A DNA stretch of 64,000 nt. It comes from a virus. Lineage: Duplodnaviria; Heunggongvirae; Uroviricota; Caudoviricetes. The notes below the pieces were generated by a model that had not been told where the DNA came from, did not search any database, and saw nothing but the letters and a program-made list of their open reading frames with translations. A program made the translations under genes and the position numbers. Location: the IMG/VR virus record IMGVR_UViG_3300042402_007287; one strand, given 5' to 3'. Positions 1 to 64,000 of the stretch are shown piece after piece (within the stretch, counting starts at the first letter, position 1; every line of letters begins with the position of its first letter).

Positions 1-242
1 CTCATAACTCCGATGAACTCACATCCGAAGGAACCACTCCATTTATGTGTAATGTCAATCATCATTGGAGCCGCAACCCCCATATCAGCCTTGATACGAA
101 TAGATTTAGGTAATTTAGTAAACCCATCATATAAACTATTAGTTGGTGAGGTTTTTTGTGCTGCTGGTTTTGTTTGTTCAGATATTACTCTTTGTACCAA
201 CTTTACTAAATCCGATTCCGTCAATCTTATAATTTTTCCCAT
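1..242 (-). CDS. N-terminal fragment of a protein that continues past the window edge. Starts with MGKIIRLTESDLVKLVQRVISEQ.
   Basis: Manual translation of the minus strand. ATG at 240-242 with an open frame to the window edge. Carries the shared N-terminal RLTE motif. Makes the + strand ORF 13..564 spurious. Confidence 0.4.
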   Translation of the reverse strand, partial: MGKIIRLTESDLVKLVQRVISEQTKPAAQKTSPTNSLYDGFTKLPKSIRIKADMGVAAPMMIDITHKWSGSFGCEFIGVM

Positions 243-343
243 TTTCAAATTGTTTATTATAAATATTCGAGTTAAAAAAAAAACCTCTTCATTTTGGAAA
301 AGGTTGTTATTTTTTTTTTTAATCTCCAGTTGGATACTTTTAA

Positions 344-979
344 TTAGATTATCTCATAATCAATTTCGCCATATTGGTCAAGGTCATCGTTTTCATCATG
401 AGTTGAACCATCAGGGTCTTCTTGAACTTTTCTATAAGCTTCACATGAAGAACGAGCCATTACTGTATGAGTCCATGATTGAACACAAGTTCTTGAAGCT
501 TGAATTGTATATTCAGATTCTTCATTATCTTCCCAACCTTCTTCATCTTCACAGTCATCAGTAATAATATCTTTGGTTTCTTCAGGAACTCGACCAAACT
601 TATCAATTGCTTCCATCAAACTATTTCTGAAATCAATAAGTTCCTTTAAGGAGTAAAACTTAAATGCATAACTAGAAGCACGTGAACCGTTGACACTAAC
701 TTCAACATACTCCTTCGACCCTTCCTCTGCCCCATCATAATGGTAGATACCCAAATCAGACGGGTTGTCATATTCGAGCGTACTATCCTCAACAAATAAA
801 TAAGATAAATCCCATTCATCAGGATTTGAATCTTTCATTTCCTGATATTCTTTTTCGAGTTCTCTAATTTGATTTAGAGCTTTTGAAAACTTTTTCTCAA
901 AAGATGTTTTCCATTTTTTTGAATACTCCCCCATATATAATTTTTTCCAAAGATAGAAAACAAATTTCAATTTTACCAA
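344..979 (-). CDS. hypothetical acidic protein
   Basis: 211-aa ORF with an Asp/Glu-rich C-terminus. No recognisable motif. Confidence 0.45.
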   Translation of the reverse strand: MVKLKFVFYLWKKLYMGEYSKKWKTSFEKKFSKALNQIRELEKEYQEMKDSNPDEWDLSYLFVEDSTLEYDNPSDLGIYHYDGAEEGSKEYVEVSVNGSRASSYAFKFYSLKELIDFRNSLMEAIDKFGRVPEETKDIITDDCEDEEGWEDNEESEYTIQASRTCVQSWTHTVMARSSCEAYRKVQEDPDGSTHDENDDLDQYGEIDYEII

Positions 980-1031
980 AAATTCCCAGAAAATTTTTTT
1001 TAAGAAAAACCCCGCATTTATAAAACAAGGG

Positions 1032-1403
1032 TCATGTTTTTGAATTCGACTTCATCTCCTCCCATTCTTCTGAATCAACATATTCATTATAAACTCCACA
1101 TATGGGTATTCCCATGTATTTTGCAAGTTCATCAATATATTCTCTTGTTCCCCATAATTTTCCCAAGTCTTCTTCGAAAATAACAAGGAAAACTTCGTAG
1201 CAGTCCTTTGATTCGAAGTGTGGTGGTGACCCAAAAGATTTAATTACATAAATCTCCAAAATGAATGGATATTTTTTCAACATCATTCTTTTGATAAACT
1301 TTTGTAGTCCCTCTTCCATTATCAATAAATAGCCAAAAATTTTTAAAATCAAACTACCTTTATTAAATCTAACTCCAGATGATAATCTGATGTTTTTGTC
1401 CAA
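1032..1403 (-). CDS. small protein, possible member of the YPWIKD/MGLP paralog family
   Basis: KKYPFILEIYV and LAKYMGIPICG resemble motifs in 5491..5754 and 7382..7666. Confidence 0.4.
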   Translation of the reverse strand: MDKNIRLSSGVRFNKGSLILKIFGYLLIMEEGLQKFIKRMMLKKYPFILEIYVIKSFGSPPHFESKDCYEVFLVIFEEDLGKLWGTREYIDELAKYMGIPICGVYNEYVDSEEWEEMKSNSKT

Positions 1404-1621
1404 TTTACAAAAACCATATTCCCTTTGTAATACATAACATATCCCATATCATCCCCATCCTTCAATTTAACAATATCCCCCTTTATGAATTTTGTTTTTT
1501 TCCTTTGGTATGATAACTTCTGAGATGTCCTTTTAACCTCACGTTTTTTTCTCTTATAATCAGATTTTGTATATGGTTTTTTCATCACACAAAAATATGA
1601 AAAAGGACAAATTTTTCCCAA
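1349..1621 (-). CDS. small protein with a DUF2158/YodC-like motif
   Basis: FIKGDIVKLKDGDDMGYV resembles the GDxVxLKSGGPxMTV motif of YodC-like small proteins. Overlaps 1032..1403, so one of the two starts is probably wrong. Confidence 0.3.
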   Translation of the reverse strand: MGKICPFSYFCVMKKPYTKSDYKRKKREVKRTSQKLSYQRKKTKFIKGDIVKLKDGDDMGYVMYYKGNMVFVNWTKTSDYHLELDLIKVV

Positions 1622-1760
1622 AAATTTTTTTTGCGCAACTTATGGTATTGTCCCCCCCAAACCGACGTTTTGACATATAGTAAGGGGGGATACGGGGGGG
1701 AGGGGGGGTATACCCCCTCCATATGGGGGGGATGAGGGGACCTTTTGTCAGGGGATAAGT

Positions 1761-1769
1761 TGTGGATAA
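1761..1769 (-). promoter_or_regulatory. perfect DnaA box (TTATCCACA on the minus strand)
   Basis: tgtggataa on the + strand, inside the G/C-homopolymer intergenic island. Confidence 0.35.
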
Positions 1770-1821
1770 CTATCCCCCCCTCCCATGGTTATTCACATGG
1801 GGGTGGGGATAATATTATTTG

Positions 1822-2295
1822 TTAGTTCTCGGTACTATCGATATCTTTCTTCTTCTTCCATTCGGGGACCTCCGTGTATTCGGGGAGTGGTACGGAGCTT
1901 GGGGATATTATCCATGTACCAACTTCGAACTTGCGGGACTTGGGTATCTTCATGTCTTGGGGAACGGCGGGGCTCTTTTGAACTTTGTCTATGAGAATTT
2001 GGATATCTTGGACCACTTCTCTTGGGGGTTGTCCCTGAGTGAAGAACGTGGATAGGTATGGGGACCAATCGAACCCCCGCATCTCGATGTAGAATTTAAC
2101 GGTCCAATCTTTTTCTTTGGCTAACTCCCATGGGTCGAGTACTATGTCGAGGAAGATAAGGCTATACTTATTTATTTCCTCGGGTAGTTTAACATCTTTA
2201 ATCCACGGGTAGGTCCTCATGAGTATTTTCTTTAATACCCTGAAATGATATAACTCATTTATTTCTTCGTGGGTCACATGTTGGAAGTCAGCCAT
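1822..2295 (-). CDS. hypothetical protein carrying a YPWIKDVKL motif (paralog family)
   Basis: 157-aa ORF. RTYPWIKDVKLPEE matches KYPWIKDIKL in 7382..7666. Confidence 0.45.
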   Translation of the reverse strand: MADFQHVTHEEINELYHFRVLKKILMRTYPWIKDVKLPEEINKYSLIFLDIVLDPWELAKEKDWTVKFYIEMRGFDWSPYLSTFFTQGQPPREVVQDIQILIDKVQKSPAVPQDMKIPKSRKFEVGTWIISPSSVPLPEYTEVPEWKKKKDIDSTEN

Positions 2296-2335
2296 TAGAT
2301 TTTTTTATTACAATAAATAGTTGTAGTTTTGAGTT

Positions 2336-2734
2336 ATGAAACTTACCACTCGGACCAAGGGTCTATCTATGAAAAAGCGTCGTCAGATTGTTGACCTCAC
2401 CGTTGAATGGATGAAGGAGAACGTGGGGAGAAAGGTGTCTAAGGAAAGGACCTTTAAGTATGCGGTCCGTAAGCTTGGGGATAAGTTCACCCCCGCCTAT
2501 GGTATGTATTGCCCTGAGCGCAATACCATGTATGTGTTTCATAACTACTGCCCCACCGTGAAGTGGATTATCCGCTGCGTCCTTCATGAATATACCCACT
2601 ACCTTCAGAACCTCAGGTACTATACCCATAACCTTGAAGTGTATGGTTATATGAAACACCCTCAGGAAAAACATGCTAGAAACATGGAGGACCTATATCA
2701 GTGGGTGTGGGATGATATATCCCCCTTGCTGTGA
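2336..2734 (+). CDS. HExxH motif protein, putative Zn-metallopeptidase-like; 132 aa
   Basis: VLHEYTHYLQ. Same length and similar HE[YW]xH[YE]xQ core as 16213..16611. Confidence 0.45.
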   Translation: MKLTTRTKGLSMKKRRQIVDLTVEWMKENVGRKVSKERTFKYAVRKLGDKFTPAYGMYCPERNTMYVFHNYCPTVKWIIRCVLHEYTHYLQNLRYYTHNLEVYGYMKHPQEKHARNMEDLYQWVWDDISPLL

Positions 2735-3006
2735 TATTCATATACCTTTTCTTGCGCCCACACCATTAAATCCTTGGGGGATATATCATCCCCGCCCCAT
2801 ACTTTTACTCCCTCCACCTTCGCATCCACACATCTCCATCTCGTGGGCATGACAGGTTTGTTGGTCCACCCCGCCTTCGGTCTCTCATAATATAACACAC
2901 CGAGAGACACCTCCTCCTTGAGAAGAATCTCCACCGCAACCCTATCTTCCGTGATGGGGGTGATGTTCGCTTTTAACTCTTTGAATAAATCCATATTATG
3001 GAACAT
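2698..3006 (-). CDS. hypothetical protein
   Basis: 102-aa ORF convergent with 2336..2734. Confidence 0.35.
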   Translation of the reverse strand: MFHNMDLFKELKANITPITEDRVAVEILLKEEVSLGVLYYERPKAGWTNKPVMPTRWRCVDAKVEGVKVWGGDDISPKDLMVWAQEKVYEYHSKGDISSHTH

Positions 3007-3055
3007 ATAAAATAACTATGAAATGTGAATAAAAACCTCTCTCTTGTGGGCGGGG

Positions 3056-3064
3056 TGTGGATAA
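3056..3064 (-). promoter_or_regulatory. second perfect DnaA box (TTATCCACA)
   Basis: tgtggataa on the + strand, at the start of a 690-bp ORF-free region. Confidence 0.35.
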
Positions 3065-3419
3065 ATTGTTTGGGGAAAAGTTGGAATTGTCAAAAAGTCA
3101 GTCGAGCGTTAGCCACGGCACAATCCCCTCGACACACTTTCCCCCACTTTTCCCCACCACTGTCTCCCACATTTTACCACCACTATTGGTCATGCAGATA
3201 GTGAAAACCCCACTTTTTCCCCTCTGACGCTATCAGGAAGACCAGTTTTTTACTATGTATATTTTCCAGCAAAAAAAGTAATAAGTAGTACATAGCGGGG
3301 GGAGTGAGTGTAACGAACCTTTAGTAGTGTTTTATCCCCTTCAACGAGAGAGACAATTTGTCTCCCCCAATGTATGGACATGTAGTATATGGTGGTAATT
3401 TGTGGGACAAGTTATACGA

Positions 3420-3560
3420 TATTTCATCATATCGTGTGAATACACGATTGTCTATAATATCGTTTCATTAGACGATACTATGGTCATGTAAGTCAACTTA
3501 TAGCTTGACTCGAAGAGTGGTTTTGTAAAGTTATAACTTGACCACTATACCACCATCTCA
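3420..3560. repeat. cluster of short palindromes/hairpins
   Basis: Includes cgatatttcatcatatcg, cgtgtgaatacacg, acgattgtctataatatcgt and atcgtttcattagacgat. Also aagtcaacttatagcttgactc and the perfect palindrome aagttataactt. Confidence 0.5.
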
Positions 3561-3633
3561 TTTGTCCCCTCCTTTAAGCGGGGGATATATTAGGTGGGGG
3601 GAGAAGATTATACAACAAGGGAGAGAATGTAGG

Positions 3634-3706
3634 GACTTCCGAACAAAGTGAGGAATGTGTTTGTCCCGAAATGAACGAACTTGGTGGATAATCTTATCTA
3701 ATTAGG
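3634..3706. repeat. conserved intergenic element, copy A. A hairpin GGGAC...GTCCC is followed by ...ggataatctta..taattag.
   Basis: About 75 percent identical to 5786..5866. Both copies abut the stop codon of a minus-strand gene. Confidence 0.55.
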
Positions 3707-4180
3707 AGATTTTAAACCTATTATATTTTTGAAATTAGGGAAAAGATTATCATATATTTGTATGATAGTTTCTTTATAATCAATATTCATAAATTCTCCT
3801 TTGCCAGGTAATGTTAGTTCAGTTTTAACTTGATATGGTTTACAAATATTCTTTAAGGATTTTTCGAATTGAACCGCACCATGTGCTTGTAAAGTTTCTT
3901 GTCTTATAATATCCACAATTTTTATTTCATCTCTACCTGAATATCTTTTTTCTGCGAATCTTCCTTCTACAGAATTCTTTGTATATCCTATTTTTAACAT
4001 TGGGATTTCCCCTATTTGTACATGTATGAGATATACGATATGGGGACCGAAACATGTATCTACTCGATTATAGATATAGTCAATTATCTTGGGATATTGT
4101 TCGATAATTTGTACTAATACATTTATTTTAGTTGAGGTATCCCCCAATTTGGAATTCTGATAACTTTCATACAAGGACAT
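3698..4180 (-). CDS. GIY-YIG / T5orf172-like domain protein
   Basis: HIVYLIHV..G..LKIGYTKNSVEGRFAE fits the GxVY...KIGxT...R pattern of the T5orf172/GIY-YIG superfamily. Confidence 0.4.
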   Translation of the reverse strand: MSLYESYQNSKLGDTSTKINVLVQIIEQYPKIIDYIYNRVDTCFGPHIVYLIHVQIGEIPMLKIGYTKNSVEGRFAEKRYSGRDEIKIVDIIRQETLQAHGAVQFEKSLKNICKPYQVKTELTLPGKGEFMNIDYKETIIQIYDNLFPNFKNIIGLKSPN

Positions 4181-4210
4181 GTTTCAATTATAATAAAATA
4201 TATGATAAAA

Positions 4211-4240
4211 GAAAAAACCCCCACCGTTTGGTGAGGGTTA
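4211..4240 (-). terminator. rho-independent terminator for 4246..5100
   Basis: The aaccctcacc-aaac-ggtggggg stem closes completely only in minus-strand RNA, through a G-U pair. A T-run follows on the minus strand. The hairpin is identical to the one at 8651..8680. Confidence 0.6.
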
Positions 4241-4245
4241 GTAAA

Positions 4246-5100
4246 TCAATCTCTTTGCGTGTATGAGACTAACTGACCGTTTTTGAACTTATAGTAACTC
4301 CCCGACTTTTTTGTTCCATAAATCAAAGTTCTGTTTTCAGTGGTACCCGAAATGGATTCTTCTACATTAGTTGGGTAAGATTCCATTTTCAAATTATTTT
4401 GGAATGACTCTAATAAGGAATCTTGATTAGTTTTCCATAATAGGAACTCTTTCTCTGTCATTCCTATTTGAGGTTCGTCAAGATTTACAACTTCTTTGAA
4501 CTTTTCGACCCCAAACTCATTGAGGTATTTGTCCATAAAACTTATTCTTCTTTTGAATGTTTCTTTGATTACATTCAGTTGAGATATGGGAAATTTGTAT
4601 TTTACTTCATCCCAAGGTCCTTCGAAATTGTCATTTTGATTCATTGGTGCAGCCCATCCAGGAAAAGGACTTTGGGATATTTTTTGAACAAGAGGTTCAA
4701 TCTCACCGATAATTTGTTCTCTTTGTTGGTTTAATTTTTCATTGATGATGGGAAGGTACTTTGATTTGTTATATGAAGCAAAGATGGCAACAATAATTGC
4801 CCATCCACCAAGAATCCACATAATGTTTAGTAGAATAAAAAACAATTTAGCATTGTCTGTGAATTGATGGGAATTTACGTAGGAACTGTAAAGATAAATT
4901 ACGGAAACCCAAATCATAAAAGTCAGTATCTTCTGAATCCAATTTAATTTCACTTCTGAAGGAATTTCCTCAGAAGTAGTTTGGACCATTTGAACTTGAC
5001 TAACTCTTGGACGAGTAATTGCTGTAACGGTGGCTTTAGCCGCCATAAAACCTAAAGCAGAACCGAATCCTCTTACGAATGAACGCGTTAAATTTGACAT
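4246..5100 (-). CDS. membrane protein, at least 2 TM segments
   Basis: Hydrophobic stretches ILTFMIWVSVIYLY and LFFILLNIMWILGGWAIIVAIFA. Confidence 0.5.
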   Translation of the reverse strand: MSNLTRSFVRGFGSALGFMAAKATVTAITRPRVSQVQMVQTTSEEIPSEVKLNWIQKILTFMIWVSVIYLYSSYVNSHQFTDNAKLFFILLNIMWILGGWAIIVAIFASYNKSKYLPIINEKLNQQREQIIGEIEPLVQKISQSPFPGWAAPMNQNDNFEGPWDEVKYKFPISQLNVIKETFKRRISFMDKYLNEFGVEKFKEVVNLDEPQIGMTEKEFLLWKTNQDSLLESFQNNLKMESYPTNVEESISGTTENRTLIYGTKKSGSYYKFKNGQLVSYTQRD

Positions 5101-5212
5101 AGTTTATTTTTTTTTAGAACACAAAAATAATAGGGTTTATTTTACTGGCAAAAAAAATTTGGAGAAATATAGATGGATTATATTTTTCCAAAACTCATAA
5201 AAAAAGGTAGAT

Positions 5213-5482
5213 TTGGAGAGTTATATATTTATTGTAATGGAAGAAGTAATACAGAGGGTTTTGGAAAAATTGGTTCTACCTGTGAACGATAGATTAGTTG
5301 GTGTGAAAGTTAGGAGGATGCAAAACTCATTTGATGATTATATTGTTACTTACTATATAAATGATAGGATTGATTATCGTGATGGAACCATTATTGAAAA
5401 AGAGACTCGTTCATTATATAAAATGATGGGACTAAAAGAGGATAGTCACGTTATTATAGAATATCGTTCCATTGAAGAATAA
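5213..5482 (+). CDS. small protein, paralog family member (C-terminal LYKMMGLKED)
   Basis: Tandem with 5491..5754. Shares an N-terminal helix and a C-terminal K[MA][ML]G[LI][PK] motif. Confidence 0.5.
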   Translation: MESYIFIVMEEVIQRVLEKLVLPVNDRLVGVKVRRMQNSFDDYIVTYYINDRIDYRDGTIIEKETRSLYKMMGLKEDSHVIIEYRSIEE

Positions 5483-5490
5483 AATTATAT

Positions 5491-5754
5491 ATGGAAGAAA
5501 TACTAAATAATATTGTAAGTAGGATTATACTTCCTAAATTTCCGTGGATAGAAGATTTTAAATGGTATAAGAATTATAGTCGTGATTCTAATAAGAACTA
5601 TTGGAGTTTGAAAGTGATTCCCGCATCGGATTTAAATGTCCCTGATGCTATTATGAATACGATGAGAATGGATGTATATAAAGAGATGAATTCTTTATTT
5701 AAGATGTTGGGATTACCTGAGAACGAGCAGTTCCATACCGTTATTGTTCAGTAA
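5491..5754 (+). CDS. small protein, paralog family member (LPKFPWIEDFKW ... LFKMLGLPENE)
   Basis: Motifs shared with 7382..7666, 1822..2295 and 5213..5482. Confidence 0.55.
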   Translation: MEEILNNIVSRIILPKFPWIEDFKWYKNYSRDSNKNYWSLKVIPASDLNVPDAIMNTMRMDVYKEMNSLFKMLGLPENEQFHTVIVQ

Positions 5755-5785
5755 GATTATACAATTGATGAGTGAAGTGAATGAG

Positions 5786-5866
5786 GACACTCCCGAACGA
5801 TAGTGAGGGTGTATTTGTGTCCGATATGAACTGAACGAATCAGTTGGATAATCTTAGGGTAATTAG
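5786..5866. repeat. conserved intergenic element, copy B (stem GGACAC/GTGTCC)
   Basis: Aligns with 3634..3706. The stem bases differ between copies but pairing is kept, i.e. covariation. Confidence 0.55.
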
Positions 5867-6519
5867 TTCCATTTATTCAGTTCGGGAAATCTATCATTGA
5901 AACAAATAATGTTACAATATTTGTAATGGTCTTGGAAATCTGTTATGGGGACCAAATGGGATGAATTTAAATAATAAAAACTTTGGAACCCGTGCTCTCT
6001 GAGGTAGTTTGCAACTTCGACAAGTTTGACACCTGAATCTATATATGTTTTTCCATATTCGAATTGTATAATCTTTATATCTGTTAGTCTTTGTTCGAAC
6101 CCTTTGATTACCGCAAACTCAAAACCTTCCGTATCTATCTTTAAAAAATCTATGTTGGTTAAATTATTTTCTGTGAGATAATTTACCCCTTTGTCTACAT
6201 TAAAGAAAATTGTATTATTGTCGACACGGCATGTTTGCCTTCTATCTATAAAAGATTGAAAATACTTGTAATATTTTAAAGTATCTTTCTTGTCACCTAA
6301 ACCAAATTCATTGTAGAAAGCTTTGGTATTTGAATGAGGTTGATTTTTTAAAATATGTAAAAACTCTACGTTTGGGTCAAAATAATGTACTTCCTTTGGA
6401 TAGTTTAAAAATAAACTGTCACTTCTACACCCCACGTCGAATATAACATCTATTTCATTTTGAATGAAACTTATAAACCAAGATTCTCCATTGGTGTGAG
6501 GATTATCGTTTTGAAACAT
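5863..6519 (-). CDS. FkbM-family methyltransferase
   Basis: DVGCRSDS ... FDPN ... LKIDTEGFEFAVIKG is typical of the Methyltransf_21/FkbM family. Confidence 0.55.
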   Translation of the reverse strand: MFQNDNPHTNGESWFISFIQNEIDVIFDVGCRSDSLFLNYPKEVHYFDPNVEFLHILKNQPHSNTKAFYNEFGLGDKKDTLKYYKYFQSFIDRRQTCRVDNNTIFFNVDKGVNYLTENNLTNIDFLKIDTEGFEFAVIKGFEQRLTDIKIIQFEYGKTYIDSGVKLVEVANYLREHGFQSFYYLNSSHLVPITDFQDHYKYCNIICFNDRFPELNKWN

Positions 6520-6698
6520 AAAAGTTATTTTAATAAATATAAGAACAAGATGGGTATTTATGTATGTTATAGAGACAGGACATGAAAAAACTTTTTGGTA
6601 TAATAATTTTGATTTTTATTATTTGGACATTTGTGAAATGGTCGGAGTTATTCAGAGATTTATTTGCAAGTTATTAGTGAGAGATTGTATTTATTGAT

Positions 6699-7022
6699 AT
6701 GACCACGGAATTAAAAAATGAGGTTGATTCTATTGTTAAATTTGTGAGTAAGTTATTTAACCCCGCTGATGTTGAGCTTAGACCTGTTGAGGACCCCGAG
6801 GGTTGCGTTATCATATTCTATTTTGATGATATCGATGACAGGTATATTAGAAATCCTGACAGTCGTAGTATTAAAACTCATAAGGAAAACATGCTGAATA
6901 GAGAGATAAGGACTTATATTGAGAGATATTTGGGAATCAAAACATCGGGATTACAACCACCTGAGTTTTTCTCACCTGAGGAAAAACATCCTATTTCAGT
7001 ATATGTAATGCACACGAGTTAG
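6699..7022 (+). CDS. small protein, possible distant paralog family member (IERYLGIKTSG)
   Basis: N-terminal helix IVKFVSKLFNPADVEL and a C-terminal xYLGIK motif. Confidence 0.4.
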   Translation: MTTELKNEVDSIVKFVSKLFNPADVELRPVEDPEGCVIIFYFDDIDDRYIRNPDSRSIKTHKENMLNREIRTYIERYLGIKTSGLQPPEFFSPEEKHPISVYVMHTS

Positions 7023-7360
7023 TCGACAACTTCCCCGAACTCAGATTCATAGTGTTGCAAAATTCTATCATAAAAAAGGTCCACAAGAAATATGAATATA
7101 TCTCTGTATGGAAAAACTTCCGAGTCTTCTATAAGTTTGGGATGAATTTCATCCATAGTTAAAGATATTACCGACTCTCCGAAATTGTCGAAAGTAATAG
7201 GTGCTTTTCTGTTTTTTCTTTTGTACATTACCGTCGCATATTCTAACGCTTCTTGAAATGCGTGCTCTAATTCATCATTGGTGACTCTTCTTCTTAGGAA
7301 CATATTCTCATTTAGGTTCATAAGAGTTTTGATGCGGGAGATATCTTCAGAAAGATTCAT
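7019..7360 (-). CDS. hypothetical protein with the N-terminal MNLSEDISRIKTLMNLNEN motif
   Basis: 113-aa ORF. Confidence 0.45.
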   Translation of the reverse strand: MNLSEDISRIKTLMNLNENMFLRRRVTNDELEHAFQEALEYATVMYKRKNRKAPITFDNFGESVISLTMDEIHPKLIEDSEVFPYRDIFIFLVDLFYDRILQHYESEFGEVVD

Positions 7361-7381
7361 AATGATAAATATGAACTTAGA

Positions 7382-7666
7382 TTGTTATATTTATTGATTA
7401 TCATGTTAGACTCATTAGATAAAGTATTCCGCTCCATTTTATTACCGAAATATCCGTGGATAAAAGATATTAAATTGGATAAACAAAAAGAAGATGGAGT
7501 AAACTATGTAAATTGTATACTCGTGGTGGAACCTAATAGTGAATTTTTGGACGAACAGAACGATGCAATAGGAGATGTTTATGCATTGGCTAAAGCCATG
7601 GGTCTTCCCATATACGGTAAAGAAGCTTGGGTGATGTATTCCGTTTTTTGGAGAAGCCTGAAATAA
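7382..7666 (+). CDS. small protein, paralog family member (LPKYPWIKDIKL ... LAKAMGLPIYGKE)
   Basis: Clearest member of the family. Confidence 0.55.
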   Translation: MLYLLIIMLDSLDKVFRSILLPKYPWIKDIKLDKQKEDGVNYVNCILVVEPNSEFLDEQNDAIGDVYALAKAMGLPIYGKEAWVMYSVFWRSLK

Positions 7667-7700
7667 AAAAACCCCCACATTTCTGTGAGGGTTTCTTTTT
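7667..7700 (-). terminator. rho-independent terminator (ccctcaca-gaaa-tgtggggg plus T7 on the minus strand)
   Basis: The stem is complete only in minus-strand RNA (G-U). The + strand is also followed by a T-rich stretch, so it may act in both directions. Confidence 0.5.
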
Positions 7701-7776
7701 ACTTTTTACACCATCCGAAACATACTTTACCAAAAGTTATTTTCGAGATGAAATTACAGATTTGTTTCATATATTG

Positions 7777-7918
7777 TTTTATTTATTTAACCAAGCATCT
7801 ACAATACCACTTTTAATATCAGAATAGTTCGTGAGTAAGAATCCAACTATTAAAATAACTAAAAGAGGTTTCCATTGTTTTTCAACAAATGTTTCTAAGT
7901 CTTTGAAAAATTCTTTCA
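7777..7918 (-). CDS. small membrane protein, 46 aa: MKEFFKDLETFVEKQWKPLLVILIVGFLLTNYSDIKSGIVDAWLNK
   Basis: Manual translation. Too short for the ORF track. One TM helix. Confidence 0.3.
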
Positions 7919-7925
7919 TAATTTG

Positions 7926-8246
7926 TTATATTTTTCTTCTGTGTGGTTTTCCATGATGTCTTTGACACTTGGAACACGCAGGTTGAGGTTTATAATTAGC
8001 CATTCTAAATCTTTGAGCCGCTCTCATTTGTTGCATTCTTTTGAATTGCTCTTCAGACATGGTTATAATGACTTTACCGTCTTTCTTTTCAATCTGAGGT
8101 CTTTCCATCTCCCATCTTTGTTGATGGTCTACAAAGTCTCTAAATTGATTAGGAAGAGGTCTTTGACCTTGTGGTCTCATTGGTGGTTGAGCTGCGATTG
8201 TAAATCCAATCAGAGCACCAAGTAAAAAAAGGATAATTTTTTTCAT
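7926..8246 (-). CDS. secreted protein with an N-terminal signal peptide
   Basis: MKKIILFLLGALIGFTIAAQ followed by a polar, Gln/Arg-rich body. Confidence 0.5.
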   Translation of the reverse strand: MKKIILFLLGALIGFTIAAQPPMRPQGQRPLPNQFRDFVDHQQRWEMERPQIEKKDGKVIITMSEEQFKRMQQMRAAQRFRMANYKPQPACSKCQRHHGKPHRRKI

Positions 8247-8258
8247 ATTTGTTTTTTT

Positions 8259-8645
8259 TTATTGTTTATTAAAGGTTAGAATGATGTCTCCACCATCTTC
8301 GAATTGATTCCACGCTAATAGTGTCTCTCCACCGTTCGCGGTTTGAATCCACGTTGTGCCGTTCGCTGATGCTGTCATTTTAATTGTTTGGTCATTTTCT
8401 GCCATCCATCCTCTGTCCACATAAACTCCCGCTTCAGGGCCAAAGGAAAGATTACCTTGCATGTACCATACGTTTGGTGTTACCCAAAACAATAAGGACT
8501 TTGTATTATGAACTTCTGTTGAGGACCATTGTGTCTCAGAGTTCGGTCCGATGGTTGTATTACCAGGACCTACACCATCAACCGTAAGGTTGTAATCAGT
8601 GTTGTTTTGAATTGTGATGTTTGCTTGCCACATAGTTTTTATCAT
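8259..8645 (-). CDS. hypothetical protein; composition suggests a beta-rich fold
   Basis: 128-aa ORF rich in N/T/G/W. Confidence 0.45.
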   Translation of the reverse strand: MIKTMWQANITIQNNTDYNLTVDGVGPGNTTIGPNSETQWSSTEVHNTKSLLFWVTPNVWYMQGNLSFGPEAGVYVDRGWMAENDQTIKMTASANGTTWIQTANGGETLLAWNQFEDGGDIILTFNKQ

Positions 8646-8650
8646 AAATA

Positions 8651-8680
8651 TAAAACCCCCACCGTTTGGTGAGGGTTAAA
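8651..8680 (-). terminator. rho-independent terminator, identical hairpin to 4211..4240
   Basis: cccaccgtttggtgaggg lies directly after the stop of 8683..9057. Confidence 0.55.
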
Positions 8681-8682
8681 TT

Positions 8683-9057
8683 TTAAAGTCTATTTAAACT
8701 TTCATCATAAGCTGTGGGTGAAGGTAAACCACTATATTCACACGTGAGGTCTTCCCGTTTCTTTTGTAGTTCTTTTTTTACATCTTCAGGGAAATATACT
8801 CCGTTAGATTCCATGTCAGCAATAAGGTTCTGAAGTGCAGAGTATTGATTGATTCTCATGTTGGCTTCGTCATCATTTTTTACGGGAGTATCGAATAATT
8901 TACCAATATATTTTATCATGTTTGTCCTTGGACTATTATCAGGACCAATTTCAGGATTTTTATCCATCTTTATGAATTCTTTGATAACAGTTCCCATGAA
9001 AACGAGAAACAAAGTTGAAACAATACTGGATAATATAATGATGTCTAAATTTTCCAT
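8683..9057 (-). CDS. N-terminally membrane-anchored protein
   Basis: N-terminal segment IIILSSIVSTLFLVFMGTVI. Confidence 0.45.
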   Translation of the reverse strand: MENLDIIILSSIVSTLFLVFMGTVIKEFIKMDKNPEIGPDNSPRTNMIKYIGKLFDTPVKNDDEANMRINQYSALQNLIADMESNGVYFPEDVKKELQKKREDLTCEYSGLPSPTAYDESLNRL

Positions 9058-9059
9058 TT

Positions 9060-9230
9060 TACTTTCGTTTGTTGTTGATATAGTTCATAAGTGAGAGAAT
9101 TGTTGGAGGCCATAGTCCGAGAAAAATAGCCTTCAGGGGGTCACCATGTGAGAGATAAATGTATTCTGATAAAAAAATACAGATGATACACACAAAAAGG
9201 ATTCCTAATTCGGAAATCGAGAACTTATTC
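9060..9230 (-). CDS. small membrane protein, about 56 aa (MNKFSISELGILFVCIICIFL...)
   Basis: Manual translation. Below the track cutoff. Confidence 0.3.
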
Positions 9231-9235
9231 ATAGA

Positions 9236-9445
9236 TTAAATTTTTACTTTGGTGATGATTGTTTTTTTGGTCTTGGTTTTTTTTAATTTATCAAGCGATT
9301 CCATCGCATTGTCCAACGATAGAAAATAACTTGGGAATCCCTGTCTAAAAACATCGCCAGGAATCCAAAATAAACCCAATATCAAGACTTGGACTTCATA
9401 CCAAACGGTTAGTCCTTTTTCGATTTTGATAATTCTTGTTGTCAT
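9236..9445 (-). CDS. small membrane protein
   Basis: Hydrophobic core VQVLILGLFWIPG. Confidence 0.35.
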   Translation of the reverse strand: MTTRIIKIEKGLTVWYEVQVLILGLFWIPGDVFRQGFPSYFLSLDNAMESLDKLKKTKTKKTIITKVKI

Positions 9446-9446
9446 T

Positions 9447-9620
9447 ATTCTTTGTCTTTAAGTGTGTCAACTAATACCCAAGCCATGAACAGAAAGGCAA
9501 TCGGGAAATTCAATGTTACGTAAAAAGAAACTGAAAGTCCAATTCCGAGAATAAGTTTAATATATCTCAGTGCATCTTTGATTAGGCGTTTAGCCCAAAA
9601 ATTATAAAAATTATTCATAT
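9447..9620 (-). CDS. small membrane protein, about 58 aa (MNNFYNFWAKRLIK ... LILGIGLSVSFYVTLNFPIAFLFMAWVLV)
   Basis: Manual translation. Confidence 0.3.
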
Positions 9621-9666
9621 ATCCTTGTTTGGTACAAAGATATTAAAATAAAACCAATTTATCAAA

Positions 9667-10368
9667 TTATTTTTTCTTTACACAATTGGGATATCTTTTA
9701 CCGAACATGGTTTTCATCCCTTTCTGAGTATAACCCTTCCAGCATCTTTCATTTAACTCAGACTCATTGGTTTCAAATTTTTCGATTGGTTCCATTTTAC
9801 TTTTCAAAGTGGTACGGAAATTCTGATTGGGTTTTAAAACCATGATTTGTCCCACGTAAAGATTATCGGGAGTTATAGGAGTTTCATAAAAATCAAACCA
9901 ACATCTTCTAAAATCCTCTTTTGTCACTGTTCTCATTTCTTCCAAATATGGGTCAAGAATATATATATTTTTTTCATCAACACCTATCACAACTGAGGAA
10001 TGTCCCTCGGGTGGGTCACCACAAAACCAATCTACAATAACAGGAACACCTGAATTTACTATATTTGATAATTCTGATATTGTAGAATTATTTTTAAGAA
10101 TTACATCGAATCCCAAATTCTCAGCAGCACAAGCCATATCTTCACTACGACATCCCAACTCATAAGAGTGACCACAAGCTGCTGCCAAATCTTTTTCCGA
10201 AATATCTAAACCATAAAAACCCATAACCATTCTGAGGGATGCGGGACCACATGTACTGTCATCAGATTGAAGGTAATGAGGTACGTCAAGCAAATTTGGA
10301 GCTTCCTCCTCTTTGATAACTTGTTTTATAAGTTCAATAAGTTCTTGTTCCGTTAGTCTGACTTTCAT
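9667..10368 (-). CDS. papain-like (C39-like) cysteine peptidase domain protein
   Basis: SDDSTCGPASLRMVMGFYG, with a downstream His in PPEGHSSVVIGVDEKNIYILDPY. N-terminus MKVRLTEQELIELIKQVIKEE. Confidence 0.5.
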   Translation of the reverse strand: MKVRLTEQELIELIKQVIKEEEAPNLLDVPHYLQSDDSTCGPASLRMVMGFYGLDISEKDLAAACGHSYELGCRSEDMACAAENLGFDVILKNNSTISELSNIVNSGVPVIVDWFCGDPPEGHSSVVIGVDEKNIYILDPYLEEMRTVTKEDFRRCWFDFYETPITPDNLYVGQIMVLKPNQNFRTTLKSKMEPIEKFETNESELNERCWKGYTQKGMKTMFGKRYPNCVKKK

Positions 10369-10370
10369 AA

Positions 10371-11636
10371 TTAAATAAATATTTCATTGTCCCAACCAAT
10401 AACAACTCCATGCTCATCTAAAACTAAACCTAATTTTTTCGCAAGTTCATCAGCTTCATGGTCGTTTTTCAATTTACCAAATAACGCCTCACCTTCCATA
10501 GGGTCGTCTATCCTTTGTACTTGGAAGAATAGATTAAATTTATTACCATCTTCAGGTTTGTATCTTATTTTGGGTATGTCACTGTCAGAGGAGACAATAA
10601 ACCAACCTTGTTTTGCGGCATAGTCACCAAACTCTTTGTCAAACCAAGTAACAAACTTTGCAATTCTGGCATATGGATAAACTATCTTGGAATCATCATC
10701 ATGAAGTCTCCCGAAATCATCGACTTTCATACTTTCATTCAGATTTTCATCCCATTTTTGAGTACAAGAATTGAACCAAGGTCCCTCAGGAAAATTTTTA
10801 CCTTGTCTTTTCTCTGTTCGATATTCGGCATAGCGTGGTGGTTTACCTTCAGTGTGAGAACTCAAAAGGGGTAAATCAAAATCTCTTATCTCTTTTTGCA
10901 TATCGTCATAGGTCTCGTAATATTTTATCATCTCACATTCATTATCGAGCGTCCAAGAAATCATGAATTTAGTTTTTTCGGGTGTGTTAGGTTCGAAAGG
11001 TTGTTGCATGATGGGCAATACCCCTGATGGAGTTGTGGATATTTTTATTGGTGGAGATTGAAAATTCGGTTGTATTTGGTGTTTTGTTTGTAGAATCGGT
11101 TTTGGCATTGTTGGTTCATAAATTGTACCACAAATGTTCCCCCACCAACTATATTTTTTATGGTCATAGTCATGATATTGACGTTCGCTCGGATTTTGTG
11201 GGTATTTGGAAAAAGTTATCAAGGAAATGAATTCTGTATCTTTTTTAGGGATAGAACTACTTCCATCTGTTGGTATTTTTGTAACCCAAGCTACACACCA
11301 TTTTCTTACAGGTTTAATTATCGCGTCGGGTTTTTCAGATTGCGAAATCAAATAGTCGTCATCCAATAGTTTTTTATCTTTAACTAACTTGTCGTATTGT
11401 TGATGAAGTCTTGCAACCCAATTGTCTTTATAAACCTCACCTCCCACATAAAAATAAAACTTTGAATTTTTAAATTCATTAGATTTTCTTATTGATTCGT
11501 CGGACAGTCTTTTGGCTTTGTTATAAATTTTTAAGGCCTTCTCATATTCTAATTTGTTCGTGAAAGTATATGTTTCTTGTTCAGAAATCAAACCCATCAC
11601 TTCCCGAATTCTTTTTATGTTTTCTGACAATCTCAT
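10371..11636 (-). CDS. hypothetical protein, 421 aa
   Basis: Long ORF with uniform coding character. N-terminus MRLSENIKRIREVMGLISEQE. Confidence 0.5.
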   Translation of the reverse strand: MRLSENIKRIREVMGLISEQETYTFTNKLEYEKALKIYNKAKRLSDESIRKSNEFKNSKFYFYVGGEVYKDNWVARLHQQYDKLVKDKKLLDDDYLISQSEKPDAIIKPVRKWCVAWVTKIPTDGSSSIPKKDTEFISLITFSKYPQNPSERQYHDYDHKKYSWWGNICGTIYEPTMPKPILQTKHQIQPNFQSPPIKISTTPSGVLPIMQQPFEPNTPEKTKFMISWTLDNECEMIKYYETYDDMQKEIRDFDLPLLSSHTEGKPPRYAEYRTEKRQGKNFPEGPWFNSCTQKWDENLNESMKVDDFGRLHDDDSKIVYPYARIAKFVTWFDKEFGDYAAKQGWFIVSSDSDIPKIRYKPEDGNKFNLFFQVQRIDDPMEGEALFGKLKNDHEADELAKKLGLVLDEHGVVIGWDNEIFI

Positions 11637-11926
11637 AACTTATCAACTTCCTTTACAAATTTGATACATTTCTCAGAAACTCTACCTTTTTCATGGTCGG
11701 AAATGGTAAGTTTAACTTTATTGTAATTTACAGTGATATCTGGATGATGATTTTGTTTTTCAGCAATTCTCGCAACACTGTTCACAAATTTCATCGAATC
11801 TTTAAAATCATCAAACGTGAAGGTTTTGGAAAGTTGTTTTTTAGAATTTCCCCACCCCTGAAGGTTCTCAGATTCTTCAAGTATCAGAAATAAATTTCTT
11901 TGAATAGACTGTTGTATTTTATTCAT
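11633..11926 (-). CDS. phhB: pterin-4a-carbinolamine dehydratase (PCD/DCoH)
   Basis: FTFDDFKDSMKFVNSVARIAEKQNHHPDITVNYNKVKLTISDHEKGRVSEKCIKFVKEV matches the PCD signature FKDF..AEK..HHP...NVYNKV..LSTHE..GLSE. Confidence 0.8.
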   Translation of the reverse strand: MNKIQQSIQRNLFLILEESENLQGWGNSKKQLSKTFTFDDFKDSMKFVNSVARIAEKQNHHPDITVNYNKVKLTISDHEKGRVSEKCIKFVKEVDKL

Positions 11927-11944
11927 TATGAATAAATATCTTGT

Positions 11945-12130
11945 CTACTTTGTTTTTGGTGGAGTTTTCCTGAAATTTACAACCCTTTTACCGTTTACCG
12001 TAGGCATACCATATTCATCTACACCAATAGTTTTGACGGTGGTTTTTTTGTTCCTGAACTTTCCTGTGTAAATTACATCCCCAACATTCAGAGGAATGAA
12101 TATACCATTTCTTAAATCTCTATCTTTCAT
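11945..12130 (-). CDS. hypothetical small basic protein
   Basis: 61-aa ORF. Confidence 0.3.
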   Translation of the reverse strand: MKDRDLRNGIFIPLNVGDVIYTGKFRNKKTTVKTIGVDEYGMPTVNGKRVVNFRKTPPKTK

Positions 12131-12437
12131 TTTTAAGAACAGCTTCGATTATACCGATAGAATCTTTTTCTTCTTTGGTTTTAAGGGTTTTAGCCTTTAA
12201 GTAAAGTAAAGTTTTTTCAAGTTCACCTTTTTGTAGGTTTTTTGGGTCAATCTTATTAGGGACAACTTTGGACGTATTTTGTTCGTACAAAACGGGAGCC
12301 ATGTTGATGGTGTTGTTCACAATCGGTGGAATTACATCGAATTTCACCTTGTGGTAAATCATCTCGTAGATTTTTGCAGCAAGATATGGGTCTTTCACAA
12401 TCTTGTTCAAGTAGTAGTATCTCAAATATTTTAGCAT
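12120..12437 (-). CDS. hypothetical protein
   Basis: 105-aa ORF. Confidence 0.4.
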   Translation of the reverse strand: MLKYLRYYYLNKIVKDPYLAAKIYEMIYHKVKFDVIPPIVNNTINMAPVLYEQNTSKVVPNKIDPKNLQKGELEKTLLYLKAKTLKTKEEKDSIGIIEAVLKNER

Positions 12438-12455
12438 ACCACAAAGATAATGATT

Positions 12456-13661
12456 TTATACAAATACTGATGGAATTTCTTTCCAAGAGGTTGTGAACTT
12501 TTGAGACATGAACTCTTGTCTCATTTCCCATTCTTTTTCTACGTTTGCTGGTGGTTGAACTATTTGTATCGAACTTGAAAAGAGTGTCCCCTGTTCTATT
12601 GATTCAGGCATTAGGTCATTGAATATGATTCCACACTTTTTATATTTTTTTCCTGTTTTGAACATCTTCTTCAAATGTGGATAGATTTGAGACCATATCT
12701 CATTTTCATCTCTTGTCTGTTTTTGGAATAGTATTTGTTTACTGGTGTAGTGTTTTTCATCTTTATGTTTATTACCCGCAATGAATATGGTTGCTCTGTT
12801 TGGAGATATTCCATTCTCGTGCAACTTTTTAACACCACTTTTTACGTATGAATACATAGCCTCGGCTATTTGGTCAAACGTATCAATATCTTTTCCAAAT
12901 GACCTTGTTGACGCCACGTTTCTTTTCAATTTTGGAACAGGTTGAACGGGATGGCAATACATTCCAAGTAATTCCATTTTTGTTTTCAACCCATTTACTG
13001 TCATCATCTTTCTCACAAGACCATCGTTCAACATTACGAATTGTCCAACACTATCCACACCAATCATTTTCAACTTCTTATACCATTTTCTCCCGATTCC
13101 CCAAACCTCATCAGCTGATATTGTGTAAAGTAAATTCCTTACATTTTGTAAAGTCCAATAAGAACATACTCCGTTATATGAGTCTTGTTTTTTGGCAATG
13201 TATGAAGTTAGTTTTGCCAATGTTTTATTTGGACCAACACCGATTGAAACAGGAATTCCAACCAATCTTTTCACTTCGTTTTTAATAAGTAAAAGTCTAT
13301 CCATCAATTCATCATCAGGTATGTTTGAGAAGTCAACAAAACATTCATCAATAGAATATACTTCAACTTCGGTAGCATACTTTTTTATTATTGTCATGAC
13401 TCTGTCAGACATATCACCGTAAAGATTATAGTTGGAGGAGTATACACAAAACCTGTGCTCTTCCATGAAATCTTTTTTTAGGAAGAATGGTTCACCCATT
13501 TTAATTCCAAGGTCTTTCGCTTCTTGAGAACGAGCGATAACACAACCATCGTTGTTTGATAACACAACTGTTGGTCGTCCGATTGAAATGGGATTAAAAA
13601 CTCTTTCACAACTAACATAGAAGTTGTTACAATCGACTATCCCTATCTTCTTCTTTTCCAT
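12456..13661 (-). CDS. umuC: Y-family (translesion) DNA polymerase, UmuC-like
   Basis: MEKKKIGIVDCNNFYVSCERVFNP...VVLSNNDGCVIARSQEAKDLGIKMGEPFF closely matches the UmuC N-terminus. Confidence 0.9.
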   Translation of the reverse strand: MEKKKIGIVDCNNFYVSCERVFNPISIGRPTVVLSNNDGCVIARSQEAKDLGIKMGEPFFLKKDFMEEHRFCVYSSNYNLYGDMSDRVMTIIKKYATEVEVYSIDECFVDFSNIPDDELMDRLLLIKNEVKRLVGIPVSIGVGPNKTLAKLTSYIAKKQDSYNGVCSYWTLQNVRNLLYTISADEVWGIGRKWYKKLKMIGVDSVGQFVMLNDGLVRKMMTVNGLKTKMELLGMYCHPVQPVPKLKRNVASTRSFGKDIDTFDQIAEAMYSYVKSGVKKLHENGISPNRATIFIAGNKHKDEKHYTSKQILFQKQTRDENEIWSQIYPHLKKMFKTGKKYKKCGIIFNDLMPESIEQGTLFSSSIQIVQPPANVEKEWEMRQEFMSQKFTTSWKEIPSVFV

Positions 13662-13874
13662 TTAATACAATACAATTATTTCACCAGGATTGTGCGCAGG
13701 AACATCATAATGATAACCGTTTTTTTTTAAAATGTCTACGACGATTTCATTCATCTTTGTTGACCTACCTGTGATGATTTTCACAGGAAAACTTTCATGA
13801 TGAAGGTATAAAAAATTCAAAACTTCGAGTGGTACATCTATGTGAAGTAGTCCATGTAAATCTAATTCTTCCAT
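13662..13874 (-). CDS. Smr-domain protein
   Basis: LDLHGL...VKIITGRS...IVVDILKK matches the Smr pattern DLHG...IIhGkG. Confidence 0.5.
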   Translation of the reverse strand: MEELDLHGLLHIDVPLEVLNFLYLHHESFPVKIITGRSTKMNEIVVDILKKNGYHYDVPAHNPGEIIVLY

Positions 13875-14080
13875 GTTTTATAGTTTGAGATGAACCAATA
13901 CCCATGGACAAAAAGAACTGCAGTATTCACCGCAATTAAAGGATAGTCAGATTTGAGTAACGCATAAATCAACCATAAAATTGCACCCGTTGAGTTAGCA
14001 ATTCTCAATTTTAACATGTCTTTAAAGAAAAAAGATAGTAACACAGCTGAGGTGGCAACCCATCCCAAAATTTCAATCAT
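13862..14080 (-). CDS. small membrane protein with 2 TM segments
   Basis: 72-aa hydrophobic ORF. Confidence 0.4.
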   Translation of the reverse strand: MIEILGWVATSAVLLSFFFKDMLKLRIANSTGAILWLIYALLKSDYPLIAVNTAVLFVHGYWFISNYKTWKN

Positions 14081-14083
14081 AAA

Positions 14084-14401
14084 TTATAGTTTATTTAAAA
14101 TCCAATTTACTCTTCCCCAAACATTTGATTGTCCTTCGTATTTTCTAATCTTAAAACATTCCTTCTCGGTGATAATAACTAAATCTCCTTCGTGTGGCTC
14201 AATAGAACGGTCAATAACGAGGATATTTCCTGTCCTTACTCCAAGTGTGTTTGGACCTTTATATTGAAAATAAAAGGTTGTGTGCACGTCCTGAATGATT
14301 AGGTCATTCAGGTCAAGACGTTTGTCTACATAAGATTCCGCAGGAGATGCAAATCCTGTGGTTCTTGAGCTAATGGATAGTTCTGAACGTAGAGTTGACA
14401 T
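14084..14401 (-). CDS. umuD: UmuD-like protein (peptidase S24 fold); the Ser nucleophile and Cys/Ala-Gly cleavage site appear to be absent
   Basis: GFASPAESYVDKRLDLNDLIIQDVHTTFYF aligns to UmuD [30 protein letters not shown]. The GDSM position reads GPNT. Confidence 0.75.
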   Translation of the reverse strand: MSTLRSELSISSRTTGFASPAESYVDKRLDLNDLIIQDVHTTFYFQYKGPNTLGVRTGNILVIDRSIEPHEGDLVIITEKECFKIRKYEGQSNVWGRVNWILNKL

Positions 14402-14423
14402 ATCTACAAAGATAGTAAAAAAA

Positions 14424-15017
14424 TTATAAACTATTTTTTATTATCTCAGTAATTTCTTTCCAATTTTTTGTGATTGCTTTTTGAGAATCATTATCTGTCA
14501 TAATCAGACTAACATTACCCTTTTTTTGTATAGGTAACATTTTTGAAACTTTTTTTAATTTGTTATTCTTATCGATGAAACCTAAAACCCCTTTACCTTG
14601 GTATTCAGTTATATTATCTATGAATTGATTTTTCTCCCAAGGTAATTTGAAACTTTTATTTTTATAAAAAAACTTTCGTTTGTTTTCAGGGTCGTTGAAA
14701 GTTAAACCTGTTTCCAAATCTTTGGAAATATTCTTTATAGACTCGAACAATTGAGAGTTGTGATTGTCATCATGAATGTGACCCGAACAAGATGGCGTAG
14801 TAGGTATATTATTTCGGTGTAAAAATTCAACCAAAAGTTTCAAATCATCGTCTACGGTATTGTAAAATGATTCGTTGTTCGGAATTGTAAACTCCCTTGG
14901 TGTTTCATAAAAAAAGAACCAAGGACATTTTTTGGTTTTTAACCATAATCCTTTGTGAAAATCTTCGTGAGGAATAAAATCAGGATTCAATTTCATCTGT
15001 GAAATCTTTGATATCAA
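14424..15017 (-). CDS. hypothetical protein
   Basis: 197-aa ORF. Confidence 0.45.
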   Translation of the reverse strand: MISKISQMKLNPDFIPHEDFHKGLWLKTKKCPWFFFYETPREFTIPNNESFYNTVDDDLKLLVEFLHRNNIPTTPSCSGHIHDDNHNSQLFESIKNISKDLETGLTFNDPENKRKFFYKNKSFKLPWEKNQFIDNITEYQGKGVLGFIDKNNKLKKVSKMLPIQKKGNVSLIMTDNDSQKAITKNWKEITEIIKNSL

Positions 15018-15774
15018 AATCTTTTACAAAAGCACCAAAAGCATCTTTGTAGGACTTTTGACTCTCATCATTGACACTTTCTGTATATTGCCAGTTCCAA
15101 TAGAGTTTATTGTTTATATCAAAACCATAAAATCTATGTATCTCTTTTTGTAGTTCTATTACTCCTTCACCGTTGAAATTTTGTCCCACGGAAATCATTC
15201 CGCTTTCAATACCCTTCACAACATTTTTCTCCCCCAAAGTTGTGTGTCTGTTCTGAATCCAAGTGAGTCTTTCAATTAAATTTTGATAAAACATATTTGC
15301 AGAACCCCATCTCACTGAGGAGAAAAATATAACACAATCGGATTCAAATAGTTCTTTAGATATTTTCCAAAGCTCATCATACTTAAAATTTATAGAAGCC
15401 CAACATCTATGGTTACCCGTTGGATTTTTTTTCTTGTCTTTTAGTTCTGCCTTGGCTATCCCACAAGAATTACCCTCTTTTCTTGAAACATTACCCTCAC
15501 AAGGGTGAATTTTCAGTTCAGTTACATCTATGAATTTAGCTTTGTCACCTAATTCTTTGGCAATATACTCTGCCAATATCCTTGATTTGGGAATGTCAAT
15601 TTTGTTCTCGTCCCAATTGTATCTGTTTGAACAACTAAGTAATAAAACTTTTTCTTTTTTTTGTAAGGCTTTAATGGTCTCATCGAGTTTTTCCAACCCG
15701 TGTTTACGAACATTTTCCTCTGAGAGCATTATCTCTCTGATTTTCAGTAATTCTTGTTCTAAAACTAAATTCAT
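14980..15774 (-). CDS. flavodoxin-like fold protein, possibly an NAD(P)H-dependent FMN reductase / iron-sulfur flavoprotein-like
   Basis: VLLLSCSNR...; a compact Cys cluster HPCEG..SCG..HRC; DCVIFFSSVRWGSANMF. N-terminus MNLVLEQELLKIREIMLSEEN. Confidence 0.35.
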   Translation of the reverse strand: MNLVLEQELLKIREIMLSEENVRKHGLEKLDETIKALQKKEKVLLLSCSNRYNWDENKIDIPKSRILAEYIAKELGDKAKFIDVTELKIHPCEGNVSRKEGNSCGIAKAELKDKKKNPTGNHRCWASINFKYDELWKISKELFESDCVIFFSSVRWGSANMFYQNLIERLTWIQNRHTTLGEKNVVKGIESGMISVGQNFNGEGVIELQKEIHRFYGFDINNKLYWNWQYTESVNDESQKSYKDAFGAFVKDFDIKDFTDEIES

Positions 15775-15843
15775 AACTATAAATACTAATGGTTTCAGTA
15801 ATTATCTGAGGTAATGATACTATTTATTATCAAATTATAAGTT

Positions 15844-16212
15844 ATGATACTACAAACTACACTTATCGTCGCCTTCGCCTCAGTAATTCTTTGGGTGGTT
15901 ATTTTTAGTCTGAAAAACAAAAATAAAAAAAGTGAAATTCAGGAACCTATAATCAATGAACCGATTGAACAAGAACTACCAATTGAAATTGATATCCCTG
16001 GTGAAATGCCTGAAAAACCTCTACCTATAAATTGTCAATTAGCACAATTTCAACCAGCCCCTCAAGACTTTTTCTATGTAGATTGTTGCGGAGTTCCCCA
16101 TAAGGGTACAGGTTTTGAACCTTGGGAAAAAAGGTCTCCTGTTTCTATTGATAGTAACAAACCTTTCTTCGGAATGACTTTGTTGGATGTTGAAGCAGAA
16201 ATAAACTGCTGA
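15844..16212 (+). CDS. membrane protein with an N-terminal TM segment and a Pro-rich body
   Basis: LIVAFASVILWVVIFSL. It is the only + strand ORF in the gap between minus-strand genes. Confidence 0.4.
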   Translation: MILQTTLIVAFASVILWVVIFSLKNKNKKSEIQEPIINEPIEQELPIEIDIPGEMPEKPLPINCQLAQFQPAPQDFFYVDCCGVPHKGTGFEPWEKRSPVSIDSNKPFFGMTLLDVEAEINC

Positions 16213-16611
16213 TTATTCCCCGTACATACTAGGTTTAAGACTCGGAAATTTCTTAGCGAATTTCTTTATATGAACACCTGCAATTGTGTTTGCCATGTTC
16301 TCTTCGGGTCCACCTATATCTTTAATAACATCTTTTTCTGATAATCCCATTTTTTGGAATTGATACTCATGTATCCATTCATGTGAAATTGTTCTTAGAA
16401 TATCTATCAGAAGTCTGTTTGATGCTAAGACTATTATTTCATCGTTCTTTCTGACCCCTGTGGTCATTTCACCTTTTCTTTGATTAGATAAAACTATTGT
16501 TATAGGTTTTTCCAATGCCATTTCAGACTGTAGAAACTTCAGAAAAATTTTAATTGTTTCCAAATCATTACTTGGAACGAGATTATCTGTATTTTTGAGT
16601 TTAACTTTCAC
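16213..16611 (-). CDS. HExxH motif protein, putative Zn-metallopeptidase-like; 132 aa
   Basis: ISHEWIHEYQ. Same length and core as 2336..2734. Confidence 0.4.
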   Translation of the reverse strand: MKVKLKNTDNLVPSNDLETIKIFLKFLQSEMALEKPITIVLSNQRKGEMTTGVRKNDEIIVLASNRLLIDILRTISHEWIHEYQFQKMGLSEKDVIKDIGGPEENMANTIAGVHIKKFAKKFPSLKPSMYGE

Positions 16612-16624
16612 CGATAATAAATAT

Positions 16625-16828
16625 TCAAACTATTTCAATCTGATACAATTTAGCAAACTTTTGAATAACATTTGTAAGTCCGTTGGGTAAATTGTCCGAG
16701 GTTATTTTGAAAATTGGGTTACCTTTGAGGTTGTCTACATAAACAAAATCTAATTGATAAAGTTTTTCCATACTCGGGTAATAATGGTATAAACCCTTTT
16801 TGAAATTTTCAAGAATTTGAGAGTTCAT
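16625..16828 (-). CDS. hypothetical small protein
   Basis: 67-aa ORF. Confidence 0.3.
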   Translation of the reverse strand: MNSQILENFKKGLYHYYPSMEKLYQLDFVYVDNLKGNPIFKITSDNLPNGLTNVIQKFAKLYQIEIV

Positions 16829-17927
16829 TTGTTAGTTTTAGAGCTTGAGCAATTACTTGATGCATGTCATAATAAACATAGGATGCTAATCGACCACCAA
16901 ATATATACTTATTCTCCAACTTGGCCAAGTTATTATATTTCTCGAAAATTGAGGTATTTTTTTCATCCCTGATTGGATAGTAAGGTTCGTTGTCCCCATC
17001 ATAATCAGTGGGAAACTCATAACTTATAATTGTTCCCTTTTGATTTTGTGGGTCAAACCACTTATGTTCAAGAATTCTAGTGTATGGAGTTTCTCTATCT
17101 GTATAGTTCACAACAGGTATACCTTGAAAATTATTTATATCCAATCGTGTTGTACTCCACTTCAAACTTCTATATTCAAGTTTTCCGAATTTGTAATCAA
17201 AGAATCTATCTATTGGTCCAGTATAAATTATTTTCTGTGTTTGTTTTTCTAAATTGTGTTGATAATCAAAAAAATCTATACCTAACCTAACCTCTACGCC
17301 CTCTAACATTTTTTCGAATATTTGTGTATATCCGCCGATAGGCATACCTGTATATTTGTCATCAAAGTAATTACTATCCCAACTGAACCTTACAGGTATT
17401 CTTTTGATAATAGAAGGAGGTAAATCTTTACAATCTCTGTTCCACTGTTTTTCTGTATACCCTTTTATAAGTTTTTGATAAATTTCGTTCCCAACCATCG
17501 AAACCGCCTGCTCTTCAAGGTTAGAAATCATACCATTGTACTTTGTTTGTTCCAACTTAGCCTTAGCCAACTCAGGGTCATTGATTTTCCAAAGTTGGTT
17601 AAAGGTCCACATGTTGAATGGGAGTGTATACCTTTCTCCTTTGAAGTCGGCAATTACATTATGAGTGTATTGACGAAACTCAGCAAATTTGTTCACGTAG
17701 TCCCATAACTTTTTGTCGTTTGTATGGAAAATATGGGCACCGTATTTGTGAACGTGAATACCACCGTCATTTTCAGTATAACAATTACCACCTACGGTCC
17801 ATCTCTTGTCGACAACGAGACACTTTTTTCCTTTCTGAGTAAGTTCGTGAGCACAAACACATCCGAAAGGTCCTGCACCGACAATTATATAATCAAAATT
17901 GAGACGGGTCGAATCTAAAACTATCAT
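16809..17927 (-). CDS. glf: UDP-galactopyranose mutase
   Basis: About 60 percent identity by eye to E. coli Glf across the whole length: DYIIVGAGPFGCVCAHEL, HKYGAHIFHTNDK, KGYTEKQW, IIKRIPVRF, YTRILEHK, YYDMHQVIAQAL. Confidence 0.93.
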   Translation of the reverse strand: MIVLDSTRLNFDYIIVGAGPFGCVCAHELTQKGKKCLVVDKRWTVGGNCYTENDGGIHVHKYGAHIFHTNDKKLWDYVNKFAEFRQYTHNVIADFKGERYTLPFNMWTFNQLWKINDPELAKAKLEQTKYNGMISNLEEQAVSMVGNEIYQKLIKGYTEKQWNRDCKDLPPSIIKRIPVRFSWDSNYFDDKYTGMPIGGYTQIFEKMLEGVEVRLGIDFFDYQHNLEKQTQKIIYTGPIDRFFDYKFGKLEYRSLKWSTTRLDINNFQGIPVVNYTDRETPYTRILEHKWFDPQNQKGTIISYEFPTDYDGDNEPYYPIRDEKNTSIFEKYNNLAKLENKYIFGGRLASYVYYDMHQVIAQALKLTNELSNS

Positions 17928-19056
17928 TTGATACGGTTGGAGCGGACAATTTTTGGGTTATTTCGTTTTTCCAATTTACCAAGAAATCACTTGTATCGTA
18001 ATAAGCTCTGGTTTCAATCAAAAATGAAGAACCTGGCCAAGGATTTACTCTGTCTGAAGACAACATATAATCCAAATTTCTCAGTAATTCTTCATTACGA
18101 TTCAAACTTTGAAGTAGGAAATTCAAATATATATAATGTTCGTTTCTCATTGGAGCAAATTGTCCAGCCCAATAATAGTGTTGAATTGCATCTTCTAATT
18201 GACCCAAAAATTGAAGGGCTTGTCCCATCATGATGAATGCGAAGTATGCCATTTCATCAAAACGAGTGGCGGTTTTTTGATTATGCCAATCGTGAACTTG
18301 TTCTAAAAACCTATTGTAATACCAAATACTTCTTCGAGCATACTCTTCGGAGTGAAGTCTTCCAAATGGAAGTTCATCAGGATTACCATAACAATCTGCA
18401 TAACTTTTAGCTATATACCATAAATGATATGGGTCATCTTTAACTTTATTACCAACAACTTTATCAATTTCCAATTCTAAAGCGTCTCTCAGAAATTTAC
18501 GAGGAACATGCCATGTTTCTCCATCTTGGGAAACTAAATGACGAAAACTGAAAGGTAGATTTATTCTTACAAAACTTTCTCCGATTTCAGGTAAATGTAT
18601 TGTTTCGTGACGTTTATCATCCGCAAAAAACCATGGTAACTTAGCATTCCATAACCAAGTTCTGAAATACTTTATATCTGCAGCAGATGCGGGTACATTG
18701 AAGCTATCAATAGTGGTGTCAGAAAGAATATTCCAATCGAAATCTTCATCAATTTGTAATCTTTCGTCCGCATCCATTCTCAAAATCCAATCACAACCAT
18801 GATTTGCTTGAAGGGCTCTTTGGAGTGTATGGTTTCTATTCCAACCTGGATAGTTCCAATCTATCTCATATGTGAATCCAGGAATACCTCTTTCATTAAA
18901 AAATTTCTCGATGATTTCTTTCGTGTTATCCTCTTTTCCATTACATTGGATTACCCAATAAGAAATGTGTGGAGCAACAGATTCTAACATTCTTGTGATG
19001 GTTTTGGCTTCATTGCCTACCATCGCGTTCATACAGATTTTTGGTTTGTTATTCAT
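17893..19056 (-). CDS. glycosyltransferase-like protein with an N-terminal GT-A/GT2-like region
   Basis: ICMNAMVGNE...WILRMDADERL contains a DxD-like motif. Sits directly downstream of glf. Confidence 0.45.
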   Translation of the reverse strand: MNNKPKICMNAMVGNEAKTITRMLESVAPHISYWVIQCNGKEDNTKEIIEKFFNERGIPGFTYEIDWNYPGWNRNHTLQRALQANHGCDWILRMDADERLQIDEDFDWNILSDTTIDSFNVPASAADIKYFRTWLWNAKLPWFFADDKRHETIHLPEIGESFVRINLPFSFRHLVSQDGETWHVPRKFLRDALELEIDKVVGNKVKDDPYHLWYIAKSYADCYGNPDELPFGRLHSEEYARRSIWYYNRFLEQVHDWHNQKTATRFDEMAYFAFIMMGQALQFLGQLEDAIQHYYWAGQFAPMRNEHYIYLNFLLQSLNRNEELLRNLDYMLSSDRVNPWPGSSFLIETRAYYDTSDFLVNWKNEITQKLSAPTVSNDSFRFDPSQF

Positions 19057-20296
19057 AAATGTAATTCATTACTTCTTCTTCTTCGAAATATTTTTTTATT
19101 GCCACGTGATTTTGGAATCTTTGTGATTCTTGTTTTTCTTCATCCCAATTCCAATCTTTGAATCCCAAGGATAAAATTCTTTCGTGGATTGCTTTATCAT
19201 AAAAGTCTCTAATAATTCTTGCTCTTCGATTTATATCTTGAGCATTATTATCAACCGTACTGTTACGATTATTCCATTGCAAATATAGGACACGTTTTAC
19301 GTGAATAAACCGTGTATGTAAAAAACTTCTTATTATAATCTCCAAATCATCCGCAACAGGAGTAAGTTTATTGTGTCCACCTATTTTGTGATATAGGTTT
19401 CTTTCCCACATTCTCACGTGGTCGGGCATGGATATATTGAACCTTATTGATAATGGATTTATATCAGGGTACCAGTGTGCCAAAATTTTTCTACCATCTA
19501 CTTCAACCCAAGTGTGACCAGCATAACCAAAATCAAAAAAATTATCATGTCTTGCATACCAACCACCTGTCCAATCATGGTCATAAGATTTCATCTCACC
19601 ATCCTCATATAATTCACAAACATCCGTATATAAAAATCCTGCATCAGGATATTTGATGATGGCATCATTACAAGTGGATAAACACTCTGTGGTCAAAGTA
19701 TCATCATGGTCCAACTCGACCAACCAATCACCATCACATAACATAGCTGCTCTATGTTTGGCCAAACCTACATTACCACCCGATAACGGGTAAATACGAT
19801 GAATTTTAACCCTGTAGTCTTTCGAAGAAATTTCTTTCAATAGGTTCCATGTTATTTCGTCAGGCGAATCGTCTACTACGACCCATTCCCAATTAGTCCA
19901 AACTTGAGACCTCAGACTCTCATAAGTTCTTTTAATTCTTTCATAAGTCTTATATGCTGGTGTGAAGACCGAAAATCGTGGTCTATGGTATGTAAGGTTT
20001 TTGTAAATAGCTTCCTTACATATCGTGTTAGCCAAATCATAATCACCCAAAGGATTTTCTATGAAAACATAAATTTGTTGTAATTGATAATGAGGTACAT
20101 TCACGTGAGTCCCAATCGAAACAATAATATCAGGTCTATACTTGGAATAATCTTCGGCCACATTATCTGTGTAAGGTAAAGAATAAACCATGATTTCTTC
20201 CCAAAGCCCTTCTTCAGAATAAATTGAAGTTTGTAATAATTCCTCACCCTGTTTGTACCAATTATAAACTATCGCACTCGGTTTTTTTGTCTTCAT
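19049..20296 (-). CDS. family-2 glycosyltransferase
   Basis: FTPAYKTYERIKRTYESLRSQVWTNWEWVVVDDSPDE...DWLVELDHDD shows a GT2 core with a DxD motif. Confidence 0.6.
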   Translation of the reverse strand: MKTKKPSAIVYNWYKQGEELLQTSIYSEEGLWEEIMVYSLPYTDNVAEDYSKYRPDIIVSIGTHVNVPHYQLQQIYVFIENPLGDYDLANTICKEAIYKNLTYHRPRFSVFTPAYKTYERIKRTYESLRSQVWTNWEWVVVDDSPDEITWNLLKEISSKDYRVKIHRIYPLSGGNVGLAKHRAAMLCDGDWLVELDHDDTLTTECLSTCNDAIIKYPDAGFLYTDVCELYEDGEMKSYDHDWTGGWYARHDNFFDFGYAGHTWVEVDGRKILAHWYPDINPLSIRFNISMPDHVRMWERNLYHKIGGHNKLTPVADDLEIIIRSFLHTRFIHVKRVLYLQWNNRNSTVDNNAQDINRRARIIRDFYDKAIHERILSLGFKDWNWDEEKQESQRFQNHVAIKKYFEEEEVMNYIYE

Positions 20297-20326
20297 GATA
20301 AAAGTTTACGTTCATGTCTGAAATTG

Positions 20327-20668
20327 TCAACAATCTCCGTCAGATTGCCAGTCTGTGAGAACAAATTCCAAATTTATTGCTTCAATTTGACGATATCTAT
20401 TCCTCCAAGCGGTAGCTTTCAGACCACCACTTGAAACAAAGTAGGTTAAATGGGGAGACTCACCTTTCTTTGCTAATTCTATCGCATCTTTTAATCTGTT
20501 AGCTGCCGCAGTTTTTAATCTATCAATATTCGGAATCTCTGCATTCATACCCCAACTCCACTCCAAAAGCTTCATCACGGTCCAACATTTATAAAAATCA
20601 AAATTGTCGAGGATATTTTCAATCATGGCATTTTCAGCCTCCTCGGGGTTTTTGTATCTCCTACTCAT
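20327..20668 (-). CDS. hypothetical protein; start re-set to ATG (MSRRYKNPEE)
   Basis: The track start at 20683 is TTG. The first ATG is 15 nt downstream. Confidence 0.4.
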   Translation of the reverse strand: MSRRYKNPEEAENAMIENILDNFDFYKCWTVMKLLEWSWGMNAEIPNIDRLKTAAANRLKDAIELAKKGESPHLTYFVSSGGLKATAWRNRYRQIEAINLEFVLTDWQSDGDC

Positions 20669-20693
20669 TTTACAAGTATACAAAAAAACAAGA

Positions 20694-20720
20694 ATAAAAA
20701 AAACCCACCTTTCGGTGGGT
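20694..20720 (-). terminator. rho-independent terminator (cccacc-tttc-ggtggg plus a T-run on the minus strand)
   Basis: Lies immediately after the stop of 20728..21531. Confidence 0.6.
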
Positions 20721-20727
20721 TAAACCC

Positions 20728-21531
20728 TTAGAAGGATGTGGCAACAACCCTTCCTGTTTTACCATCCCATTTTTTGATTTGGGATTTGGGGACCCAAAAT
20801 TGCATGACTCCTATCTCTTCCACTCTTTTCAGATATCTTTCACGGAAAGCCTCTGCTTGTGAAGCGTCAGTGATATATTCGACTTTCATGTGACCAGCAC
20901 AGGTTTTACCCATGTTTGTCAACATCGAAAACTCGTCTGTCAAAGTTTTGTTACAACACATACAAACTTTACCACGTTTGACAGTCATTTTTCCTTCGAA
21001 CAGTACAGCTTTGGGTGATACAGCTCTAAGAGCGGTTATATCAATTAAAGTTGGATTGAATTCCAAACCATATTTTTCTTTCAACTGCTGACCGATTTTA
21101 CGACCCACAACTATGGTTTCACCAGGGGTACCCCAATTCATGCGAATGGTGTTATCTTTATCTTCCTCTTTTTGAATCTGCGTAACAGCCGCAGAGATTT
21201 GCTTAGAAGTGAGAGTACCGTATTTCTCGAACTTGGAAGCGATGTCTTTAACAAAGGTGTTATCACCCTTGTACTCGACAATACGTTTAATGTTTTCAGG
21301 AAGGTTTTCCTTATCGATAACCTTCACCTCAGAGTTCAAAGCCTTTTCAGCGGCTTCGCGTTGTTTTGGGGTAAGTCCTCCCCACTTGTTGAGGGCGTCT
21401 TTCATGTTCAGAATAAAACGGTTTTGACCTTGGTAGTTACGAACTTTGTCTTGGACGGAGATTGTGGTAGTGGTTGTCATATGTGTTGTGTTTTGCGAAT
21501 ACAAAGATAGGGATATATTTGTTACCAACAA
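20728..21531 (-). CDS. hypothetical protein with a C-terminal zinc-ribbon-like CMCC...C.GH
   Basis: 267 aa. Repeated G[GT]LT[PS]KQ motifs. Confidence 0.5.
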   Translation of the reverse strand: MLVTNISLSLYSQNTTHMTTTTTISVQDKVRNYQGQNRFILNMKDALNKWGGLTPKQREAAEKALNSEVKVIDKENLPENIKRIVEYKGDNTFVKDIASKFEKYGTLTSKQISAAVTQIQKEEDKDNTIRMNWGTPGETIVVGRKIGQQLKEKYGLEFNPTLIDITALRAVSPKAVLFEGKMTVKRGKVCMCCNKTLTDEFSMLTNMGKTCAGHMKVEYITDASQAEAFRERYLKRVEEIGVMQFWVPKSQIKKWDGKTGRVVATSF

Positions 21532-21535
21532 AAAA

Positions 21536-21721
21536 TTATTTCAAAAATTTTAGAAGAGCAAAATAATAATCCCCCTCATCACACTTAGGGTACCCCACCT
21601 CCTTTCGAACATCCTCAACCTTTTTTTCCCCGTGAATCTCTTTGATACGGTTCTCCAATAGCTCGAGGAACATCTTGTGTTTCGGACTCAAAGTGCTGGT
21701 TTTATTTTTTTTGTTTCGCAT
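21536..21721 (-). CDS. hypothetical small basic protein
   Basis: 61-aa ORF. Its start codon lies inside a 12-nt direct repeat. Confidence 0.3.
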   Translation of the reverse strand: MRNKKNKTSTLSPKHKMFLELLENRIKEIHGEKKVEDVRKEVGYPKCDEGDYYFALLKFLK

Positions 21722-21771
21722 GAGATTTGTTTCGCATAGTGGAAGGGGGAATAACCCCCTTCCGTCAGCTA

Positions 21772-22242
21772 TTATTGATTAGTGAATGCTTTGTCTGCCC
21801 AAGTCTTAGCTCCAACCATTTCCCAAAGGCTCATGTCACACATATTGGGGAATGACTCACGCATCGCTCCAACGGTCAACACTTCAAGAAGTCCACGGTC
21901 GATGTGGTACCATACGCCACCCTTCGTGGTATAGACGTTGTGCCATTGTGTTACACCACCATCGAACTCAACCAAAACTTGAAGGTTGACAAGTGCGTTT
22001 TTTACCCAAGAACAGATAGCACCTTGAGGGGTGTCTTCGAAATCGCTGATGTTCACGAAACCAGCTTTACATTTAGCAGCTGAACGGAACTTATAGGTTT
22101 TGTTTACGTCTTTGATGTGATTGGAAACTCCGACTGTGATACGTTTACCTTTTACAGTGGTGTTGAAGGAACCGTAGAATACGTCTCCTGCCATTGAATC
22201 GTTAGATACTTTAACTACGGGGATGGTTGTGGTGTTTGTCAT
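21772..22242 (-). CDS. hypothetical protein
   Basis: 156-aa ORF. Confidence 0.45.
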   Translation of the reverse strand: MTNTTTIPVVKVSNDSMAGDVFYGSFNTTVKGKRITVGVSNHIKDVNKTYKFRSAAKCKAGFVNISDFEDTPQGAICSWVKNALVNLQVLVEFDGGVTQWHNVYTTKGGVWYHIDRGLLEVLTVGAMRESFPNMCDMSLWEMVGAKTWADKAFTNQ

Positions 22243-22299
22243 GATGTTTGTGTTTTGTTACACAAAGATAGACTATTCCATCAAACCAACAAATTTTTT

Positions 22300-22824
22300 T
22301 TAAATTATTTTTTTGAAGTTATAAGCCACTGAATATCTGTGGTTTGCAAAACTTGAACTTGGTGGTCTACCTGAATGTGGGATAGAAGAATCGAAAATTA
22401 CCAACCTACCAGGTTTGGGTATTATGCTCGCAATTATCTCTGTATCAGGTGATAAACTTTCAGTAAAAATGGTTTCCGAACCCCAATTTATGTTCCATTT
22501 GGGATTACCATATAAAAGTGCTGTGATATCTGACTCATCTGTATGGAGAGCTGTAACATCTCCTCTCTTGTATGCATTTCGGAATGCTGAAAAGAATTTG
22601 TATTTTCCTGATATTATTGGTAAAGAATGTAATCGACCCAAAATCTTCCAATATATGGTGTTCTCAGGTATCTCTTTTATATAACCAATATCAGCACCTC
22701 CCTCTAATTGAACTTCGGAAAGATAAGGGACCTTTTCTTCCAAAATCCAAGAACTCTCCCTTAGAGTTTTGAACAACTCAGTTATTTCCTCAGGGGTGAG
22801 AAACTCATCAAAAACCTCAATCAT
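22300..22824 (-). CDS. 2OG-Fe(II) oxygenase, prolyl-4-hydroxylase-like
   Basis: An HxD...H...RxS triad: ALHTDESD ... IPHSGRP ... HRYSVAY. Confidence 0.6.
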   Translation of the reverse strand: MIEVFDEFLTPEEITELFKTLRESSWILEEKVPYLSEVQLEGGADIGYIKEIPENTIYWKILGRLHSLPIISGKYKFFSAFRNAYKRGDVTALHTDESDITALLYGNPKWNINWGSETIFTESLSPDTEIIASIIPKPGRLVIFDSSIPHSGRPPSSSFANHRYSVAYNFKKII

Positions 22825-22953
22825 CTTTTTTAATATTATGAACTTCGAGATTTCTTTGGTCTCTAGCCATGTTGTCCCTGTTTATATGCCACTCCGTATA
22901 AGATAAAGTTGTGGAACCACTCAAAGAAATCAATTCATGGTCAAAGGTTTCAA

Positions 22954-23415
22954 TCATACTTTATCGCATTGATTTGGTTGAAAACAACCTTGTCCACCTC
23001 CTTCAACATAACCGATTCTCATATCGATATGAGTACTTTTAGTATAGGGTGATTCTTTTCCACAGATTACACATTTATCTTTCTCATCACTCATTTCAGA
23101 CTTCAATCTGCAACTCAAATGGTCCCAACCAACAAGATAATCATAATCCACTTTATCAGTTTTTTCTCCACAAATTGAGCAAGTCCATGGTCTTCCGATA
23201 GATTTAACCAAACCATCATCTCCGATATTCAAGAAAAAATGTTCATCATCCACAGGTGGACCTTCCTGATTTCTTCTTTCTTGCCAATATTTGTTTCGAG
23301 CCAATTCGCCCAAATCAAAATCATTGGGATTACCCAAGATTTCATTTTCTGTAAGTGTGACCGTAATACCCATATAAAAAGTTTTATAAAAAAAAAATAG
23401 TTGATTTATTTTCAA
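22954..23415 (-). CDS. zinc-ribbon (CxxC x2) protein
   Basis: CSICGEK ... CVICGKE. Confidence 0.4.
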   Translation of the reverse strand: MKINQLFFFYKTFYMGITVTLTENEILGNPNDFDLGELARNKYWQERRNQEGPPVDDEHFFLNIGDDGLVKSIGRPWTCSICGEKTDKVDYDYLVGWDHLSCRLKSEMSDEKDKCVICGKESPYTKSTHIDMRIGYVEGGGQGCFQPNQCDKV

Positions 23416-23447
23416 AAAAAAACCTATTTATAAAAAAAACTTTTCCC

Positions 23448-24323
23448 ATGACAGATGAAAGGTTGAAAAGGTTGGCACAGCAACTTATCGGAATGTTCCG
23501 TAACGTTGAACATAACAATGACATTTTTAATGTGTTGAAAAAGGTCGCAAAAAAACAAGCAATATATTTTTCTAGTTTTACTCCTCAGGAGTTTTTGAAA
23601 TTTTATTTTTATATCTTGTCCTTGAAAAAAAAGGGAAATTTCGAATTCGCCGATTTCGCTTTGGAAAATCTTTTCTTCGCATCTCTCTTTTGGAAAACAG
23701 GTTCACAATATGTTGAGGAGTGTGGTGATTGTTATGGTGAAGGAAGATTTGAATGCTCAGAATGTGACGGAAGTGGTAACGAGTCGTGTTCGGAGTGTGA
23801 TGGTAGTGGTCAAGTAATTTGTAGTGATTGTGATGGGGAAGGTAAAATAGAAGGTGACGCAGGTGAAAAGGTTTCTTGTGACATGTGTGACGGAAGTGGA
23901 GAAGTTGATTGCGAGGAATGTGATGGCGGAGGTACAGTCAATTGTAGTCGTTGTGACGGTGAATCCCGACTTGATTGTCATAACTGTAATGCCGATGGCG
24001 AGTTAGAAGGTACGGATTCATCTATCGAGCTTATATTCATTTGTTCTTGGGATAAAAATCTAAAGAATCTTTGTGAATTAAATGTCGGGAGACCCGAACC
24101 TGTCGGAGCAAGGGAAAACATCGAAAACAACCCGAATATAATAACTCTCAATTATAGAGAATGGGGTGATTTAGATATAGAATTTTTAGAAGAGATAGAA
24201 GAAGGCGTTGTTTACTGTAATGAATTCGATGAGGAAAAACAAATTTTACTCAGTCCTCAGTTCGAAATCAGATATTACGGTTTCGATAGTTCACCTAAAA
24301 ATATAGATGAGTTTATCCAATAA
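23448..24323 (+). CDS. protein with eight DnaJ-type CxxCxGxG zinc-finger repeats
   Basis: CGDCYGEG, CSECDGSG, CSECDGSG, CSDCDGEG, CDMCDGSG, CEECDGGG, CSRCDGES, CHNCNADG. Confidence 0.6.
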   Translation: MTDERLKRLAQQLIGMFRNVEHNNDIFNVLKKVAKKQAIYFSSFTPQEFLKFYFYILSLKKKGNFEFADFALENLFFASLFWKTGSQYVEECGDCYGEGRFECSECDGSGNESCSECDGSGQVICSDCDGEGKIEGDAGEKVSCDMCDGSGEVDCEECDGGGTVNCSRCDGESRLDCHNCNADGELEGTDSSIELIFICSWDKNLKNLCELNVGRPEPVGARENIENNPNIITLNYREWGDLDIEFLEEIEEGVVYCNEFDEEKQILLSPQFEIRYYGFDSSPKNIDEFIQ

Positions 24324-24561
24324 TTTTGGAAACCGCAGTGAGAAACTCAGGGTCGTCCTTGTACTTTTGAACCTTTCTGATAACAAACTCATCTTTATAT
24401 CTTAGTCCAAGGATAAAATCCATTATTTGTTCTGGTTCATAATCATCTTTTTTCAAGACATCTACAATCTTTTTCAGTGCAGACCTGAATGACATTACAG
24501 GTACAGGTTGTTGTGCCGATACTAATGATTCTAATTGTGATTCGGAAATTAAATAATTCAT
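24313..24561 (-). CDS. hypothetical protein, shortened to the internal ATG (MNYLISESQ...)
   Basis: The long version 24313..24765 overlaps + gene 24594..25064 by 170 nt. Confidence 0.3.
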   Translation of the reverse strand: MNYLISESQLESLVSAQQPVPVMSFRSALKKIVDVLKKDDYEPEQIMDFILGLRYKDEFVIRKVQKYKDDPEFLTAVSKIIG

Positions 24562-24593
24562 TACTGAACAAATATTTAATATAAATACCACAA

Positions 24594-25064
24594 ATGTCAG
24601 AACTCGAAATTTTTTTGAACTGTTTAGCCAAAACAACTTATCCTTCAGATAAGACGTTGAGTGTTGCGAAGATTTGTGGTTATGAAATCGGCAATTTTTT
24701 AAAAGATTTACATTCTGAGTTTGGTGAAGAGAAGGCAAAGGAATTCGTGAACAAAACCTTTTCAAAGATTCTTAGGAACAATATGTTGTGTTACGATTTG
24801 ACTGAATACCCCTCAGGAGGTAACGTTTGTGTTGAAATCAAAAAAATGAAGATTGATTTCGAGAACAATATAATTTATCTTACAGTTGTTTGGGGTCCAA
24901 CAAAAATTCTCGATGAAAAAGGAAATCCGAGAACTATTGATGATTTACTTGATGATGCCGATATGTCTGAATGGTCTAATGTAGAAGATTTTATTGATAG
25001 TATCCTGAGAGATATTGAGGGTATAATTTTTGAAGACACAGGTTTTCAAACAGAAATTCAATAA
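24594..25064 (+). CDS. hypothetical protein
   Basis: 156-aa ORF followed by a terminator hairpin. Confidence 0.45.
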   Translation: MSELEIFLNCLAKTTYPSDKTLSVAKICGYEIGNFLKDLHSEFGEEKAKEFVNKTFSKILRNNMLCYDLTEYPSGGNVCVEIKKMKIDFENNIIYLTVVWGPTKILDEKGNPRTIDDLLDDADMSEWSNVEDFIDSILRDIEGIIFEDTGFQTEIQ

Positions 25065-25090
25065 AAAAAGGGGAACATAGTTCCCCTTCG
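25063..25090. terminator. perfect hairpin ggggaac-ata-gttcccc flanked by A and T runs; bidirectional
   Basis: Sits between convergent genes 24594..25064 (+) and 25122..25412 (-). Confidence 0.55.
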
Positions 25091-25121
25091 AGGACCTTTC
25101 GGTCGCCTCCACCACCAAATT

Positions 25122-25412
25122 TTATGAAATTTGGAAACCTCTTGTTGTAAGTGAGTTTATAACTTCAATAAGTTCATTTTCTTCCATATATCCACAAACA
25201 TCATCACTCAATCCAGGACAAAAAATTCTTGTAATAAATGAACCACTATGGGTCATGATGGCTAACTCAAACGTTTTTTCGAAGTCACCATAAAGTCCTC
25301 TTCCACCACCCACGATGGAGATAATGACTTTGGGTGTTTTTATTACCGTCTGTCGACCACCACCGTGATGAGGTTTGGACCACTCCATAATATTTTCTTT
25401 AGTTATAATCAT
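25122..25412 (-). CDS. hypothetical protein
   Basis: 96-aa ORF. Confidence 0.4.
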   Translation of the reverse strand: MIITKENIMEWSKPHHGGGRQTVIKTPKVIISIVGGGRGLYGDFEKTFELAIMTHSGSFITRIFCPGLSDDVCGYMEENELIEVINSLTTRGFQIS

Positions 25413-25669
25413 TTTTCTAAAGACGAACCCTTGATGAATTTTTCGGTCAAGGTCGAAAATTCCATTTTGGTATTTACAACACTTTCTTTGAGCACTTCAT
25501 GAGGGATATGTAACAAAAAGTTTTGTCCGTTGAAAAAATCCAAATCCGACTTAGACTTCAAACAACCGTGAACAGATTGAAGGAAAATCTTGAATTGAGT
25601 TGCATCTACGAAAGTCTCGTCACAAATTACTCCGAATGTCTTGTGTTGAATTTTAATTGATGTGTTCAT
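25409..25669 (-). CDS. hypothetical protein
   Basis: 86-aa ORF. Overlaps the upstream gene by 4 nt. Confidence 0.4.
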   Translation of the reverse strand: MNTSIKIQHKTFGVICDETFVDATQFKIFLQSVHGCLKSKSDLDFFNGQNFLLHIPHEVLKESVVNTKMEFSTLTEKFIKGSSLEK

Positions 25670-25708
25670 AGTTTTACAAAGGTACAGGAAAAAATTGAAC
25701 TCACAAAA

Positions 25709-25867
25709 TTATTTCACCCACTCCTTAAATGCCATGTCGTAAGCCAAAACCCTATCCATATTGGGTTCTTTATCTAAAATGGATTTGGCGGTGTCAATTA
25801 CTTCTGATAACAAACCGTACTTACTTGCTTCATACAGAATCTCTTGGATAATTTCTTCGTTGGTCAT
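25709..25867 (-). CDS. small protein, 52 aa (MTNEEIIQEILYEASKYGLLSEVIDTAK...)
   Basis: Manual translation. Fills the gap between annotated ORFs. Confidence 0.3.
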   Translation of the reverse strand: MTNEEIIQEILYEASKYGLLSEVIDTAKSILDKEPNMDRVLAYDMAFKEWVK

Positions 25868-25893
25868 AACTGATTTTTTTTCAAAAATATGAA

Positions 25894-26436
25894 TTAAACA
25901 TTTACTGGTAAAATATTATGTGAATTTTTTTGTGTATCTCCAATGATTCGATAAGTGGTAATTTCCCCTAAATCAGGAAAACTTACCAATTGAACAGTGA
26001 TACCCCACTTTTTAACTTGTTTATTCACCGCGGGAGTTACACGATTTGTTAAATCTACGAGGTCCTCCCATGTTGTATCTTCAACAATATCCCGTATGAT
26101 TCCTTGTGTGGTATCAACCAAAACGTCATTAGCATGCATAACTCCAAGTAAAAACTTCTCTACGTCATAAATGTGATAACGAACTATGGAAGATAGAACA
26201 ACACTTCTTTCATCCAAGGAGGTAACGGTTTGGGGTGAAAGATTTACCGTTTGCGTAATTACAGGGGTAACCCAAATTTTATCAAAAAAGGGTCTTTTAT
26301 AGACAAGTCCAGGTCCAACAACCTTCAAGAACTTGCCATTACGAAGATGTACACCTTCTTCCCATTGATTCACTATTTTGAAAGGAAGTACGTCGTGAAT
26401 AAAAGTTACAATTAAATCTATTAGTTTATCGAACAT
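25894..26436 (-). CDS. SPFH/band-7 (stomatin/prohibitin-like) domain protein
   Basis: VNQWEEGVHLRNGKF...GPGLVYKRPF resembles the stomatin core. Confidence 0.5.
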   Translation of the reverse strand: MFDKLIDLIVTFIHDVLPFKIVNQWEEGVHLRNGKFLKVVGPGLVYKRPFFDKIWVTPVITQTVNLSPQTVTSLDERSVVLSSIVRYHIYDVEKFLLGVMHANDVLVDTTQGIIRDIVEDTTWEDLVDLTNRVTPAVNKQVKKWGITVQLVSFPDLGEITTYRIIGDTQKNSHNILPVNV

Positions 26437-26514
26437 AAAACAATTTTATCCACAAAGATAAAAAATTTTAACGAACTAAACAAAAAATTGTTTTTTCAAT
26501 ATATTTAAGAGTGT

Positions 26515-26811
26515 ATGAATGACGCAGAAATATTAAATCAAATTTTAAAAGACATGCATTATTCCGATGAATATAGAAATATTCTCATCGAAAAAGCACT
26601 TGTTAGATTGGAAGATTCTGAGCTGGACGAAATGACTCCTCCGTTTCTTTTTGTCACTTTCGTTTATGATTTAGGTAGAGCAACTGCAACTAAGATTGCA
26701 GACTATTTTAAGCAAATGAAAAATGATGGTGAATATGAAACCGAACTTGAGCAAACTATCAAGAGTTCTCCCTCCTTCTCCAAGTTTTTTGGTCAGAAAG
26801 AATCTGATTAA
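26515..26811 (+). CDS. hypothetical protein
   Basis: 98-aa ORF. Confidence 0.4.
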   Translation: MNDAEILNQILKDMHYSDEYRNILIEKALVRLEDSELDEMTPPFLFVTFVYDLGRATATKIADYFKQMKNDGEYETELEQTIKSSPSFSKFFGQKESD

Positions 26812-26908
26812 AATTTACAAATATTTTCACAAATAGTTTTTTAAACCCTCTATTCAAGTAGATTTTAAATTCTTGTTTAACGAAGTATTTATTTGAAACT
26901 ACATTATT

Positions 26909-28117
26909 GTGAATTGTAAAAAATATACTCTAACCAACACGGGTAACACTCTTGTAACATTTAGTTATAGAAAATGTGATTCAAGCGAATTTGAAAACCA
27001 AGTCCCACTCTTACCAAATCAAACAAAAAATGTTTGGGCAATTTACGATACCTTCTCTTTAAGTAATTTCTACGAAAATTCTTTAGTAATTAGTGAAGAA
27101 TGGTTTCAAAGGGATTTGAATAATTGTCCTACATGTAATGTAATAAATACCCCTTGTAATGGTCAAGTGGTAACAAGTAATGGTATACAAATAACTGGTT
27201 ATACTTTTAACTCAGTATGTTCAACTAATACATTTACCTATGGTCCAAACAACTACTCTTGTCAAGAAATCCCAATTACAATAAAACCTGGACCAGGAAC
27301 TGGTGTCGTGTCTTTCGGGTCAGGTGCAACTGTTACTTTTAGATTTAGTCAAGCCATCTCATCATTGATGTTCAATTCAGGTGTTTGGAATGGTGATGCT
27401 TTCCCGAATGGAGATAGAGTTACCATAACTTTAAACAATTCTCAAACTCCAATAATAACTCAATGTACAGGTTGTAATTTCAATATCAACAACGGTACAA
27501 TCACAGCGGTAAATACTGATGGATTAGCAAGATTTTTAGTTCAATCAACTTCCCCTTTCACAGAAATAACATTTTCATCTCCACCAAGTATACAATATGG
27601 CGGTGTAAGAATTAGTCTTTGTGAACTTACAAATGCAAACATTCCGACACCAACTCCTACAAGCCAAGCAACCGCAACTCCAACCCCGACTAGAACATCT
27701 ACACCAACCCCGTCAGTCACCGCAACACAAACTCAAACTCCTTCTGTTACCCCAACGATTGGACCTACACCTTCGGTAACTCCCACTAATACTACAACTC
27801 CCACAGTGACCCCAACAAATACTACGACACCTACAAATACCGCTACTCCGCCAACGACTCCACCCGTCACTCCAACAAATACAGGTACTCCAGCCGAAAC
27901 ACCGACAGTAACTCCAACTCCATCAATAACACCTTCTACGTGTGTTGGTTATGTATTGGATGCTGGTGGTGGAAGTGCATCAATAGAATGGTTCGATTGT
28001 GGTGGTAGTTATTTTACACAAACATTTAGTGGACAGCTCACCATATGTACGGATGGAAGTGGATATACAGTTACTATTGGTGCTGTTACGGTTGTTTCAG
28101 GACCATACCCTTGTTAA
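26909..28117 (+). CDS. Cys-containing N-terminal domain plus a long Thr/Pro-rich mucin-like linker and a small C-terminal domain
   Basis: About 110 residues of TPTPT/TPSVTPT repeats. Confidence 0.6.
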   Translation: MNCKKYTLTNTGNTLVTFSYRKCDSSEFENQVPLLPNQTKNVWAIYDTFSLSNFYENSLVISEEWFQRDLNNCPTCNVINTPCNGQVVTSNGIQITGYTFNSVCSTNTFTYGPNNYSCQEIPITIKPGPGTGVVSFGSGATVTFRFSQAISSLMFNSGVWNGDAFPNGDRVTITLNNSQTPIITQCTGCNFNINNGTITAVNTDGLARFLVQSTSPFTEITFSSPPSIQYGGVRISLCELTNANIPTPTPTSQATATPTPTRTSTPTPSVTATQTQTPSVTPTIGPTPSVTPTNTTTPTVTPTNTTTPTNTATPPTTPPVTPTNTGTPAETPTVTPTPSITPSTCVGYVLDAGGGSASIEWFDCGGSYFTQTFSGQLTICTDGSGYTVTIGAVTVVSGPYPC

Positions 28118-28120
28118 ATA

Positions 28121-28150
28121 AAAAACCCCAACCGTAGAGACGGTCAGGGT
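28121..28150 (-). terminator. minus-strand rho-independent terminator with no minus-strand CDS upstream of it
   Basis: In minus-strand RNA, ccctgaccgt-ctct-acggttgggg forms a full 10-bp stem with two G-U pairs, followed by a T-run. On the + strand the stem has two mismatches. Confidence 0.45.
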
Positions 28151-29440
28151 TAGGCGAAAACTCTGAGAATACAAGTCTTGACAAGAGTCTTTAGGAGGAT
28201 TATTTGGTTCCCTCTGTTTCCACTTCCTTTTGAGAAGTAACTCTCAGTCACGGTCAATTAGATTAACCAATCCTGAAGTTGTCTGCAACTCTCCCATTAC
28301 TCATCACTCTTCGACCCTGCCGAGCCAATTCATCCTTGCGGGATTAGAGAACTTTCGTGAAAATCGTGTCGGGCTTGGGACCCTTCACGGCAATGAACAT
28401 CTCATTACTATGTAGTGACCTGTCACACACAACTGACGAGCACTTTTCCTTGATTTAATTAATGTTTTGGACATTGCATAGACCAAAGTTGGTTTACGGA
28501 TTATGAAGGTAGTGGCCCGTCTGAAGCCAAGTCATCTTTTGAACGACCCGATACTAAACTACCCTCTGAAGTGTCCCCACCTCCATACTTCGAGTCAACT
28601 TCATAACAGACCTCTTGGTAGAGCATTTGCTAAGGTTCTATCAGCACCACCTGTAATAAAACTTACCTTTCGGTTTTTAAGTCAACTTTGATATTGAATG
28701 ACGCAATTGTGACAGTGGATACTACCACTTCTTACATCGATTCTACAGGTGATTCTTGTTGGTCTTCCGACCTCAACCAAACGACCCGAATCGCTTGGTC
28801 ACCACACCACGTTCCCTACAGTGTTACCCTCGGTACTAAAGGTGTTGTGATATCCTGCTTGCCTACTCGAGCTCCCTTTTGGAAACCGCGGGAACCACCA
28901 AACCAGGGGTTCCTACTTTATACTACTTTCGTAGTTTATTTAACGACCATAGGCGGCCAATATCTTGAATCAAAGAACTATCAAAGATTGAAGGAAACCG
29001 AAATATCTTTACTCCGAACATTCGGAAACGATTTCCCTCAATTGTCTTACAAAGATAAGAAGTCATTTTCAGACTGTCAAATTTTATAAGAGTTTTTTAT
29101 AAAAAATTTACAGGCTTTTTGTACCCTTTTGTACATCATGACCAACATATTCCTACATTGGTGGTTACATTTTCGTCGTTGGTTAATTACTCCTGACTTA
29201 TAGTAACTATACCCTCCCCGCTCTGATACCGCGAATCAAGACGGCGTCTTTGGGATTCATATACCGTGGGGTTCCACCACAGTCTTCACCTGTATTGTTG
29301 CGACGCCTTGGAATTGAACCAAGTTCAATTGGCTTATGAGACCAATGAGATACCTTACCTCCCGCTCGCCCTATAATAAAACTACTCAAGTCCCCGTGTC
29401 ACCATCCAAGTCATGCTCTGGTTGAACCTTGAGTAGAAAT
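28151..29440 (-). ncRNA. candidate large structured non-coding RNA, about 1.3 kb, GC-elevated and ORF-poor; the strand call rests on the terminator
   Basis: GC is roughly 45-50 percent by eye against about 33 percent around it. Only short, implausible ORFs. Many local hairpins. No recognisable rRNA, RNase P, tmRNA or tRNA signature. Confidence 0.3.
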
Positions 29441-29467
29441 ATGTTAAAGAACTTCTTTTGATAATAA

Positions 29468-29522
29468 AGTCCCACAAAGATAAGACATTTTTTTGAAACA
29501 CCAAACTTGTGGGACTTTTTTT
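29468..29522. terminator. hairpin agtcccacaa...ttgtgggact (10-bp stem, 29-nt loop) plus T7
   Basis: A and T runs on both sides. Lies between the GC island and the Nudix gene. Confidence 0.4.
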
Positions 29523-29756
29523 GAGACTTTTTCTGTCTCGTATGATTCAGGTTTTTTTACCAACCTCTCGGTTGAAAACTTGAATCTGTGGGGATGTTCA
29601 CCCTTTCGGGTAAGAACATATAAATATACCGAAAAGTGAAAAAAGTAACCTTTGGTGAAAATATTTTTTCAAAGATTTTTTTCTTTTTCTTCACGTAACT
29701 CAAACCAAATTACAATACCTGTGAAAACTAAACCAACAATCATATACCAAATCATA

Positions 29757-30167
29757 TCACATATTTTTTAAAAGATTGTATAGGTTCTCTCCAATTTTGG
29801 AAGGTGGCATTTCTTCGAGAGTATAATAACCACATTCAGTATGTTCTTCACCGTCAATCGCAATTGATAAATCAGGAATGAGTTTTTCAATTGGTTCTGT
29901 CTCAAAGACATGCATCTGACCCTTCAACTTCTTACCGTCTCTCGAATATCTTGGAATTACACCAACTTTGTTCAATGTTTCACTATCTATGTCAACAGCC
30001 ATTTCTTCAAAAAACTCTCTACGTGCTGTTTGGATGGGAGACTCGCCTTCCTCCATTGTACCTCCAGGAATTGACCAAACACCTGGATAATCTACTTTAG
30101 AACTTCTTTTACAAAATAAAATTTTCTTTTTGTGTTTTACCACTACACCCGCATAACTTTTTTTCAT
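29757..30167 (-). CDS. Nudix hydrolase
   Basis: Nudix box GGTMEEGESPIQTARREFFEEMAV (GX5EX7REUXEEXGU). Confidence 0.85.
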   Translation of the reverse strand: MKKSYAGVVVKHKKKILFCKRSSKVDYPGVWSIPGGTMEEGESPIQTARREFFEEMAVDIDSETLNKVGVIPRYSRDGKKLKGQMHVFETEPIEKLIPDLSIAIDGEEHTECGYYTLEEMPPSKIGENLYNLLKNM

Positions 30168-30181
30168 AGTATTTATTAAAT

Positions 30182-30532
30182 ATGATTGTAAAGATAAAAA
30201 ATAACGAATTTAAATCAAAGGTTTTGTTGGATAAAAAATCTCAAATGAAAGGGATGATGGGAAAAGTATTTGATGATGATTTTCAGGGATTGTTATTTCT
30301 TATGGGTGGAAAGGAACAATGTTTTTGGATGAAAAATTGTATTATTGATTTGGATATTATAATAATCAAAGATAATATTATAACAAAAATTCATCACGAT
30401 TGTCCTCCTTGTGAAGAGGATGATTGTATGTCTTATTGTGGTCCTGGAAATGTTGTGTTCGAGGTTCAGGGTGGGACCTGTTGGGATTTAGATATCAATG
30501 AAGGTGATAGGGTGGATTATGTAATAAGATAA
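30182..30532 (+). CDS. DUF192 domain protein
   Basis: KGMMGKVF...QGLLFLMGG...CFWMKNCIIDLDIIII fits the DUF192 pattern GLMfr...GMLF...fWMkNt.iPLDiiFi. Confidence 0.55.
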   Translation: MIVKIKNNEFKSKVLLDKKSQMKGMMGKVFDDDFQGLLFLMGGKEQCFWMKNCIIDLDIIIIKDNIITKIHHDCPPCEEDDCMSYCGPGNVVFEVQGGTCWDLDINEGDRVDYVIR

Positions 30533-30567
30533 TCTTTTGAAGATTTTAGTCAGAAATTCTAACCATT

Positions 30568-31980
30568 TTAGTGAATTTTGGATTTCAATGTTTTTTTGAA
30601 TTCTGATGCTAACATTTTAAGAAATTTAATGTATGGAGCATCTTCCTTTTCAGGGTCCCATCTATAGTTCCCTTGAGGCGGTCTCTTACTTCTACCTAAA
30701 TAATTTAAACCACTTATGTTTGTAATACATTTATGTCCACCTGACATGGACTGAAGTAGTTCCCAAGCATTGATTCCTAATTTGTCTAAAATATTTTTTT
30801 CTTCATCCGTAAGTTTAACAAAAGGTTTGTTCATCATTTCCTTTATTTGTGACAAAATTTCTTTACCACCTTGCATATATTGAATTTTACCACCATAAAG
30901 AGCATCAAAATCTTTAAATGTGAAACCTACACTTTCAGGGTTCACCGAAGTTTCACTAATCCATTTGATTGTTGATAAGGGTATTACCCTTGATTGTAAT
31001 TTATCTTTCCATTTTGATAAAACCTCTTGTGCAATTTCACCGAGATTCACACCTTTGAGTTCTCTATCTTTTTTGAATGGATTACACGAAACTTGTAACA
31101 ATCCCATAGGCCAAATCATAATCAAAAAATCCGCATCAGGATTGTTCTTGAAAGGGGTGTATCTGTCATAGGAACCTGCTTTCCTCATATCCCCACCACC
31201 GTACTGAGTTAAAATACTCCCATCTACTTCCAAACCATGATAAGATTTCATTCTTTGTGAATAATCTTGAGAATGGGATTGTAATTTTTCGGGTTGTTCA
31301 GCCCCTGTTTCTTTCATCCACTTTCTTATGTTCGTGAGAATCGAAAGCAGAGATGGCTCAGAATCCATTACAAGATTTTCCATAAACCCACGTCTGTTCT
31401 TGAAGGCTAAAATAAGTTTATTTATAACCAATCCCAAAAGCATTTTGTTCTTTTGTAGAGGTTTCTCTTTATCAAATCTAAAAATGTAATTTATTACATC
31501 CTCGGGAGTAATTTCATTTCTAGCGAAATCTGCAGAATCAACAGTGCTTATCAGACGTATGTCTGAAGATGGAAATAAATCTTTAGGTGAAACAATTTGA
31601 GATATTGTTTCAACGTTAGAACGAGCTTGTCTAAATGATTTGGATGTTTCTTTTTCAGCACCAACTTGTTTATCGTGGTGGTCCGTGTGAATTTTAAACA
31701 TCGGCTTCCCGTGAGCAAAATCGACTAGCACAGGCATCGTGTCACCTTCGGCATCATTTTTTTTTACAGCAAACTCTTTGTCACCATATTGAATTATATG
31801 TGCACCAACAACTTCAATCCCATTGTCCTCAAGATATTTTTTCATCGCTATAGCGGTAGTGACACCGTCTAAGTCTTGGTGAAAATAAATTTCGGCTTTG
31901 GGATATCTCTTCCTCAAAGCCGAAATGTCTCTTATACCTGTTTCTTTTAAAATTTTTTTCATCAATCCCAACCCATCCAA
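30568..31980 (-). CDS. DHH/DHHA1-family phosphoesterase (NrnA or RecJ-like nuclease / pAp-phosphatase family)
   Basis: Motif I HQDLDGVTTA, the DHH motif KIHTDHHDKQ, and a GGH/GGGD DHHA1-like motif near the C-terminus. Confidence 0.55.
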   Translation of the reverse strand: MDGLGLMKKILKETGIRDISALRKRYPKAEIYFHQDLDGVTTAIAMKKYLEDNGIEVVGAHIIQYGDKEFAVKKNDAEGDTMPVLVDFAHGKPMFKIHTDHHDKQVGAEKETSKSFRQARSNVETISQIVSPKDLFPSSDIRLISTVDSADFARNEITPEDVINYIFRFDKEKPLQKNKMLLGLVINKLILAFKNRRGFMENLVMDSEPSLLSILTNIRKWMKETGAEQPEKLQSHSQDYSQRMKSYHGLEVDGSILTQYGGGDMRKAGSYDRYTPFKNNPDADFLIMIWPMGLLQVSCNPFKKDRELKGVNLGEIAQEVLSKWKDKLQSRVIPLSTIKWISETSVNPESVGFTFKDFDALYGGKIQYMQGGKEILSQIKEMMNKPFVKLTDEEKNILDKLGINAWELLQSMSGGHKCITNISGLNYLGRSKRPPQGNYRWDPEKEDAPYIKFLKMLASEFKKTLKSKIH

Positions 31981-32327
31981 TGTAAGAATTTATCGAAAAT
32001 GTCACCTTCTTCAGCCATCAGTTTTTTTAACTTTTTTTGGTCTTCCTTCGGCATTTTCTCCCAAGTATTTATTTCCCAAACTCCATCCGCAGGATAAACT
32101 CCTATCATAGATTGGTATTTTGATATTGCCTGTGCCGTTTGAGAGGTCAAATTATTATCAGTTCTACCGTCAACGGTTAGAGGTTTTTTATTGTCTCCGG
32201 TAATTTTTTTATCAATTAAAAATCTTTGTATTGCTCTAATGAAACTTCTTGTTTCATTTTGTTCATTTATAACCCTTGTTACGATTCTTTCCAAATCTGT
32301 TTCGGTAAGTCTGACAATTTTCTTCAT
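31962..32327 (-). CDS. hypothetical protein with the N-terminal MKKIVRLTETDLERIVTRVINEQ motif
   Basis: 121-aa ORF. Confidence 0.5.
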   Translation of the reverse strand: MKKIVRLTETDLERIVTRVINEQNETRSFIRAIQRFLIDKKITGDNKKPLTVDGRTDNNLTSQTAQAISKYQSMIGVYPADGVWEINTWEKMPKEDQKKLKKLMAEEGDIFDKFLHWMGWD

Positions 32328-32701
32328 TAGTATTTAAGTGTTAAAAGGAATTTTGATTTATTTATCAATCCGAGCATCTCATCTCTGATATTCAACAAGT
32401 CAGTATCGTATTTTGGGTCCAATTCTTCAGACATAGAAACCAAAAATTCAACTATTCCATCGACAAAGTTCTGAATACTGAGACTTGATATATCTTGAAA
32501 CATCAAAGCAAACTCATCATCAAACTTAGGTCTACCATACTTTCCCATCATGGTTTCAGTAAACTCATCAATCAGGTCACCTAAACCATCGTAAATTTCT
32601 CCATAAACTCTGTGTTTAGCATCCCCAAAAGTTTGCCAATGTAAAAACTTCCATTGAAGTTGCATCTGAACGAGTTTCTTTATCAATTCTTCAGTCATCA
32701 A
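32327..32701 (-). CDS. hypothetical protein
   Basis: 124-aa ORF in an ATGA-type junction with the upstream gene. Confidence 0.45.
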   Translation of the reverse strand: MMTEELIKKLVQMQLQWKFLHWQTFGDAKHRVYGEIYDGLGDLIDEFTETMMGKYGRPKFDDEFALMFQDISSLSIQNFVDGIVEFLVSMSEELDPKYDTDLLNIRDEMLGLINKSKFLLTLKY

Positions 32702-32730
32702 AATAATTTAATTATAAATATACTGAAAAG

Positions 32731-32755
32731 AAAAAAAGGGGTATTACCCCTTTTC
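32731..32755. terminator. hairpin GGGG-tatta-CCCC flanked by an A-run and a T-run
   Basis: Overlaps the stop codon of the methyltransferase gene. Confidence 0.45.
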
Positions 32756-33598
32756 AAAATCAAGTTCAGGTTGGTTTTTTTTATCTATGAAATGTTGTAC
32801 TCGTTTTTGAGCGACTCCACAGTAGTTTTCACTAAGCTCGATACCAATCCAATTACGGTCGGAAATAACTGCAGCAACCAAACTTGTTCCACTACCAGCA
32901 AAAGGGTCAAGAACCAAATCATTTTTATAAGTTAAAATTTTTATTGCCTTTAAAGGAATATCTAATGAAAATGTTGCCTTTGTCAATTGTTTCGTGTCGG
33001 CAAAATAATCCCACTCCCCGTAAACTAAATCCATGAACTCTCTTTTCTGTTCTTCAGTATACATCATTTTAGTTCGGGTCTTTCCCTCTTCGTTGGTGAC
33101 CTCCTCAGGGATTCCTACCCACTCTGGTTGACCTTTTACTTTCTTTATGTGGTTTTTCTTGTACGCCAAAATAACACACTCCTTGGGGTTGTAAATGTAC
33201 GGTGCGGATGGTGACATCCAAGAACCCCATGCGGTGGTTTTACTCCTATGAGGAGAATTTTCTTTTAGGTCAACAATCCCGAAAAACTTGAATCCAATTA
33301 TCTGCATTATCCGCCAAAGTTCAGACGCCATGAAAATTCTTCCACCCTGACTCTGACGATTTATTTCATATGGAATGTTCAAAGCAATTCTCCCATCTTC
33401 CTTCAACACTCTGAAAGCTTCTGTCATCCAGTTTGTTGAAAACAATTTATAATCTTCAAAAGGGATGTCGTCTTCAAAAGTGTCATAATCGATTCCTACA
33501 CCATAGGGTGGAGATGTTACTATGAGGTCAATTGAATTTTCGGGAAATGTTTTCATAACCTCAATACAATCACCTTGATATATCTTATTAGTTTGCAT
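32744..33598 (-). CDS. DNA methyltransferase, N6-adenine or N4-cytosine (beta class; N-4/N-6 methylase domain)
   Basis: Motif IV IVTSPPYGVGIDYD comes before motif I DPFAGSGTSLVAA. Confidence 0.8.
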   Translation of the reverse strand: MQTNKIYQGDCIEVMKTFPENSIDLIVTSPPYGVGIDYDTFEDDIPFEDYKLFSTNWMTEAFRVLKEDGRIALNIPYEINRQSQGGRIFMASELWRIMQIIGFKFFGIVDLKENSPHRSKTTAWGSWMSPSAPYIYNPKECVILAYKKNHIKKVKGQPEWVGIPEEVTNEEGKTRTKMMYTEEQKREFMDLVYGEWDYFADTKQLTKATFSLDIPLKAIKILTYKNDLVLDPFAGSGTSLVAAVISDRNWIGIELSENYCGVAQKRVQHFIDKKNQPELDFEKG

Positions 33599-33999
33599 TA
33601 TAATTTTCCTTCTTTTTTTAATTCTTCTCTAATTTTTGTTGCAGATATCTCCCCAACCTCTTGAGGTGGTATGTGTTCGATTATATCATAACCAACACCT
33701 CTACCAAAATTGACAGATTCGATATCAGGTATAATCATAACTTTTACTTTCTCGTCGGTCAAATATTTCCACAACTCTTTTTTGATATTGGATTCAACTT
33801 CTTGAGCACTAAAAGGATTTTTATCATCAGGTTGAATATCTCTTATACAAATTAAAACATTTTTTCCTTCGTTCAGACATTCATCCACAATCCATCGATG
33901 TCCCCCGTGAAATGGTTGGAACCGTCCCACAAACATAGAATATTGCTTACCTCCAGTATTTTTTAATTTCGGGTCACCCTCAACGTGAATTTTTCGCAT
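33598..33999 (-). CDS. cytidylyltransferase-like nucleotidyltransferase; closest to archaeal/bacterial NadM-type NMN adenylyltransferase
   Basis: GRFQPFHGGH (the HxGH motif) followed by a short alpha/beta body. Resembles M. jannaschii NMNAT GRFQPFHKGH. Confidence 0.55.
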   Translation of the reverse strand: MRKIHVEGDPKLKNTGGKQYSMFVGRFQPFHGGHRWIVDECLNEGKNVLICIRDIQPDDKNPFSAQEVESNIKKELWKYLTDEKVKVMIIPDIESVNFGRGVGYDIIEHIPPQEVGEISATKIREELKKEGKL

Positions 34000-34420
34000 A
34001 ATCTAAAACTTTTTTTGCTGACTCAACTATACTTTCATTGGTTGTATCAATCTCAAGATAGTTTTCTGTTGGTTCATTGTATTCTTTAACAAAGAATTGT
34101 TCTCTACCTCTTTTTTCTGATGTATGAACGTAGACTTCTCTCAAATCATCCCCCATCTTTTCCTTGAACCTATCCCTTTGGTCTTTATATGGGGAAACTA
34201 AAGATACTAAAACATCAACTCCCTGGTTGTGAAGATATTGAGATATTTGTTGAGCAAGTTCAATATTCTTTCTTCTACCTGTTTTAGAGTAATCTTTATT
34301 GTCAAATAAATCTCTTAGGTCATCCCCATCAACATGGAAAAACTCTGTGTGAATAGACATAATCTGTTCACAGATAGTTGTTTTACCCGAACCAGGTTGA
34401 CCTGTTAGCCAAATAATCAT
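33980..34420 (-). CDS. cysC: adenylyl-sulfate (APS) kinase-like P-loop kinase
   Basis: IWLTGQPGSGKTTI, VDGDDLR, RRKNIELAQQISQYLHNQGVDVLVSLVSPYKDQRDRFKE and YNEP align with CysC [55 protein letters not shown] and YEAP. Confidence 0.65.
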   Translation of the reverse strand: MIIWLTGQPGSGKTTICEQIMSIHTEFFHVDGDDLRDLFDNKDYSKTGRRKNIELAQQISQYLHNQGVDVLVSLVSPYKDQRDRFKEKMGDDLREVYVHTSEKRGREQFFVKEYNEPTENYLEIDTTNESIVESAKKVLDYAKNSR

Positions 34421-34641
34421 TTTTCCAAATTTTTAATTCTTCTATCTAAATAAAATTGAGCCTTTTTAAGGTCTTCTAGTTCTTTAGAGGGGTCTTTGAT
34501 ACCGGCACGAGCAATATATTTTACAACATTGAACAAATATGCGTCCTTATCTAAACCCCACGCTTCACAAACTTTTATCACCTCATAGGGATTATCCGCA
34601 CCACCGTAGTGAATCGGTCCATTGACCATTTCAGTATTCAT
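34417..34641 (-). CDS. DUF3310-family phage protein
   Basis: HYGGADNPYEVIKV...NVVKYIARAGIKD...EDLKKAQFYL fits the DUF3310 pattern. Confidence 0.5.
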   Translation of the reverse strand: MNTEMVNGPIHYGGADNPYEVIKVCEAWGLDKDAYLFNVVKYIARAGIKDPSKELEDLKKAQFYLDRRIKNLEK

Positions 34642-34647
34642 ATATTT

Positions 34648-35349
34648 TTATTTTTTCCAAGAATTTTTATCGTAACCTAAGATTTCAAAATAATTTTGAG
34701 TGTTATAAAAAACTAAATCAGCCATTGATTGATTATAATAATCTTTCCAATCAACTTCAAACTTTGATTTATTTATTTTTTTATTACAGAATTCTTCCAA
34801 AAGTCCTGATTTATAATAATCACTTTTAACAACGAAAGGAATTTTGGAATAGTCCTCGAACAAATTTTCAACTCTAACAAAATAATCAGGGATTCTATCG
34901 TGAAAAGTTACACAATCGAAATTTGTATGATGAAATATTTGTGTTTCTAAAAAATCATCAAAATTTTCGATTGTTGCTTCATCCTTTTTTGCCATTATAT
35001 AGAAAGAAACATATCTTGAGTAGGGATTTCTAGCCGTAGCTAACATCTTATAATCATGGTGCCCTTCAAATAATTGACAAGTGTGTTGCTGAGTGATTCC
35101 TTTAGATAAAAAACTTCTTTTACCGCCATCGAACATATAAAAATTGAAACCAAAATATTTCATATTTTGTTTCAAATGGGACGTGCCGGTTTTAGCCCAC
35201 AACCAAAGAAAAGTTTTGTGTTCCTCTGAAATATTCAGCCCATAATTATTTTCTATCTCCCCACTTTTTTTGCATGTACTGCACGTATCTGTCTTGTTTG
35301 TTTCCATTGTAGAGAAAATAGGCAACGTAGTAATCAAAATACCACTCAA
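34648..35349 (-). CDS. sulfotransferase-family protein
   Basis: The 5-prime PSB-like motif WAKTGTS and a strong 3-prime PB motif ARNPYSRYVSFY (RNPxDxxVSxY). Confidence 0.6.
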   Translation of the reverse strand: MSGILITTLPIFSTMETNKTDTCSTCKKSGEIENNYGLNISEEHKTFLWLWAKTGTSHLKQNMKYFGFNFYMFDGGKRSFLSKGITQQHTCQLFEGHHDYKMLATARNPYSRYVSFYIMAKKDEATIENFDDFLETQIFHHTNFDCVTFHDRIPDYFVRVENLFEDYSKIPFVVKSDYYKSGLLEEFCNKKINKSKFEVDWKDYYNQSMADLVFYNTQNYFEILGYDKNSWKK

Positions 35350-35363
35350 GTTTTTTGAAAAAT

Positions 35364-35570
35364 TTATTCTTCTTCATCTTCTTCTAATTCTTCAACATTA
35401 GTAACGGTATAATCTTCTCCTCCTGATGTTTCACGTTGCCAATGGTCATCGTTATCATCAACTTCACCATTCTCAACCATCTCAATTGCTTCATCTTCAG
35501 TTTCCGCTTCGACAGTATAAGTAACATATTCATCGATAGTTCTCACACCTGTTATAGTAAATCTTTTCAT
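35364..35570 (-). CDS. small very acidic protein
   Basis: 68-aa ORF. Confidence 0.35.
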   Translation of the reverse strand: MKRFTITGVRTIDEYVTYTVEAETEDEAIEMVENGEVDDNDDHWQRETSGGEDYTVTNVEELEEDEEE

Positions 35571-35782
35571 AGAAAATATTTTTTTATCGCTTCAAGTTTA
35601 TCATCAGCGTCAACCAACATTTGTAGAGCTTCTTCTGCATTTTTGTAGAAATCTCCTGTTGAATGGTCGCCTATTCCTGCCGCGTGGTTAGATAATAGTT
35701 CCAAAGTTAGAAGAGCTTTGGCTTTCTGTGCTTCAGCTTCAAGCTCAAGCATTTTGATTAAATGTTTTTTTACTTCTGCCAT
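35567..35782 (-). CDS. small helical protein
   Basis: 71-aa ORF. Confidence 0.35.
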   Translation of the reverse strand: MAEVKKHLIKMLELEAEAQKAKALLTLELLSNHAAGIGDHSTGDFYKNAEEALQMLVDADDKLEAIKKYFL

Positions 35783-36027
35783 TATTTTTTGTTTTTATGT
35801 TTTTCGGAACGTTGTCCTTTTTTATACGGTTTCTTTTCTACTTGTTCAGTAACTTGTTCAGTTTCCTGTTCGGTAGGTTTGGATTTTCTTGTTTCTTTTT
35901 TCCACTCAGATTTAGAAACGTAAGCCCAATAGTTACCTACCATGTTGTTTGCAACTTTGTCTTCGACTCTCCTAATTGTTCCGAGAGCAACATCTTTGGT
36001 TTCCTTGATTGATTTAATACACTTCAT
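35782..36027 (-). CDS. small basic protein
   Basis: 81-aa ORF. Confidence 0.35.
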   Translation of the reverse strand: MKCIKSIKETKDVALGTIRRVEDKVANNMVGNYWAYVSKSEWKKETRKSKPTEQETEQVTEQVEKKPYKKGQRSEKHKNKK

Positions 36028-36229
36028 TGGTTTTTTCCTCCATGTTTTGATTTATAATTGATAAAATTTCTTTGTCAGACTTACCTTCTTTGTATAGGTC
36101 GTAAATTTTCGAACTTAAAGAATCTTCGAAAATCAATGCATCGCTTTTACCATAATAACCTTTAAGATTATTAGATTCGAGTGCGAAAATACTATTTTTT
36201 GAATCCACGTATCTTTTATTGAAACCCAT
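36014..36229 (-). CDS. small protein
   Basis: 71-aa ORF. Confidence 0.3.
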   Translation of the reverse strand: MGFNKRYVDSKNSIFALESNNLKGYYGKSDALIFEDSLSSKIYDLYKEGKSDKEILSIINQNMEEKTNEVY

Positions 36230-36241
36230 GACACAAATATA

Positions 36242-37117
36242 TTACAATTGTATTGAAGTGTCAAAGTTTTTTAGAATTTCCATGTTGACAATTTGATAAA
36301 CATAAGTCATAAGTTTTCTCTTCATCATTGGAATGAAAGTTTGTTCCATCGGGAAGTTTTGGGAAGTTTTTACTTCGAATATAGGTAATAACTCACAACC
36401 AGATATTTCTTTCCAAGTTGAGGTTTCTAAAATAAGTTTACCTATTACTATATCTGTTTTGGGTCCTTCGTAAAGTAATTTTAAATATAACTTAGTTTGT
36501 TGTTCACCTTTATCTAACTTTTTGATTTCATACTCCCATATAAAAAGTTTTTCAATTTCTTTGAAATAAAAATAAACAAATCCTCTACCTGTTGATATGT
36601 TTTCCTTGTTCTTTCTAATTGATAAATGAATGTTGTCGAAGGCTAAATTCCAAATAGATTTTCCAATATTAAAAGTGTCGAAAAGTTTAGAACCAGAGAA
36701 TTTTATTGTTTTATCAAGTTCAGATTCTTCTTCAGGAGAAAGTTCTCTTGGTTTTTTTGGTAATAATTCTTTTAGAAGAATTTCATCATCACAAGATTCA
36801 AATTTTTTTGTAGTGAAAAGAATTAAATTTTCTTTGGCTAAGGATTGAAGATTTGCTAAGTGTAATGATAACTCAACAAAATCTGGATATATCTCAAGCT
36901 TGTCAAATCTTTTCTCACATTTTTGAATATAATCCAAGACAGTATATTTGTTATATTCAAAATCCAAAGGTTCTTTGAACATCCATTCAGGGTCTAACTT
37001 GAATTTTATGTTTTTCTTTCTCGGCATAATTAAAAATACTAAACCAAAAAATTTAATCAATTCTACATACCCAAAAGTATTGTCCCAAAACTTCTCTTTC
37101 GTCCATGTTACCATCAT
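36242..37117 (-). CDS. hypothetical protein; starting at the internal ATG (MPRKK, 37027) would remove the overlap with the upstream gene
   Basis: 291-aa ORF. Confidence 0.45.
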   Translation of the reverse strand: MMVTWTKEKFWDNTFGYVELIKFFGLVFLIMPRKKNIKFKLDPEWMFKEPLDFEYNKYTVLDYIQKCEKRFDKLEIYPDFVELSLHLANLQSLAKENLILFTTKKFESCDDEILLKELLPKKPRELSPEEESELDKTIKFSGSKLFDTFNIGKSIWNLAFDNIHLSIRKNKENISTGRGFVYFYFKEIEKLFIWEYEIKKLDKGEQQTKLYLKLLYEGPKTDIVIGKLILETSTWKEISGCELLPIFEVKTSQNFPMEQTFIPMMKRKLMTYVYQIVNMEILKNFDTSIQL

Positions 37118-38102
37118 AAGAGGCTAACATCCCATATCCATCCTCGTCGATTACACCATCTATAAAACTTTCTCTGTCAATATAATAATCGATTTCCATC
37201 CCATAATCATTCATATATTCGATGGGATTTCTACTTATATCAGTCATTTTTGTCTCAACAGCCCTATCAATCAAATGTTGAGGGATATCCCCTTCAGGAT
37301 TTGATTCAATTTCACTTATTTCTTGTTCCATTTCATCAACTTCTTCTTGTAACTCATCGATTTTATCTTGTACCAATTCATCAACATCTTCATCTCCTGT
37401 AAGTCTTTCTTCTAACAAACTAATGAGTCCTTCAACTTTAGATATTCTTTCTTTGTAAATCTCTATTTTTTCCTTCTGTTGAGTAGACAATTCTCTATCA
37501 TCATCATCAAAATACACATCTGGATTATTCGTGATATCGTCTTCAAAAATACTTTCAAACTCACTCAAAACTTTTTCTTCATCGATGTGATTTTCCATAA
37601 ATCCTTTTCTAAATCCCTCGTAACCTATATCATCAATAAGCTGGCTTACATATTCCTCCGCAGATTCTTGAACCTCCGTTTCTGTACCTACTGCATATGT
37701 TTTACTCGTTACCTTGGGAATTTCAAATTGAGTCATATCATAATACTGTCCGTTTGGAATTATGTCATAAACATCAATTTTATTATCGAATTCATCTATT
37801 TCGTCTTCCAAATCAGAAATTTCATCCAATAATTCAGCTTTTTCATCTTCGTCATCTGTTGTATTGTAAGTTTGGTTCAACTCCTCAATTTTTTCAGAAA
37901 TTCTTTTTTTATTTTCCAAATCTTCGGGTGTGAGAACCTCTAACTCTGACTCATACTCTAAATAATACAACAAAGCCCAAGCCTTTCTACCCTCAAGTGG
38001 ACAATTGATATCAAGTTCCCACTCTTTGTTCTCTCTTCTCCTATCACCCTTCAACTCCTCTGAGTAATCAACCTTTTCTGATAATATTTGGGAAAATTTC
38101 AT
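37053..38102 (-). CDS. hypothetical highly acidic protein
   Basis: 349 aa rich in D/E, probably coiled coil. Confidence 0.5.
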   Translation of the reverse strand: MKFSQILSEKVDYSEELKGDRRRENKEWELDINCPLEGRKAWALLYYLEYESELEVLTPEDLENKKRISEKIEELNQTYNTTDDEDEKAELLDEISDLEDEIDEFDNKIDVYDIIPNGQYYDMTQFEIPKVTSKTYAVGTETEVQESAEEYVSQLIDDIGYEGFRKGFMENHIDEEKVLSEFESIFEDDITNNPDVYFDDDDRELSTQQKEKIEIYKERISKVEGLISLLEERLTGDEDVDELVQDKIDELQEEVDEMEQEISEIESNPEGDIPQHLIDRAVETKMTDISRNPIEYMNDYGMEIDYYIDRESFIDGVIDEDGYGMLASYDGNMDEREVLGQYFWVCRID

Positions 38103-38189
38103 CTAATTTTTATTTAATAAATATCTTTTCATTCTTATATTTCGATTCGACACTATTTATAACAATAAACTTATTTCAAATCAAAAATT

Positions 38190-38360
38190 ATGGGATGCGG
38201 TTGTAAAAACAAAGGTAATCAAACTCCTCAACCTCAAGTGAATAACCAACAACTTCAGGAAGCTCAAAAAACTCCACAAGAACAGGTTAAAGATGCCGTG
38301 AAAAAAACAATTGAAAAATATTATACGGCTCAAAAATCTAATGGTTGGGTCAGAAAATAA
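38190..38360 (+). CDS. small protein, 57 aa (MGCGCKNKGNQTPQPQ...)
   Basis: Manual translation. Followed by the terminator at 38381..38408. First + strand gene after the divergent region. Confidence 0.35.
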   Translation: MGCGCKNKGNQTPQPQVNNQQLQEAQKTPQEQVKDAVKKTIEKYYTAQKSNGWVRK

Positions 38361-38380
38361 TCTGAAAAAGGTATTTTATA

Positions 38381-38408
38381 AAAAGGGACAAAATTTGTCC
38401 CTTTTTTT
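38381..38408 (+). terminator. rho-independent terminator GGGAC-aaaattt-GTCCC plus T7
   Basis: Directly downstream of the small ORF. Confidence 0.5.
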
Positions 38409-38420
38409 GTATTTATATGT

Positions 38421-39404
38421 ATGAATTGGCAAGAAATTATAAGTGATTTTAATGATGGTGACACATGGGCGTTGAAATACTTCAACAATGATTATGATGA
38501 TTTTTTTGCGGTGCTTAAATCGAAAAAACTTTTTCATTTATTAGACCCATTAGCCAATGACAGTAGAGAATGGCAAAACCAATATTTCATTTGGACCATG
38601 GAGAATGATAAACAAGAGTTTTACAAATACATGAATCGCATTTTAGGAGATGTTCAAATTGATGAAAAAGGTGATGCTTATTTGATTTTGGACGACAGAA
38701 AAGAATTAGCAACACTTTTTTGTGATAGTAGTAGAGATTTTTCACGAGACACCATTGAGAATATCTTGGGTGAGGATAATGATTGGTTTGAATATTATTC
38801 AGAAACAACTGATGATGTTCATAGAGACGTGGTTGAGGAATTAAATCAAGAAAATTTGAAAACTTTATACAAGAAGATTATAGATGATTTAAAAAATGAA
38901 CGGGTAGAAACAGAGACTGAGGAACTAGAATTGATTGCCTCTGAACAAGGTCATCCAGACTACGTTGAAGTAAACGAATCAAACATAGCCAGAATTGTGG
39001 ATGATAGAGATACATTCAATGAATTGATGAAAAAATATTTGGATATTGAAGGTGATTTGTATAGAATACACTCCGACGCTTACAATTCAGCATATGAGAG
39101 TCAAATTTATAAAAATATAATGAATGAATTGGGTGATTATTTCTATGAGGGTGAGTGGATATCATCCCCACATCCTTATAAAAAAGATACTATGAAGTAT
39201 CAATACAAAATGAAAATAAAGGATTTCGAAGGACAAATTTACGATTTCTTACATAACAAGTATTCAAACGCAATTGAAGATGAGGCGTATTTTATTAGAA
39301 TATTAGACGAAAACAATGATTGTTTGTACCCAAGGATTTCTGACTACCCCGATAGTAGAGAGGTCGATAAAAATATAAACATGTATTTCAGTGATTTTTT
39401 CTGA
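38421..39404 (+). CDS. hypothetical acidic protein
   Basis: 327-aa ORF. Confidence 0.5.
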   Translation: MNWQEIISDFNDGDTWALKYFNNDYDDFFAVLKSKKLFHLLDPLANDSREWQNQYFIWTMENDKQEFYKYMNRILGDVQIDEKGDAYLILDDRKELATLFCDSSRDFSRDTIENILGEDNDWFEYYSETTDDVHRDVVEELNQENLKTLYKKIIDDLKNERVETETEELELIASEQGHPDYVEVNESNIARIVDDRDTFNELMKKYLDIEGDLYRIHSDAYNSAYESQIYKNIMNELGDYFYEGEWISSPHPYKKDTMKYQYKMKIKDFEGQIYDFLHNKYSNAIEDEAYFIRILDENNDCLYPRISDYPDSREVDKNINMYFSDFF

Positions 39405-40186
39405 TGAATAATAAAAGTATAAATACCATTCATGAGAGGGTTCAAAGTCCACCTAAAAACCCCCCGAAGAATATTAAAAACATTCTATCTAAGATTAGAT
39501 TGTTTGAGATATTCCCAAAGATTTTTGCCGTTGTAATTAAAGATGATAAACTCCGTGCAAGAGTTTTCATGCGTTATCAAGAATTTTATGAGTCAGACTC
39601 AGAGACATTCAGAGGACAAGGTTTTAAATGGGTCGATTTTGTCAAATTCTATAAGGAAAAAACTAAGAATGACATTTTCACTTACCATGAAGATTGGTCT
39701 GGTTATAATTTACCGTGTGATTCAATCGAATCGTGTATAAAAGTAATTCCTGACATAAATTATTTTGACCTTATTATGTTTTCAATTATTGATACCATAA
39801 AAGAAAAAACAGGTAACAACAATTTTTATTTAATCGGTATCGACCAAACAGATGGAGAGGACTTGAGTTTAATCTATCATGAATTAGCACATGGGTTGTG
39901 GTATAGTTCACCTAACTATAAAAACTTACAATCTTATAATATCAATAACCTAAATCCATCTACATTAGATTCCATGACAAGAAAAATCAAAAACATGGGT
40001 TATGGTGAAAATGTAATTGATGATGAGATTCAAGCATATTTATCTACAGGGATTTTACCTGATATGGCAAGAATAAAAGACATCAAGAAAGCTCAGGTGA
40101 CCTTCAAGAACTCTTTTGATAAATTCGTAAGTAAAATAAGTCTCAAAGAGATTCCAATAAATTGGGGGGTAGATTTACAAAAATGA
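39404..40186 (+). CDS. HExxH motif protein (LIYHELAHGLWY), putative metallopeptidase-like
   Basis: 260 aa. Possible paralog of the next gene. Confidence 0.45.
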   Translation: MNNKSINTIHERVQSPPKNPPKNIKNILSKIRLFEIFPKIFAVVIKDDKLRARVFMRYQEFYESDSETFRGQGFKWVDFVKFYKEKTKNDIFTYHEDWSGYNLPCDSIESCIKVIPDINYFDLIMFSIIDTIKEKTGNNNFYLIGIDQTDGEDLSLIYHELAHGLWYSSPNYKNLQSYNINNLNPSTLDSMTRKIKNMGYGENVIDDEIQAYLSTGILPDMARIKDIKKAQVTFKNSFDKFVSKISLKEIPINWGVDLQK

Positions 40187-41034
40187 ATAAAATAAGAAAT
40201 ATAATCACCAATCTAATATTGGAGGCACAGAGATATAAATTTTCTGATGATGTGAGAGATAGAATGAAATCCGTCACAGAAAAATTATGGTCTGATAGAA
40301 ATAAACCTTATAAAGGAAAAGAACTAGTTGATGTCATTCCTTTTAAATTAGCCGATGGAGTAGAGGGTTTAGCTAGAGTCGTGGTAAACCCAAGACTACC
40401 CTACATGGGTCAGATGGGTACAAAACCTCAAAAGTCAGTCGACCCGGCAGATATTGTAATCGAAGTAAATCCAAAACACTACGAGTCAAAAAAAACACTT
40501 TATCTTACACTATATCATGAAATGATACATGCCAGTGACCCAACACAATCTCATTTGTTTAGTCCCAAATATATGGTGACTTACAATGAGAAATCAGATA
40601 AAGATTATTGGGGTCATCCAATAGAATTTTTTGCAATTTCAAATGAATTTTTGGAGGGTTTGGTTCTCGAATTTGAAAGAAGAGTTAAAAGAAACAGAAA
40701 AATTGAAAACCTACAATTTTTAGAAAAATCATTAAAAAATATAATCAATTATTTTGCCAAGGGTGACCCACTATCTAAACTCTCGAAGGATATTTTATTT
40801 AGAATAAATGATGAACATTTGGGAAATGACCTTATCAGAGTTTTCAAAAATTTAACCACCGATAATCCTCAACTTGCAGATTTTATGTCTGAGAGAGGAG
40901 GAGAAGAACCTTACTACATTTATTATGTTGAATTGATTAAAAAGTATAACCCAGAAATTTGGAAAAAATTTCTGTCGATGTTATACCAAACTGGTTTCGA
41001 AATAAGAGATTTAATTCAAAAGACCGAAATCTAA
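40183..41034 (+). CDS. HExxH motif protein ([13 protein letters not shown]); start set to the ATG at 40183 ([16 protein letters not shown])
   Basis: The track start at 40162 overlaps the upstream gene. ATG 40183 forms an ATGA junction. Confidence 0.45.
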
Positions 41035-44000
41035 ATAAGTCCTCTTTCCTTGGCTATTGTCTCTAACTCATCAAGTTTTATTTCTTTAGATTCCAAAATC
41101 AAGGATTGTTCTTTAATGGCTTCTAAACAAACAGCTATTACTTCAGCATATTTTACCATGAAATATGCGTTCTCGGTGTTTTTCTTGAAAACCAATTCAG
41201 GTAATATATGACCTATTTCTTGGGCAATGAATCCAATATCATGTTTACCTGATTGGGATGTTTCATCATTTAATTTATTCCAATAGAATGAAACACCTCT
41301 CAATTTCAGGACTTTTTCTAGTGGGGATTGTATTTCTTTTACGTCCTTTTTTAATCTTAGGTCAGAACCAGTGGTACCTTGTGCACCTTGAGCACCTTGT
41401 AAACCATTTGGACCGGTTGCACCTTGTGCACCTTGTGGACCTTGACCACCTTGTGGTCCTTGGGCACCTTGACCCCCCTGAGGTCCTTGAGCTCCTGTGG
41501 CACCACCACCGCCTTGAGCACCTTGGCCTCCTTGCGGACCTTGAGCACCTTGAGCACCTTGGGCACCACCACCGCCTTGAGAACCTTGTCCTCCGGCGGT
41601 ACCCTGAGCCCCTGTGGGACCTTGAGAACCTTGTCCACCTATTGGACCTTTGGGACCTTGAGCTCCTTGAGCACCTTGAGCACCTCCAGGTCCTGTTGGA
41701 CCCTGAGCCCCTTGAGCTCCTCCTCCACCTTGGGAACCTTGACCTCCCGTAGGACCTTGAGCCCCTTGAGCACCACCAGGTCCTTGAGCTCCTTGAGCAC
41801 CTTGACCTCCCGTAGGACCTTGAGCCCCTTGAGCACCACCAGGTCCTTGAGCTCCTTGAGCACCTTGACCTCCCGTAGGACCCGTAGGTCCTTTGGGACC
41901 AATAGGACCAGGAACACCAGTTGCACCGTTTGCACCGATATGACCTTGTGGTCCCTGTGCACCTTGTCCTCCCTGAGCACCTTGTGCACCTTGACCCCCT
42001 TTAGGTCCTGTGATACCTGTAGGTCCAGTAGGTCCTTGCGCACCTTGTGCACCTTGACCTCCAGTTGTTCCTTGAAAACCTTGTGAACCGACGGGCCCTT
42101 GAGCACCTTGGGCACCTTGTCCACCACCTCCACCTTGAGCACCTTGTGAACCTGTGGCTCCTTGTGCTCCCTGAGCACCTTGTCCGCCACCAGGACCAGT
42201 TGCACCTTGAGCTCCTTGTGAACCTTGAGCTCCTTGTGCACCCTGTCCTCCTTGTGAACCTTGACTACCAACAGCTCCTTGAGCACCTTGAGCACCTTGA
42301 GCTCCGGCGACGCCCTGAGAACCTTGAGCTCCTGTGGCACCTTGTGCACCTTGGGAACCTTGAGCACCTTGCCCACCTTGTGAACCTTGTGCACCTACGG
42401 GACCTGTCGTTCCTTGTGCTCCTTGTGCACCCTGTCCTCCACCTCCACCTTGAGCACCTTGGGCTCCAACTATACCTTGAGCTCCTTGTGCACCTTGTCC
42501 TCCTCCGGCACCTTGAGAACCTTGGGCTCCTGTGGGTCCTTGAGAACCCTGAGCACCTTGACCTCCTGTAGCTCCTTGAGCTCCTTGGGCACCTGTTGTA
42601 CCTTGAGCCCCTTGGGCACCTTGTCCTCCTTGGGAACCTTGAGCACCTTGGGCTCCTGTTGAACCTTGGGCTCCTTGAGCTCCTGTTCCACCTTGTGAAC
42701 CTTGTGAACCTTGGGCTCCTGTTGAACCTTGAGCACCTTGGGCTCCTGTTCCACCTTGGGAACCTTGGGCTCCTGTTGAACCTTGAGCACCTTGGGCTCC
42801 TTGAGCACCTTGTGGACCTTTAGGACCTTGGGCACCTTGAGCACCTTGTCCTCCCTGAGCTCCTTGAGCTCCTTGACCACCTTGGGACCCTTGCGCACCT
42901 GTTAAACCTTGTGAACCTTGTGCTCCTTGAGCACCCTGTCCACCTTGGGAACCTTGAGCTCCTGTAGGACCGAGAGCCCCTTGTGCTCCTTGAGCACCTT
43001 GCCCACCTTGAGCTCCTTGAGCTCCTGTGAGACCGACAGCCCCTTGAGCTCCTTGAGCCCCTTGTCCACCCTGAGCTCCTTGAGCACCTGTAGGACCAAC
43101 TGCGCCTTGAGCACCTTGAGCACCTTGTCCCCCTTGGGAACCTTGGGCTCCTGTTGTACCTTGGGAACCTTGAGCACCTTGGGCACCTTGTCCACCTTGT
43201 GCCCCTTGAGCACCTGTGAGACCTTTAGCCCCTTGTGAACCTTGAGCGCCCTGTCCACCCTGTGCTCCTTGCGAACCTTGAGCACCTGTTGAACCTTGGG
43301 CTCCTTGGGCTCCTTGACCACCTTGAGAACCTTGAGCTCCTGTGGGTCCCAAAGTTCCTTGTGAACCCTGAGCACCTTGTCCTCCTTGAGCTCCTTGTGA
43401 ACCCTGAGCACCTGTAAAACCTTGTGAGCCTTGTGAACCTTGACCACCTTGTGAACCTTGTGCACCTGTAGGTCCTTGTGACCCTTGAGCACCTTGAGCA
43501 CCTTGTCCCCCTTGAGCACCCTGAGAACCTTGGGCACCTGTTGAACCTTGGGTACCCTGTGCTCCTTGACCCCCTTGAGCTCCTTGAGCACCAGTAGAAC
43601 CTTGTGAACCTTGAGCACCCGTTGGACCTTGAGGTAATTTAGCTCCGACCCATCCTGTTGAATTTATTAAATCTCCCGAGGCATTTGCAAGTTTGTTAGT
43701 AAGTGTTATTGACCCCCCACTGACTCTGAGGTTTGGATAGGAAGTACTTATTCTTGCTAAAGTGGAAGTTAAAGTTCCAAATTTCAACTCACCATTCTCC
43801 ATATACCAGTTAGTGGCAGTTCCTCCAGAATCTATAAGTTGAAAATTGGCTCCATCAGGATAAACAATTATATTTTCATCACCTGAAAATTCAGTACATT
43901 TTCTAACCTCCGTGACAGTTCCTGTCCTATTTATCTTCCAAACCGTTGTATCAACAGAATCCTTTAGATATAAATTAGGTAATAATGGAGAGAAAGTAAT

Positions 44001-44138
44001 AACATTAGTATAACCTGCATCTGTATAGACTACACAACCTCCACTTAGTGATGGACACGGTGTATAAATAGTCTGTGATGCCACAGAATTACACGCATTT
44101 AGATAACTCGTCCCTGAATATACTACGTATGATGCCAT
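41031..44138 (-). CDS. collagen-like (Gly-X-Y) fibre protein, 1035 aa, with a C-terminal intramolecular-chaperone auto-processing (peptidase S74) domain
   Basis: About 730 residues of GAQGSQG-type triplets. The C-terminus [12 protein letters not shown]...FYWN... matches the S74 S|DxRLKxNI cleavage motif of phage tail fibres. Confidence 0.85.
41753..41878. repeat. perfect 63-nt tandem duplication inside collagen-like gene 1
   Basis: The unit encodes a repeated 21-aa [21 protein letters not shown] block. Confidence 0.6.
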
Positions 44139-47122
44139 TAGTTCACTACTTGTTTTAATCTATTTATTCTATCTTTCACTGACAATATTCTTTTTTGATT
44201 CTCTTTAATTGATGCGAAGGCTAAACTAACCAAGAGTCCATAATCCATAGATTTGTATCCATCAGTTGGGTCAGTGTCAACAATCTCAGGAAATACTTTT
44301 TCTACATCTTGAGCTATGAATCCATAAGTATCACCTGTGAACGCTTCTTTAGCATTCAGGTGCTTATGAAATTTAATTTTAGGATGTTCATGGTCCCAAG
44401 TAAATTTAACACCTTGGATTTGTTTCAGACGGGTGAGAGGTTCTTTGAATTCAACTATATTATCTTTTAATCTTTTATCTGACTTAGCGCCTTGTGCTCC
44501 CTGAGCACCTGTGGCACCTGTTGGGCCTGTTGGGCCTGTATTCCCCTTGAAACCTGTTGGGCCTGTTGGGCCTGTGGCACCACCAACACCTGTCGGACCT
44601 TGAGCCCCCTGTGGTCCTGGTACACCTGGAGCACCCTGAGTACTTCCAGCAAATCCTGTGGCTCCTTGAGCACCTGTGGCTCCTGTTCCACCAGGAGCAC
44701 CTGTAGGACCCGTGGCTCCTGTAGCTCCTTGGGACCCTTGTGCACCTGTGTTCCCTCCACCTCCAGTCAATCCTTGTGGACCTTGGGCTCCTTGCGGACC
44801 AGGACCGGGTCCTGTAGAACCTTGAGCACCTTGAGGTCCTGTAGAACCTTGTGCTCCCGAAGTAGCACTTTGAGAACCTTGAGCACCTTGAGCACCTTGA
44901 ACTCCAGGTGCTCCCTGAGCCCCTTGATTAGCACCCTGTGCACCTTGTGCTCCTTGAGCTCCTTGAACTCCAGGTGCCCCTTGAGCGCCTTGGTTAGCAC
45001 CCTGTGCTCCTTGACTTCCCTGAGTACCTTGACCTCCCTGAGCACCTTGAGCACCTTGTGTCGTATTATTTGGTCCAATTGCACCTTGTGCACCTTGTGG
45101 ACCTGTAGCACCTTGTGCACCCTGATTGGCTCCTTGTGCTCCCTGAGAACCTTGAGCACCTTGAGCTCCTTGAGCCCCCTGTGCTCCCTGATTAGCACCT
45201 TGTGCACCCTGTGAACCCTGAGCACCTTGTGGACCTGTCGCACCTTGGGCTCCTTGATTAGCACCTTGAGCACCTTGAGCACCTTGAGCTCCTGTAGCAC
45301 CCGTAGCACCTTGTGCTCCTTGATTAGCACCTTGGGCTCCTTGTGCTCCTGTAGCTCCTTGTGCACCGACTGCTCCTGTAGCACCGGCACTTCCACCTTG
45401 AGCACCTTGTGCCCCTTGGGGACCTGTAGCACCCTGAGCTCCTGCCTGTCCTGTTATACCACTTTGGGCACCTTGAGCTCCTTGAGGACCTGTTGCACCT
45501 TGCGCACCCGTGGCACCTGCACTTCCACCTTGGGCTCCTTGAGCACCTTGAGGTCCTTTTGGACCTTGAGCGCCCTGAGCACCTGGACTGGCACCCTGGG
45601 CTCCCTGAGCACCTTGAGCACCTTGAGGACCTGTAGCACCCTGAGCTCCTGTATTTGCACCTTGAGCCCCCTGAGCACCTTGAGCACCTTGAGGACCTGT
45701 GGCGCCTTGAGCACCTTGTACACCCCCTTGGGCTCCTGTCGCCCCCTGAGCACCTTGAGGTCCTGTGGCGCCTTGAGCACCTGTATTTGCACCTTGGGCT
45801 CCTTGAGCACCTTGAGCTCCCGCTGCTCCTGTTGCACCCTGAGCACCTTGTACTCCTCCTTGAGCTCCTATTGCTCCTTGTGCACCTTGTGGTCCTGTGG
45901 CACCTTGAGCTCCTTGGGTACCTCCTTGAGCACCTGTAGAACCTTGTGCACCTTGAGCACCTGTTGCACCTTGGGCACCTTGAAGTCCACCTTGTAATCC
46001 CTGAGCCCCTTGAGCTCCTTGAGGTCCTGTTGCACCTTGTGCTCCTTGTACTCCTCCTTGTGCACCTTGTGCTCCTTGTACCCCCGTAGGACCTGTAGCC
46101 CCTTGAGCACCTTGTACTCCTCCTTGAGCACCTTGAGCTCCTTGAGCACCTTGACCACCTTGAGCACCTTGAGCTCCTGTGTTTGCCCCTTGGGCCCCTT
46201 GAGCACCTTGTGGTCCTGTAGTACCTATAGCACCTTGAGCACCTTGTACTCCTCCTTGAGCACCTGTAGCACCTTGTGTACCCTGAGTACCCTGAGCACC
46301 TTGTGCACCAGTATTTCCTCCCTGAGCACCTTGTGCACCTTGAGTTCCCTGTGCACCTTGAGCACCTTGGGCTCCGGTATTGGCTCCTTGAGCTCCCTGA
46401 GCACCTAAATCACCTGTGGCACCGACGGCACCTTGAGCACCTTGAACTCCTCCTGTAGCACCTACCGCTCCTTGGGCTCCTTGGGGACCTGTCGCACCCT
46501 GAGCACCTGTGTTTGCACCTTGAGCACCTTGAGCACCTTGAGCTCCCTGACCACCCTGAGCACCCTGAGCTCCAACTGTTCCTCCTTGAGCACCTTGAGC
46601 TCCTTGGTTACCTTGAGCTCCTGTGGCTCCTTGAGCACCCGTATTTCCACCCTGAGCTCCTGTGGCACCCTGAGCTCCTTGAGACCCAATTGTACCTTGA
46701 GCACCTTGTGTTGTGTTTGCCGCACCTTGTGCGCCTGTTGCTCCTTGGGCACCTGTAGCACCTTGAGCTCCTGTATTTGCACCTTGAGCTCCTTGAGCTC
46801 CCTGACCACCTTGGGCTCCCTGAGCACCTTGAGCTCCCTGAGCACCAGCGATACCGGCAGTTGGTCCGACCCAAACACCTCCAGAACCTATGAATTGTGA
46901 GGCGTTGAAATATAGTGACTGTGCGGAAGCCCCTGAGGTTGTGACACCATTGTCTGAACCTTTTGTACCAATTACAAAATTATTTGAAATTGACCCAGCA
47001 GACAGACTTATTGCGTCAGTTAAAACGTTGAATTGTAATTTATTAGTTCCATCATCAAAAATAAAATGAGGGTCAGTGTTCCACGTTCTACCGGTAGGAT
47101 ATATAATTACATTAGATGGCAT
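44138..47122 (-). CDS. collagen-like fibre protein, 994 aa, with a C-terminal S74 chaperone domain
   Basis: C-terminus [18 protein letters not shown]...[10 protein letters not shown]. Joined to the flanking genes by TAATG overlaps. Confidence 0.85.
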
Positions 47123-50100
47123 TATCTCAATTTAATTTCTAATTCGTCTACTTGTTTAGTTATCTCTTCAATAAATACTTGTTGTTCTTTTATACCTTCA
47201 ACTACAACAGAATTTAATTTCTTGTAGTCAATGTAATAATATCCATCAGGACCGATTCCAACAGCTTCAGGGAAATGAATTCTTACGTTTTGTGCAATTA
47301 GACCTATCTGATGTAATCTTCCCATCTGAGCAAAATATTCATACTCTTCTTTGGTACCCCAATTTTTTTCGTTCCAATCATACTCAACAGTTTCTATTTC
47401 CAATATTTTTATAAGAGAATCTTTCAAGGTTTCAATACCTGTTTTAAGTTTCACGTCAGAATAAGCACAAGCCTGCTGATAGGTACCATTACCACAAGTG
47501 GCGTTTAATGAATAACATGCACTATTCCATTGTTCCCAGTTATAAGTATTCCAATCACAAGTACCATTTGAACAATTCGTAGCATCGAAATATTTGTTTT
47601 GTGTGGCTGTGTAAGCAGTTTGAGTGTATGGATAAACGTTGGGTACAGTGATATTACAAACACCTACACATGGGTTTCTACTTCCTGTAAGAGCAATAAT
47701 ACTATTCAGTTGACATGTTACACCTCCAGGTCCAACAGCTCCTTGGGAACCTTGAGCACCCTGCCCTCCTGTTGCACCTAATGAGCCTTGTGTACCTTGA
47801 CCACCTGTAGGACCTTGTGGTCCTGTGGCACCTGTAGGTCCAGGTGCTCCTGTTGGTCCCTGAGGACCTTGTGGTCCAGTTGGACCAGGACCCCCTGTAG
47901 GACCTGTAGCACCCTGAGGTCCCTTTGGACCTTGTGGTCCTTGAGGTCCTGTGGCACCTCCTCCTCCTTGAGCACCTTGTGCCCCGCCAGGTCCTGTAGG
48001 ACCACCTGGACCTTGTGGACCTTGGGCTCCTGTGGCTCCAGTTGCTCCTTGAGGTCCTACAGCCCCTTGTGAGCCTGTGGCACCTCCCGCACCTTGGGGT
48101 CCAATAGCACCCGTGGCACCTGTATTTCCTTGAGGTCCTGTAGGACCCGTTGCTCCCTGTGCACCAGGATGTCCTGTATTACCTGACGGACCTTGTGGGC
48201 CAGTTGGACCGACCGCTCCTTGAGCACCAGGATGCCCCGTAGCTCCCGGTACGCCGGTCGGACCGGTATTTCCTTGAGCTCCTTGAGGTCCTTGGGAACC
48301 TTGTGAACCCTGAGCACCCGGACTACCTCCTGGTCCTGTAGCACCTTGTGCACCTGGATGTCCTGTGAAACCTGGTGCCCCCTCGTTACCAGTACCTCCA
48401 CCAGCACCTTGAGCACCAGGATGGCCAGTAGCACCTGTAGGTCCTTGAGGTCCTTTGGGTCCTATGGCACCTTGAGCTCCAGGATGTCCTGTACCACCCC
48501 CTTGTCCTTGAGACCCAGTAGGTCCACCTGCACCTTGTGCCCCCGGATGACCTGTCTGACCTTGAGCACCCGTTGCTCCCGCTGAACCTTGCGGTCCTTG
48601 CGCTCCAGGATGACCTGTGAATCCATTAGGTCCTTTTGGTCCGGCCGCACCCTGACTACCTTGGGCACCAGGATGTCCTGTAGCCCCTTGTGAGCCTTGT
48701 GGTCCTGTGGCACCTTGTGGGCCTTGAGCACCAGTGTGTCCTGTGGCTCCTTGTGAACCTTGTGGTCCTATCGCTCCTTGGGGACCTTGGGCACCTGGAT
48801 GACCTGTTCCACCACCCGCCCCTTGCGAACCTTGTGGTCCTGTGGCACCCTGAGCCCCTGTGTTACCTGTACCACCTGCGGGTCCTTGAGCTCCCTGAGG
48901 TCCTGTAGCCCCTTTCGGTCCAACCGCCCCTTGAGCACCTGTGTTACCTCCAGGCCCTGTTGGTCCTGTAGCACCTTGTGCACCAGAATGACCCGTATTA
49001 CCCGCAGGTCCTTGAGCTCCTTGTGGTCCTGTAGCCCCTGTCGGTCCTACCCCACCTTGGGCACCTTGAGCACCTGAAAGTCCTGTCGGACCAGTTGCTC
49101 CTTGTGGCCCCACAGCACCCTGAGCCCCCGTATTACCTGTGTCTCCTTTTGGTCCCACAGCACCTTGTGGTCCTGCAGGTCCTGTAGCTCCTGTATCACC
49201 TGTTGGGCCTGTGGTACCTGTGGCACCTTGTGGTCCCACATTACCTGTATTTCCTGTAGGTCCTTGTGGTCCCTTTGGACCAATCGCACCTGTGGGCCCT
49301 ACCGCACCAACATTACCTGTGAAACCTTGTGGACCAGGATTTCCTGTGGCTCCTTGTGCCCCTGTGTTTCCAGTATTCCCTTGTGCTCCTTTGGGTCCTT
49401 GAGCTCCTATAGCACCGGTGGGTCCAACGGCTCCTTGAGACCCTGTGACACCCGTAGGTCCAGGATTTCCTGTAGCACCCTGAGCGCCAGGATGTCCTGT
49501 ATTTCCTGTGGGTCCTGTTCCACCTGTGTTTCCTGTTGCACCTTGTGCACCTGAAAATCCTTTTGGACCTTGAGCTCCTTGTGGTCCTTGAGCACCTTGT
49601 CCACCTGTTGGTCCTACAGGTCCTTGAGCACCTGTATTACCTGTGGGTCCTGTAACCCCAATCGCACCCTGTGCTCCTGTATTACCAACGGCTCCCGTTG
49701 GTCCTTGTGGACCAGGGTGTCCACTTTGTCCTGTAGGTCCAGGGTTACCTGTATTACCTGGCGCACCTGCTGACCCTTGTGCTCCTGTGGCACCCTTGGG
49801 TCCATTGTTACCTTGAGCACCCGTATTTCCTTGTGCTCCGGCAGTTCCTTGAGCACCCTTAGGCCCAAATGTACCTTGAGCACCTTGAGGTCCTGTGGCG
49901 CCTGCAGCACCAATAGCACCTTGTGCTCCTGTGTTACCTATTGCACCCGTAGGACCTGTATTTCCGTTGAATCCTTTTGCACCCTGAGAACCAGCTATAC
50001 CTGTTGTGGGTCCAATCCAATTGTTTGTGGCATTTATTACCTGAACCCCTCCTATTGCAAGGTAATTTCCTACAAAAATAGTGTTTACTGAAACTGTAGA

Positions 50101-50283
50101 ATTTGCAGGGTCTACTGTCATCAAATTTGTATCACCAACAGTATTACCGCTGAATTTAATTTTACCTGAAGGTGTAACCGTCAGAATAACCTGACCCGTG
50201 GTACCCTCATAACTTATAAATGGAGTACGGTTAGCAGTCCTCTCAGTGAAATTACTCGGAACAATTAAAATATTTTTTCCCAT
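47122..50283 (-). CDS. collagen-like fibre protein, 1053 aa, with a Cys-rich domain of about 100 aa before the C-terminal S74 chaperone domain
   Basis: ...GVTCQLNS...[45 protein letters not shown]... Confidence 0.85.
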
Positions 50284-50396
50284 CCTTTTTAAATACTAAT
50301 GATAAATATCCAAATACACTAAATGTTTTGGAAATATTAGTTAGTCTTCATTATTTTTCAAAAATTAATTATGATTGAAGAAGTAATAAATATAAG

Positions 50397-51086
50397 ATGA
50401 AAATATTATCTAGAACATCTCGTGAATTTTTTGTAAATTCTCTCTCAGAGTTTATTTTATCTAAAATACAATTCAAAGAAAATTCTATAATTCAGGTTGT
50501 TGATTGTGAAAATTTTTACGTTGTAAAGGGGAAGACCACCTCTAAAGAAATATTAGATTTGAACAAAGTCAAAGACGAATTTTATACCAAAAATCCAGAC
50601 TTGAAAAATGAGAAGAAACTTCTAAATACCATAGATTTGATTGACTATGGGTGTAAACTATCAGAGGTGAAAAAATTTTCAGGCTTTTTTTATAACTCAG
50701 AGAATTGTAGTATCAAAAAAGAAATTTTAGAAATGGCGGACGAACTTGTCATTAGTTCTAAGTTTCCATTCGGTTATTCTTTGGAAATGGGACGACTTCT
50801 TTATTTCTTTGCAAAAAGACTAGTATACAATATACCACCTAATTTAGTTTTTGAGAAATTACTTCTAACGATAAAAAAAGATAAAGGTCAAATAGAAATC
50901 TTATTTCAAGAGGAAGATGGCACCGTCTCAGAAACTCTGAACTCTCTTTTTTTAGATTGTGTAGATACCAATGCTCAGAAATTCAAAAAGGAGGTCATCG
51001 AATCTAATTGGAACGAAGAACTAAATTTTTATGAGAAAGACTTAGATTTTTTAAAAAAGAAAATAAAAGGAATTATTTCAATTTAG
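50397..51086 (+). CDS. hypothetical protein
   Basis: 229-aa ORF divergent from the fibre operon. Confidence 0.5.
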   Translation: MKILSRTSREFFVNSLSEFILSKIQFKENSIIQVVDCENFYVVKGKTTSKEILDLNKVKDEFYTKNPDLKNEKKLLNTIDLIDYGCKLSEVKKFSGFFYNSENCSIKKEILEMADELVISSKFPFGYSLEMGRLLYFFAKRLVYNIPPNLVFEKLLLTIKKDKGQIEILFQEEDGTVSETLNSLFLDCVDTNAQKFKKEVIESNWNEELNFYEKDLDFLKKKIKGIISI

Positions 51087-51382
51087 ATAATCCCTAATTT
51101 TTTTTGATGTCCTCTTATAATATCTACGGCTTCCGTAAGCTCGTTGTAATTTTTTTCGGGAACATATAAAAAAGATTCATGTTTTTTAAGGTCTCCCTCT
51201 ATGACAAGTAAAGCAGGTATCATATCGTTGTCTGTTACTTTGGAAAATATATCATACTCTTCCTCGTATTCATCAATATCTCTATCGTGAAATTCGATTC
51301 CTTCTTTAACTAATAACTCTTTGAAGTCTTTGCAATGAGGACATCCCTTCATTGTATAAACTATAACAGATAATTTTGACAT
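51083..51382 (-). CDS. glutaredoxin / NrdH-like redoxin
   Basis: VIVYTMKGCPHCKDFKELL contains a CPxC active site. Confidence 0.7.
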   Translation of the reverse strand: MSKLSVIVYTMKGCPHCKDFKELLVKEGIEFHDRDIDEYEEEYDIFSKVTDNDMIPALLVIEGDLKKHESFLYVPEKNYNELTEAVDIIRGHQKKLGII

Positions 51383-51385
51383 ATT

Positions 51386-51712
51386 TTAATTTTGTAATAA
51401 ATTTAGAACTTCAAGAGTAGACATAACTCCCGCTTTTGAAAAAACTTCTTTTCCTTCTTTGAATATTTTGATTGTTGGTACGCTTCTGATACCCATCTCA
51501 CTCATTATGAATTCTCTATCTGAGTCAATGTCAAATTTATAAATTCCGTATTTTGGAGTATTTCCAGATTCTTTAGATAAATGCTCCTCTAATTTATCTA
51601 AATTAAACAACATCATTTTACAGGGTCCGCACCACGTAGCATATAAATCTAATATGAAGTTTTCTCTGTTATTGATTTTTTCTTTTAGTTCATTTGTTGT
51701 TAGTTGTTGCAT
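51386..51712 (-). CDS. trxA: thioredoxin
   Basis: WCGPCKMM active site. Confidence 0.8.
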   Translation of the reverse strand: MQQLTTNELKEKINNRENFILDLYATWCGPCKMMLFNLDKLEEHLSKESGNTPKYGIYKFDIDSDREFIMSEMGIRSVPTIKIFKEGKEVFSKAGVMSTLEVLNLLQN

Positions 51713-52028
51713 TTTTGAAAGTTTTTAAAAAATTATTTACGAAAAATTGTAATTCGATATCTTGACTCTCTTCAAAATAAATAGTCACCTCAGATGAATC
51801 ATTTTCCAACTTATCGAAACACAAATAAAATCCTTGTGCCGATTTTAATATGTAGTTTTTGAGGGTTGTTTTATTATTGGGACCAAGAATTCTTTCCGAA
51901 TAAACCGGAAAATATCTTTTATCCTTCAAATTTTTAGGAATGGTTAAATCAGGTATGGTAAATTTTAGATTAGAAAAAAATTTACCATCTCTCTCTAAAT
52001 TCACAATATATTGGTGTCTATCCATCAA
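51690..52028 (-). CDS. hypothetical protein
   Basis: 112-aa ORF. Confidence 0.4.
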   Translation of the reverse strand: MMDRHQYIVNLERDGKFFSNLKFTIPDLTIPKNLKDKRYFPVYSERILGPNNKTTLKNYILKSAQGFYLCFDKLENDSSEVTIYFEESQDIELQFFVNNFLKTFKNATTNNK

Positions 52029-53692
52029 AACAGAAAATAATCCGACATACCTGAATTATCAATAGCTTTGTAAGTCCATTCAAGATAACCATCCTGATTG
52101 AACATTGTATCTGACTCGAATTTTACCCCATTACTACATTCTTTAGTTAGTTTGTAAAAAGGGAAATTAGAATCGTTCAATAATTTTTTCACCTGAGAAT
52201 CCAAGACTCTCAAAGGCTCATCCCAAGAACTATCAGGTAAGCTATTGTATTTCCCCAAACATTGAACACGGTCTATATGACTTTTATCTGAATTTTTTAA
52301 ATAATGAATTCTATATTCGATAGTGAGTCTTTCATTAGAATCTATATCATTCTTTCTTAGTGAAATGATTATAGAACTCACTCTACCAATATAACCTTTG
52401 ACACAGTTACTTTGAATCGAACTCTCACTATTATACTCCGAAGAATTAGTGAGAAGTTTAGGATAGAACTGAATATCACCTATTAGAAAATTTTGAATTA
52501 CCTCATAATAAATTTTTGGATAAATTCTATTGTAAGTACCATTCTTATAATGTTCTAACTTATTGACCCAATCTAAATGCTCTTCTCTGAAAAAATCAGA
52601 GTTATCTGTAGATTTCCACTCAATATCAGTTTCCCCAAAACTTTTCAATTGAATATAGAAAAGGAAGTGGTCTTTGAGTGTCCATTCATCAATTTCATTA
52701 TTCGAATTGAATGTTTTAAACAAAAGGAAAACCCTCTTTTTTTCTTTAGGACAAATCAGCAAATTAAATTGTGATATTTGTTTATCACTCAAATCCAAAC
52801 TAACTTGATTATTGAATATATCCTTCAATAATTTTTCATCTTGATTTATCCAATCGGAACCGAATAGTTTAAGTCCGACTTTATAGTTTGATACATTTAG
52901 ATGATTAGCAGTATGGAGAACTTTCTTTAATTTTTTTCCGTTTATGTCATTCATCAACATGAAGGTATCAACCAATCTATTATCTAATTTTTTTAATTTT
53001 TTTCTGAAATTACCAATAAGAAAGTTTGAATATAAGGGAAAATTATTTGGGTATTTTATTTGTTTCTTATCTAAATAATACTTGAAAAGTCTATCTCCAA
53101 ATGATAATCCTTTAACGCCTCCGTCTATTTTATCCAAAAAAATTCTAGATACTTCGTTTATAACATCTGTGTTTTGGTCCGCACTGAATTCGTTGATTAT
53201 GTTCTTGAGTGATGTTCTGAAAGTTTTGAAAGAATCATTTATGATGAAATTTGAACGAACTTTCTTATGGACTTTTTTCTTATTCTGATAATTGTTCATT
53301 TCACCAAAATATATATTACCGTACTTCATGTTGACGGTAACATACCTTATATTTTTATATAATTTAAAATATTGAAGTCCAACCTTTCTTGAAAAAGATT
53401 TTTGGAAAATTTTTAAAGAAATTTTTTCTTCTTTCTGTTCAATCAAAATTGTTACAGTGTCTTGAATAATTGTAAATAAAAGATTTTTAAGATTAGTCTT
53501 AAATGTGTCTTCGTCTCTGTATGTTGATATAAAATCAAAAAAAGGGTGGACTCCGTCGTAATATTCTTTTTTGTTACTATCTATGAGGGAATAGTTTTGG
53601 GCTTCTCTCGAAACATGTCTTTGAAAAACTTTTTTGTAGATAACTGTGTCATTCATAGGACACAAAAATAAGAAAAATTTTAATTCAAACAA
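52025..53692 (-). CDS. hypothetical protein, 555 aa
   Basis: Long ORF. Confidence 0.5.
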   Translation of the reverse strand: MFELKFFLFLCPMNDTVIYKKVFQRHVSREAQNYSLIDSNKKEYYDGVHPFFDFISTYRDEDTFKTNLKNLLFTIIQDTVTILIEQKEEKISLKIFQKSFSRKVGLQYFKLYKNIRYVTVNMKYGNIYFGEMNNYQNKKKVHKKVRSNFIINDSFKTFRTSLKNIINEFSADQNTDVINEVSRIFLDKIDGGVKGLSFGDRLFKYYLDKKQIKYPNNFPLYSNFLIGNFRKKLKKLDNRLVDTFMLMNDINGKKLKKVLHTANHLNVSNYKVGLKLFGSDWINQDEKLLKDIFNNQVSLDLSDKQISQFNLLICPKEKKRVFLLFKTFNSNNEIDEWTLKDHFLFYIQLKSFGETDIEWKSTDNSDFFREEHLDWVNKLEHYKNGTYNRIYPKIYYEVIQNFLIGDIQFYPKLLTNSSEYNSESSIQSNCVKGYIGRVSSIIISLRKNDIDSNERLTIEYRIHYLKNSDKSHIDRVQCLGKYNSLPDSSWDEPLRVLDSQVKKLLNDSNFPFYKLTKECSNGVKFESDTMFNQDGYLEWTYKAIDNSGMSDYFLF

Positions 53693-53964
53693 ATAAAACC
53701 AAATGGAGAAGGGATGAAAACTCTTTCATCCAAAATTTCATCGGGTTTGGGTTCTTTTCCGTTTATTACAACGCAAATGTCCAATAATTGTTTTTGAGTT
53801 AAACTAATCTCCTTCCCTTCTGACGAATTTTTAGTTGCAACCTCTCGAATTTTTTTATAAAACTCATCTTCCTTGTGAAGAGGCACAAGATTTTGTAAAT
53901 CCTTAGGATTATTTCTGAAAAATTTGATTATGTTATTCATGTAGATTTCTACATCAACACTCAT
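53680..53964 (-). CDS. hypothetical protein
   Basis: 94-aa ORF. Confidence 0.35.
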   Translation of the reverse strand: MSVDVEIYMNNIIKFFRNNPKDLQNLVPLHKEDEFYKKIREVATKNSSEGKEISLTQKQLLDICVVINGKEPKPDEILDERVFIPSPFGFICLN

Positions 53965-53981
53965 AAAAACAAATTTAGTAA

Positions 53982-55334
53982 TTATTTATCATATTCCAAA
54001 TCCCAAAGATTACCATTACTATCGTCTTTTCTCATGGTTTTACCTCTCTTCTTTAACCACTCAGGAATACGAACATTGGGACTACCTGTAAGAGCGATGA
54101 AGGCCAAATTTTTGAGATTGTTCAAACAGTCAGGTAGTTCTTTTAAGTTGGGGTTATTGAGTAAGCTTAGAAACTTCAATTCTTTCAGTTCACAAATTTC
54201 ATCAGGTAAAGAACTAATACAATTATCTAACAATATTACCTCCATATTTTTAAATCTTTTTATGGAAGCAGGAATCTTGATGTCAATGTTTTGTCCCTTA
54301 TCTGATTTTTGTGAGATAGCAATTTCATCAAGGGTATCAGGTAAACTTTCAAATAGTTCCTCCAAACCATAAAGTGCCACAAATTTACCAACATTACCAT
54401 GTTTGAAATTATCAATAGTAAGTTTCGTACCGCCAGTTGTGAGACCCCTTGCAAATTTAGGTTTGAACACTTGTTTGAGCTCCTTCCAAGGACCATTCAA
54501 CTTTTCAATTATATCAATTGAATGGTCATGTCTGTCCATGAATTGGTCAGTTTCGAAAGATAATTGGAATCTTTCAACAGGTAATCCTGTTGTTGGTGAA
54601 ACATTCGGGTCTGAAGGGTCAAAAACTACATATAGAGGTCCTTTCCCGATATAATAATCAAAATGGGATAGACCGGGTGCTGATGTACACCATCTTGTTT
54701 CTTGTTGATTTCCACCATAAAAACAAGCCGCCTCTTTACCCAAATTTCCTTTGTCTGTTATTTCAACCACTCTCAAATTAGGTGAATCAAAAACCAATTT
54801 CCCACCAGGATGTACAGGTGCAGATTTTCTTTCTGCTTTGGTTGTAGTGGCGATTGTTATATCGAAATCTTTTACGATATCATATAATTTTTCAGGAGTC
54901 AACTTATTGATATCTCTTAGTTCTTGAGGAATTCTTGATTTAAATCTATCGAACTTTTTTAAATCCTCGGTAATTTTGTACAAATCCTCCATGAATCTAT
55001 CCTTGAGCGTCTTCAATTCTCTTTCATATCCTGATTCACCATAAGGAATTTCAGTATTCTGATTCAATTCCAAATATCTTTTGATAATCCACGGAGAGTA
55101 TGGTCCTGCTTTAACTTTAGCCAATTCCTTCACGTCTGAGGTTGGAATTTCAACATTATGAAGATTTGTTTCGGGGTCAGCCGCAACTAAGATAGACAAC
55201 TCTTTAGGTGTAAGTTTTGCTTTTTTGATTGAACCATCTTTCTTCTTTTTTGATTTAGCATAAGTATCAATCAAAAAATCAATTTTTTCTTGTGCCTCCA
55301 AAATGATGGACTTCAATAAATTGGTGAATCTCAT
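53982..55334 (-). CDS. protein with a C-terminal leucine-rich repeat (LRR) domain
   Basis: LxxLxxLxLxxN repeats: LKELKFLSLLNNPNLKELPDCLNNLKNLAFIALTGSPNV. N-terminus MRFTNLLKSIILEAQEK. Confidence 0.55.
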   Translation of the reverse strand: MRFTNLLKSIILEAQEKIDFLIDTYAKSKKKKDGSIKKAKLTPKELSILVAADPETNLHNVEIPTSDVKELAKVKAGPYSPWIIKRYLELNQNTEIPYGESGYERELKTLKDRFMEDLYKITEDLKKFDRFKSRIPQELRDINKLTPEKLYDIVKDFDITIATTTKAERKSAPVHPGGKLVFDSPNLRVVEITDKGNLGKEAACFYGGNQQETRWCTSAPGLSHFDYYIGKGPLYVVFDPSDPNVSPTTGLPVERFQLSFETDQFMDRHDHSIDIIEKLNGPWKELKQVFKPKFARGLTTGGTKLTIDNFKHGNVGKFVALYGLEELFESLPDTLDEIAISQKSDKGQNIDIKIPASIKRFKNMEVILLDNCISSLPDEICELKELKFLSLLNNPNLKELPDCLNNLKNLAFIALTGSPNVRIPEWLKKRGKTMRKDDSNGNLWDLEYDK

Positions 55335-55376
55335 TTAGTAAACTTTAATATAAATACAATCAAAGTGTAAAAATAA

Positions 55377-56216
55377 CTAATAATTCATAATCAAAAGCTC
55401 TTCACCCAAATTTTGTTTTGTACCCTTTTTTGCAGCGGCAGCCTTTGCGAATTTTTTTCTTTCCCATCGGAAGGTAGATTCAGGATACCACTGATGTAAT
55501 AAATCGAAATCGTAGTATGATAAACTAAATTTACTTTGAACTTGATTCAAAATTACAGAGAGTCTTTCATGGTCCTGTCGGTCGAAGTCATGATTCGAAT
55601 AATAGTTTTCAGTTTTCCAATAGGGTGGGTCTAAATAGATGTAGGTCGAGGGGGAATCATACTTTTCTATTACTTCTTGAAAATCTAAGTTTTCTACATT
55701 TGTAATCTTCAAGAAATGTTCTACCCACTTTGGGTTTGACAACTTATCTCTGAAAGCTAAATATTTAGACCTGTACTTTCCCTTTAAATCTATAAAACTC
55801 GATGTTTCGGGTTTTGAACCACTGAAAACTTGTGTTACAACATAAACATATTTTGCTGCAACTTCATAATCAGGATAATTTATCGTAAAACCTGAAGAAA
55901 ATATTTCAGTTTGAAATTCTCTGAATCTATCTTTGAAGCTAATATCAGTTAGTGATGTTCCGTATTCTTGTACAGGGATGTTATCCAAAGCCCTCTGTAA
56001 TTCAGCGGGATTTTGTACACATTTGAACAAATTATAATTCAAAGGATTGAAGTCATTGTAAACCACTCTTTTGAGATTTGGAAATTTTTCTAAATCCATA
56101 TTGAAAAAACACCAAAACATTCCCCCGAATGTTTCCACATATGTCTCCATGTCTTCGAGATAGTACTCAATAATCCATTTACCAATTTTTGATTTTCCAC
56201 CTATATAACTTAGCAT
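55377..56216 (-). CDS. dam: Dam-family N6-adenine DNA methyltransferase (MethyltransfD12)
   Basis: SYIGGKSKI, TFGGMF and LDPPYWKT. Motif I comes before the DPPY motif IV, i.e. alpha class. Confidence 0.8.
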   Translation of the reverse strand: MLSYIGGKSKIGKWIIEYYLEDMETYVETFGGMFWCFFNMDLEKFPNLKRVVYNDFNPLNYNLFKCVQNPAELQRALDNIPVQEYGTSLTDISFKDRFREFQTEIFSSGFTINYPDYEVAAKYVYVVTQVFSGSKPETSSFIDLKGKYRSKYLAFRDKLSNPKWVEHFLKITNVENLDFQEVIEKYDSPSTYIYLDPPYWKTENYYSNHDFDRQDHERLSVILNQVQSKFSLSYYDFDLLHQWYPESTFRWERKKFAKAAAAKKGTKQNLGEELLIMNY

Positions 56217-56441
56217 AAGTCAAATATATGAAAAAAAAAGAAAAAGGCAAATTTTACTTATAACAATTTTTGTAGGGTCTACAAGAAGCTTTCTGAGTGA
56301 AACCCATTTTGGAGCAAGGTGTAGATTTACAATACGATTGACTATATTTACGTGGTTTCTTAAATTTATTTTGGTCCTTTTCATCTAAAAATTGATGCAA
56401 GACCCTCCTAATAATTTGCTCTAAAATCATACTTATAAATA

Positions 56442-56591
56442 TGGAAGAATCTCAAGGTTGTAGTAAATGTAAAAAAAAATCTTTATTCAAGACTGTAACT
56501 CCGATGTTATTTTTCGGTTTTTACATATTAGCTTCAGCAATTTACGGTAACTACGTTCTTATTAAACTATTGATAAATTTTTTCAAGTAGG
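56442..56591 (+). CDS. small membrane protein, 49 aa (MEESQGCSKCKKKSLFKTVTPMLFFGFYILASAIYGNYVLIKLL...)
   Basis: Manual translation in the 365-bp gap between dam and dnaJ. Confidence 0.25.
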
Positions 56592-57500
56592 TCTATCAAA
56601 TTTGACATGTATTTTGATGAACATGTCTCCTGAACTGTATCCCTTACCCCTAAGCCTCAAAGGCTTCGAAGTGTCAAAATTTTTCGGAGCGGGAACTATA
56701 AGTTCTCCATCTGGGTGTGGTATTGAATATTTATCCTTCAATAGGTCCTCATAATTGAGATAAAGGTTATATACTAAATCACTACCCATTTTTTCGAATC
56801 CTTCGGAACTTTTCAATTCTATCTGAATCAAGAGGTCACCATAATTACCATTTCTATAGTCCCCCATACCCCGTATTCTCACGAATTGTCCACTATCAAT
56901 ACCTTTAGGTATGTTTATCTTTATTTCATTTGCATTACCTAAGGTACCTTTACCTGAACACTTATAACATTTATTTATGAGATTATATCCCCGTCCCTCG
57001 CAATTTGGACATGCCATCCGGACCTGTTGAACTAAAAATCCTGTACCGAATGTTTTCACAATAAAACCTGTACCTTCACATAATCCACAAATTGCCCTGT
57101 CCCCTCCTGTTCCTACGCAAGTATCGCAATGAAGTTCCCTGAAATATTGAATATTTTTTTCTTGTCCTAAATATGATTCTAAAGGGGTCAATTGAAGATT
57201 CAAAATCTTATCTGGTGCTGGATGGTTCCTTGGTGGTTGGAAATTTTGGTTCGAAAACATAGATGCGAAAAAGTCCGAAAATTCACTTCCGTTGTAGGGA
57301 TTAGATTTCTGAAAATCATATTTCTTTCTTTTTTCCTTGTTACTCAGGACTTCATATGCTTCATTGATTTCCTTGAATTTCTCCGCCCCTTGAGGGTTCA
57401 AGTCTGGATGATATTTTTTTGACAGGTTTCTATAACTCTTTTTTATATCATCTTCTGAAGCATTCTCTTCAACTTCTAATAATTTGTAGTAATTTTTCAT
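56583..57500 (-). CDS. dnaJ: DnaJ (Hsp40) co-chaperone: J domain plus a four-repeat CxxCxGxG zinc finger
   Basis: KNYYKLLEV...KKYHPDLNP...AYEVLS contains the HPD motif. Zinc-finger repeats CDTCVGTGG, CGLCEGTGF, CPNCEGRGY, CYKCSGKGT. Confidence 0.88.
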   Translation of the reverse strand: MKNYYKLLEVEENASEDDIKKSYRNLSKKYHPDLNPQGAEKFKEINEAYEVLSNKEKRKKYDFQKSNPYNGSEFSDFFASMFSNQNFQPPRNHPAPDKILNLQLTPLESYLGQEKNIQYFRELHCDTCVGTGGDRAICGLCEGTGFIVKTFGTGFLVQQVRMACPNCEGRGYNLINKCYKCSGKGTLGNANEIKINIPKGIDSGQFVRIRGMGDYRNGNYGDLLIQIELKSSEGFEKMGSDLVYNLYLNYEDLLKDKYSIPHPDGELIVPAPKNFDTSKPLRLRGKGYSSGDMFIKIHVKFDRPT

Positions 57501-57502
57501 GT

Positions 57503-58141
57503 ATGTCGCAATATATGATTGTTCTTTTCAAGGATAAAAAAAAGAAAAAAATAATAAAGGAATATAAAACTTTAGCGAAGGCTCAGGAATTCTTCAATTC
57601 AAATATATCAAAATCTGAAAAAATTATTTTTGAGAAGGTATTCGAGAGTGGTAAACTATGTGAATTTGAATTAGCAATCATAGAAAAAACTAAAAGTCAA
57701 ATGTCACCAACTTATTTGACAGACCAATTTGGAAGGAATAAAAAGGTCAAATTAGAAGATGAAAATTTGAAATTTATAAAGATTTCAAAAATAAAAAAAG
57801 AGGAAGAAATTTACGACATAAAAAAATCAATCAAAATATCATTCGATAAATTCATTAAAACTTACATGGTTGGTAATGAAATGAAAATGTTATACTCGTT
57901 GAATAATAAAATTGTTTTACAAGAGAATTTGGAATTCAAAATATTTTCAGTAAAAAATAAATCTGATGCTGAGAGGTTTTTGGATTGTGTCAGTAAATTT
58001 TACTATGACAACAAGAAAACAAATTGTTTATTTATAAAGGATTCGTCGGTAGCCCAAAGAAAATACCTTTTAAAATTACTATCAGATGCGGGCTTCGATA
58101 AAAAAATATTGTATAGACAATCTACGACTCATCCTCGATGA
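57503..58141 (+). CDS. hypothetical Lys-rich protein; start set to the first ATG, because the track start is TTG
   Basis: ORF on the strand opposite the surrounding block. Confidence 0.3.
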   Translation: MSQYMIVLFKDKKKKKIIKEYKTLAKAQEFFNSNISKSEKIIFEKVFESGKLCEFELAIIEKTKSQMSPTYLTDQFGRNKKVKLEDENLKFIKISKIKKEEEIYDIKKSIKISFDKFIKTYMVGNEMKMLYSLNNKIVLQENLEFKIFSVKNKSDAERFLDCVSKFYYDNKKTNCLFIKDSSVAQRKYLLKLLSDAGFDKKILYRQSTTHPR

Positions 58142-58352
58142 GTAAAAAATGAAACTCAGTCCCTGAAATATCTATGGAGAACTGTTTGTGATGTCTGTCA
58201 ATCTCTCTGAACTGGTTTATTACCGGTTGATATTCTTTTTTAGTCAATTCAAAGACCACAGTTGCTTTACCCTCGAAAAGAGTCTGTACAGATTCGGCTA
58301 CGAGAGCCAACTTGTTTATTGTCCCAAAATCATTATCTTTATTTTCTCCCAT
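58122..58352 (-). CDS. hypothetical small protein
   Basis: 76-aa ORF. Confidence 0.3.
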   Translation of the reverse strand: MGENKDNDFGTINKLALVAESVQTLFEGKATVVFELTKKEYQPVINQFREIDRHHKQFSIDISGTEFHFLLIEDES

Positions 58353-58463
58353 AATGTCAATTTTTTTGGAATTGGAATCAAATCTGTTTTCTTATACTTT
58401 TTTATTTCTTGGATGAATTTTTTCTTATCAATTTCTAAACTTTTCTTATCCTTTCCTTTTTCA

Positions 58464-58880
58464 CTATTCAGCCAATTCAATGCTATCTGATTCTTCTCCG
58501 ATTTCTGGTTCATCTAATTCGTGATTTTCAAAATCAAAATAGAGGTTCTGAAGTTTGTCTAAATCATTGTTTTCAAACGTCTTTTTTAATTGTTCAACTG
58601 TTTGTTTAAACAACATTTCCTTCAATTCTCTCTCTTTATTTATTTTTATAACTTTAAGTATTTTAGTGATTGTATTTGTTACTTCTTTATCTTTCATTTC
58701 TGTAACGAAAGATAAACCCTTGTGATTGGCGACATCTGATTCAAAAGGAATTATTTGGGTATCATCCTTAGGTAATCCCCATTTTGAAGGAAAATATAAA
58801 TCAAAACTTAAATAGTCTTTTAATTTCCTTATTGATTTAATATACTCTGAAAATTGTTCAATTTCTTTATAAAAACTCAT
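58464..58880 (-). CDS. hypothetical protein
   Basis: 138-aa ORF. Confidence 0.4.
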   Translation of the reverse strand: MSFYKEIEQFSEYIKSIRKLKDYLSFDLYFPSKWGLPKDDTQIIPFESDVANHKGLSFVTEMKDKEVTNTITKILKVIKINKERELKEMLFKQTVEQLKKTFENNDLDKLQNLYFDFENHELDEPEIGEESDSIELAE

Positions 58881-59089
58881 GTGAATTTGATAAATGTTAT
58901 AATGTAAGACAATGATAGACCTAAAATTATAAGTTCCCTGTTAGTATAAACAATTTTTTTTGGTTCTTTATCTAACAGGGTACTTATAATCCTAAATAGG
59001 TTTCTGAATACAATCAATATTGTAAAAACAAATATAAAAAAAAATGTTGATTCAATATTATGCATCTTTTTCTGATTTCTTGTGTTCAA
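58877..59089 (-). CDS. small membrane protein
   Basis: Hydrophobic stretch FFFIFVFTILIVF. Confidence 0.35.
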   Translation of the reverse strand: MNTRNQKKMHNIESTFFFIFVFTILIVFRNLFRIISTLLDKEPKKIVYTNRELIILGLSLSYIITFIKFT

Positions 59090-59240
59090 GAATTTCCCCT
59101 CTGAATTTTTGAAGTAAAGCTTTCAACTCTTGAGCTGTCTTTCTAGCTCTTGTACCTGCACTCTTGTTACCTTTAAAAAACTTGGTAGCATCAACAGATA
59201 AAACTTCAGTCAATTCTTTAATTTGTTCTAATGTTTCCAT
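59058..59240 (-). CDS. bacterial histone H1/Hc1-like DNA-binding protein (Bacteroidota type)
   Basis: FFKGNKSAGTRARKTAQELKALLQKFRGE matches the ...GN.SAGTR.RK..QELK.L... signature. Confidence 0.65.
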   Translation of the reverse strand: METLEQIKELTEVLSVDATKFFKGNKSAGTRARKTAQELKALLQKFRGEILEHKKSEKDA

Positions 59241-59316
59241 TTTGATTTAATAATTAAAGTTTATTTTGTTAAAAATGTAATTTTTTGTCCCTGGAAGTAA
59301 ACTAATAAAGGTTTTT

Positions 59317-59775
59317 TTATTTAACATTTTTTTCCATGAACTTATAAATTTCTGTAAGGATATCTAAATCGGCCTTTGAAAACTTTTTATTCACCTCAAA
59401 AACTTGGTCCACAAAAACAAAGACCTCGTCTTTGATATTTTTATCTTGTTGATTATAAAAGGTTTCACCAAAAAAATTTTTTAAATATTTTTTGTGTTCC
59501 CCGTCAGATTCGATGAATATTTTTTCTTTTGCGAAATTTTCAATCATTTTAGCCCAACACCATTCAAAATGCAATTCTTTATCCTCAACAGATAATGAAA
59601 TTTTAGTTTCATGATTTTCTTCACCCAAATAGGTGTCTTGTATTAGATATGACAAGGTTTTGAAAATGTCCCCGTAAAGTTCAATTTTTTCATAGTTCAT
59701 GTTATGGACATTGAACCATATTATAACTTCTTCGTCAGGTATTTCTTTACCTATCCATTTAAAAAAATTCTCCAT
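59317..59775 (-). CDS. hypothetical protein
   Basis: 152-aa ORF. Confidence 0.45.
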   Translation of the reverse strand: MENFFKWIGKEIPDEEVIIWFNVHNMNYEKIELYGDIFKTLSYLIQDTYLGEENHETKISLSVEDKELHFEWCWAKMIENFAKEKIFIESDGEHKKYLKNFFGETFYNQQDKNIKDEVFVFVDQVFEVNKKFSKADLDILTEIYKFMEKNVK

Positions 59776-59821
59776 AGTGATGGCTATGGAGAATTATAAA
59801 TAAAATATTTTGTTTTGTGAA

Positions 59822-61291
59822 TTACTGTGTTTTCTTATTGTAGGACATAAGTTTTTTCATTTGTTCCATTTCTCCAATAATCTTATTCGATTGCTGAGAC
59901 TCTGATAATTTATTTAAAACTTTATTTCCTTTGGATAGTTTTTTAAGGTCTTTTAACGAACCTGATGTTTGTCCCTCACCCTCTTCTTCAACAGGTGCTG
60001 GATATCTCTTGTAGGATGCTTGCATTTGTTCGTTACCATAAACATTATCTTGGAAATTTTTGAAGAACCTTTCTCCAACTTTGCTCGGTACAACGTTACC
60101 CAAAGCATTTCCATCCTCATCGACTTGAGCATTTCCCATTATTCTGTCACCTTTGAGATGTTTTTCAATTTTTTTAACATCGGGTTTGATTTCGTCAAAT
60201 ACCAAATTTGTTTGACCCGGATATGAAAAATATTCAATATATTCTTCCACCGCTTGTGAAGGTGTATATTTTTTTACCTTAGGGTCTTTTTCTAATGCAA
60301 AATTACTTTTCGGAAAGTCTACAGGGTTTTCAGTATACTCACCCTTAGACCCTGTTTTCATGTAATCTTTCATCTTTTTGACAACCTCCTTAGCATAATC
60401 CTCGTTTTCTTTTTTCGAAGCTTTAAGTGCCTTTTCAGTTTTCTTCAAACCTTCCGGTGTTTTCTTAGTGATATTTTGTTTTTCTGCCTTGTCTTTTACC
60501 TCTTTATTTTTTTTCTCCTCTAACACAATTTTTTCAATCATGTCAATTAGTTCACTTTCACTCAATCTAAGAGTATTATCGTTCTCTTTAAGACCCTTTA
60601 ATGTCATTGCCAAATTCACTTGTTTCAAAGTTTTAGAGTCGGCCGCAGATAATTTTTTATCACCTTCACCTTTTTTCATAAGTTCTTTTTTCAAACTTTT
60701 CAACTTTGATTTAGGAATTGTTTCGTCTTCAGGAACTCCAAGTTTTTTATGTAGTGCTCCTTTTTTCATATCAGTTTTTTGAATCCATTTTTTCTCCTCT
60801 TTCATTTCTCTCTGCTTATCAATATTTGAGTAAACCCCAATAACTTCTGATTTTCTACCGTCAAAATTGTCTCTTTTCTCTTTGGGTTCGGTCTTGAAAG
60901 TTTTATCTCCGACTTTGAACGATGATTTACCTTCTTTTCTAGCCTTCTCTAACTCACCTGTAAATTCATTACCTTCTTCGGTCTCACCATCTTCCTCATA
61001 CATTCCCTGCTCCAAAGAATCTCTTTCTTCTTCATCATCAATATCGGCATCAACCAATGAGTCAAAATCGTCCTCTTTAGTTTCCTTTTTTCTGAGCAAC
61101 TTGAAATCTTCAGCATCAATTTTGCCATTTTTATTCTTATCCAATTTGTGTTGCTTACCATGAAGTTTCTCTTCAATTTCTATTTCGGTCCACTCACCTA
61201 CTTCCTCAGCAATCTTTTTACTTTTGATTTCTATTTCTTCCTTTAGGATATTTGAAATCATTCTATCAATATCAAGTTGTGTTTTATCCAT
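59822..61291 (-). CDS. Lys/Glu-rich low-complexity protein, 489 aa
   Basis: N-terminus MDKTQLDIDRMISNILKEE. Confidence 0.5.
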   Translation of the reverse strand: MDKTQLDIDRMISNILKEEIEIKSKKIAEEVGEWTEIEIEEKLHGKQHKLDKNKNGKIDAEDFKLLRKKETKEDDFDSLVDADIDDEEERDSLEQGMYEEDGETEEGNEFTGELEKARKEGKSSFKVGDKTFKTEPKEKRDNFDGRKSEVIGVYSNIDKQREMKEEKKWIQKTDMKKGALHKKLGVPEDETIPKSKLKSLKKELMKKGEGDKKLSAADSKTLKQVNLAMTLKGLKENDNTLRLSESELIDMIEKIVLEEKKNKEVKDKAEKQNITKKTPEGLKKTEKALKASKKENEDYAKEVVKKMKDYMKTGSKGEYTENPVDFPKSNFALEKDPKVKKYTPSQAVEEYIEYFSYPGQTNLVFDEIKPDVKKIEKHLKGDRIMGNAQVDEDGNALGNVVPSKVGERFFKNFQDNVYGNEQMQASYKRYPAPVEEEGEGQTSGSLKDLKKLSKGNKVLNKLSESQQSNKIIGEMEQMKKLMSYNKKTQ

Positions 61292-61314
61292 TTGATTTTT
61301 TTTTATAAATATCT

Positions 61315-62205
61315 TTATTTGTGCCTTTTTGATGTTTTAACGTATTCTTTCTGAATAATAGTCTCGATTATATCTTCACTAATATTCAATTTCTGTGAGA
61401 CTTTTTTAATAGCTTCCTTTACAGACTCTGTTTTAGTCAATTTAAGAGCATTTATATCTCCTTGATTACAATATGGAAATCTTGTACATTTTTTTTTGAC
61501 TTTTACAAAACTACCACCTTTATATTGGGTTTTTCTTGAGGGTCCCCAATCTTTCTTACTTGTTGATTTCGCCCACATTGAAGGACTTGAGTACCCCCCG
61601 ACAGAACCTGATGTGGTAGCCTCCTTTGCCTCGATTTTATCAACACCGTACATCCCATCTGAAAACATTCCCTCTTTTAGACTTGGTGTCTCTGAGTCAC
61701 TTTTTTTTACAAAATCATCATCACCTCCGAACAAAGGTGCACTAAACGCCCCTGATGAACCAGACGTAGTGGCTTCTTTATTCTCTTCTTTCCCTCTTCC
61801 AGGTCTTCCGTATTTTGTTCTTTTTTTTATGTATGGGTCTTCCGTGCTCACATTAGGGACTCCGAAAGTAAACGTTGAGCCACCCTTCTCGTATTTTGCG
61901 TTTTTCTTGAAGTCTTGAAAATCCGGGTCATCCTGTAAATCTCTAGCGAATTGTTGTTTGGCTGTAACCTTACTCACATCTGACTTGGTTATTTTATTTT
62001 CTACAGGTTTATCTGAATCCTTTTCTTCCCTCATTTCTTTGGAATACTTGTTCATATCTGATAGCATTTCACCTGTGCTCCCTTGAGTTGCTGTTGTCAA
62101 TGCATTGGAGTAACTTTTTTTCAAAGAATCTTTCCATACTTTTTCTGAGCTTTCCATAATTATGAATTTTTTAATCTTGGCTCCCAATAACTTCTGTTTT
62201 GCCAC
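61315..62205 (-). CDS. hypothetical protein with an internal duplicated KEATTSGSxGxxSxP block
   Basis: 296-aa ORF. Confidence 0.5.
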   Translation of the reverse strand: MAKQKLLGAKIKKFIIMESSEKVWKDSLKKSYSNALTTATQGSTGEMLSDMNKYSKEMREEKDSDKPVENKITKSDVSKVTAKQQFARDLQDDPDFQDFKKNAKYEKGGSTFTFGVPNVSTEDPYIKKRTKYGRPGRGKEENKEATTSGSSGAFSAPLFGGDDDFVKKSDSETPSLKEGMFSDGMYGVDKIEAKEATTSGSVGGYSSPSMWAKSTSKKDWGPSRKTQYKGGSFVKVKKKCTRFPYCNQGDINALKLTKTESVKEAIKKVSQKLNISEDIIETIIQKEYVKTSKRHK

Positions 62206-62405
62206 ATGAATTGATAGAATTCTCTAAACATTTTTACGGCAATATCTTTCACTTCAGATTCAAGTTTACCACGTTTCATTTCTTTATGTACTCTATCCAA
62301 TAACTTATCTTCAAACTGTTTGATAGTGTTAGTCTCCAAGAAATTCTTTATTTCTTTTCGGATAACTGTCTCTATTTCTCTCATCTCTGTATTAGTGAGT
62401 GCCAT
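62160..62405 (-). CDS. hypothetical small protein
   Basis: 81-aa ORF. N-terminus MALTNTEMREIETVIRKEI. Confidence 0.35.
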   Translation of the reverse strand: MALTNTEMREIETVIRKEIKNFLETNTIKQFEDKLLDRVHKEMKRGKLESEVKDIAVKMFREFYQFMWQNRSYWEPRLKNS

Positions 62406-62812
62406 TATTTTTGAATTATAAAAAATGCAAGCACCCCAATAACTGCAGTGCCAACAAATGATTTGAATTTATTTTTTGTTTTTTCTTTCTTTAAATCCCA
62501 TTCTAATTTTTTCGAGTAAGATTCCACAATTCCGAACTTTTCCTTTTCTGATTTGATTATTGTTTGGTAGTTCTCCTCTTTAAGTCTTAAAGTGTTTATA
62601 ACACTATCTTTTAAACTTACTTTTTTTTCGAGTTCACCCACCTCACTTTCAACAAGTTTGAGTTGCGCCTTTGCTGAATCACCACTTAAAACATCTTTCA
62701 TGATTTGTTTCACTACAGGAATCGGAAAGCATTTCACATTATTTGTATCTGTCTGTGAAAAAGCTATCAAGCTCACGAACAGTAAGCCTATCAACGCTAT
62801 TGATTTTTTCAT
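62405..62812 (-). CDS. signal-peptide protein with a coiled coil and a C-terminal TM segment
   Basis: Signal peptide MKKSIALIGLLFVSLIAFSQ and C-terminal FVGTAVIGVLAFFII. Confidence 0.45.
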   Translation of the reverse strand: MKKSIALIGLLFVSLIAFSQTDTNNVKCFPIPVVKQIMKDVLSGDSAKAQLKLVESEVGELEKKVSLKDSVINTLRLKEENYQTIIKSEKEKFGIVESYSKKLEWDLKKEKTKNKFKSFVGTAVIGVLAFFIIQK

Positions 62813-63098
62813 GATATATTTCTTTTACTATTGTTTTTTGATTTTTTATTTTAGCAATTTTTGAATCAACTTGTTTTATTTCTTCATTAAAAGAAGTGAT
62901 TTCTTCTTCAAGTTTTAAATTGTCCTCATGTAAAATCTTTATTTGTGCAGATAGGGAGTCTAAAGCTTGTTTTTGTTGTTCTGAAATTGATGTTCTTGGG
63001 GTCAATACAAAAACCACCCAATATAAAGCAAACACAACTAAACCTATCTTAAAAATAGTTTTGTAATTCGTAGCTAAAAAATTTTTTACTTTATTCAT
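62739..63098 (-). CDS. N-terminal TM plus coiled-coil protein (i-spanin-like topology)
   Basis: N-terminal TM segment IFKIGLVVFALYWVVFVL. Overlaps the next gene by 74 nt in another frame. Confidence 0.4.
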   Translation of the reverse strand: MNKVKNFLATNYKTIFKIGLVVFALYWVVFVLTPRTSISEQQKQALDSLSAQIKILHEDNLKLEEEITSFNEEIKQVDSKIAKIKNQKTIVKEIYHEKINSVDRLTVRELDSFFTDRYK

Positions 63099-63663
63099 TT
63101 GTCTCTCTTGTTTTTTTCCGACCTGCTATAATTTTAGCCCAACGACTTTTGAATTTTTGATAATATTGTTGTAATTTATTTATCAACTCCAAAAATTCAT
63201 CATCTACTTTAATCATGGTTCCCTCTATGTAGATTCCACTATCTTCACCAATGGTGAAGGTAAAATCTAAATCTTCACCAATAATTTTACCAGACCATTC
63301 TACATTATTCGGATAGACATTCAATGTATTGAAATCGACCAAATCAGACACTTCATCCACGAACTCCTCCATGGAGTCTTGGAATGCAATTTTATCATCT
63401 GTTGTTATGTCTAAGTCGGTTTTACTTTTACCATGTAATGCTAAAATTCCACCAGACACTCTATACTTTTGTACTTTGTCTTTGGGAGATGATGGTCCCT
63501 CTTCATAATCCATATCGAACTCATCTGCATCTTGAGATATTTTCGTTTCGATATCTTTGGCTACGTTGATTTGTGACATGTCACTTTTTTGTTCGAAAAT
63601 CATTTTTGATTTCTTCAAAAGTGATTTAATTTCATCGTATCTTTCATTGTGCAAATTGCTCAT
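63091..63663 (-). CDS. hypothetical protein
   Basis: 190-aa ORF. Confidence 0.45.
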   Translation of the reverse strand: MSNLHNERYDEIKSLLKKSKMIFEQKSDMSQINVAKDIETKISQDADEFDMDYEEGPSSPKDKVQKYRVSGGILALHGKSKTDLDITTDDKIAFQDSMEEFVDEVSDLVDFNTLNVYPNNVEWSGKIIGEDLDFTFTIGEDSGIYIEGTMIKVDDEFLELINKLQQYYQKFKSRWAKIIAGRKKTRETNE

Positions 63664-63976
63664 TTTCTAAAAATTTTACAAAGTTTTCAAAATTAAAAGA
63701 GGGGTTCAAATCAGTGAACCGTTGGTCATAATTACTTCTTGTGGAAATTCCCTCGAATCTTTCTATTCCATCAACCTTAGTGTTATGACCGACACAACTT
63801 TTTTTTATTTGGAAAAGTTCAATCAATTTGGAACAAAGTTTAGATGTTTCTGTTATTTGAACATCAGAATATGGTTCCCAAAAGAAAAAATCTCTCCATT
63901 TTTTTTCGTAAACTTTCTCATTATAAATACTCCCATCCCAACTAATATACTCGTTAGATAGGGGTTTCTTTTCCAA
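63644..63976 (-). CDS. hypothetical protein
   Basis: 110-aa ORF. Confidence 0.4.
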   Translation of the reverse strand: MEKKPLSNEYISWDGSIYNEKVYEKKWRDFFFWEPYSDVQITETSKLCSKLIELFQIKKSCVGHNTKVDGIERFEGISTRSNYDQRFTDLNPSFNFENFVKFLENEQFAQ

Positions 63977-64000
63977 CCATCCTAAGTTTTCTAAGCAAAC

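Follow-up and report, generated by a model that had tools for sequence, protein, structure and literature searches.

A shared N-terminal leader on unrelated proteins of uncultured T4-like phages, possibly a capsid-targeting peptide

Why would phage proteins of unrelated function begin with the same short peptide? The question is raised by a stretch of phage DNA of 64,000 nucleotides, hereafter the window. An earlier note on it had seen one motif at the extreme N-terminus of at least ten proteins, and had proposed a targeting or packaging peptide like the T4 capsid targeting sequence (CTS) rather than a fold element. The sequences that it quoted sit where it placed them.

The main motif, which we call class A, is real. 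Its canonical form is M-K-[KR]-[IV]-[IV]-R-L-T-E-S-D-L-x-R-[IL]-V-[KR]-R-V-I-x-E, i.e. a T-E-S-D helix cap between a short hydrophobic segment and an amphipathic basic helix, all within about 22 residues. Nine of the 22 are charged and alternate with hydrophobic ones; the net charge is positive and there is no Cys. Just core positions 13 and 21 and the residues after Glu22 vary widely (the search pattern itself fixed V19, I20 and E22, which are conserved also in an unbiased ortholog alignment). The claim of an extreme N-terminal lock holds for most copies. Among the matches listed from IMG/VR, the ATG lies exactly five codons before the Arg in 132 of 152 and six codons before it in another 15, so that 147 of the 152 are in register. 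Yet some two-module proteins carry a second, internal copy, which means that the motif is not strictly N-terminal and that a free N-terminus is not strictly required.

Such a motif could result from the chance of K/E/I/L-rich N-termini, from whole-length paralogy or from a conserved DNA element. The genome is A/T-rich (about 33% G+C in the window), and five of the 11 instances listed in the earlier note are no better than composition. However, the back-translated degenerate DNA pattern for RLTExDLxxxVxxVIxE gave at least 152 matches at no fewer than 119 loci of IMG/VR, while the reversed pattern gave one, a clear excess over chance. A class A profile searched against 1.84 billion representative proteins retrieved 8009 clusters at E ≤ 1e-3, of which 1298 also pass E ≤ 1e-10, and the best E-values reach 1e-21. 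(The sequences for this exhaustive search were supplied by a 40-column motif alignment search, which returned short fragments only, of 29-70 aa, and is not usable as a domain census.) The 136 complete leader proteins from the matches listed form 95 clusters when grouped by C-terminal part, and conservation ends around codon 23, which rejects whole-length paralogy. Third codon positions are nearly free and the region upstream is merely A/T-rich, with no conserved element. Because synonymous sites are free, selection acts on the peptide, and a DNA-level element (promoter, ribosome-binding or recombination cassette) is ruled out. We thus give almost no credence to these explanations, which the reversed-pattern, cluster and codon controls refute for class A and for classes C and D described below.

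We found no trace of the leader in described systems, as the earlier note had supposed. The family is absent from Pfam, NCBIfam and PHROGs, and NCBIfam has no leader-family match for 128 leader-bearing proteins. The consensus leader had no tblastn match in 50,697 GenBank phage records, nor did 14 kb of the window (megablast) or its 121-aa class A protein (tblastn) match GenBank phages, among which no cultured carrier was found. The GTDB genomes (596 Gb) contain four pattern matches, all on short contigs of metagenome-assembled genomes (MAGs). Neither RLTESDL nor LTESDL is mentioned in the full-text literature searched, and a topical literature search was likewise without the motif.

We then asked which window genes carry a leader, using class profiles built solely from sequences outside the window. 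The profile tests for classes A, C and D, together with the orthologs of the flavodoxin-like protein, give a total of seven leader genes in three classes (Table 1). Class A accounts for three of the instances in the earlier note, and its profile finds no further significant ORF in the window. Three other listed proteins belong to class D. One of them, the flavodoxin-like protein, had been presented as a very clear instance of the main motif. Its leader is below significance with all non-window class profiles, but the N-termini in 80 retrieved orthologous loci are of class D (e.g. MNLQENIQRIREMMISEE and MSNIIQEEIQKIRKMMLLEE). Since these orthologs bear canonical class D leaders we counted it as such; judged by these sequences, it is a genuine divergent member of class D and not of class A. 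The remaining five (53982, 40183, 59822, 11633 and 62160) are supported by no class profile; the most they have in common is a brief run of hydrophobic residues that closes with [IL]-x-E. We considered 53982 and 40183 as members of a fifth class (...ILEAQ) and rejected that class as too small: four occurrences against 0.3 expected, two of the four being these window proteins. Conversely, the earlier list had missed the 82-aa class C protein, whose N-terminus is MNYLISESQLESLV. A density of about seven leader genes per 64 kb implies dozens per genome. None of the seven is near tail genes; all are in accessory regions. PHROGs and Pfam searches of 20 larger ORFs for head or other structural genes gave just collagen-like fibre proteins and enzymes. 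The proteome is rich in K, E, I and L, and [IL]-x-E is common in it.

Table 1. Leaders and associated features in the window (E-values from profile searches).
Feature	Position	Strand	Leader or N-terminus	Evidence	Parent protein
Class A leader	174..242	-	MGKIIRLTESDLVKLVQRVISEQ	HMM E=4.7e-14	ORF 1..242, runs off left window end
Class D leader	7304..7360	-	MNLSEDISRIKTLMNLNEN	class D HMM E=2.1e-6	113-aa protein 7019..7360
Class A-like leader	10303..10368	-	MKVRLTEQELIELIKQVIKEEE	HMM E=5.6e-7	C39-like peptidase 9667..10368
Class D leader	11574..11636	-	MRLSENIKRIREVMGLISEQE	class D HMM E=1e-6	421-aa protein 10371..11636
Divergent class D leader	15712..15774	-	MNLVLEQELLKIREIMLSEEN		264-aa flavodoxin-like protein 14980..15774
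Class C leader	24508..24561	-	MNYLISESQLESLVSAQQ	class C HMM E=1.9e-4	82-aa protein 24313..24561
DHH-family (phosphoesterase) protein	30568..31962	-	7-residue stub MKKILKE	weak Pfam DHH match	
PG_binding_1-like peptidoglycan-binding domain	32052..32243	-		PF01471 E=3.2e-4	cargo of 121-aa protein
Class A leader	32259..32327	-	MKKIVRLTETDLERIVTRVINEQ	HMM E=5.2e-13	121-aa protein 31962..32327

The classes differ in sequence and share their end. Class D is position-locked with the consensus MNLQENIxRIKxMMGLIxE (18 occurrences in N-termini for 3.7 expected), class C is of the MKxIIITESQL type and was defined from 79 N-termini in related loci, and class B reads ITEEEKNRILGMH...YLxEQ. All four, and also the seven-residue stubs, end in [IVL]-[IL]-x-E. 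Among 17 aligned homologs of the 121-aa protein, most conserve the class A leader and two have a class B leader instead, with the junction ...[IL]-[SN]-E-Q kept. Some orthologs of the DHH protein have a full class C leader (MKIIITESQYKMLIKESGIRD in L090 and L097, MKRIISESGLRN in L007) and the window copy (MKKILKETGIRD) has the stub alone. Full-length phage orthologs of the C39-like peptidase retain a variable, roughly 22-aa leader, whereas homologs from Patescibacteria begin directly at the peptidase domain. As orthologs swap classes, cellular C39 homologs do without the leader and DHH orthologs occur with and without it, the leader is, on these comparisons, a detachable add-on. The AlphaFold model of the 121-aa protein leaves it unpacked against the cargo domain, with pLDDT of 84-92 over the domain and below 50 at residues 1-7 and 11-24. 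This fits the earlier view of a leader rather than a fold element. Leader genes with unrelated cargo also occur in tandem arrays (e.g. 5+2 in L066).

What the leader is attached to is often unrecognisable. Among the 128 leader-bearing proteins there are 13 Pfam matches, 11 of them to peptidoglycan-binding domains; LysM modules are also part of the recognisable cargo. In the 121-aa protein, the PF01471 score is just under the curated cut-off, and the same domain is precomputed on most of its 47 homologs. Together with the confident helical-bundle model, this match identifies the predicted cargo as PG_binding_1. The peptidase (233 aa) matches Peptidase_C39_2 at 2e-16, a papain-type cysteine peptidase.

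Peptidoglycan-binding cargo acts in the periplasm, and the leader could be an export signal that takes Sec-less proteins there. Class A has no 7-15-residue h-region, twin-Arg motif or lipobox Cys, as Sec, Tat and lipoprotein signals require. The logic would be that of double-glycine leaders, processed by C39 peptidases of ABC exporters. These too are conserved N-terminal amphipathic helices ahead of variable cargo, with the consensus L-S-x-x-E-L-x-x-I (compare the pediocin leader MKKIEKLTEKEMANIIGG), and the spacing L7-T8-x-x-D11-L12-x-x-I15, or more generally L-[ST]-x-x-[ED]-L-x-x-I, matches it. The window even encodes a C39-like peptidase. But this enzyme is free-standing and itself leader-bearing, hence cargo, and an ABC transporter is neither fused to it nor seen nearby, nor present among the window proteins scanned. 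The Gly-Gly (or Gly-Ala/Ser) that would define P2-P1 at the leader end is absent: [KR]-R occupies positions 17-18, and the helix runs on as V-[KR]-R-V-I-x-E to E22. The leader is highly charged, without a hydrophobic h-region, the cargo consists of folded proteins of 100-500 aa, and the NCBIfam search of the 128 proteins gave no leader family. We regard export as very improbable.

In its hydrophobic strand and the ensuing [TS]-E-x-[DE]-L-x-R-[IL], the leader also resembles the start of ribbon-helix-helix proteins. It could then be a small self-association or nucleic-acid-binding element (strand plus helix, like the first half of a ribbon-helix-helix) that oligomerises proteins or binds DNA; its net positive charge would fit, and class B could form a strand-helix-turn-helix. 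Yet no such Pfam or NCBIfam model matches any of the 128 leader proteins, class A has one helix before the cargo and no second of its own, and peptidoglycan-binding or peptidase cargo is unlike that of DNA-binding regulators. This makes the idea extremely doubtful.

The carriers are uncultured T4-like myoviruses of about 300 kb, whose hosts are probably Bacteroidota. In phmmer searches with T4 proteins, the carrier lineage has homologs of gp20 (2e-29), gp21 (1.8e-22), gp23 (1e-31) and gp18 (3.7e-34). Related contigs that carry leaders encode the portal gp20, the prohead protease gp21, a scaffold-like protein at the position of gp22 and the capsid protein gp23. This head module was reached by walking along a related contig and is located on related contigs, not in the window; the window has genes 50-88% identical in common with the head-module loci, and orthologs of window genes sit on leader-carrying contigs. 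A class A gene and a gp21-family protease occur together on three contigs. With T4 gp21 the protease shares 37% identity and the aligned ELNHP and GVSSRG stretches, which we take to hold the active-site His and Ser. On contig L127 the gp21-like protease is at 3262-3972 (minus strand) and the scaffold-like protein at 1361-2887.

The T4 CTS is MKTYQEFIAE, and T4 gp21 cuts after Glu at [LI]-x-E. All four leader classes end in this site type, and so, in alignment with T4 gp23, does the predicted maturation site of the carriers' capsid protein (L-I-N-E↓AAA). Around half of the leader copies in internal positions follow a hydrophobic-x-E-[NSQ] sequence, and in 716 other proteins hydrophobic-[LI]-x-E is enriched twofold within the N-terminal 25 residues, whereas the K and D controls are not enriched. 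At the level of sequence, the leader ends match the type of site cleaved by the gp21 family. The parallel extends to the organisation of the genes: in T4, the N-terminal peptide is the sole shared part of the diverse, fast-evolving small proteins IPI, IPII and IPIII (PMC3012670). The leader is likewise the sole common part of diverse, rapidly evolving small proteins, its genes are often in tandem, and it is found in phages with homologs of three components of the T4 gp20/gp21/gp22/gp23 module and a scaffold-like gene. A peptide shared at the extreme N-terminus (internal copies in two-module proteins aside), a site type and a T4-type head module on related leader-carrying contigs are what one would expect of T4-type targeting, and the comparison suggested in the earlier note is the best fit to them.

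We therefore propose, as an analogy drawn from sequence and with confidence that falls slightly short of even, that the leader is a capsid-targeting peptide removed by a protease like the T4 CTS. The leader would dock the protein onto a conserved prohead component (scaffold or core), so that the cargo is enclosed in the capsid; the gp21-family prohead protease would then cut after the conserved Glu of V-I-x-E and remove the leader; and the matured cargo would leave the capsid together with the DNA and enter the next host. Peptidoglycan-binding modules, the C39-like peptidase, the flavodoxin-like protein and many proteins without a recognised domain would travel in this way. Docking, cleavage, packaging and ejection are all steps that we infer.

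Several observations sit uneasily with capsid targeting. By eye, MKKIIRLTESDLxRIVKRVIxE is unlike the T4 peptide beyond the terminal I-x-E. It is twice as long (22 residues against 10) and far more constrained, with almost every position fixed. T4 has no counterpart to the at least four coexisting classes, the thousands of cargo clusters, the dozens of genes per genome, which are many for packaged proteins, or the internal copies, and the leader is known from sequence whereas its packaging and cleavage are deduced. The site itself is frequent in a K/E/I/L-rich proteome, T4 late-promoter-like ATAAATA is weakly enriched upstream of leader genes (17% versus 9%), the head module was seen outside the window, and the recognisable cargo, mostly peptidoglycan-binding, suits a function in the periplasm or in lysis as well as, or better than, one inside the capsid.

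The location of some leader genes may indicate a destination in the tail instead of the head. In one baseplate cluster (L014), genes of classes A, B and C are mixed in among those for GPW_gp25, Baseplate_J and a roughly 1000-aa protein associated with the baseplate, and in L057 the gene immediately upstream of gp25 belongs to class A. The leader might then be an uncleaved anchor fixing small accessory proteins to the exterior of the virion, at the baseplate or tail, much as conserved N-terminal anchors do for receptor-binding proteins. LysM and peptidoglycan-binding modules are plausible parts of a baseplate or of a structure in contact with the cell wall, and proteins with two leaders and two modules would suit multivalent docking. 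We find this improbable: most leader genes, including all those of the window, are far from tail genes, dozens of different small proteins per genome are many for one docking site, and an anchor gives no reason for the conserved [IL]-x-E end.

The leader may also be a docking helix for an intracellular hub outside the virion, such as a phage DnaK/DnaJ/ClpB-like AAA+ system or a host machine, with no packaging at all. Hsp70 generally binds peptides with a hydrophobic core and basic flanks, and the leader has this composition. In L062, class A genes adjoin genes for an Hsp70 (DnaK-like) and a two-ring ClpB-like ATPase, and the window has a DnaJ-like gene (56583..57500), all three having been identified by eye. 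Nearly every position of the helix is constrained, as expected for a specific groove, and AlphaFold leaves the leader unpacked. There is also a precedent in the N-terminus of T4 gp23, which directs proteins to GroEL (as cited in PMC10052503). Even so, we consider a hub of this kind unlikely. It accounts neither for the [IL]-x-E end in four leader classes and the stubs nor for the hydrophobic-x-E-N before internal copies. Chaperone-binding motifs are normally degenerate, unlike this one, and the co-occurrence with chaperone genes is synteny in one lineage only.

A broader possibility, which we deem decidedly unlikely, is a hitherto unknown system of protein sorting in giant T4-like phages, with classes A-D as its address tags. 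The helix would be read by a conserved phage receptor, which would send dozens of effectors per genome elsewhere than the prohead core, e.g. into the periplasm, the lumen of the tail or a compartment that the phage builds. The receptor might cooperate with the phage DnaK/DnaJ/ClpB-like proteins as a motor for unfolding and loading, much as AAA+ ATPases bring cargo with N-terminal tags into extracellular contractile injection systems.

The packaged proteins of T4 and P1 include anti-restriction and host-takeover effectors, a class that sequence alone otherwise hardly ever reveals. If the leader is a tag for packaging and processing, then its profile would pick thousands of candidate particle-carried, injected proteins directly from metagenomes, and the leader could serve as a tool for loading foreign proteins into large capsids. 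The capsid-targeting model also yields a simple rule: the tag ends in V-I-x-E and would be cut by a gp21-like protease. Whatever the destination, a 22-residue peptide across so many protein clusters indicates a protein-protein interaction that is specific, conserved and not yet described, and that would be central to an abundant group of freshwater phages.

Other systems offer partial parallels to a removable packaging tag. Encapsulin and microcompartment peptides are short terminal peptides or amphipathic helices, joined to the cargo by a poorly conserved segment, that dock unrelated enzymes inside a protein shell. But these are cellular compartments with no protease step; encapsulin peptides are usually C-terminal and those of microcompartments are poorly conserved in sequence. 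In P1, a heterologous protein enters the capsid when it bears no more of DarB than its 30 N-terminal residues (PMC9024508). This is also an N-terminal packaging signal, but known for a single protein, with no family-wide motif and no sequence relation to the leader. The giant phages phiKZ and SPN3US package and eject many proteins and encode the proteases gp175/gp245; in SPN3US, N-terminal propeptides of 20 and 24 residues are removed from gp45 and gp225 after the Glu of A-x-E by a gp21-related protease (PMC10052503). Short N-terminal propeptides, a Glu site and a gp21-related protease are common to both cases, but the site there is A-x-E rather than [IL]-x-E, and those propeptides have no conserved motif shared across unrelated proteins.

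The window (about 33% G+C, densely coding, mainly on the minus strand and with no near relative among GenBank phages) encodes seven leader-bearing genes that fall into three classes. The earlier note had listed eleven instances of a single motif, said to head at least ten unrelated proteins. All eleven quoted N-termini are present at their positions and the observation is confirmed in part, but five instances (at 53982, 40183, 59822, 11633 and 62160) gain no support from leader profiles. A seed HMM built from two sequences found only three solid copies in a six-frame search of the window, and class profiles were then made solely from non-window sequences. The class consensuses are M-K-[KR]-[IV]-[IV]-R-L-T-E-S-D-L-x-R-[IL]-V-[KR]-R-V-I-x-E (A), MKxIIITESQLxxLI (C) and MNLQENIxRIKxMMGLIxE (D). 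The class C gene was absent from the earlier list. The flavodoxin-like protein is not significant against the leader profiles. Since its orthologs in the retrieved loci start with canonical class D leaders (MNLQENIQRIREMMISEE, MSNIIQEEIQKIRKMMLLEE), we regard it as a real, divergent member of this class. A small paralog family, distinct from the leader, has an N-terminal helix followed by L-P-K-[YF]-P-W-I-[KE]-D (e.g. MEEILNNIVSRIILPKFPWIEDF).

Leader genes and other features of the window and of related viral loci (L numbers)
Location	Strand	Feature	Basis
1..242		class A gene	E=4.7e-14, non-window profile
31962..32327	-	class A gene, 121-aa protein	E=5.2e-13, non-window profile
9667..10368	-	class A gene, C39-like peptidase	E=5.6e-7, non-window profile
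10371..11636		class D gene	E=1e-6, non-window profile
7019..7360		class D gene	E=2e-6, non-window profile
14980..15774		divergent class D gene, flavodoxin-like	orthologous N-termini
24313..24561		class C gene	E=1.9e-4, non-window profile
1032-1319	-	L-P-K-[YF]-P-W-I-[KE]-D family	by eye
1822-2295	-	L-P-K-[YF]-P-W-I-[KE]-D family	by eye
5237-5482	+	L-P-K-[YF]-P-W-I-[KE]-D family	by eye
5491-5754	+	L-P-K-[YF]-P-W-I-[KE]-D family	by eye
7403-7666	+	L-P-K-[YF]-P-W-I-[KE]-D family	by eye
9667-9750	-	two-Cys motif of C39-like peptidase	
12456-13661	-	putative Y-family DNA polymerase	by eye
14084-14401	-	UmuD/LexA-like peptidase fragment	by eye
41031-50283	-	three tail-fibre ORFs	PHROGs
56583-57500	-	DnaJ-like gene	J domain by eye
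61315-62157	-	280-aa protein	
L014:693-6654		leader genes in baseplate cluster	
L057:7332-8161		leader genes in baseplate cluster	
L062:4616-8694		DnaK-like Hsp70 and ClpB-like ATPase	Hsp70 by eye
L124:16056-17756		Ig_7 and Por_Secre_tail gene	
L127:10507-11835	-	portal-cluster protein	

In IMG/VR, the back-translated pattern R-L-T-E-x-D-L-x3-V-x2-V-I-x-E matched at least 152 sites in at least 119 loci, whereas the reversed pattern matched once, which refutes an origin by chance or composition. Among the matches listed, an ATG lies exactly five codons 5' of the Arg at 132 of 152 sites and six codons 5' at another 15. The motif is hence position-locked, far above chance. Outside the pattern, class A conserves K2 (83%), [KR]3 (98%), [IV]4-5 (95-99%), S10 (75%), [RK]14 (94%), [IL]15 (100%), [KR]17 (95%) and [RK]18 (95%). 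Positions left free are thus nearly as conserved as the imposed ones, and only positions 13 and 21 of the core vary widely. We ran a profile that combined sequences of the window with fragments from the database exhaustively against 1.84 billion representative proteins. It hit 8009 clusters with E<=1e-3, 1298 of them with E<=1e-10, and almost every match began at residue 1. The 596 Gb of bacterial and archaeal genomes held four pattern matches, each on a short MAG contig. GenBank phages gave no match, no Pfam, NCBIfam or PHROGs model covers the leader, and a full-text literature search on the peptide string found no paper. The leader is therefore an undescribed sequence family, in line with the earlier note, which recognised no described system, and is absent from cultured phages. 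Its interest rests on this conservation and wide spread.

The leader is a modular tag acting at the peptide level. A nucleotide logo built from 121 distinct copies rules out a DNA cassette: it shows little information at third codon positions, conservation that ends at codon 23 and, upstream, nothing beyond A/T-richness, with neither a Shine-Dalgarno sequence nor a fixed promoter. Whole-length paralogy is likewise refuted: the C-terminal parts of 136 complete proteins (at least 55 aa, most leader-bearing ones being 100-250 aa long) form 95 clusters. Pfam domains were matched in 13 of 128 leader-bearing proteins, 11 of them peptidoglycan-binding modules (PG_binding_1 in eight, LysM in two, PG_binding_3 in one). 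Two orthologs of the 121-aa protein begin not with class A but with a class B leader (ITEEEKKQIL...), and in both the leader meets the cargo at an unchanged ...[IL]-[SN]-E-Q boundary. Full-length phage orthologs of the C39-like peptidase have a variable leader of about 22 residues, and cellular homologs in Patescibacteria start at the peptidase domain, without it. DHH-family (phosphoesterase) orthologs occur in a long form, whose class C leader is complete (MKIIITESQYKMLIKE|SGIRD), and in a short form with a 7-residue stub (MKRIISE|SGLRN; MKKILKE|TGIRD in the window). Hydrophobic residues almost never occupy the three positions that follow Glu22, which are often acidic. AlphaFold2 models the peptidoglycan-binding domain of the 121-aa protein with pLDDT 84-92 and residues 1-7 and 11-24 with pLDDT below 50; packing of the leader on its cargo is therefore not predicted. 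That the leader is a ribbon-helix-helix-like element, for oligomerisation or DNA binding, seems extremely improbable to us. A two-Cys motif, CWKGY(x)KGMKTMFGKRYPNCVKK, lies at the C-terminus of the C39-like peptidase and recurs in the otherwise different proteins P0399-P0402 (77-84% identity), perhaps as another module that proteins share, here at the C-terminus.

The carriers are an abundant uncultured lineage of T4-like myoviruses of roughly 300 kb. Loci around the motif encode GPW_gp25, Baseplate_J and a ClpB-like two-ring AAA+ ATPase, and T4 queries retrieved gp18 sheath (3.7e-34) and gp20 portal (1.2e-21) from motif loci with phmmer. Walking along one of these contigs revealed the full T4 order of portal, gp21-type prohead protease (1.8e-22), an acidic scaffold-like protein of 508 aa and gp23-type capsid protein (1e-31). 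With T4 gp21 the protease shares 37% identity as well as the aligned ELNHP and GVSSRG stretches, which we take to be the sites of the active-site His and Ser. IMG/VR contains at least 594 relatives of this protease (identity >=81% for the best 80), some of them encoded on contigs near 280 kb in length, and on three contigs the protease lies together with class A genes. The window shares a long gene block with motif loci (50-88% identity), and contigs with orthologs of its flavodoxin-like gene also carry class A genes. Related contigs thus suggest that the window's genome has a T4-type head module. A type IX secretion sorting domain (Por_Secre_tail, with Ig_7) on a 280-kb relative and the lack of Shine-Dalgarno sequences point to Bacteroidota hosts. 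In about ten loci, a conserved 408-486-aa protein encoded a few genes upstream of portal starts M-x-x-L-[KR]-P-[LI]-G-S-E-K-L-[EQ]-G-M-[DE]-K-I-x-R-I-M-E-I-A-R-Y, with a class D-like R-I-M-E-I segment about 15 residues from its N-terminus.

Proteases of the gp21 family cut after Glu, at [LI]-x-E in T4. In SPN3US, gp245 cleaves at A-x-E and strips two head proteins of propeptides, 20 and 24 residues long, at their N-termini (PMC10052503). The leader ends match the gp21 site type at the sequence level. Class A ends V-I-x-E (the search pattern itself demanded V19, I20 and E22; in an unbiased ortholog alignment, conservation of I20 and E22 is likewise 90% or higher), class B [FYL]-L-x-E-Q or L-Y-E-Q, class C L-I-x-E-S, class D [LI]-[IL]-x-E and the 7-residue stubs I-[SL]-[EK]-E. 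Aligned to T4 gp23, the capsid protein has a predicted maturation site, L-I-N-E|AAA; its tetrapeptide belongs to the type seen in the 121-aa protein (V-I-N-E|Q). The scaffold-like protein starts with two [IV]-x-E-N sites. Across 716 other proteins encoded in these loci, hydrophobic-[LI]-x-E shows a twofold enrichment within the N-terminal 25 residues, with no enrichment in the K and D controls.

The best-supported model, which we hold tentatively and at a little short of even confidence, is that the leader would target its protein to the prohead, where a gp21-like protease would remove it, and that the cargo would be ejected into the next host. If so, injected phage proteins of a so far hidden kind could be listed from sequence alone. 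Its closest functional counterparts would be the T4 capsid targeting sequence, the P1 DarB packaging signal (PMC9024508) and the short propeptides found on head proteins of giant phages, with encapsulin and microcompartment targeting peptides as remoter parallels. Several observations count against packaging. The leader has no sequence relationship to the T4 capsid targeting sequence and is far more constrained; [IL]-x-E is common throughout the proteome; dozens of leader genes per genome are many; the recognisable cargo is peptidoglycan binders; and ATAAATA, which resembles the T4 late promoter, shows only weak enrichment ahead of leader genes (17% versus 9%). Leader copies are also internal, which qualifies the earlier claim of an extreme N-terminal position: 18 of the 150 best proteins have a second copy, mostly without a preceding Met. 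On the side of the protease model, about half of these copies follow ILE-N, LSE-N, IFE-N, LFE-N, LAE-N or MSE-S by 2-9 residues, where a cut would leave the internal leader at a newly formed N-terminus. Such two-module proteins (in the range P0168-P0234 of the database proteins) resemble small polyproteins.

Part of the leader genes, moreover, lie within the baseplate cluster, which also counts against packaging. In two loci, class A, B and C genes are interleaved with GPW_gp25, Baseplate_J and a protein of about 1000 aa, which hints that some leader proteins associate with the tail; an uncleaved anchor to baseplate or tail strikes us as quite improbable. The L-[ST]-x-x-[ED]-L-x-x-I spacing agrees with double-glycine leaders, but an export signal of that logic is very improbable, as the leader lacks Gly-Gly, no exporter was found among the scanned proteins of the window and the C39-like peptidase is itself cargo. 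We also consider it unlikely that the leader is a helix docking onto a non-virion hub, e.g. a phage DnaK/ClpB set.

A putative DnaK-like Hsp70 adjoins the two-ring ClpB-like ATPase in one related locus; together with the DnaJ-like gene of the window, they would be a complete phage disaggregase set. The 280-aa protein, without match in Pfam or PHROG, has KEATTSGS-G-[FY]S-P twice and a C-terminal C-x-R-F-P-Y-C-N. The putative Y-family polymerase has a UmuC/DinB-like N-terminus (IGIVDCNNFYVSCERVFNP), and the small, putative UmuD/LexA-like fragment lies near it. Three adjacent ORFs (1035, 994 and 1053 aa) match collagen-like tail-fibre PHROGs very strongly and lie in a block of 44-50% G+C, against 30-38% in the rest of the window.

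What the first reader, a model, noticed from the sequence alone, without database searches (positions are those of the whole stretch)
30568..35349. Phage-borne PAPS sulfation circuit: APS kinase, sulfotransferase and a DHH/DHHA1 phosphoesterase in one minus-strand block
Three genes in one transcriptional direction could form a complete sulfation circuit.
- APS kinase (33980..34420). Its P-loop and the DGD, R-x-NI and SPY motifs match CysC. It would make PAPS from APS.
- Sulfotransferase (34648..35349). It carries a strong 3-prime PB motif ARNPYSRYVSFY. It would use PAPS and release pAp.
- DHH/DHHA1 phosphoesterase (30568..31980). NrnA enzymes of this family are known pAp phosphatases and could clear the inhibitory by-product.

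A DUF3310 gene, a DNA methyltransferase and a small NMNAT-like nucleotidyltransferase are interleaved.

I am not aware of a described sulfation pathway in tailed phages. Candidate substrates encoded nearby are the galactofuranose glycans, the Thr/Pro-rich mucin-like protein at 26909..28117, and the collagen-like fibres.
Basis: partly seen in the sequence, partly recalled or inferred. Interest (0 to 1): 0.8.

Follow-up and report, generated by a model that had tools for sequence, protein, structure and literature searches.

The report
Jumbo-phage PAPS sulfation gene set
A large lake phage carries genes that probably make the universal sulfate donor PAPS, use it through a previously unrecognised sulfotransferase and clear the by-product, and its small "NMNAT-like" enzyme may be a new kind of sulfate-activating enzyme.

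The parts
34648..35349 (-). Sulfotransferase-fold protein (233 aa from the TTG start). Most homologs begin at the Met15 equivalent, so an ATG start at 35307 is possible. It is an accessory cassette gene.
35179..35193 (-). K53-T-G-T-S57: a loop that resembles the 5'-phosphosulfate-binding (PSB) loop of sulfotransferases.
   Evidence: It lies between strand 46-49 and helix 56-63 of the model. K53 is at least 90% conserved. It appears as (K/R)(T/C)(G/A)(S/T) across members 21-42% identical. It is the only stretch hhalign aligns, to the PRSGST loop of a Sulfotransfer_3 protein, and that alignment is not significant.
35005..35031 (-). R107-NPYSRYV-S115: a motif that resembles the 3'-phosphate-binding (3'-PB) motif.
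   Evidence: R107, N108 and P109 are invariant and S115 is at least 90% conserved. It sits at the end of strand 101-106 and the start of helix 109-124. The Arg-to-Ser spacing is 8, as in the SULT motif (from my own knowledge).
34417..34641 (-). DUF3310 protein (74 aa). A core gene that always lies immediately upstream of the kinase. Its role is unknown.
   Evidence: PF11753, 48 bits. PHROG matches are labelled 'nucleotide kinase'. It is 78-89% identical in all related loci. It overlaps the kinase start by 4 nt.
33980..34420 (-). Short-lid APS-kinase-family kinase (146 aa). The inferred reaction is APS + ATP to PAPS.
   Evidence: PF01583, 64.7 bits. TIGR00455 scores 69.9, below its 138.7 cut-off. 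All 19 PDB sequence hits are APS kinases. G7-T15, D31, G32, D33, R36, R49, S76 and P77 are invariant in 7 diverse phage kinases, as are Y44 and N52; in the wider 59-sequence set Y44 and N52 are at least 90% conserved and S76 is not invariant. Cellular homologs 36-52% identical lie in cysD/cysN arrays or beside sulfotransferases.
33598..33999 (-). Minimal HxGH nucleotidyltransferase (133 aa), closest to archaeal NMNAT. It is the kinase's constant partner and a candidate sulfate adenylyltransferase.
   Evidence: PF01467, 30 bits. The family profile matches archaeal NMNAT structures at E 1.4e-9 over residues 22-95, with no ATP sulfurylase at E up to 10. G25, R26, Q28, H31, G33, H34, G99, R100, V102-G-Y104 and I118-x-A-T-x-I-R124 are invariant. 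It overlaps the kinase by 20 nt. It is fused to the kinase in Xylella phage Salvo gp32 and in bacterial loci L161, L180 and L193. It is mutually exclusive with CysDN beside the kinase.
32744..33598 (-). N6/N4 DNA methyltransferase. A core gene of the block and probably a bystander.
   Evidence: PF01555, 111.7 bits.
32733..32755 (-). Terminator-like hairpin (10-bp stem followed by a T-run) at the end of the methyltransferase gene.
   Evidence: It is the only minus-strand hairpin found in 29500..38300 (reported in two overlapping registers). The region has 11 sites on both strands against 4.2 expected. In relatives this junction often holds inserts of about 1-1.3 kb.
31962..32701 (-). DUF5856 (Dps-like) gene and a small gene for a PG_binding-like protein. 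Probably bystanders, lying upstream of DHH.
   Evidence: PF19174, 50.8 bits. PF01471 scores 21.3 bits, below its cut-off.
30568..31980 (-). DHH-superfamily phosphoesterase (470 aa) with a DHHA1-type C-terminal lobe. A candidate PAP (3',5'-ADP) phosphatase and a core gene.
29757..30532 (.). NUDIX hydrolase (29757..30167, minus strand) and DUF192 (30182..30532, plus strand). Conserved neighbours at the end of the block, with no demonstrated link to sulfation.
   Evidence: PF00293, 65.7 bits; PF02643, 61.7 bits. Both are conserved in related loci.
16809..20296 (-). Glycan module: UDP-galactopyranose mutase and two GT2 glycosyltransferases. It is a possible source of the acceptor, about 14 kb away; no link is shown.
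   Evidence: PF03275, 263.7 bits; PF00535, 24.8 and 60.8 bits.

Best explanation
The window comes from a freshwater jumbo phage; relatives lie on contigs of 317-321 kb. A conserved early-type gene block in this phage supplies the activated sulfate donor PAPS.

Proposed steps:
1. The 146-aa kinase is a short-lid APS kinase. It phosphorylates the 3'-OH of APS to give PAPS. This step is well supported by family, residues and the genomic context of its cellular relatives.
2. The APS comes either from the host or, as I think about equally likely, from the 133-aa HxGH nucleotidyltransferase. That gene overlaps the kinase gene and would act as a minimal sulfate adenylyltransferase. This step is inferred.
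3. The upstream 233-aa protein is a sulfotransferase of a new, apparently virus-restricted sequence family. It has Lys53 in a PSB-like loop and Arg107/Ser115 in a 3'-PB-like motif, and His89 is a possible catalytic base. It would transfer the sulfuryl group from PAPS to an unknown acceptor and release pAp. Fold and motifs are shown; donor and acceptor are inferred.
4. The 470-aa DHH enzyme, about 2 kb downstream and probably in the next transcription unit, would remove the 3'-phosphate of pAp to give AMP. That would relieve product inhibition, as the archaeal DHH-type PAP phosphatase does. This is inferred from the fold and the identical set of metal ligands.

The circuit is modular. PAPS supply and pAp clearance are core functions of the phage lineage, while the sulfotransferase is an exchangeable accessory. 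In relatives without it, PAPS must serve another consumer, such as another transferase or host PAPS reductase.
For: Kinase:
- PF01583 scores 64.7 bits; the next family scores 31.
- All 19 PDB sequence hits are APS kinases.
- Positions I recall as APS- and Mg-binding in APS kinases (D31, D33, R36, Y44, R49, N52, S76-P77) are invariant or at least 90% conserved.
- Eighty cellular homologs share the same short lid. In 33-34 loci the gene lies with DUF2061, CysD (PF01507) and CysN (GTP_EFTU).
- In 6 Marinimicrobia loci the kinase-NT pair lies in polysaccharide clusters with Sulfotransfer_5 (E 7.8e-48).
- In L127 a Sulfotransfer_3 gene (E 4.3e-21) directly precedes kinase and NT, the same order as in the phage.

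Sulfotransferase:
- pLDDT 86.
- The motifs are conserved down to 21% identity.

DHH:
- All metal ligands are invariant. They follow the H6, D8, D10, D57, H76, H77, D127 pattern of MtPAPP (PMC10322725).
- In the archaeon the PAP phosphatase gene also lies beside the ATPS and APSK genes (PMC10322725).
- NrnA-type DHH enzymes hydrolyse pAp (PMC9779919).

Synteny: the order ST, DUF3310, kinase, NT ... DHH is kept in relatives whose ST is only 35-53% identical.
Against: - No activity has been measured for any of the proteins.
- The kinase scores below the NCBIfam equivalog cut-offs and lacks about 12-15 lid residues. APS-kinase homologs with other substrates exist: Cj1415 acts in making CDP-phosphoramidate 3'-phosphate (PMC11800397).
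- The sulfotransferase is absent from 20 of 41 related loci, and from the complete ~320-kb genomes as far as the pattern scans can see. Its divergence does not track the kinase's.
- The kinase-NT fusion exists in Xylella and Stenotrophomonas phages that have neither the ST nor the DHH gene.
- The DHH gene has over 4,000 homolog clusters, against 52 for the ST.
- A terminator-like hairpin separates DHH from the kinase unit.
Confidence: 0.55

Rival explanations
1. The genes are neighbours without a shared pathway. Kinase and NT are a two-step nucleotide or cofactor pathway unrelated to sulfate, for example NAD-type (NMNAT-like NT with the nearby NUDIX) or CoA-type adenylylation followed by 3'-phosphorylation. 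The DHH enzyme is a nano-RNase or an anti-defence phosphodiesterase that degrades linear or cyclic oligonucleotide signals. The sulfotransferase is an independent accessory gene that uses host PAPS.
For: - The NT is closest to archaeal NMNAT (E 1.4e-9), and no ATP sulfurylase matches.
- A NUDIX gene is conserved at the end of the block.
- The kinase-NT fusion lies among replication and nucleotide genes (MazG, ligase, helicase loader) in phages that have no ST and no DHH.
- ST presence is independent of the kinase, and the ST occurs in phages without the block.
- An anti-signal role has been predicted for jumbo-phage DHH enzymes (PMC7824862).
Against: - Cellular members of this exact kinase subfamily are tied to sulfate activation (cysDN) in 33-34 loci. 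Three unrelated sulfotransferase families sit next to the kinase-NT pair: Sulfotransfer_5, Sulfotransfer_3 and the phage family.
- The residues I recall as phosphosulfate-binding in APS kinases are conserved.
- The best DHH structural match is the PAP-specific enzyme, by 2.8 Z units.
- No Nampt or NAD-salvage partner was found among the window ORFs that were scanned.
Confidence: 0.25
2. This is an auxiliary metabolic set for host sulfur assimilation rather than for sulfation. The phage boosts PAPS production (kinase, with or without NT). Host PAPS reductase then yields more sulfite and cysteine for virion synthesis, and the DHH enzyme clears the pAp made by the reductase. The sulfotransferase is a side branch present only in some lineages.
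For: - Kinase, NT and DHH are core genes whereas the ST is optional.
- In M. thermolithotrophicus the same pair, APS kinase and DHH-type PAP phosphatase, serves assimilatory reduction with no sulfotransferase (PMC10322725).
- The Flavobacterial homologs lie in cysDN assimilation-type arrays.
Against: - No PAPS reductase was found among the window ORFs that were scanned.
- In Marinimicrobia, in L127 and in L161 the kinase-NT pair is associated with sulfotransferases and glycosyltransferases, not with reductases.
- The host and its sulfate pathway are unknown.
Confidence: 0.15

Closest known systems
Sulfate activation and PAP recycling set of Methanothermococcus thermolithotrophicus: ATPS, APSK (PDB 8a8h) and the DHH-type PAP phosphatase MtPAPP (PDB 8a8k) (PMC10322725)
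   Different: - The phage DHH protein is about 150 aa longer (470 against 317 aa). It shows no detectable sequence similarity to MtPAPP, which is absent from the profile search at E up to 10.
- The archaeal pathway feeds a PAPS reductase and has no sulfotransferase.
- The archaeal ATP sulfurylase is canonical, whereas the phage has only the NMNAT-like NT.
- The phage kinase lacks part of the lid.
Bacterial CysC in cysD-cysN-cysC sulfate activation, and NodPQ-NodH-type sulfation of glycans
   Same: The family (PF01583), the P-loop, and the DGD, R...N and SPY motifs match. Cellular members of the phage's short subfamily lie in arrays with CysD and CysN. The logic of making PAPS next to a carbohydrate sulfotransferase is that of NodPQ/NodH (from my own knowledge).
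   Different: The kinase is 146 aa against about 175-200 aa for the APS kinases in the PDB hit list, with a shortened lid. It scores below the NCBIfam equivalog cut-offs. The phage has no CysD or CysN. In Flavobacteriales the short kinase is fused to a HAD hydrolase domain, which the phage lacks.
Animal PAPS synthase (PAPSS1/2), a fusion of APS kinase and ATP sulfurylase
   Same: The domain order, with the kinase N-terminal and a HIGH-motif nucleotidyltransferase C-terminal, is that of the kinase-NT fusions in Salvo gp32, L161 and L180. The PAPSS order is from my own knowledge. The PAPSS1/2 kinase domains are sequence hits. ATP sulfurylase and NMNAT share the HUP/HIGH homology group (PMC6957218).
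   Different: The phage NT has 133 aa and matches NMNAT, not ATP sulfurylase. Sulfate adenylylation by it is unproven. In this window the two are separate, overlapping genes.
Cytosolic and carbohydrate sulfotransferases (Pfam Sulfotransfer_1, _2, _3, _5)
   Different: No significant sequence match exists to any family or solved structure. The core is small, about 195 aa. The family is found only in viral and metagenomic sequence.
Campylobacter jejuni Cj1415/Cj1416, which act in making CDP-phosphoramidate 3'-phosphate (PMC11800397)
   Same: A nucleotidyltransferase and, as I recall, an APS-kinase homolog together build a 3'-phosphorylated, PAPS-like group donor used to decorate a polysaccharide.
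   Different: That donor carries phosphoramidate on CDP. As I recall, Cj1416 is not an HxGH/NMNAT-type enzyme. No glutamine kinase or hydrolase partners are present here.

Membership tests
APS kinase (CysC; Pfam PF01583, TIGR00455) | Significant match to the family model, above the curated threshold | tested here: met
   PF01583 scores 64.7 bits against a 21.1 cut-off, but covers only profile positions 4-112 of 152. The stricter TIGR00455 equivalog scores 69.9 against a 138.7 cut-off, which is not met.
APS kinase (CysC; Pfam PF01583, TIGR00455) | Walker A P-loop, DGD (Mg and catalytic Asp), two Arg plus Asn that hold the phosphosulfate, an aromatic residue that stacks on adenine, and an (I/V)SP strand | tested here: met
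   G7-T15, D31, G32, D33, R36, R49, S76 and P77 are invariant in 7 diverse phage kinases, as are Y44 and N52. In the wider 59-sequence set Y44 and N52 are at least 90% conserved and S76 is not invariant. They align with the corresponding residues of 2yvu, 8a8h and 5cb6. The functional roles of these residues are from my own knowledge of APS kinase structures.
APS kinase (CysC; Pfam PF01583, TIGR00455) | A complete mobile lid (KGLYKKAR...FTGID-type segment) that closes over APS and ATP | tested here: not met
   The alignment to PDB APS kinases stops at about residue 100. The segment is about 12-15 residues shorter, reading EKRGREQFFVKEYNEP. The same short form occurs in the cysDN-linked bacterial homologs, so it defines a subfamily rather than a loss of function.
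APS kinase (CysC; Pfam PF01583, TIGR00455) | Genomic association with sulfate adenylyltransferase or with PAPS consumers | tested here: met
   For cellular relatives 36-52% identical: CysD and CysN are adjacent in 33-34 loci; Sulfotransfer_5 in 6 loci; Sulfotransfer_3 in L127. In the phage, a sulfotransferase-fold gene lies 230 nt upstream.
APS kinase (CysC; Pfam PF01583, TIGR00455) | Catalysis of APS + ATP to PAPS + ADP | not testable with these tools
   This needs an enzyme assay.
PAPS-dependent sulfotransferase superfamily | Sequence match to a sulfotransferase family model | tested here: not met
   There is no Pfam, NCBIfam or PHROG hit for the protein. Only 8 members hit Sulfotransfer_2 and 4 hit Sulfotransfer_1, weakly (best E 3.8e-4 and 6.8e-5). 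The family profile finds no sulfotransferase among PDB sequences. hhalign probability is below 1% against a Sulfotransfer_3 and a Sulfotransfer_5 protein.
PAPS-dependent sulfotransferase superfamily | The sulfotransferase fold, distinguishable from generic P-loop kinases | tested here: met
PAPS-dependent sulfotransferase superfamily | A 5'-PSB loop (PKxGTT-like, with Lys) in a strand-loop-helix, and a 3'-PB motif (Arg ... Ser, eight residues apart) at a strand-helix junction | tested here: met
   K53-TGTS lies between strand 46-49 and helix 56-63. R107-NPYSRYV-S115 lies at strand 101-106 and helix 109-124.
PAPS-dependent sulfotransferase superfamily | A catalytic base (His or Glu) and sulfuryl transfer from PAPS | not testable with these tools
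   His89 is invariant in alignment A1, and His97 and Glu161 are conserved, so candidates exist. Activity and acceptor need experiments.
DHH/DHHA1 phosphoesterases, PAP-phosphatase type (NrnA; MtPAPP) | DHH motifs I-IV (DxD, D, DHH, D) that bind two Mn2+ ions | tested here: met
   H34, D36, D38, D87, D100, H101, H102 and D148 are invariant in alignments of 34 and of 54 sequences. The pattern is that of MtPAPP: H6, D8, D10, D57, H76, H77, D127 (PMC10322725).
DHH/DHHA1 phosphoesterases, PAP-phosphatase type (NrnA; MtPAPP) | A DHHA1 C-terminal lobe with the GGGH motif | tested here: inconclusive
   Pfam DHHA1 is not detected in any of 34 members. S413-G-G-H416 is conserved (G414, G415 and H416 invariant, S413 at least 90%), and the model aligns over 266 residues with the two-lobed 8a8k.
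DHH/DHHA1 phosphoesterases, PAP-phosphatase type (NrnA; MtPAPP) | Closest structural relatives are PAP phosphatases rather than RecJ, GdpP or PPX | tested here: met
DHH/DHHA1 phosphoesterases, PAP-phosphatase type (NrnA; MtPAPP) | Conservation of the MtPAPP nucleotide-binding residues, and specificity for pAp | not tested
There is no detectable sequence similarity to MtPAPP. An assay is needed.
ATP sulfurylase (sulfate adenylyltransferase), considered for the 133-aa NT | Sequence match to the Sat/MET3-type or CysD-type enzyme | tested here: not met
   The family profile finds only NMNAT, and weakly PPAT and NadR, among PDB sequences. No ATP sulfurylase appears at E up to 10. The NCBIfam best hits are NMNAT families, all below their cut-offs.
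ATP sulfurylase (sulfate adenylyltransferase), considered for the 133-aa NT | A HUP-class HxxH nucleotidyltransferase that is genomically coupled to APS kinase | tested here: met
   The H31-x-G-H34 and ISATKIR motifs are invariant. The NT gene overlaps the kinase gene or is fused to it. The NT never co-occurs with CysDN beside the kinase: 0 both, 12 NT only, 34 CysDN only, 22 neither; Fisher p 1.5e-4, not corrected for phylogeny. NMNAT and ATP sulfurylase share a homology group (PMC6957218).
NMN adenylyltransferase (NadM type), considered for the 133-aa NT | Full-length match including the NMN-binding C-terminal half | tested here: not met
   The match covers only residues 22-95. The protein has 133 aa against 168-181 aa for the archaeal enzymes. 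It scores far below all NMNAT equivalog cut-offs, for example 41.5 against 127.

The most novel reading that the evidence does not exclude
The 133-aa NMNAT-like nucleotidyltransferase may be a previously unrecognised, minimal type of sulfate adenylyltransferase. Together with the short-lid APS kinase (overlapping genes here, a single polypeptide in Xylella and Stenotrophomonas phages and in some Verrucomicrobiota and Bacteroidota) it would form the smallest known PAPS synthase. This module would replace CysDN or Sat in phages and in bacterial polysaccharide-sulfation clusters. With a virus-restricted sulfotransferase family and a DHH-type PAP phosphatase, the jumbo phage would then encode a self-sufficient route from sulfate to sulfated product.
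Probability: 0.35. Interest if true: 0.85.

Novelty: new variant of a known kind. Interest (0 to 1): 0.62.

Why it matters
Phage sulfotransferase genes have been listed as auxiliary genes, but their function is stated to be unclear (PMC10580990, PMC8290583). I found no described phage pathway that makes, uses and recycles PAPS.

If the reading is right, several things follow:
- Jumbo phages of lakes can sulfate a glycan or protein, either their own fibres or the host surface, during infection. That would affect adsorption, superinfection exclusion or resistance to degradation.
- A sulfotransferase family invisible to current annotation would gain a name.
- The DHH-type PAP phosphatase, so far reported in archaea (PMC10322725), would extend to viruses.
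- Most importantly, the kinase-NT pairing points to a possible third, very small class of sulfate-activating enzyme that also occurs in Marinimicrobia, Verrucomicrobiota and Bacteroidota. This can be tested directly with two small recombinant proteins, and a compact PAPS generator would be useful for enzymatic sulfation.

Tried and rejected
- Nucleotide search of the block against 50,697 phage records found no match.
- A tblastn search with the ST protein against the same records found no match.
- Sequence routes to link the ST to known families all failed: phmmer and a family profile against PDB sequences, and hhalign against a Sulfotransfer_3 and a Sulfotransfer_5 protein.
- A 'mini ATP sulfurylase' reading by sequence found no ATP sulfurylase match for the NT profile. 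The idea survives only on context.
- I considered that the kinase is a dNMP, polynucleotide or nicotinamide-riboside kinase. I rejected this because those families score at least 30 bits lower and because of the cysDN context.
- I looked for ATP sulfurylase, PAPS reductase or other sulfotransferases among about 50 window ORFs and in the fetched phage flanks, and found none.
- I tested whether 'ST-less' relatives hide a divergent ST. A second insertion site next to the Band_7 gene exists in a few relatives. The 317-321-kb genomes gave no hit in either scan, but these are pattern-based scans that can miss divergent genes. One scan could not be run because the alignment was too divergent.
- A scan of 185,579 species genomes for the ST family found nothing.
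- Taylor & Raushel 2018 (PMC5938747) could not be read.

Full report
**1. The observation**

The quoted motifs are present. The genes in between are a DUF3310 protein, a cytidylyltransferase-like protein of 133 aa, an N6/N4 DNA methylase, a DUF5856 protein and a small PG_binding-like protein.

Gene spacing is very tight. The kinase overlaps DUF3310 by 4 nt and the nucleotidyltransferase (NT) by 20 nt. However, the coding strand carries one good terminator-like hairpin at 32755..32733, exactly at the end of the methylase gene. The sulfotransferase, DUF3310, kinase, NT and methylase genes therefore probably form one unit, and DUF5856, the PG_binding-like gene and DHH the next.

The window is viral:
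- It carries three collagen-like tail-fibre ORFs.
- Close relatives of the block lie on IMG/VR contigs of 317-321 kb.
- It has no nucleotide match in 50,697 deposited phage genomes.

**2. The kinase**

Pfam places the kinase in APS_kinase at 64.7 bits; the next family scores 31. All 19 sequence hits among solved structures are APS kinases.

Across phage relatives the P-loop, D31-G-D33, R36 and R49 are invariant. Y44 and N52 are at least 90% conserved, and S76-P77 is invariant among diverse phage kinases. From my own knowledge of APS-kinase structures, these positions bind Mg, the 3'-OH, the adenine ring and the phosphosulfate.

Two things argue for caution:
- The match stops at about residue 100, the lid is about 12-15 residues short, and NCBIfam equivalog cut-offs are missed.
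- APS-kinase homologs with other substrates exist. Cj1415-Cj1418 of Campylobacter make CDP-phosphoramidate 3'-phosphate (PMC11800397).

The decisive evidence came from cellular genomes. A scan of 185,579 species genomes found 80 loci encoding the same short-lid kinase at 36-52% identity, in Flavobacteriales, Verrucomicrobiota, Marinimicrobia and others. Some lie on contigs of up to 1 Mb. Their contexts are as follows:
- In 33-34 loci the kinase is followed by DUF2061, CysD (PF01507) and CysN (GTP_EFTU), the classic sulfate-activation array.
- In six Marinimicrobia loci it lies in polysaccharide clusters (Poly_export/SLBB, epimerase, UDP-sugar dehydrogenase) together with a Sulfotransfer_5 protein (E 7.8e-48).
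- In L127 a Sulfotransfer_3 protein (E 4.3e-21) directly precedes it.

I conclude that this subfamily makes PAPS and that the phage enzyme very probably does too.

**3. The sulfotransferase candidate**

No family library recognises the protein. It defines a family of 52 clusters, all from metagenomes. The family has no relative in deposited phages and none in species genomes by the pattern scan.

The evidence for a sulfotransferase is structural:
- The AlphaFold model is confident (pLDDT 86, pTM 0.81).
- The conserved residues sit where the PAPS-binding motifs of sulfotransferases sit. K53-TGTS lies in a strand-loop-helix, and R107-NPYSRYV-S115 lies at a strand-helix junction. Both persist in members only 21-42% identical.

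Sequence-level homology could not be shown. Only 12 of 44 members give weak Pfam sulfotransferase hits. The assignment therefore rests on fold and motifs.

**4. The DHH protein**

The protein itself scores below the Pfam DHH cut-off, but all 34 diverse relatives match DHH. The four metal-binding motifs and a GGH motif are invariant.

That archaeal enzyme is a DHH protein with high specificity for PAP. Its gene lies next to the ATPS and APSK genes, and its ligand set (H6, D8, D10, D57, H76, H77, D127) follows the same pattern as the phage set (H34, D36, D38, D87, H101, H102, D148) (PMC10322725). NrnA-type enzymes also hydrolyse pAp (PMC9779919).

- The Z margin is modest.
- DHH enzymes are promiscuous.
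- Jumbo-phage DHH enzymes have been proposed to destroy cyclic-nucleotide signals (PMC7824862).

**5. Is it one circuit?**

I compared 113 related loci.
- DUF3310, kinase, NT, methylase, DUF5856, DHH, DUF192 and NUDIX form a core block at 65-89% identity.
- The sulfotransferase sits in a variable slot upstream of DUF3310. Of 41 distinct loci where the slot is fully covered, 18 have it there, 3 have a distant copy about 9 kb away next to the Band_7 gene, and 20 have none.
- Its mean pairwise divergence is 0.61, against 0.28 for the kinase. The two sets of distances are uncorrelated (rho 0.16, permutation p about 0.1), whereas kinase and NT co-vary (rho 0.52).
- The sulfotransferase also occurs in phages without the block. 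In one of them it lies near a GT17 glycosyltransferase.
- The DHH family has more than 4,000 clusters and occurs in huge phages that gave no kinase hit.

The set is therefore modular: a core PAPS-supply and pAp-clearing capacity, with an exchangeable consumer.

**6. The overlooked partner**

The 133-aa NT has both nucleotidyltransferase signatures (GRxQPxHxGH and ISATKIR). It matches archaeal NMNAT over residues 22-95 (E 1.4e-9) but lacks about 40 residues of the C-terminal half. No ATP sulfurylase matches.

Several observations tie it to the kinase:
- It overlaps the kinase gene.
- It is fused to the kinase in Xylella phage Salvo gp32 and its relatives, and probably in Stenotrophomonas phage DLP_6, judging by gene length and the position of the match.
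- It is fused to the kinase in bacteria: L161, L180 and L193.
- It follows the kinase at about 60% identity in Marinimicrobia.
- Beside the kinase, NT and CysDN never co-occur: 0 loci with both, 12 with NT only, 34 with CysDN only, 22 with neither (Fisher p 1.5e-4). Shared ancestry inflates this significance.
- Three unrelated sulfotransferase families lie next to kinase-NT pairs (and this window).

NMNAT and ATP sulfurylase belong to one HIGH-motif homology group and bind the nucleotide with the same elements (PMC6957218). The most novel reading is therefore that the NT adenylylates sulfate, and that kinase plus NT is a minimal PAPS synthase. I put this at about 0.35.

**7. Verdict**

The 'single circuit' is better described as a core PAPS module plus an accessory sulfotransferase. 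The NT belongs to the system. The acceptor is unknown, and the link to the galactofuranose module or to the fibres is only proximity.

Compared with known systems this is a new variant. The chemistry is familiar, but it is carried by minimal or unannotated enzyme forms in a virus. My confidence in the overall pathway reading is 0.55.

Noticed in passing
window 28160..28566 (-) and 29299..29369 (-): A complete GOLLD RNA (Rfam RF02032, 314.7 bits against a 150 cut-off, model positions 1-416) and a tRNA-like element (RF00005, 33.1 bits) that ARAGORN did not report. They lie just downstream of the block, between the Thr/Pro-rich ORF and the NUDIX gene. The odd ORFs at 28230..29389, and their apparent homolog in L096 at 16839..17258, are probably translations of this conserved RNA region.
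   Followed up: partly
L130 6001..6801, and about 16 other Flavobacteriales or Crocinitomicaceae loci (for example L131, L138, L146): In the cysD-cysN arrays of Flavobacteriales the short APS kinase is fused to a C-terminal HAD-type hydrolase domain of about 120 aa (it starts AVDFDGV; Pfam HAD_2/Hydrolase). This kinase-phosphatase fusion may pair PAPS synthesis with a 3'-phosphatase.
   Followed up: partly
L114 (Xylella phage Salvo, NC_042345), locus 2381..3076 and 6578..7324: Salvo gp24 is annotated as cysteine dioxygenase. It lies about 3.5 kb upstream of the kinase-NT fusion gp32, so two sulfur-related annotations fall in one early region of a 56-kb siphophage.
   Followed up: no
window 41031..50283 (-): Three consecutive ORFs of about 1,000 aa, with collagen-like repeats, match tail-fibre PHROGs. 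GC content across roughly 42-50 kb is 48-58%, against about 33% for the rest of the window.
   Followed up: partly
L096 18695..19381 (-); also L099 and L098: A second, very divergent copy type of the sulfotransferase-fold gene (27-29% identical to the window protein, PSB-like loop PRTAS or PKTGS). It is inserted next to the Band_7 gene, about 9 kb from the kinase, so the lineage has at least two insertion sites for this cassette.
   Followed up: partly
related loci, for example L065 (833..2259), L086 (1835..3426), L025: In some relatives an insert of about 600-770 bp separates the kinase and NT genes, which otherwise overlap. The methylase/DUF5856 junction likewise holds inserts of about 1-1.3 kb. 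Their content was not examined.
   Followed up: no
window 12456..13661 (-), 56583..57500 (-), 55377..56216 (-), 22300..22824 (-), 9667..10368 (-): Other notable cargo in the window: a Y-family DNA polymerase (IMS), a full DnaJ chaperone, a Dam-type methylase, a 2OG-Fe(II) oxygenase and a C39-like peptidase.
   Followed up: no
L161 6001..8039: In a Verrucomicrobiota genome (a 1.09-Mb contig) the 281-aa kinase-NT fusion overlaps the start of a GT4 glycosyltransferase gene. This is another link between this module and glycan synthesis.
   Followed up: partly

Follow-up and report, generated by a model that had tools for sequence, protein, structure and literature searches.

What would a bacteriophage do with three consecutive genes for collagen-like proteins of about 1000 amino acids that all end in a Peptidase_S74 domain? 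The genes lie on the minus strand of a 64,000-nucleotide stretch of DNA (hereafter the window), where ORF and Pfam searches identified gA (47122..50283, 1053 aa), gB (44138..47122, 994 aa) and gC (41031..44138, 1035 aa). All share a common plan, with an N-terminal module of about 90 amino acids, then some 250 Gly-X-Y triplets and a C-terminal Peptidase_S74. The starts of gB and gC overlap the preceding stops in a TAATG at both junctions, and the translational coupling described in an earlier note on this DNA holds, as do the C-terminal motifs that it quoted. Its numbering, however, has to be reversed, since all three genes are on the minus strand and its "gene 3", our gA, is transcribed first. 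At its stop, gC shares 4 nt with the end of a convergent gene (40162-41034), and a promoter-like site, TTGAAA-16-TAATAT (50334..50361, minus strand), was found inside the 113-nt gap upstream of gA by a consensus scan alone, which is weak evidence. A sigma-70 factor, Amidase_2, T4 endonuclease V, DNA methyltransferases and an IMG/VR entry provide the phage context. The DNA comes from an uncultured freshwater bacteriophage with a large genome of about 200 kb or more, and a protein identical to gA occurs in 97 blocks of metagenome assemblies.

The Pfam Collagen family (PF01391) matches gA, gB and gC with E-values of 3e-94, 1.7e-65 and 8.5e-69, through long strict Gly-X-Y stretches of 254, 250 and about 252 triplets, respectively. 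When we examined these shafts by run table and autocorrelation, the collagen of gA (aa 95-856; 47716..50001, minus strand) and that of gC (aa 171-924; 41367..43628, minus strand) each proved to be a single unbroken run with a 21-aa periodicity (63 nt in gC), and GHP occurs 11 times in gA. The gB collagen (aa 90-880; 44483..46855, minus strand) is split into 33 runs, in which seven triplets plus one extra residue make up a period of 22 aa or 66 nt (30.7 copies according to TRF, with autocorrelation peaks at 22, 44 and 66). Its interruptions, about 32 in all, are of one residue, sometimes four, and recur every 22 aa. Neither this pattern nor the unbroken runs of gA and gC figured in the earlier note. 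The longest uninterrupted run among the 120 best metagenomic matches was 196 triplets, against about 252-254 in gA and gC. At 0.286 nm per residue the gA shaft comes to about 218 nm, and the mature shafts of all three proteins would measure about 215-225 nm if they form a collagen triple helix.

The residues at the Y position bear on whether such fibres are modified. Lysine had been called frequent there, yet it is rare, with 11 of 254 Y positions in gA, 3 of 250 in gB and 5 of 252 in gC (1-4%). Proline occupies 8% of the Y positions in gA (20 residues, 11 of them at GHP-G sites), 2% in gB and 0.4% in gC, and 12-37% of the X positions across the shafts, so that imino-acid content is low. Charge is almost nil, with no Arg and at most three Asp plus Glu per shaft. 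Hydroxylation (at lysine or proline) and/or glycosylation, as in mimivirus collagen, had been proposed from a "nearby" 2OG-Fe(II) oxygenase and Galf/GT2 genes. The window does encode a PF13640-type 2OG oxygenase, a UDP-galactopyranose mutase (Glf) and two GT2 genes, and the Y-position prolines of gA could serve as sites, as could Thr, which stands at Y 87, 51 and 39 times in gA, gB and gC; in Bacillus BclA the Thr of GPT triplets is O-glycosylated. Cyanophage S-PRM1, too, encodes an S74-bearing protein, and two 2OG oxygenase genes follow two genes further downstream. However, the oxygenase gene of the window lies 18 kb from the cassette and the glycosyltransferase genes 21-24 kb, with many unrelated genes between. 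The oxygenase (174 aa) best matches the FlmC family, though at 64 bits where the cut-off is 240, and small oxygenases of cyanophages (about 30% identity) rather than P4H or lysyl hydroxylase, its sole PDB match is a "putative hydroxylase" (E 4.5e-6), and a role for it as a collagen hydroxylase is not evident. A bifunctional lysyl hydroxylase/glycosyltransferase is absent, and the pairing of a hydroxylase with abundant Lys or Pro at Y that characterises collagen of the mimivirus type was not found here. With lysine rare, the enzymes distant and the oxygenase unlike P4H or lysyl hydroxylase, the mimivirus analogy lacks specific support, and modification by these enzymes appears distinctly doubtful.

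The S74 domains form the last 109-114 residues of each ORF: aa 942-1053 in gA (47122..47460), aa 881-994 in gB (44138..44482) and aa 925-1035 in gC (41031..41366), all on the minus strand. Pfam Peptidase_S74 (PF13884) matched gA, gB and gC with E-values of 7e-9, 8e-13 and 5.5e-14, and the three scores, from highest to lowest 52.6, 49.0 and 36.2 bits, all exceed the gathering score of 22 that is the threshold for assignment, bearing out the earlier identification. The S74 profile also matched PDB entries 6f45 (S16 gp37), 7dc3 (MYRF) and 8jov (tail fibre). The AF2 monomer model of the domain (pLDDT 38, confident for the terminal helix alone) was too low in quality for use. The alignment places a predicted catalytic Ser, with Lys five residues on, in the motifs SDVKLK, SDKRLK and SDLRLK (Ser942 and Lys947 in gA), and neither the Ser, the Asp nor the Lys(+5) varies among the three paralogues or in any orthologue. 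The dyad of T5 pb1, Ser1264/Lys1269, has the same spacing (PMC4690869). We do not agree with the earlier placement of the cut at the Ser-Asp bond, because the bond before the Ser is cleaved in T5 pb1 (Thr1263-Ser1264; PMC4690869) and in S16 gp37 (S^SDRRIKK; PMC7917993); the predicted scissile bonds are thus Tyr941-Ser942 in gA, Lys880-Ser881 in gB and Gly924-Ser925 in gC.

What precedes this Ser differs among the three proteins, as had been noticed before. In gB and gC the collagen directly adjoins it (GAQGAK followed by SDK, and GTTG followed by SDL). Only gA has a Cys-rich tip, an aromatic-rich domain of 85 aa with 8 Cys between collagen and S74 (aa 857-941; 47461..47715, minus strand), which the alignment shows to vary among lineages and which we presume to be the likely receptor-binding tip. 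The direct junction of gB is kept in the orthologues of L016, L018, L020, L022, L024, L027 and L030, every protein of the gB or gC type has 0 to -2 residues from collagen to Ser, and the same holds for about 20 fragment clusters nearest the gC S74. About 65 of the 120 best metagenomic matches carry both Pfam domains; among the other metagenomic proteins that combine collagen and S74, 0 of 55 had a direct junction, the gaps ranging from 25 to 999 aa. Since the junction is conserved in every orthologue seen, the claim that two of the fibres would be tip-less after cleavage is a fair one, although gC also carries a hypervariable, Cys-containing extension at its N-terminus that complicates the picture of a plain rod.

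That claim depends on release of the S74 domain. Catalysis in T5 pb1 also uses Arg1250 and Asp1239, which lie in the preceding beta-helix and act as a folding sensor (PMC4690869). In gB and gC the Ser is preceded by collagen instead of a trimeric beta-helical client that could supply such residues, and no conserved Arg or Asp was found upstream of it when paralogues and orthologues were compared; these two proteins may therefore be cleaved by a different chemistry or not at all. In the latter case their S74 domains could stay on as a distal knob or docking platform, and the fibres would not be tip-less. Their conservation (89-94% identity between the window and its relative L020, among the best-conserved parts of the proteins) is consistent with such a role. 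However, the Ser-Asp and Lys(+5) are invariant in all gB and gC orthologues, although a neighbouring gene is only about 55-60% identical between these lineages, and every characterised S74 domain with this dyad self-cleaves (PMC4690869, PMC7917993), and we consider retention unlikely. Alternatively, the domain could be released and a separately encoded adhesin could dock on the end that gB or gC thereby exposes. Such is the case in S16, where the chaperone cleaves itself off and the distal end of gp37 becomes accessible as the docking surface for gp38 (PMC7917993). Three ORFan genes (283, 260 and 327 aa; 38421-41034) adjoin the cassette and are kept beside it in L016 and other lineages. They lie on the opposite strand, though, and one has an HExxH motif and looks more enzyme-like; moreover, a bare collagen end is a very small docking surface, and neither a gp38-like nor a glycine-rich adhesin was detected. 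A docked adhesin thus seems quite unlikely.

The explanation that we favour, and hold to be probable though well short of certain, is that the operon encodes three paralogous virion fibres, each a collagen-like homotrimer whose S74 domains nucleate folding and then remove themselves. The domain architecture, its conservation, the junctions and the matched lengths are observed; what we infer from them of trimer state, folding direction, cleavage, virion location and function runs as follows. The S74 domains would trimerise first, and the trimer would fix the chain register and nucleate the triple helix at its C-terminal end, from which the helix would zip on toward the N-terminus. Each S74 would then leave by Ser/Lys-dyad autoproteolysis of the bond before its Ser. 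The chaperone of gB and gC would have the collagen helix itself as its client; as S74 sits directly on collagen there, it probably initiates triple-helix formation before cutting itself off, and would therefore resemble a procollagen C-propeptide that cleaves itself, or a foldon that removes itself. The mature ends of gB and gC would be bare collagen and that of gA the variable 8-Cys knob. Counting against this explanation, a fibre without a distal domain has no obvious binding function.

The cassette is kept in at least six related phage lineages and is syntenic in L016 (a 221-kb contig), L018, L020, L022-L025, L027-L029 and L030 (from IMG/VR); orthologues of gA were found in P0216, P0234, L020, L030 and L024. 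Between the window and L020, gA and gB differ at about 430 codons synonymously and at 107-132 nonsynonymously, yet without a single indel despite repeats that are highly prone to slippage, which indicates purifying selection on both sequence and length. The earlier note had read a perfect 63-nt tandem duplication in the gC collagen (41753..41878, minus strand; 21 aa per unit) as ongoing expansion and contraction. The duplication itself is perfect by pairwise comparison (units 41753-41815 and 41816-41878, 63/63 identical, the identity extending a further 17 nt on the left side and 4 nt on the right), and one of the two copies is missing from metagenome contig L002. However, in L020 (about 87% amino acid identity) the two units are present at this very position, with 56/63 identity between them, and the gene lengths are identical, so that the tandem is not a net expansion; the perfect repeat reflects homogenisation of two ancestral units.

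The three collagen lengths also match within a genome and co-vary between genomes (about 450-800 aa). The spans of gA, gB and gC are 762, 791 and 756 aa in the window, 514, 543 and 519 in L016, 523, 537 and 533 in L030, and 352, 464 and 446 in L018, while L024 has 804 and 764 for gB and gC; across genomes the gB and gC spans correlate with r = 0.999. Among related phages the fibres would thus be anywhere from about 130 to 230 nm long. Being equal in physical length in each genome, the three fibres probably work together as a set and are attached at equivalent sites. The matching could mean more than this, as the three chains might form one ABC heterotrimeric collagen, with the S74 paralogues selecting chains like procollagen C-propeptides and the Cys-rich domain of gA as a monomeric tip. 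There are exactly three genes, always together and translationally coupled, with a tip on one chain only and a seven-triplet periodicity common to all; triplet numbers match per genome as well (254/250/252, 175/167/166 and 174/164/176). On the other hand, the gB interruptions are absent from gA and gC and would break the register about every 22 residues, and in L024 the match extends to the spans but not to the numbers of triplets (268 uninterrupted triplets in the gB-type protein, 230 triplets in 38 runs in the gC-type). The S74 of gA also lies 85 aa beyond the end of its collagen, and the known S74 domains form homotrimers. We regard such a heterotrimer as very improbable indeed, and the broader proposal that the triad is a single device, either this heterotrimer or a laterally bundled set of three length-matched homotrimers, as very unlikely, even though either would explain the co-varying lengths. 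If true, viruses of prokaryotes would have their own counterpart of collagen assembly directed by propeptides. The biological questions raised are what a head-less fibre of about 220 nm does and why three fibre types should be equally long in each genome.

At the other end of the chains, the N-terminal module (gA aa 1-94, 50002..50283; gB aa 1-89, 46856..47122; gC aa 86-170, 43629..43883; all minus strand) is homologous among the paralogues and among lineages, with P9, W89 and G91 invariant in the alignment. Searches found no PDB or PHROG relative, and an AF2 model was all-beta with low confidence; we presume that the module attaches the fibre to the virion. In gC it is preceded by an extension with 4 Cys (aa 1-85; 43884..44138, minus strand) that is missing from the gC orthologues of other lineages, which begin at the module. 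This extension is lineage-specific and hypervariable, with 29% identity to L020 where the gC collagen has 89%, and a 43-aa stretch of it is 53% identical to P0264. It does not fit a simple picture of proximal anchor and distal tip, which again counts against our explanation. Could the phage express these proteins as a collagen-like matrix or adhesin, secreted or displayed on the cell surface, instead of as virion fibres? No recognisable tail, baseplate or capsid gene was found among the roughly 40 ORFs scanned in the window, so that even as virion fibres they may be tail fibres or fibres of another kind, and the best NCBIfam matches are the bacterial adhesins Lcl and Scl1/2. Those matches, however, run through the collagen part only and score under the cut-offs, and the chains start at the conserved module, with neither a signal peptide-like N-terminus nor an LPXTG anchor. 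In addition, tblastn with the S74 domain returned 894 phage records, with tail-fibre or tailspike annotations among the records listed, and the nearest relatives of the domain are cyanophage tail-fibre proteins (about 40% identity). A role away from the virion is highly improbable.

Among known systems, the closest in the C-terminal domain are the S74 fibres and spikes of phages (K1F endosialidase, the T5 pb1 L-shaped fibre, S16 gp37 and GA-1 gp12; MEROPS S74). They have a similar domain of about 110 aa, the motifs S-D-x-x-x-K, G[FL]IAQ and PE.V and the terminal helix in common with gA, gB and gC, as well as its place at the distal end of a trimeric fibre and presumed trimerisation followed by self-release. 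The clients of characterised S74 domains are beta-structured: K1F and T5 have a triple beta-helix or beta-prism, MYRF a beta-helical stalk (PMC8326128). In gB and gC, by contrast, the client would be collagen abutting the Ser, and the upstream sensor residues of T5 pb1 are absent. Fusions of collagen and Peptidase_S74 have been reported in polinton-like viruses and uncultured phages (PMC12220804), with the same order of domains. All 55 other metagenomic proteins of this kind that were examined have non-collagen sequence before the Ser, whereas the gap is 0 in gB and gC, which in addition form a conserved, length-matched cassette with gA. New here are the conservation of that cassette, the direct junction, the co-varying lengths and the 22-aa interruptions.

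The hydroxyproline-independent Gly-X-Y domains of Scl1/Scl2 (Streptococcus), Lcl (Legionella) and BclA (Bacillus) are alike in kind, and the Thr and Gln at Y of our proteins resemble the Thr/Gln-rich class of bacterial collagen-like proteins. Our proteins differ from these in lacking a V-domain or C1q-like head as well as the anchor, in their almost uncharged shafts and in uninterrupted runs that are 3-5 times longer in gA and gC. Mimiviruses likewise combine collagen-like genes, a 2OG oxygenase and glycosyltransferases in one genome, but the bifunctional enzyme (L230 LH-GT) has no counterpart here, and the present virus infects bacteria. The procollagen C-propeptide and the T4 fibritin foldon, which nucleates collagen peptides, provide C-terminal trimerisation, register and C-to-N zipper folding, and the propeptide is afterwards removed by a separate protease (BMP1 in animals). 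The analogy is functional only, since Pfam gives Collagen and Peptidase_S74 alone, with no C-terminal trimerisation domain of the COLFI or C1q type, and removal here would be autocatalytic. A conserved clade with S74 directly on collagen suggests a domain that nucleates collagen, sets its register and then removes itself, one that would do autocatalytically and in cis what C-propeptide and BMP1 do in animals. Recombinant bacterial collagens need a foldon or V-domain that is left attached or cut off, and a domain that leaves by itself, with a native collagen end, would be useful for their production.

The three fibre genes lie on the minus strand and are named here in order of transcription. 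The first, gA (47122-50283, 1053 aa), was gene 3 of an earlier note on this sequence, and is followed by gB (44138-47122, 994 aa; its gene 2) and gC (41031-44138, 1035 aa; its gene 1). Both internal junctions, gA/gB and gB/gC, read TAATG, a one-base overlap between the stop of one gene and the start of the next. By sequence the three proteins are members of PF01391 and PF13884: the Pfam Collagen matches had E-values of 3e-94, 1.7e-65 and 8.5e-69, and Peptidase_S74, the C-terminal self-cleaving chaperone of phage fibres, reached 36-53 bits across the three proteins, where the cut-off is 22. No Pfam family besides these two was found in gA, gB or gC. The description of three translationally coupled collagen-like genes, each ending in an S74 domain, was thus confirmed when the S74 scoring proposed with it was carried out. 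Against about 30-35% in the flanks, the G+C content over the three genes is 48-58%, as expected from codons for Gly, Ala, Pro and Gln. The many other-frame ORFs across the collagen DNA were rejected as by-products of the repeats.

Each protein opens with a module of about 85-95 aa (23-29% pairwise identity among the three) that is closed by W-x-G directly ahead of the first Gly-X-Y triplet. The shaft is a single uninterrupted run in gA (aa 95-856, 254 triplets) and in gC (aa 171-924, about 251-252 triplets), and these two share a 21-aa, seven-triplet period. The gB shaft (window 44483-46855) distributes its 250 triplets over 33 runs, with a unit of seven triplets followed by one extra residue and hence a period of 22 aa or 66 nt; its interruptions number about 32, are four residues long at four places, and follow the pattern [14 protein letters not shown], occasionally with NTTQ or SATS. 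Gln and Thr predominate in the Y position of the three shafts, and Ala, Pro, Ser and Gly in the X position. Charge is close to nil, with no Arg, at most three Asp plus Glu, and 3-11 Lys per shaft. With a rise of 0.286 nm per residue, shaft lengths of about 216-226 nm are predicted. Uninterrupted runs reach at most 196 triplets in the 120 best-scoring collagen-like relatives from metagenomes.

In gB the last triplet, GAK, directly abuts SDKRLK, and in gC the sequence GTTG directly abuts SDLRLK, while in gA an 85-aa domain with eight Cys separates the collagen from SDVKLK. Collagen running straight into the chaperone in two genes, and a Cys-rich tip in the third only, had both been noticed earlier. 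The three S74 domains are 31-34% identical pairwise and have in common the motifs S-D-x-x-L-K, G[FL]IAQ, PE.V and IKE; their profile matches S16 gp37 (6f45), MYRF (7dc3) and a tail fibre (8jov) in the PDB.

Related loci were found through relatives of gA (P0216, P0234) and, by a second route, with the conserved convergent neighbour gene as bait (alignment A4). The cassette occurs in at least six lineages (window/L020, L016, L018, L030, L021-L025, L027-L029) and, wherever the contig allows, is made up of one gene of each type (gA, gB and gC), joined by stop/start overlaps. The gA-type proteins keep the order of module, collagen, Cys-rich domain and S74, and in every gB- and gC-type protein seen the collagen passes into the S74 Ser without a spacer, as in GPP|SDRRLKDNI and GP|SDSRFKKNV. 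The same direct junction is seen in about 20 clusters of contig-end fragments that, at 54-62% identity, are the nearest matches to the gC S74 domain in the databases. It was found in none of 55 other metagenomic Collagen + S74 proteins, where a spacer of 25-999 aa intervenes, and in 43 of the 55 a non-collagen spacer exceeds 100 aa.

In the gA orthologues of L016 (P0216, aa 117-352) and L018 (P0234, aa 111-331), the module is followed by a short collagen stretch and then, ahead of the main shaft, by a globular insert of about 220-235 aa that the window gA lacks. Public gene calls shred these collagen genes; in L016 (13201-17575), gB and gC are annotated with many small internal ORFs. Most of the database proteins nearest the gC S74 domain (P0001-P0120) are contig-end fragments of 85-190 aa because assemblies break in the repeats, which leaves fibres of this kind under-represented in protein catalogues.

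Characterised S74 domains trimerise, aid folding of the upstream trimer and cleave themselves off by a Ser/Lys dyad (PMC4690869, PMC7917993). The earlier note had placed the cut at the Ser-Asp bond. Characterised homologues are cut before the Ser instead: T5 pb1 is cleaved at Thr1263-Ser1264, the Ser departing with the chaperone (PMC4690869), and S16 gp37 is cut at S^SDRRIKK, the distal end being exposed on release (PMC7917993). By homology with these two, the scissile bonds would be Tyr941-Ser942 in gA, Lys880-Ser881 in gB and Gly924-Ser925 in gC. The active site of pb1 is completed by Arg1250 and Asp1239 of its beta-helix (PMC4690869); no conserved equivalent of either was found in the collagen of gB and gC, which casts a specific doubt on the cleavage predicted for these two.

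In gB and gC only collagen lies ahead of the Ser, and orthologues keep this arrangement. The most economical reading would have the S74 trimer register and nucleate the collagen helix itself, the helix then fold from C to N, and the S74 domain be shed afterwards. Mature gB and gC would be rods ending in bare collagen, and mature gA would carry a Cys-rich knob. The knob varies strongly among lineages next to a conserved S74 domain (alignment A5), as expected of a receptor-binding tip. An AF2 model of the gA tip and S74 region (alignment of three sequences) was too poor to use at pLDDT 38.

Three chains with matched shafts could in principle form one ABC heterotrimer. However, interruptions in one chain have no match in the other two, and in gA 85 aa separate the S74 domain from the collagen end. 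The L024 lineage also speaks against the heterotrimer: here the interruptions are in the gC-type protein (38 runs) and the gB-type shaft is a single run of 268 triplets, so that the spans match but the triplet numbers do not (268 vs 230). On these grounds we favour three homotrimers. Elsewhere the 22-aa interruption pattern is conserved in gB orthologues; as L024 shows, periodic interruption is not bound to one paralogue.

The lengths of the three shafts vary together. The collagen spans of gA/gB/gC are 762/791/756 aa in both the window and L020, 514/543/519 aa in L016, 523/537/533 aa in L030 and 352/464/446 aa in L018, whose gA has an extra globular insert of about 220 aa. In L024 and L022 gA is cut; gB and gC span 804 and 764 aa in L024, and in L022 gB spans at least 654 aa and gC 653 aa. 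The correlation between gB and gC spans is r = 0.999 over six genomes. Such matched lengths argue that the three fibres act as a set, and their co-variation poses a clear evolutionary puzzle. L020, a genuine but diverged relative, is 87%, 89% and 83% identical to the window in the amino acid sequences of gA, gB and gC; each gene differs at about 390-430 synonymous and 107-171 nonsynonymous codons, yet gA and gB contain not one indel, indicating that purifying selection acts on both sequence and length despite slippage-prone DNA.

A 63-nt tandem duplication had been read as evidence of ongoing repeat expansion and contraction. The tandem is indeed perfect in the window, and one contig (L002) lacks one copy. 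In L020, however, both units are present at that position, sharing 56/63 nt with each other and 50-53/63 with those of the window, and length is unchanged; the two units are thus ancestral, and their homogenisation in the lineage of the window is recent. Near-identical contigs do contain in-frame length variants of 36, 63 and 72 nt in gC and of +183 nt in gB (proteins of 1002 or 1011 aa for gC and 1055 aa for gB within the population). These may be real polymorphism or artefacts of short-read assembly, in which repeats of this kind can be collapsed or expanded, and we treat them with caution.

Neither the PDB nor PHROGs contains a relative of the N-terminal module, and in a word-indexed protein search its profile returned only the query's own fragment. 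An exhaustive search with gC aa 1-170 recovered five genuine homologues (P0250, P0251, P0257, P0261, P0265); multi-stretch matches to NHL and FG-GAP propeller proteins were treated as beta-strand repeat noise. The AF2 model of the module (alignment of nine sequences) was too poor to use at pLDDT 56, and Foldseek with it against the PDB gave nothing at E <= 0.001. The window gC begins with 85 extra residues containing four Cys (43884-44138), which are absent from the gC orthologues of other lineages. This extension is only 29% identical between the window and L020, the first half of the gC module (to about aa 125) has also diverged, and from about residue 126 on the two are ~89-100% identical. 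No other part of the cassette is hypervariable between close relatives. Over 43 aa the extension is 53% identical to part of P0264, an unrelated Pro/Thr-rich protein. Lying at the presumed proximal end, it is unexplained by a simple picture of anchor, shaft and tip, and might represent a specificity or adaptor domain that was swapped in at the "wrong" fibre end.

The earlier note also suggested hydroxylated or glycosylated fibres, citing frequent Lys in the Y position and a 2OG oxygenase with Galf/GT2 genes, and here our results differ. Lys occupies only 11/254, 3/250 and 5/252 Y positions in gA, gB and gC, and Pro 20 (11 of them in GHP), 5 and 1. The oxygenase (22300-22824, 174 aa) lies 18 kb from the fibre genes and matches PF13640 (E 3e-8). 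Its nearest NCBIfam family, far below cut-off, is FlmC, which belongs to a flagellin-modification cluster; its only PDB match is a "putative hydroxylase", and its only phage relatives are small oxygenases in 89 records, all cyanophages, at ~30% identity. We found nothing that links the oxygenase, or the Glf (UDP-galactopyranose mutase) and two GT2 glycosyltransferase genes at 16809-20296, to the fibres. In BclA, Thr-rich Y positions are O-glycosylated, and by analogy those of the present shafts could be as well. In Synechococcus virus S-PRM1 (L009, NC_055761.1 122963-129963), downstream of a gene for an 1824-aa protein with a terminal S74 domain come one small gene and then two 2OG-Fe(II) oxygenase genes; such a neighbourhood is possibly recurrent, and the window itself lacks it.

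The locus and its flank had no megablast match among 50,697 phage records, nor a neighbouring gene a tblastn match. Scans of viral_contigs and genome_contigs with neighbouring genes confirmed no relative, and an exact look-up of a 555-aa protein had no result. Metagenome assemblies (JGI, ENA, NCBI) contain the same locus, with an identical gA, in at least 97 blocks. Gene products recognised in the window and its extensions are a UmuC-type Y-family polymerase with DUF4113 (12456-13661), a C39-family peptidase (9667-10368), full-length DnaJ (56583-57500), adjoining thioredoxin and glutaredoxin (51083-51712), D12 and N4/N6 DNA methyltransferases, a sigma-70 factor, Amidase_2, T4 endonuclease V and an Hc1-like protein. 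The last is a 60-aa gene at about 59058-59240 (minus; L001 1044-1226), kept in L016, that matches PF07432 (Hc1, the histone H1-like protein of chlamydiae). The majority of window ORFs have no known family, and no capsid, terminase, portal, sheath, baseplate or tail gene was recognised in the ~40 window ORFs scanned with PHROGs, Pfam and NCBIfam. From this gene content, a related contig of 221,653 bp (L016) and two relatives in IMG/VR, we conclude that the source is a large uncultured bacteriophage. A eukaryotic giant virus and a polinton-like virus were both rejected on the bacterial sigma-70, Amidase_2, UmuC-type polymerase with DUF4113, GTG starts and stop/start overlaps. An ORFan of 283-290 aa (40162-41034, plus strand) converges on gC, overlaps its stop by 4 nt, and has an HExxH motif (YHEMIHA) and a weak Peptidase_M91 match; it stands beside the cassette in all lineages found with it as bait. 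Together with its two upstream ORFans (39404-40186 and 38421-39404) it is syntenic with the cassette in L016, and it may act in the processing or assembly of the fibres.

Phage fibres with collagen-like repeats are known, as are S74 chaperones and fusions of both. Collagen + S74 fusions have been reported in polinton-like viruses (PMC12220804) and are frequent in metagenomes. The general architecture is therefore not new, and the cleavage and function that we infer remain predicted and putative. The idea they raise, a self-cleaving nucleation domain for collagen, is directly testable. Such a domain would act like the procollagen C-propeptide or foldon, with the difference that its removal would be built in. 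From what is known, the present genes differ in a zero-gap Collagen/S74 junction conserved in a clade, in forming a conserved, length-matched three-gene cassette, in uninterrupted runs of about 250-270 triplets and in a regular 22-aa interruption pattern.
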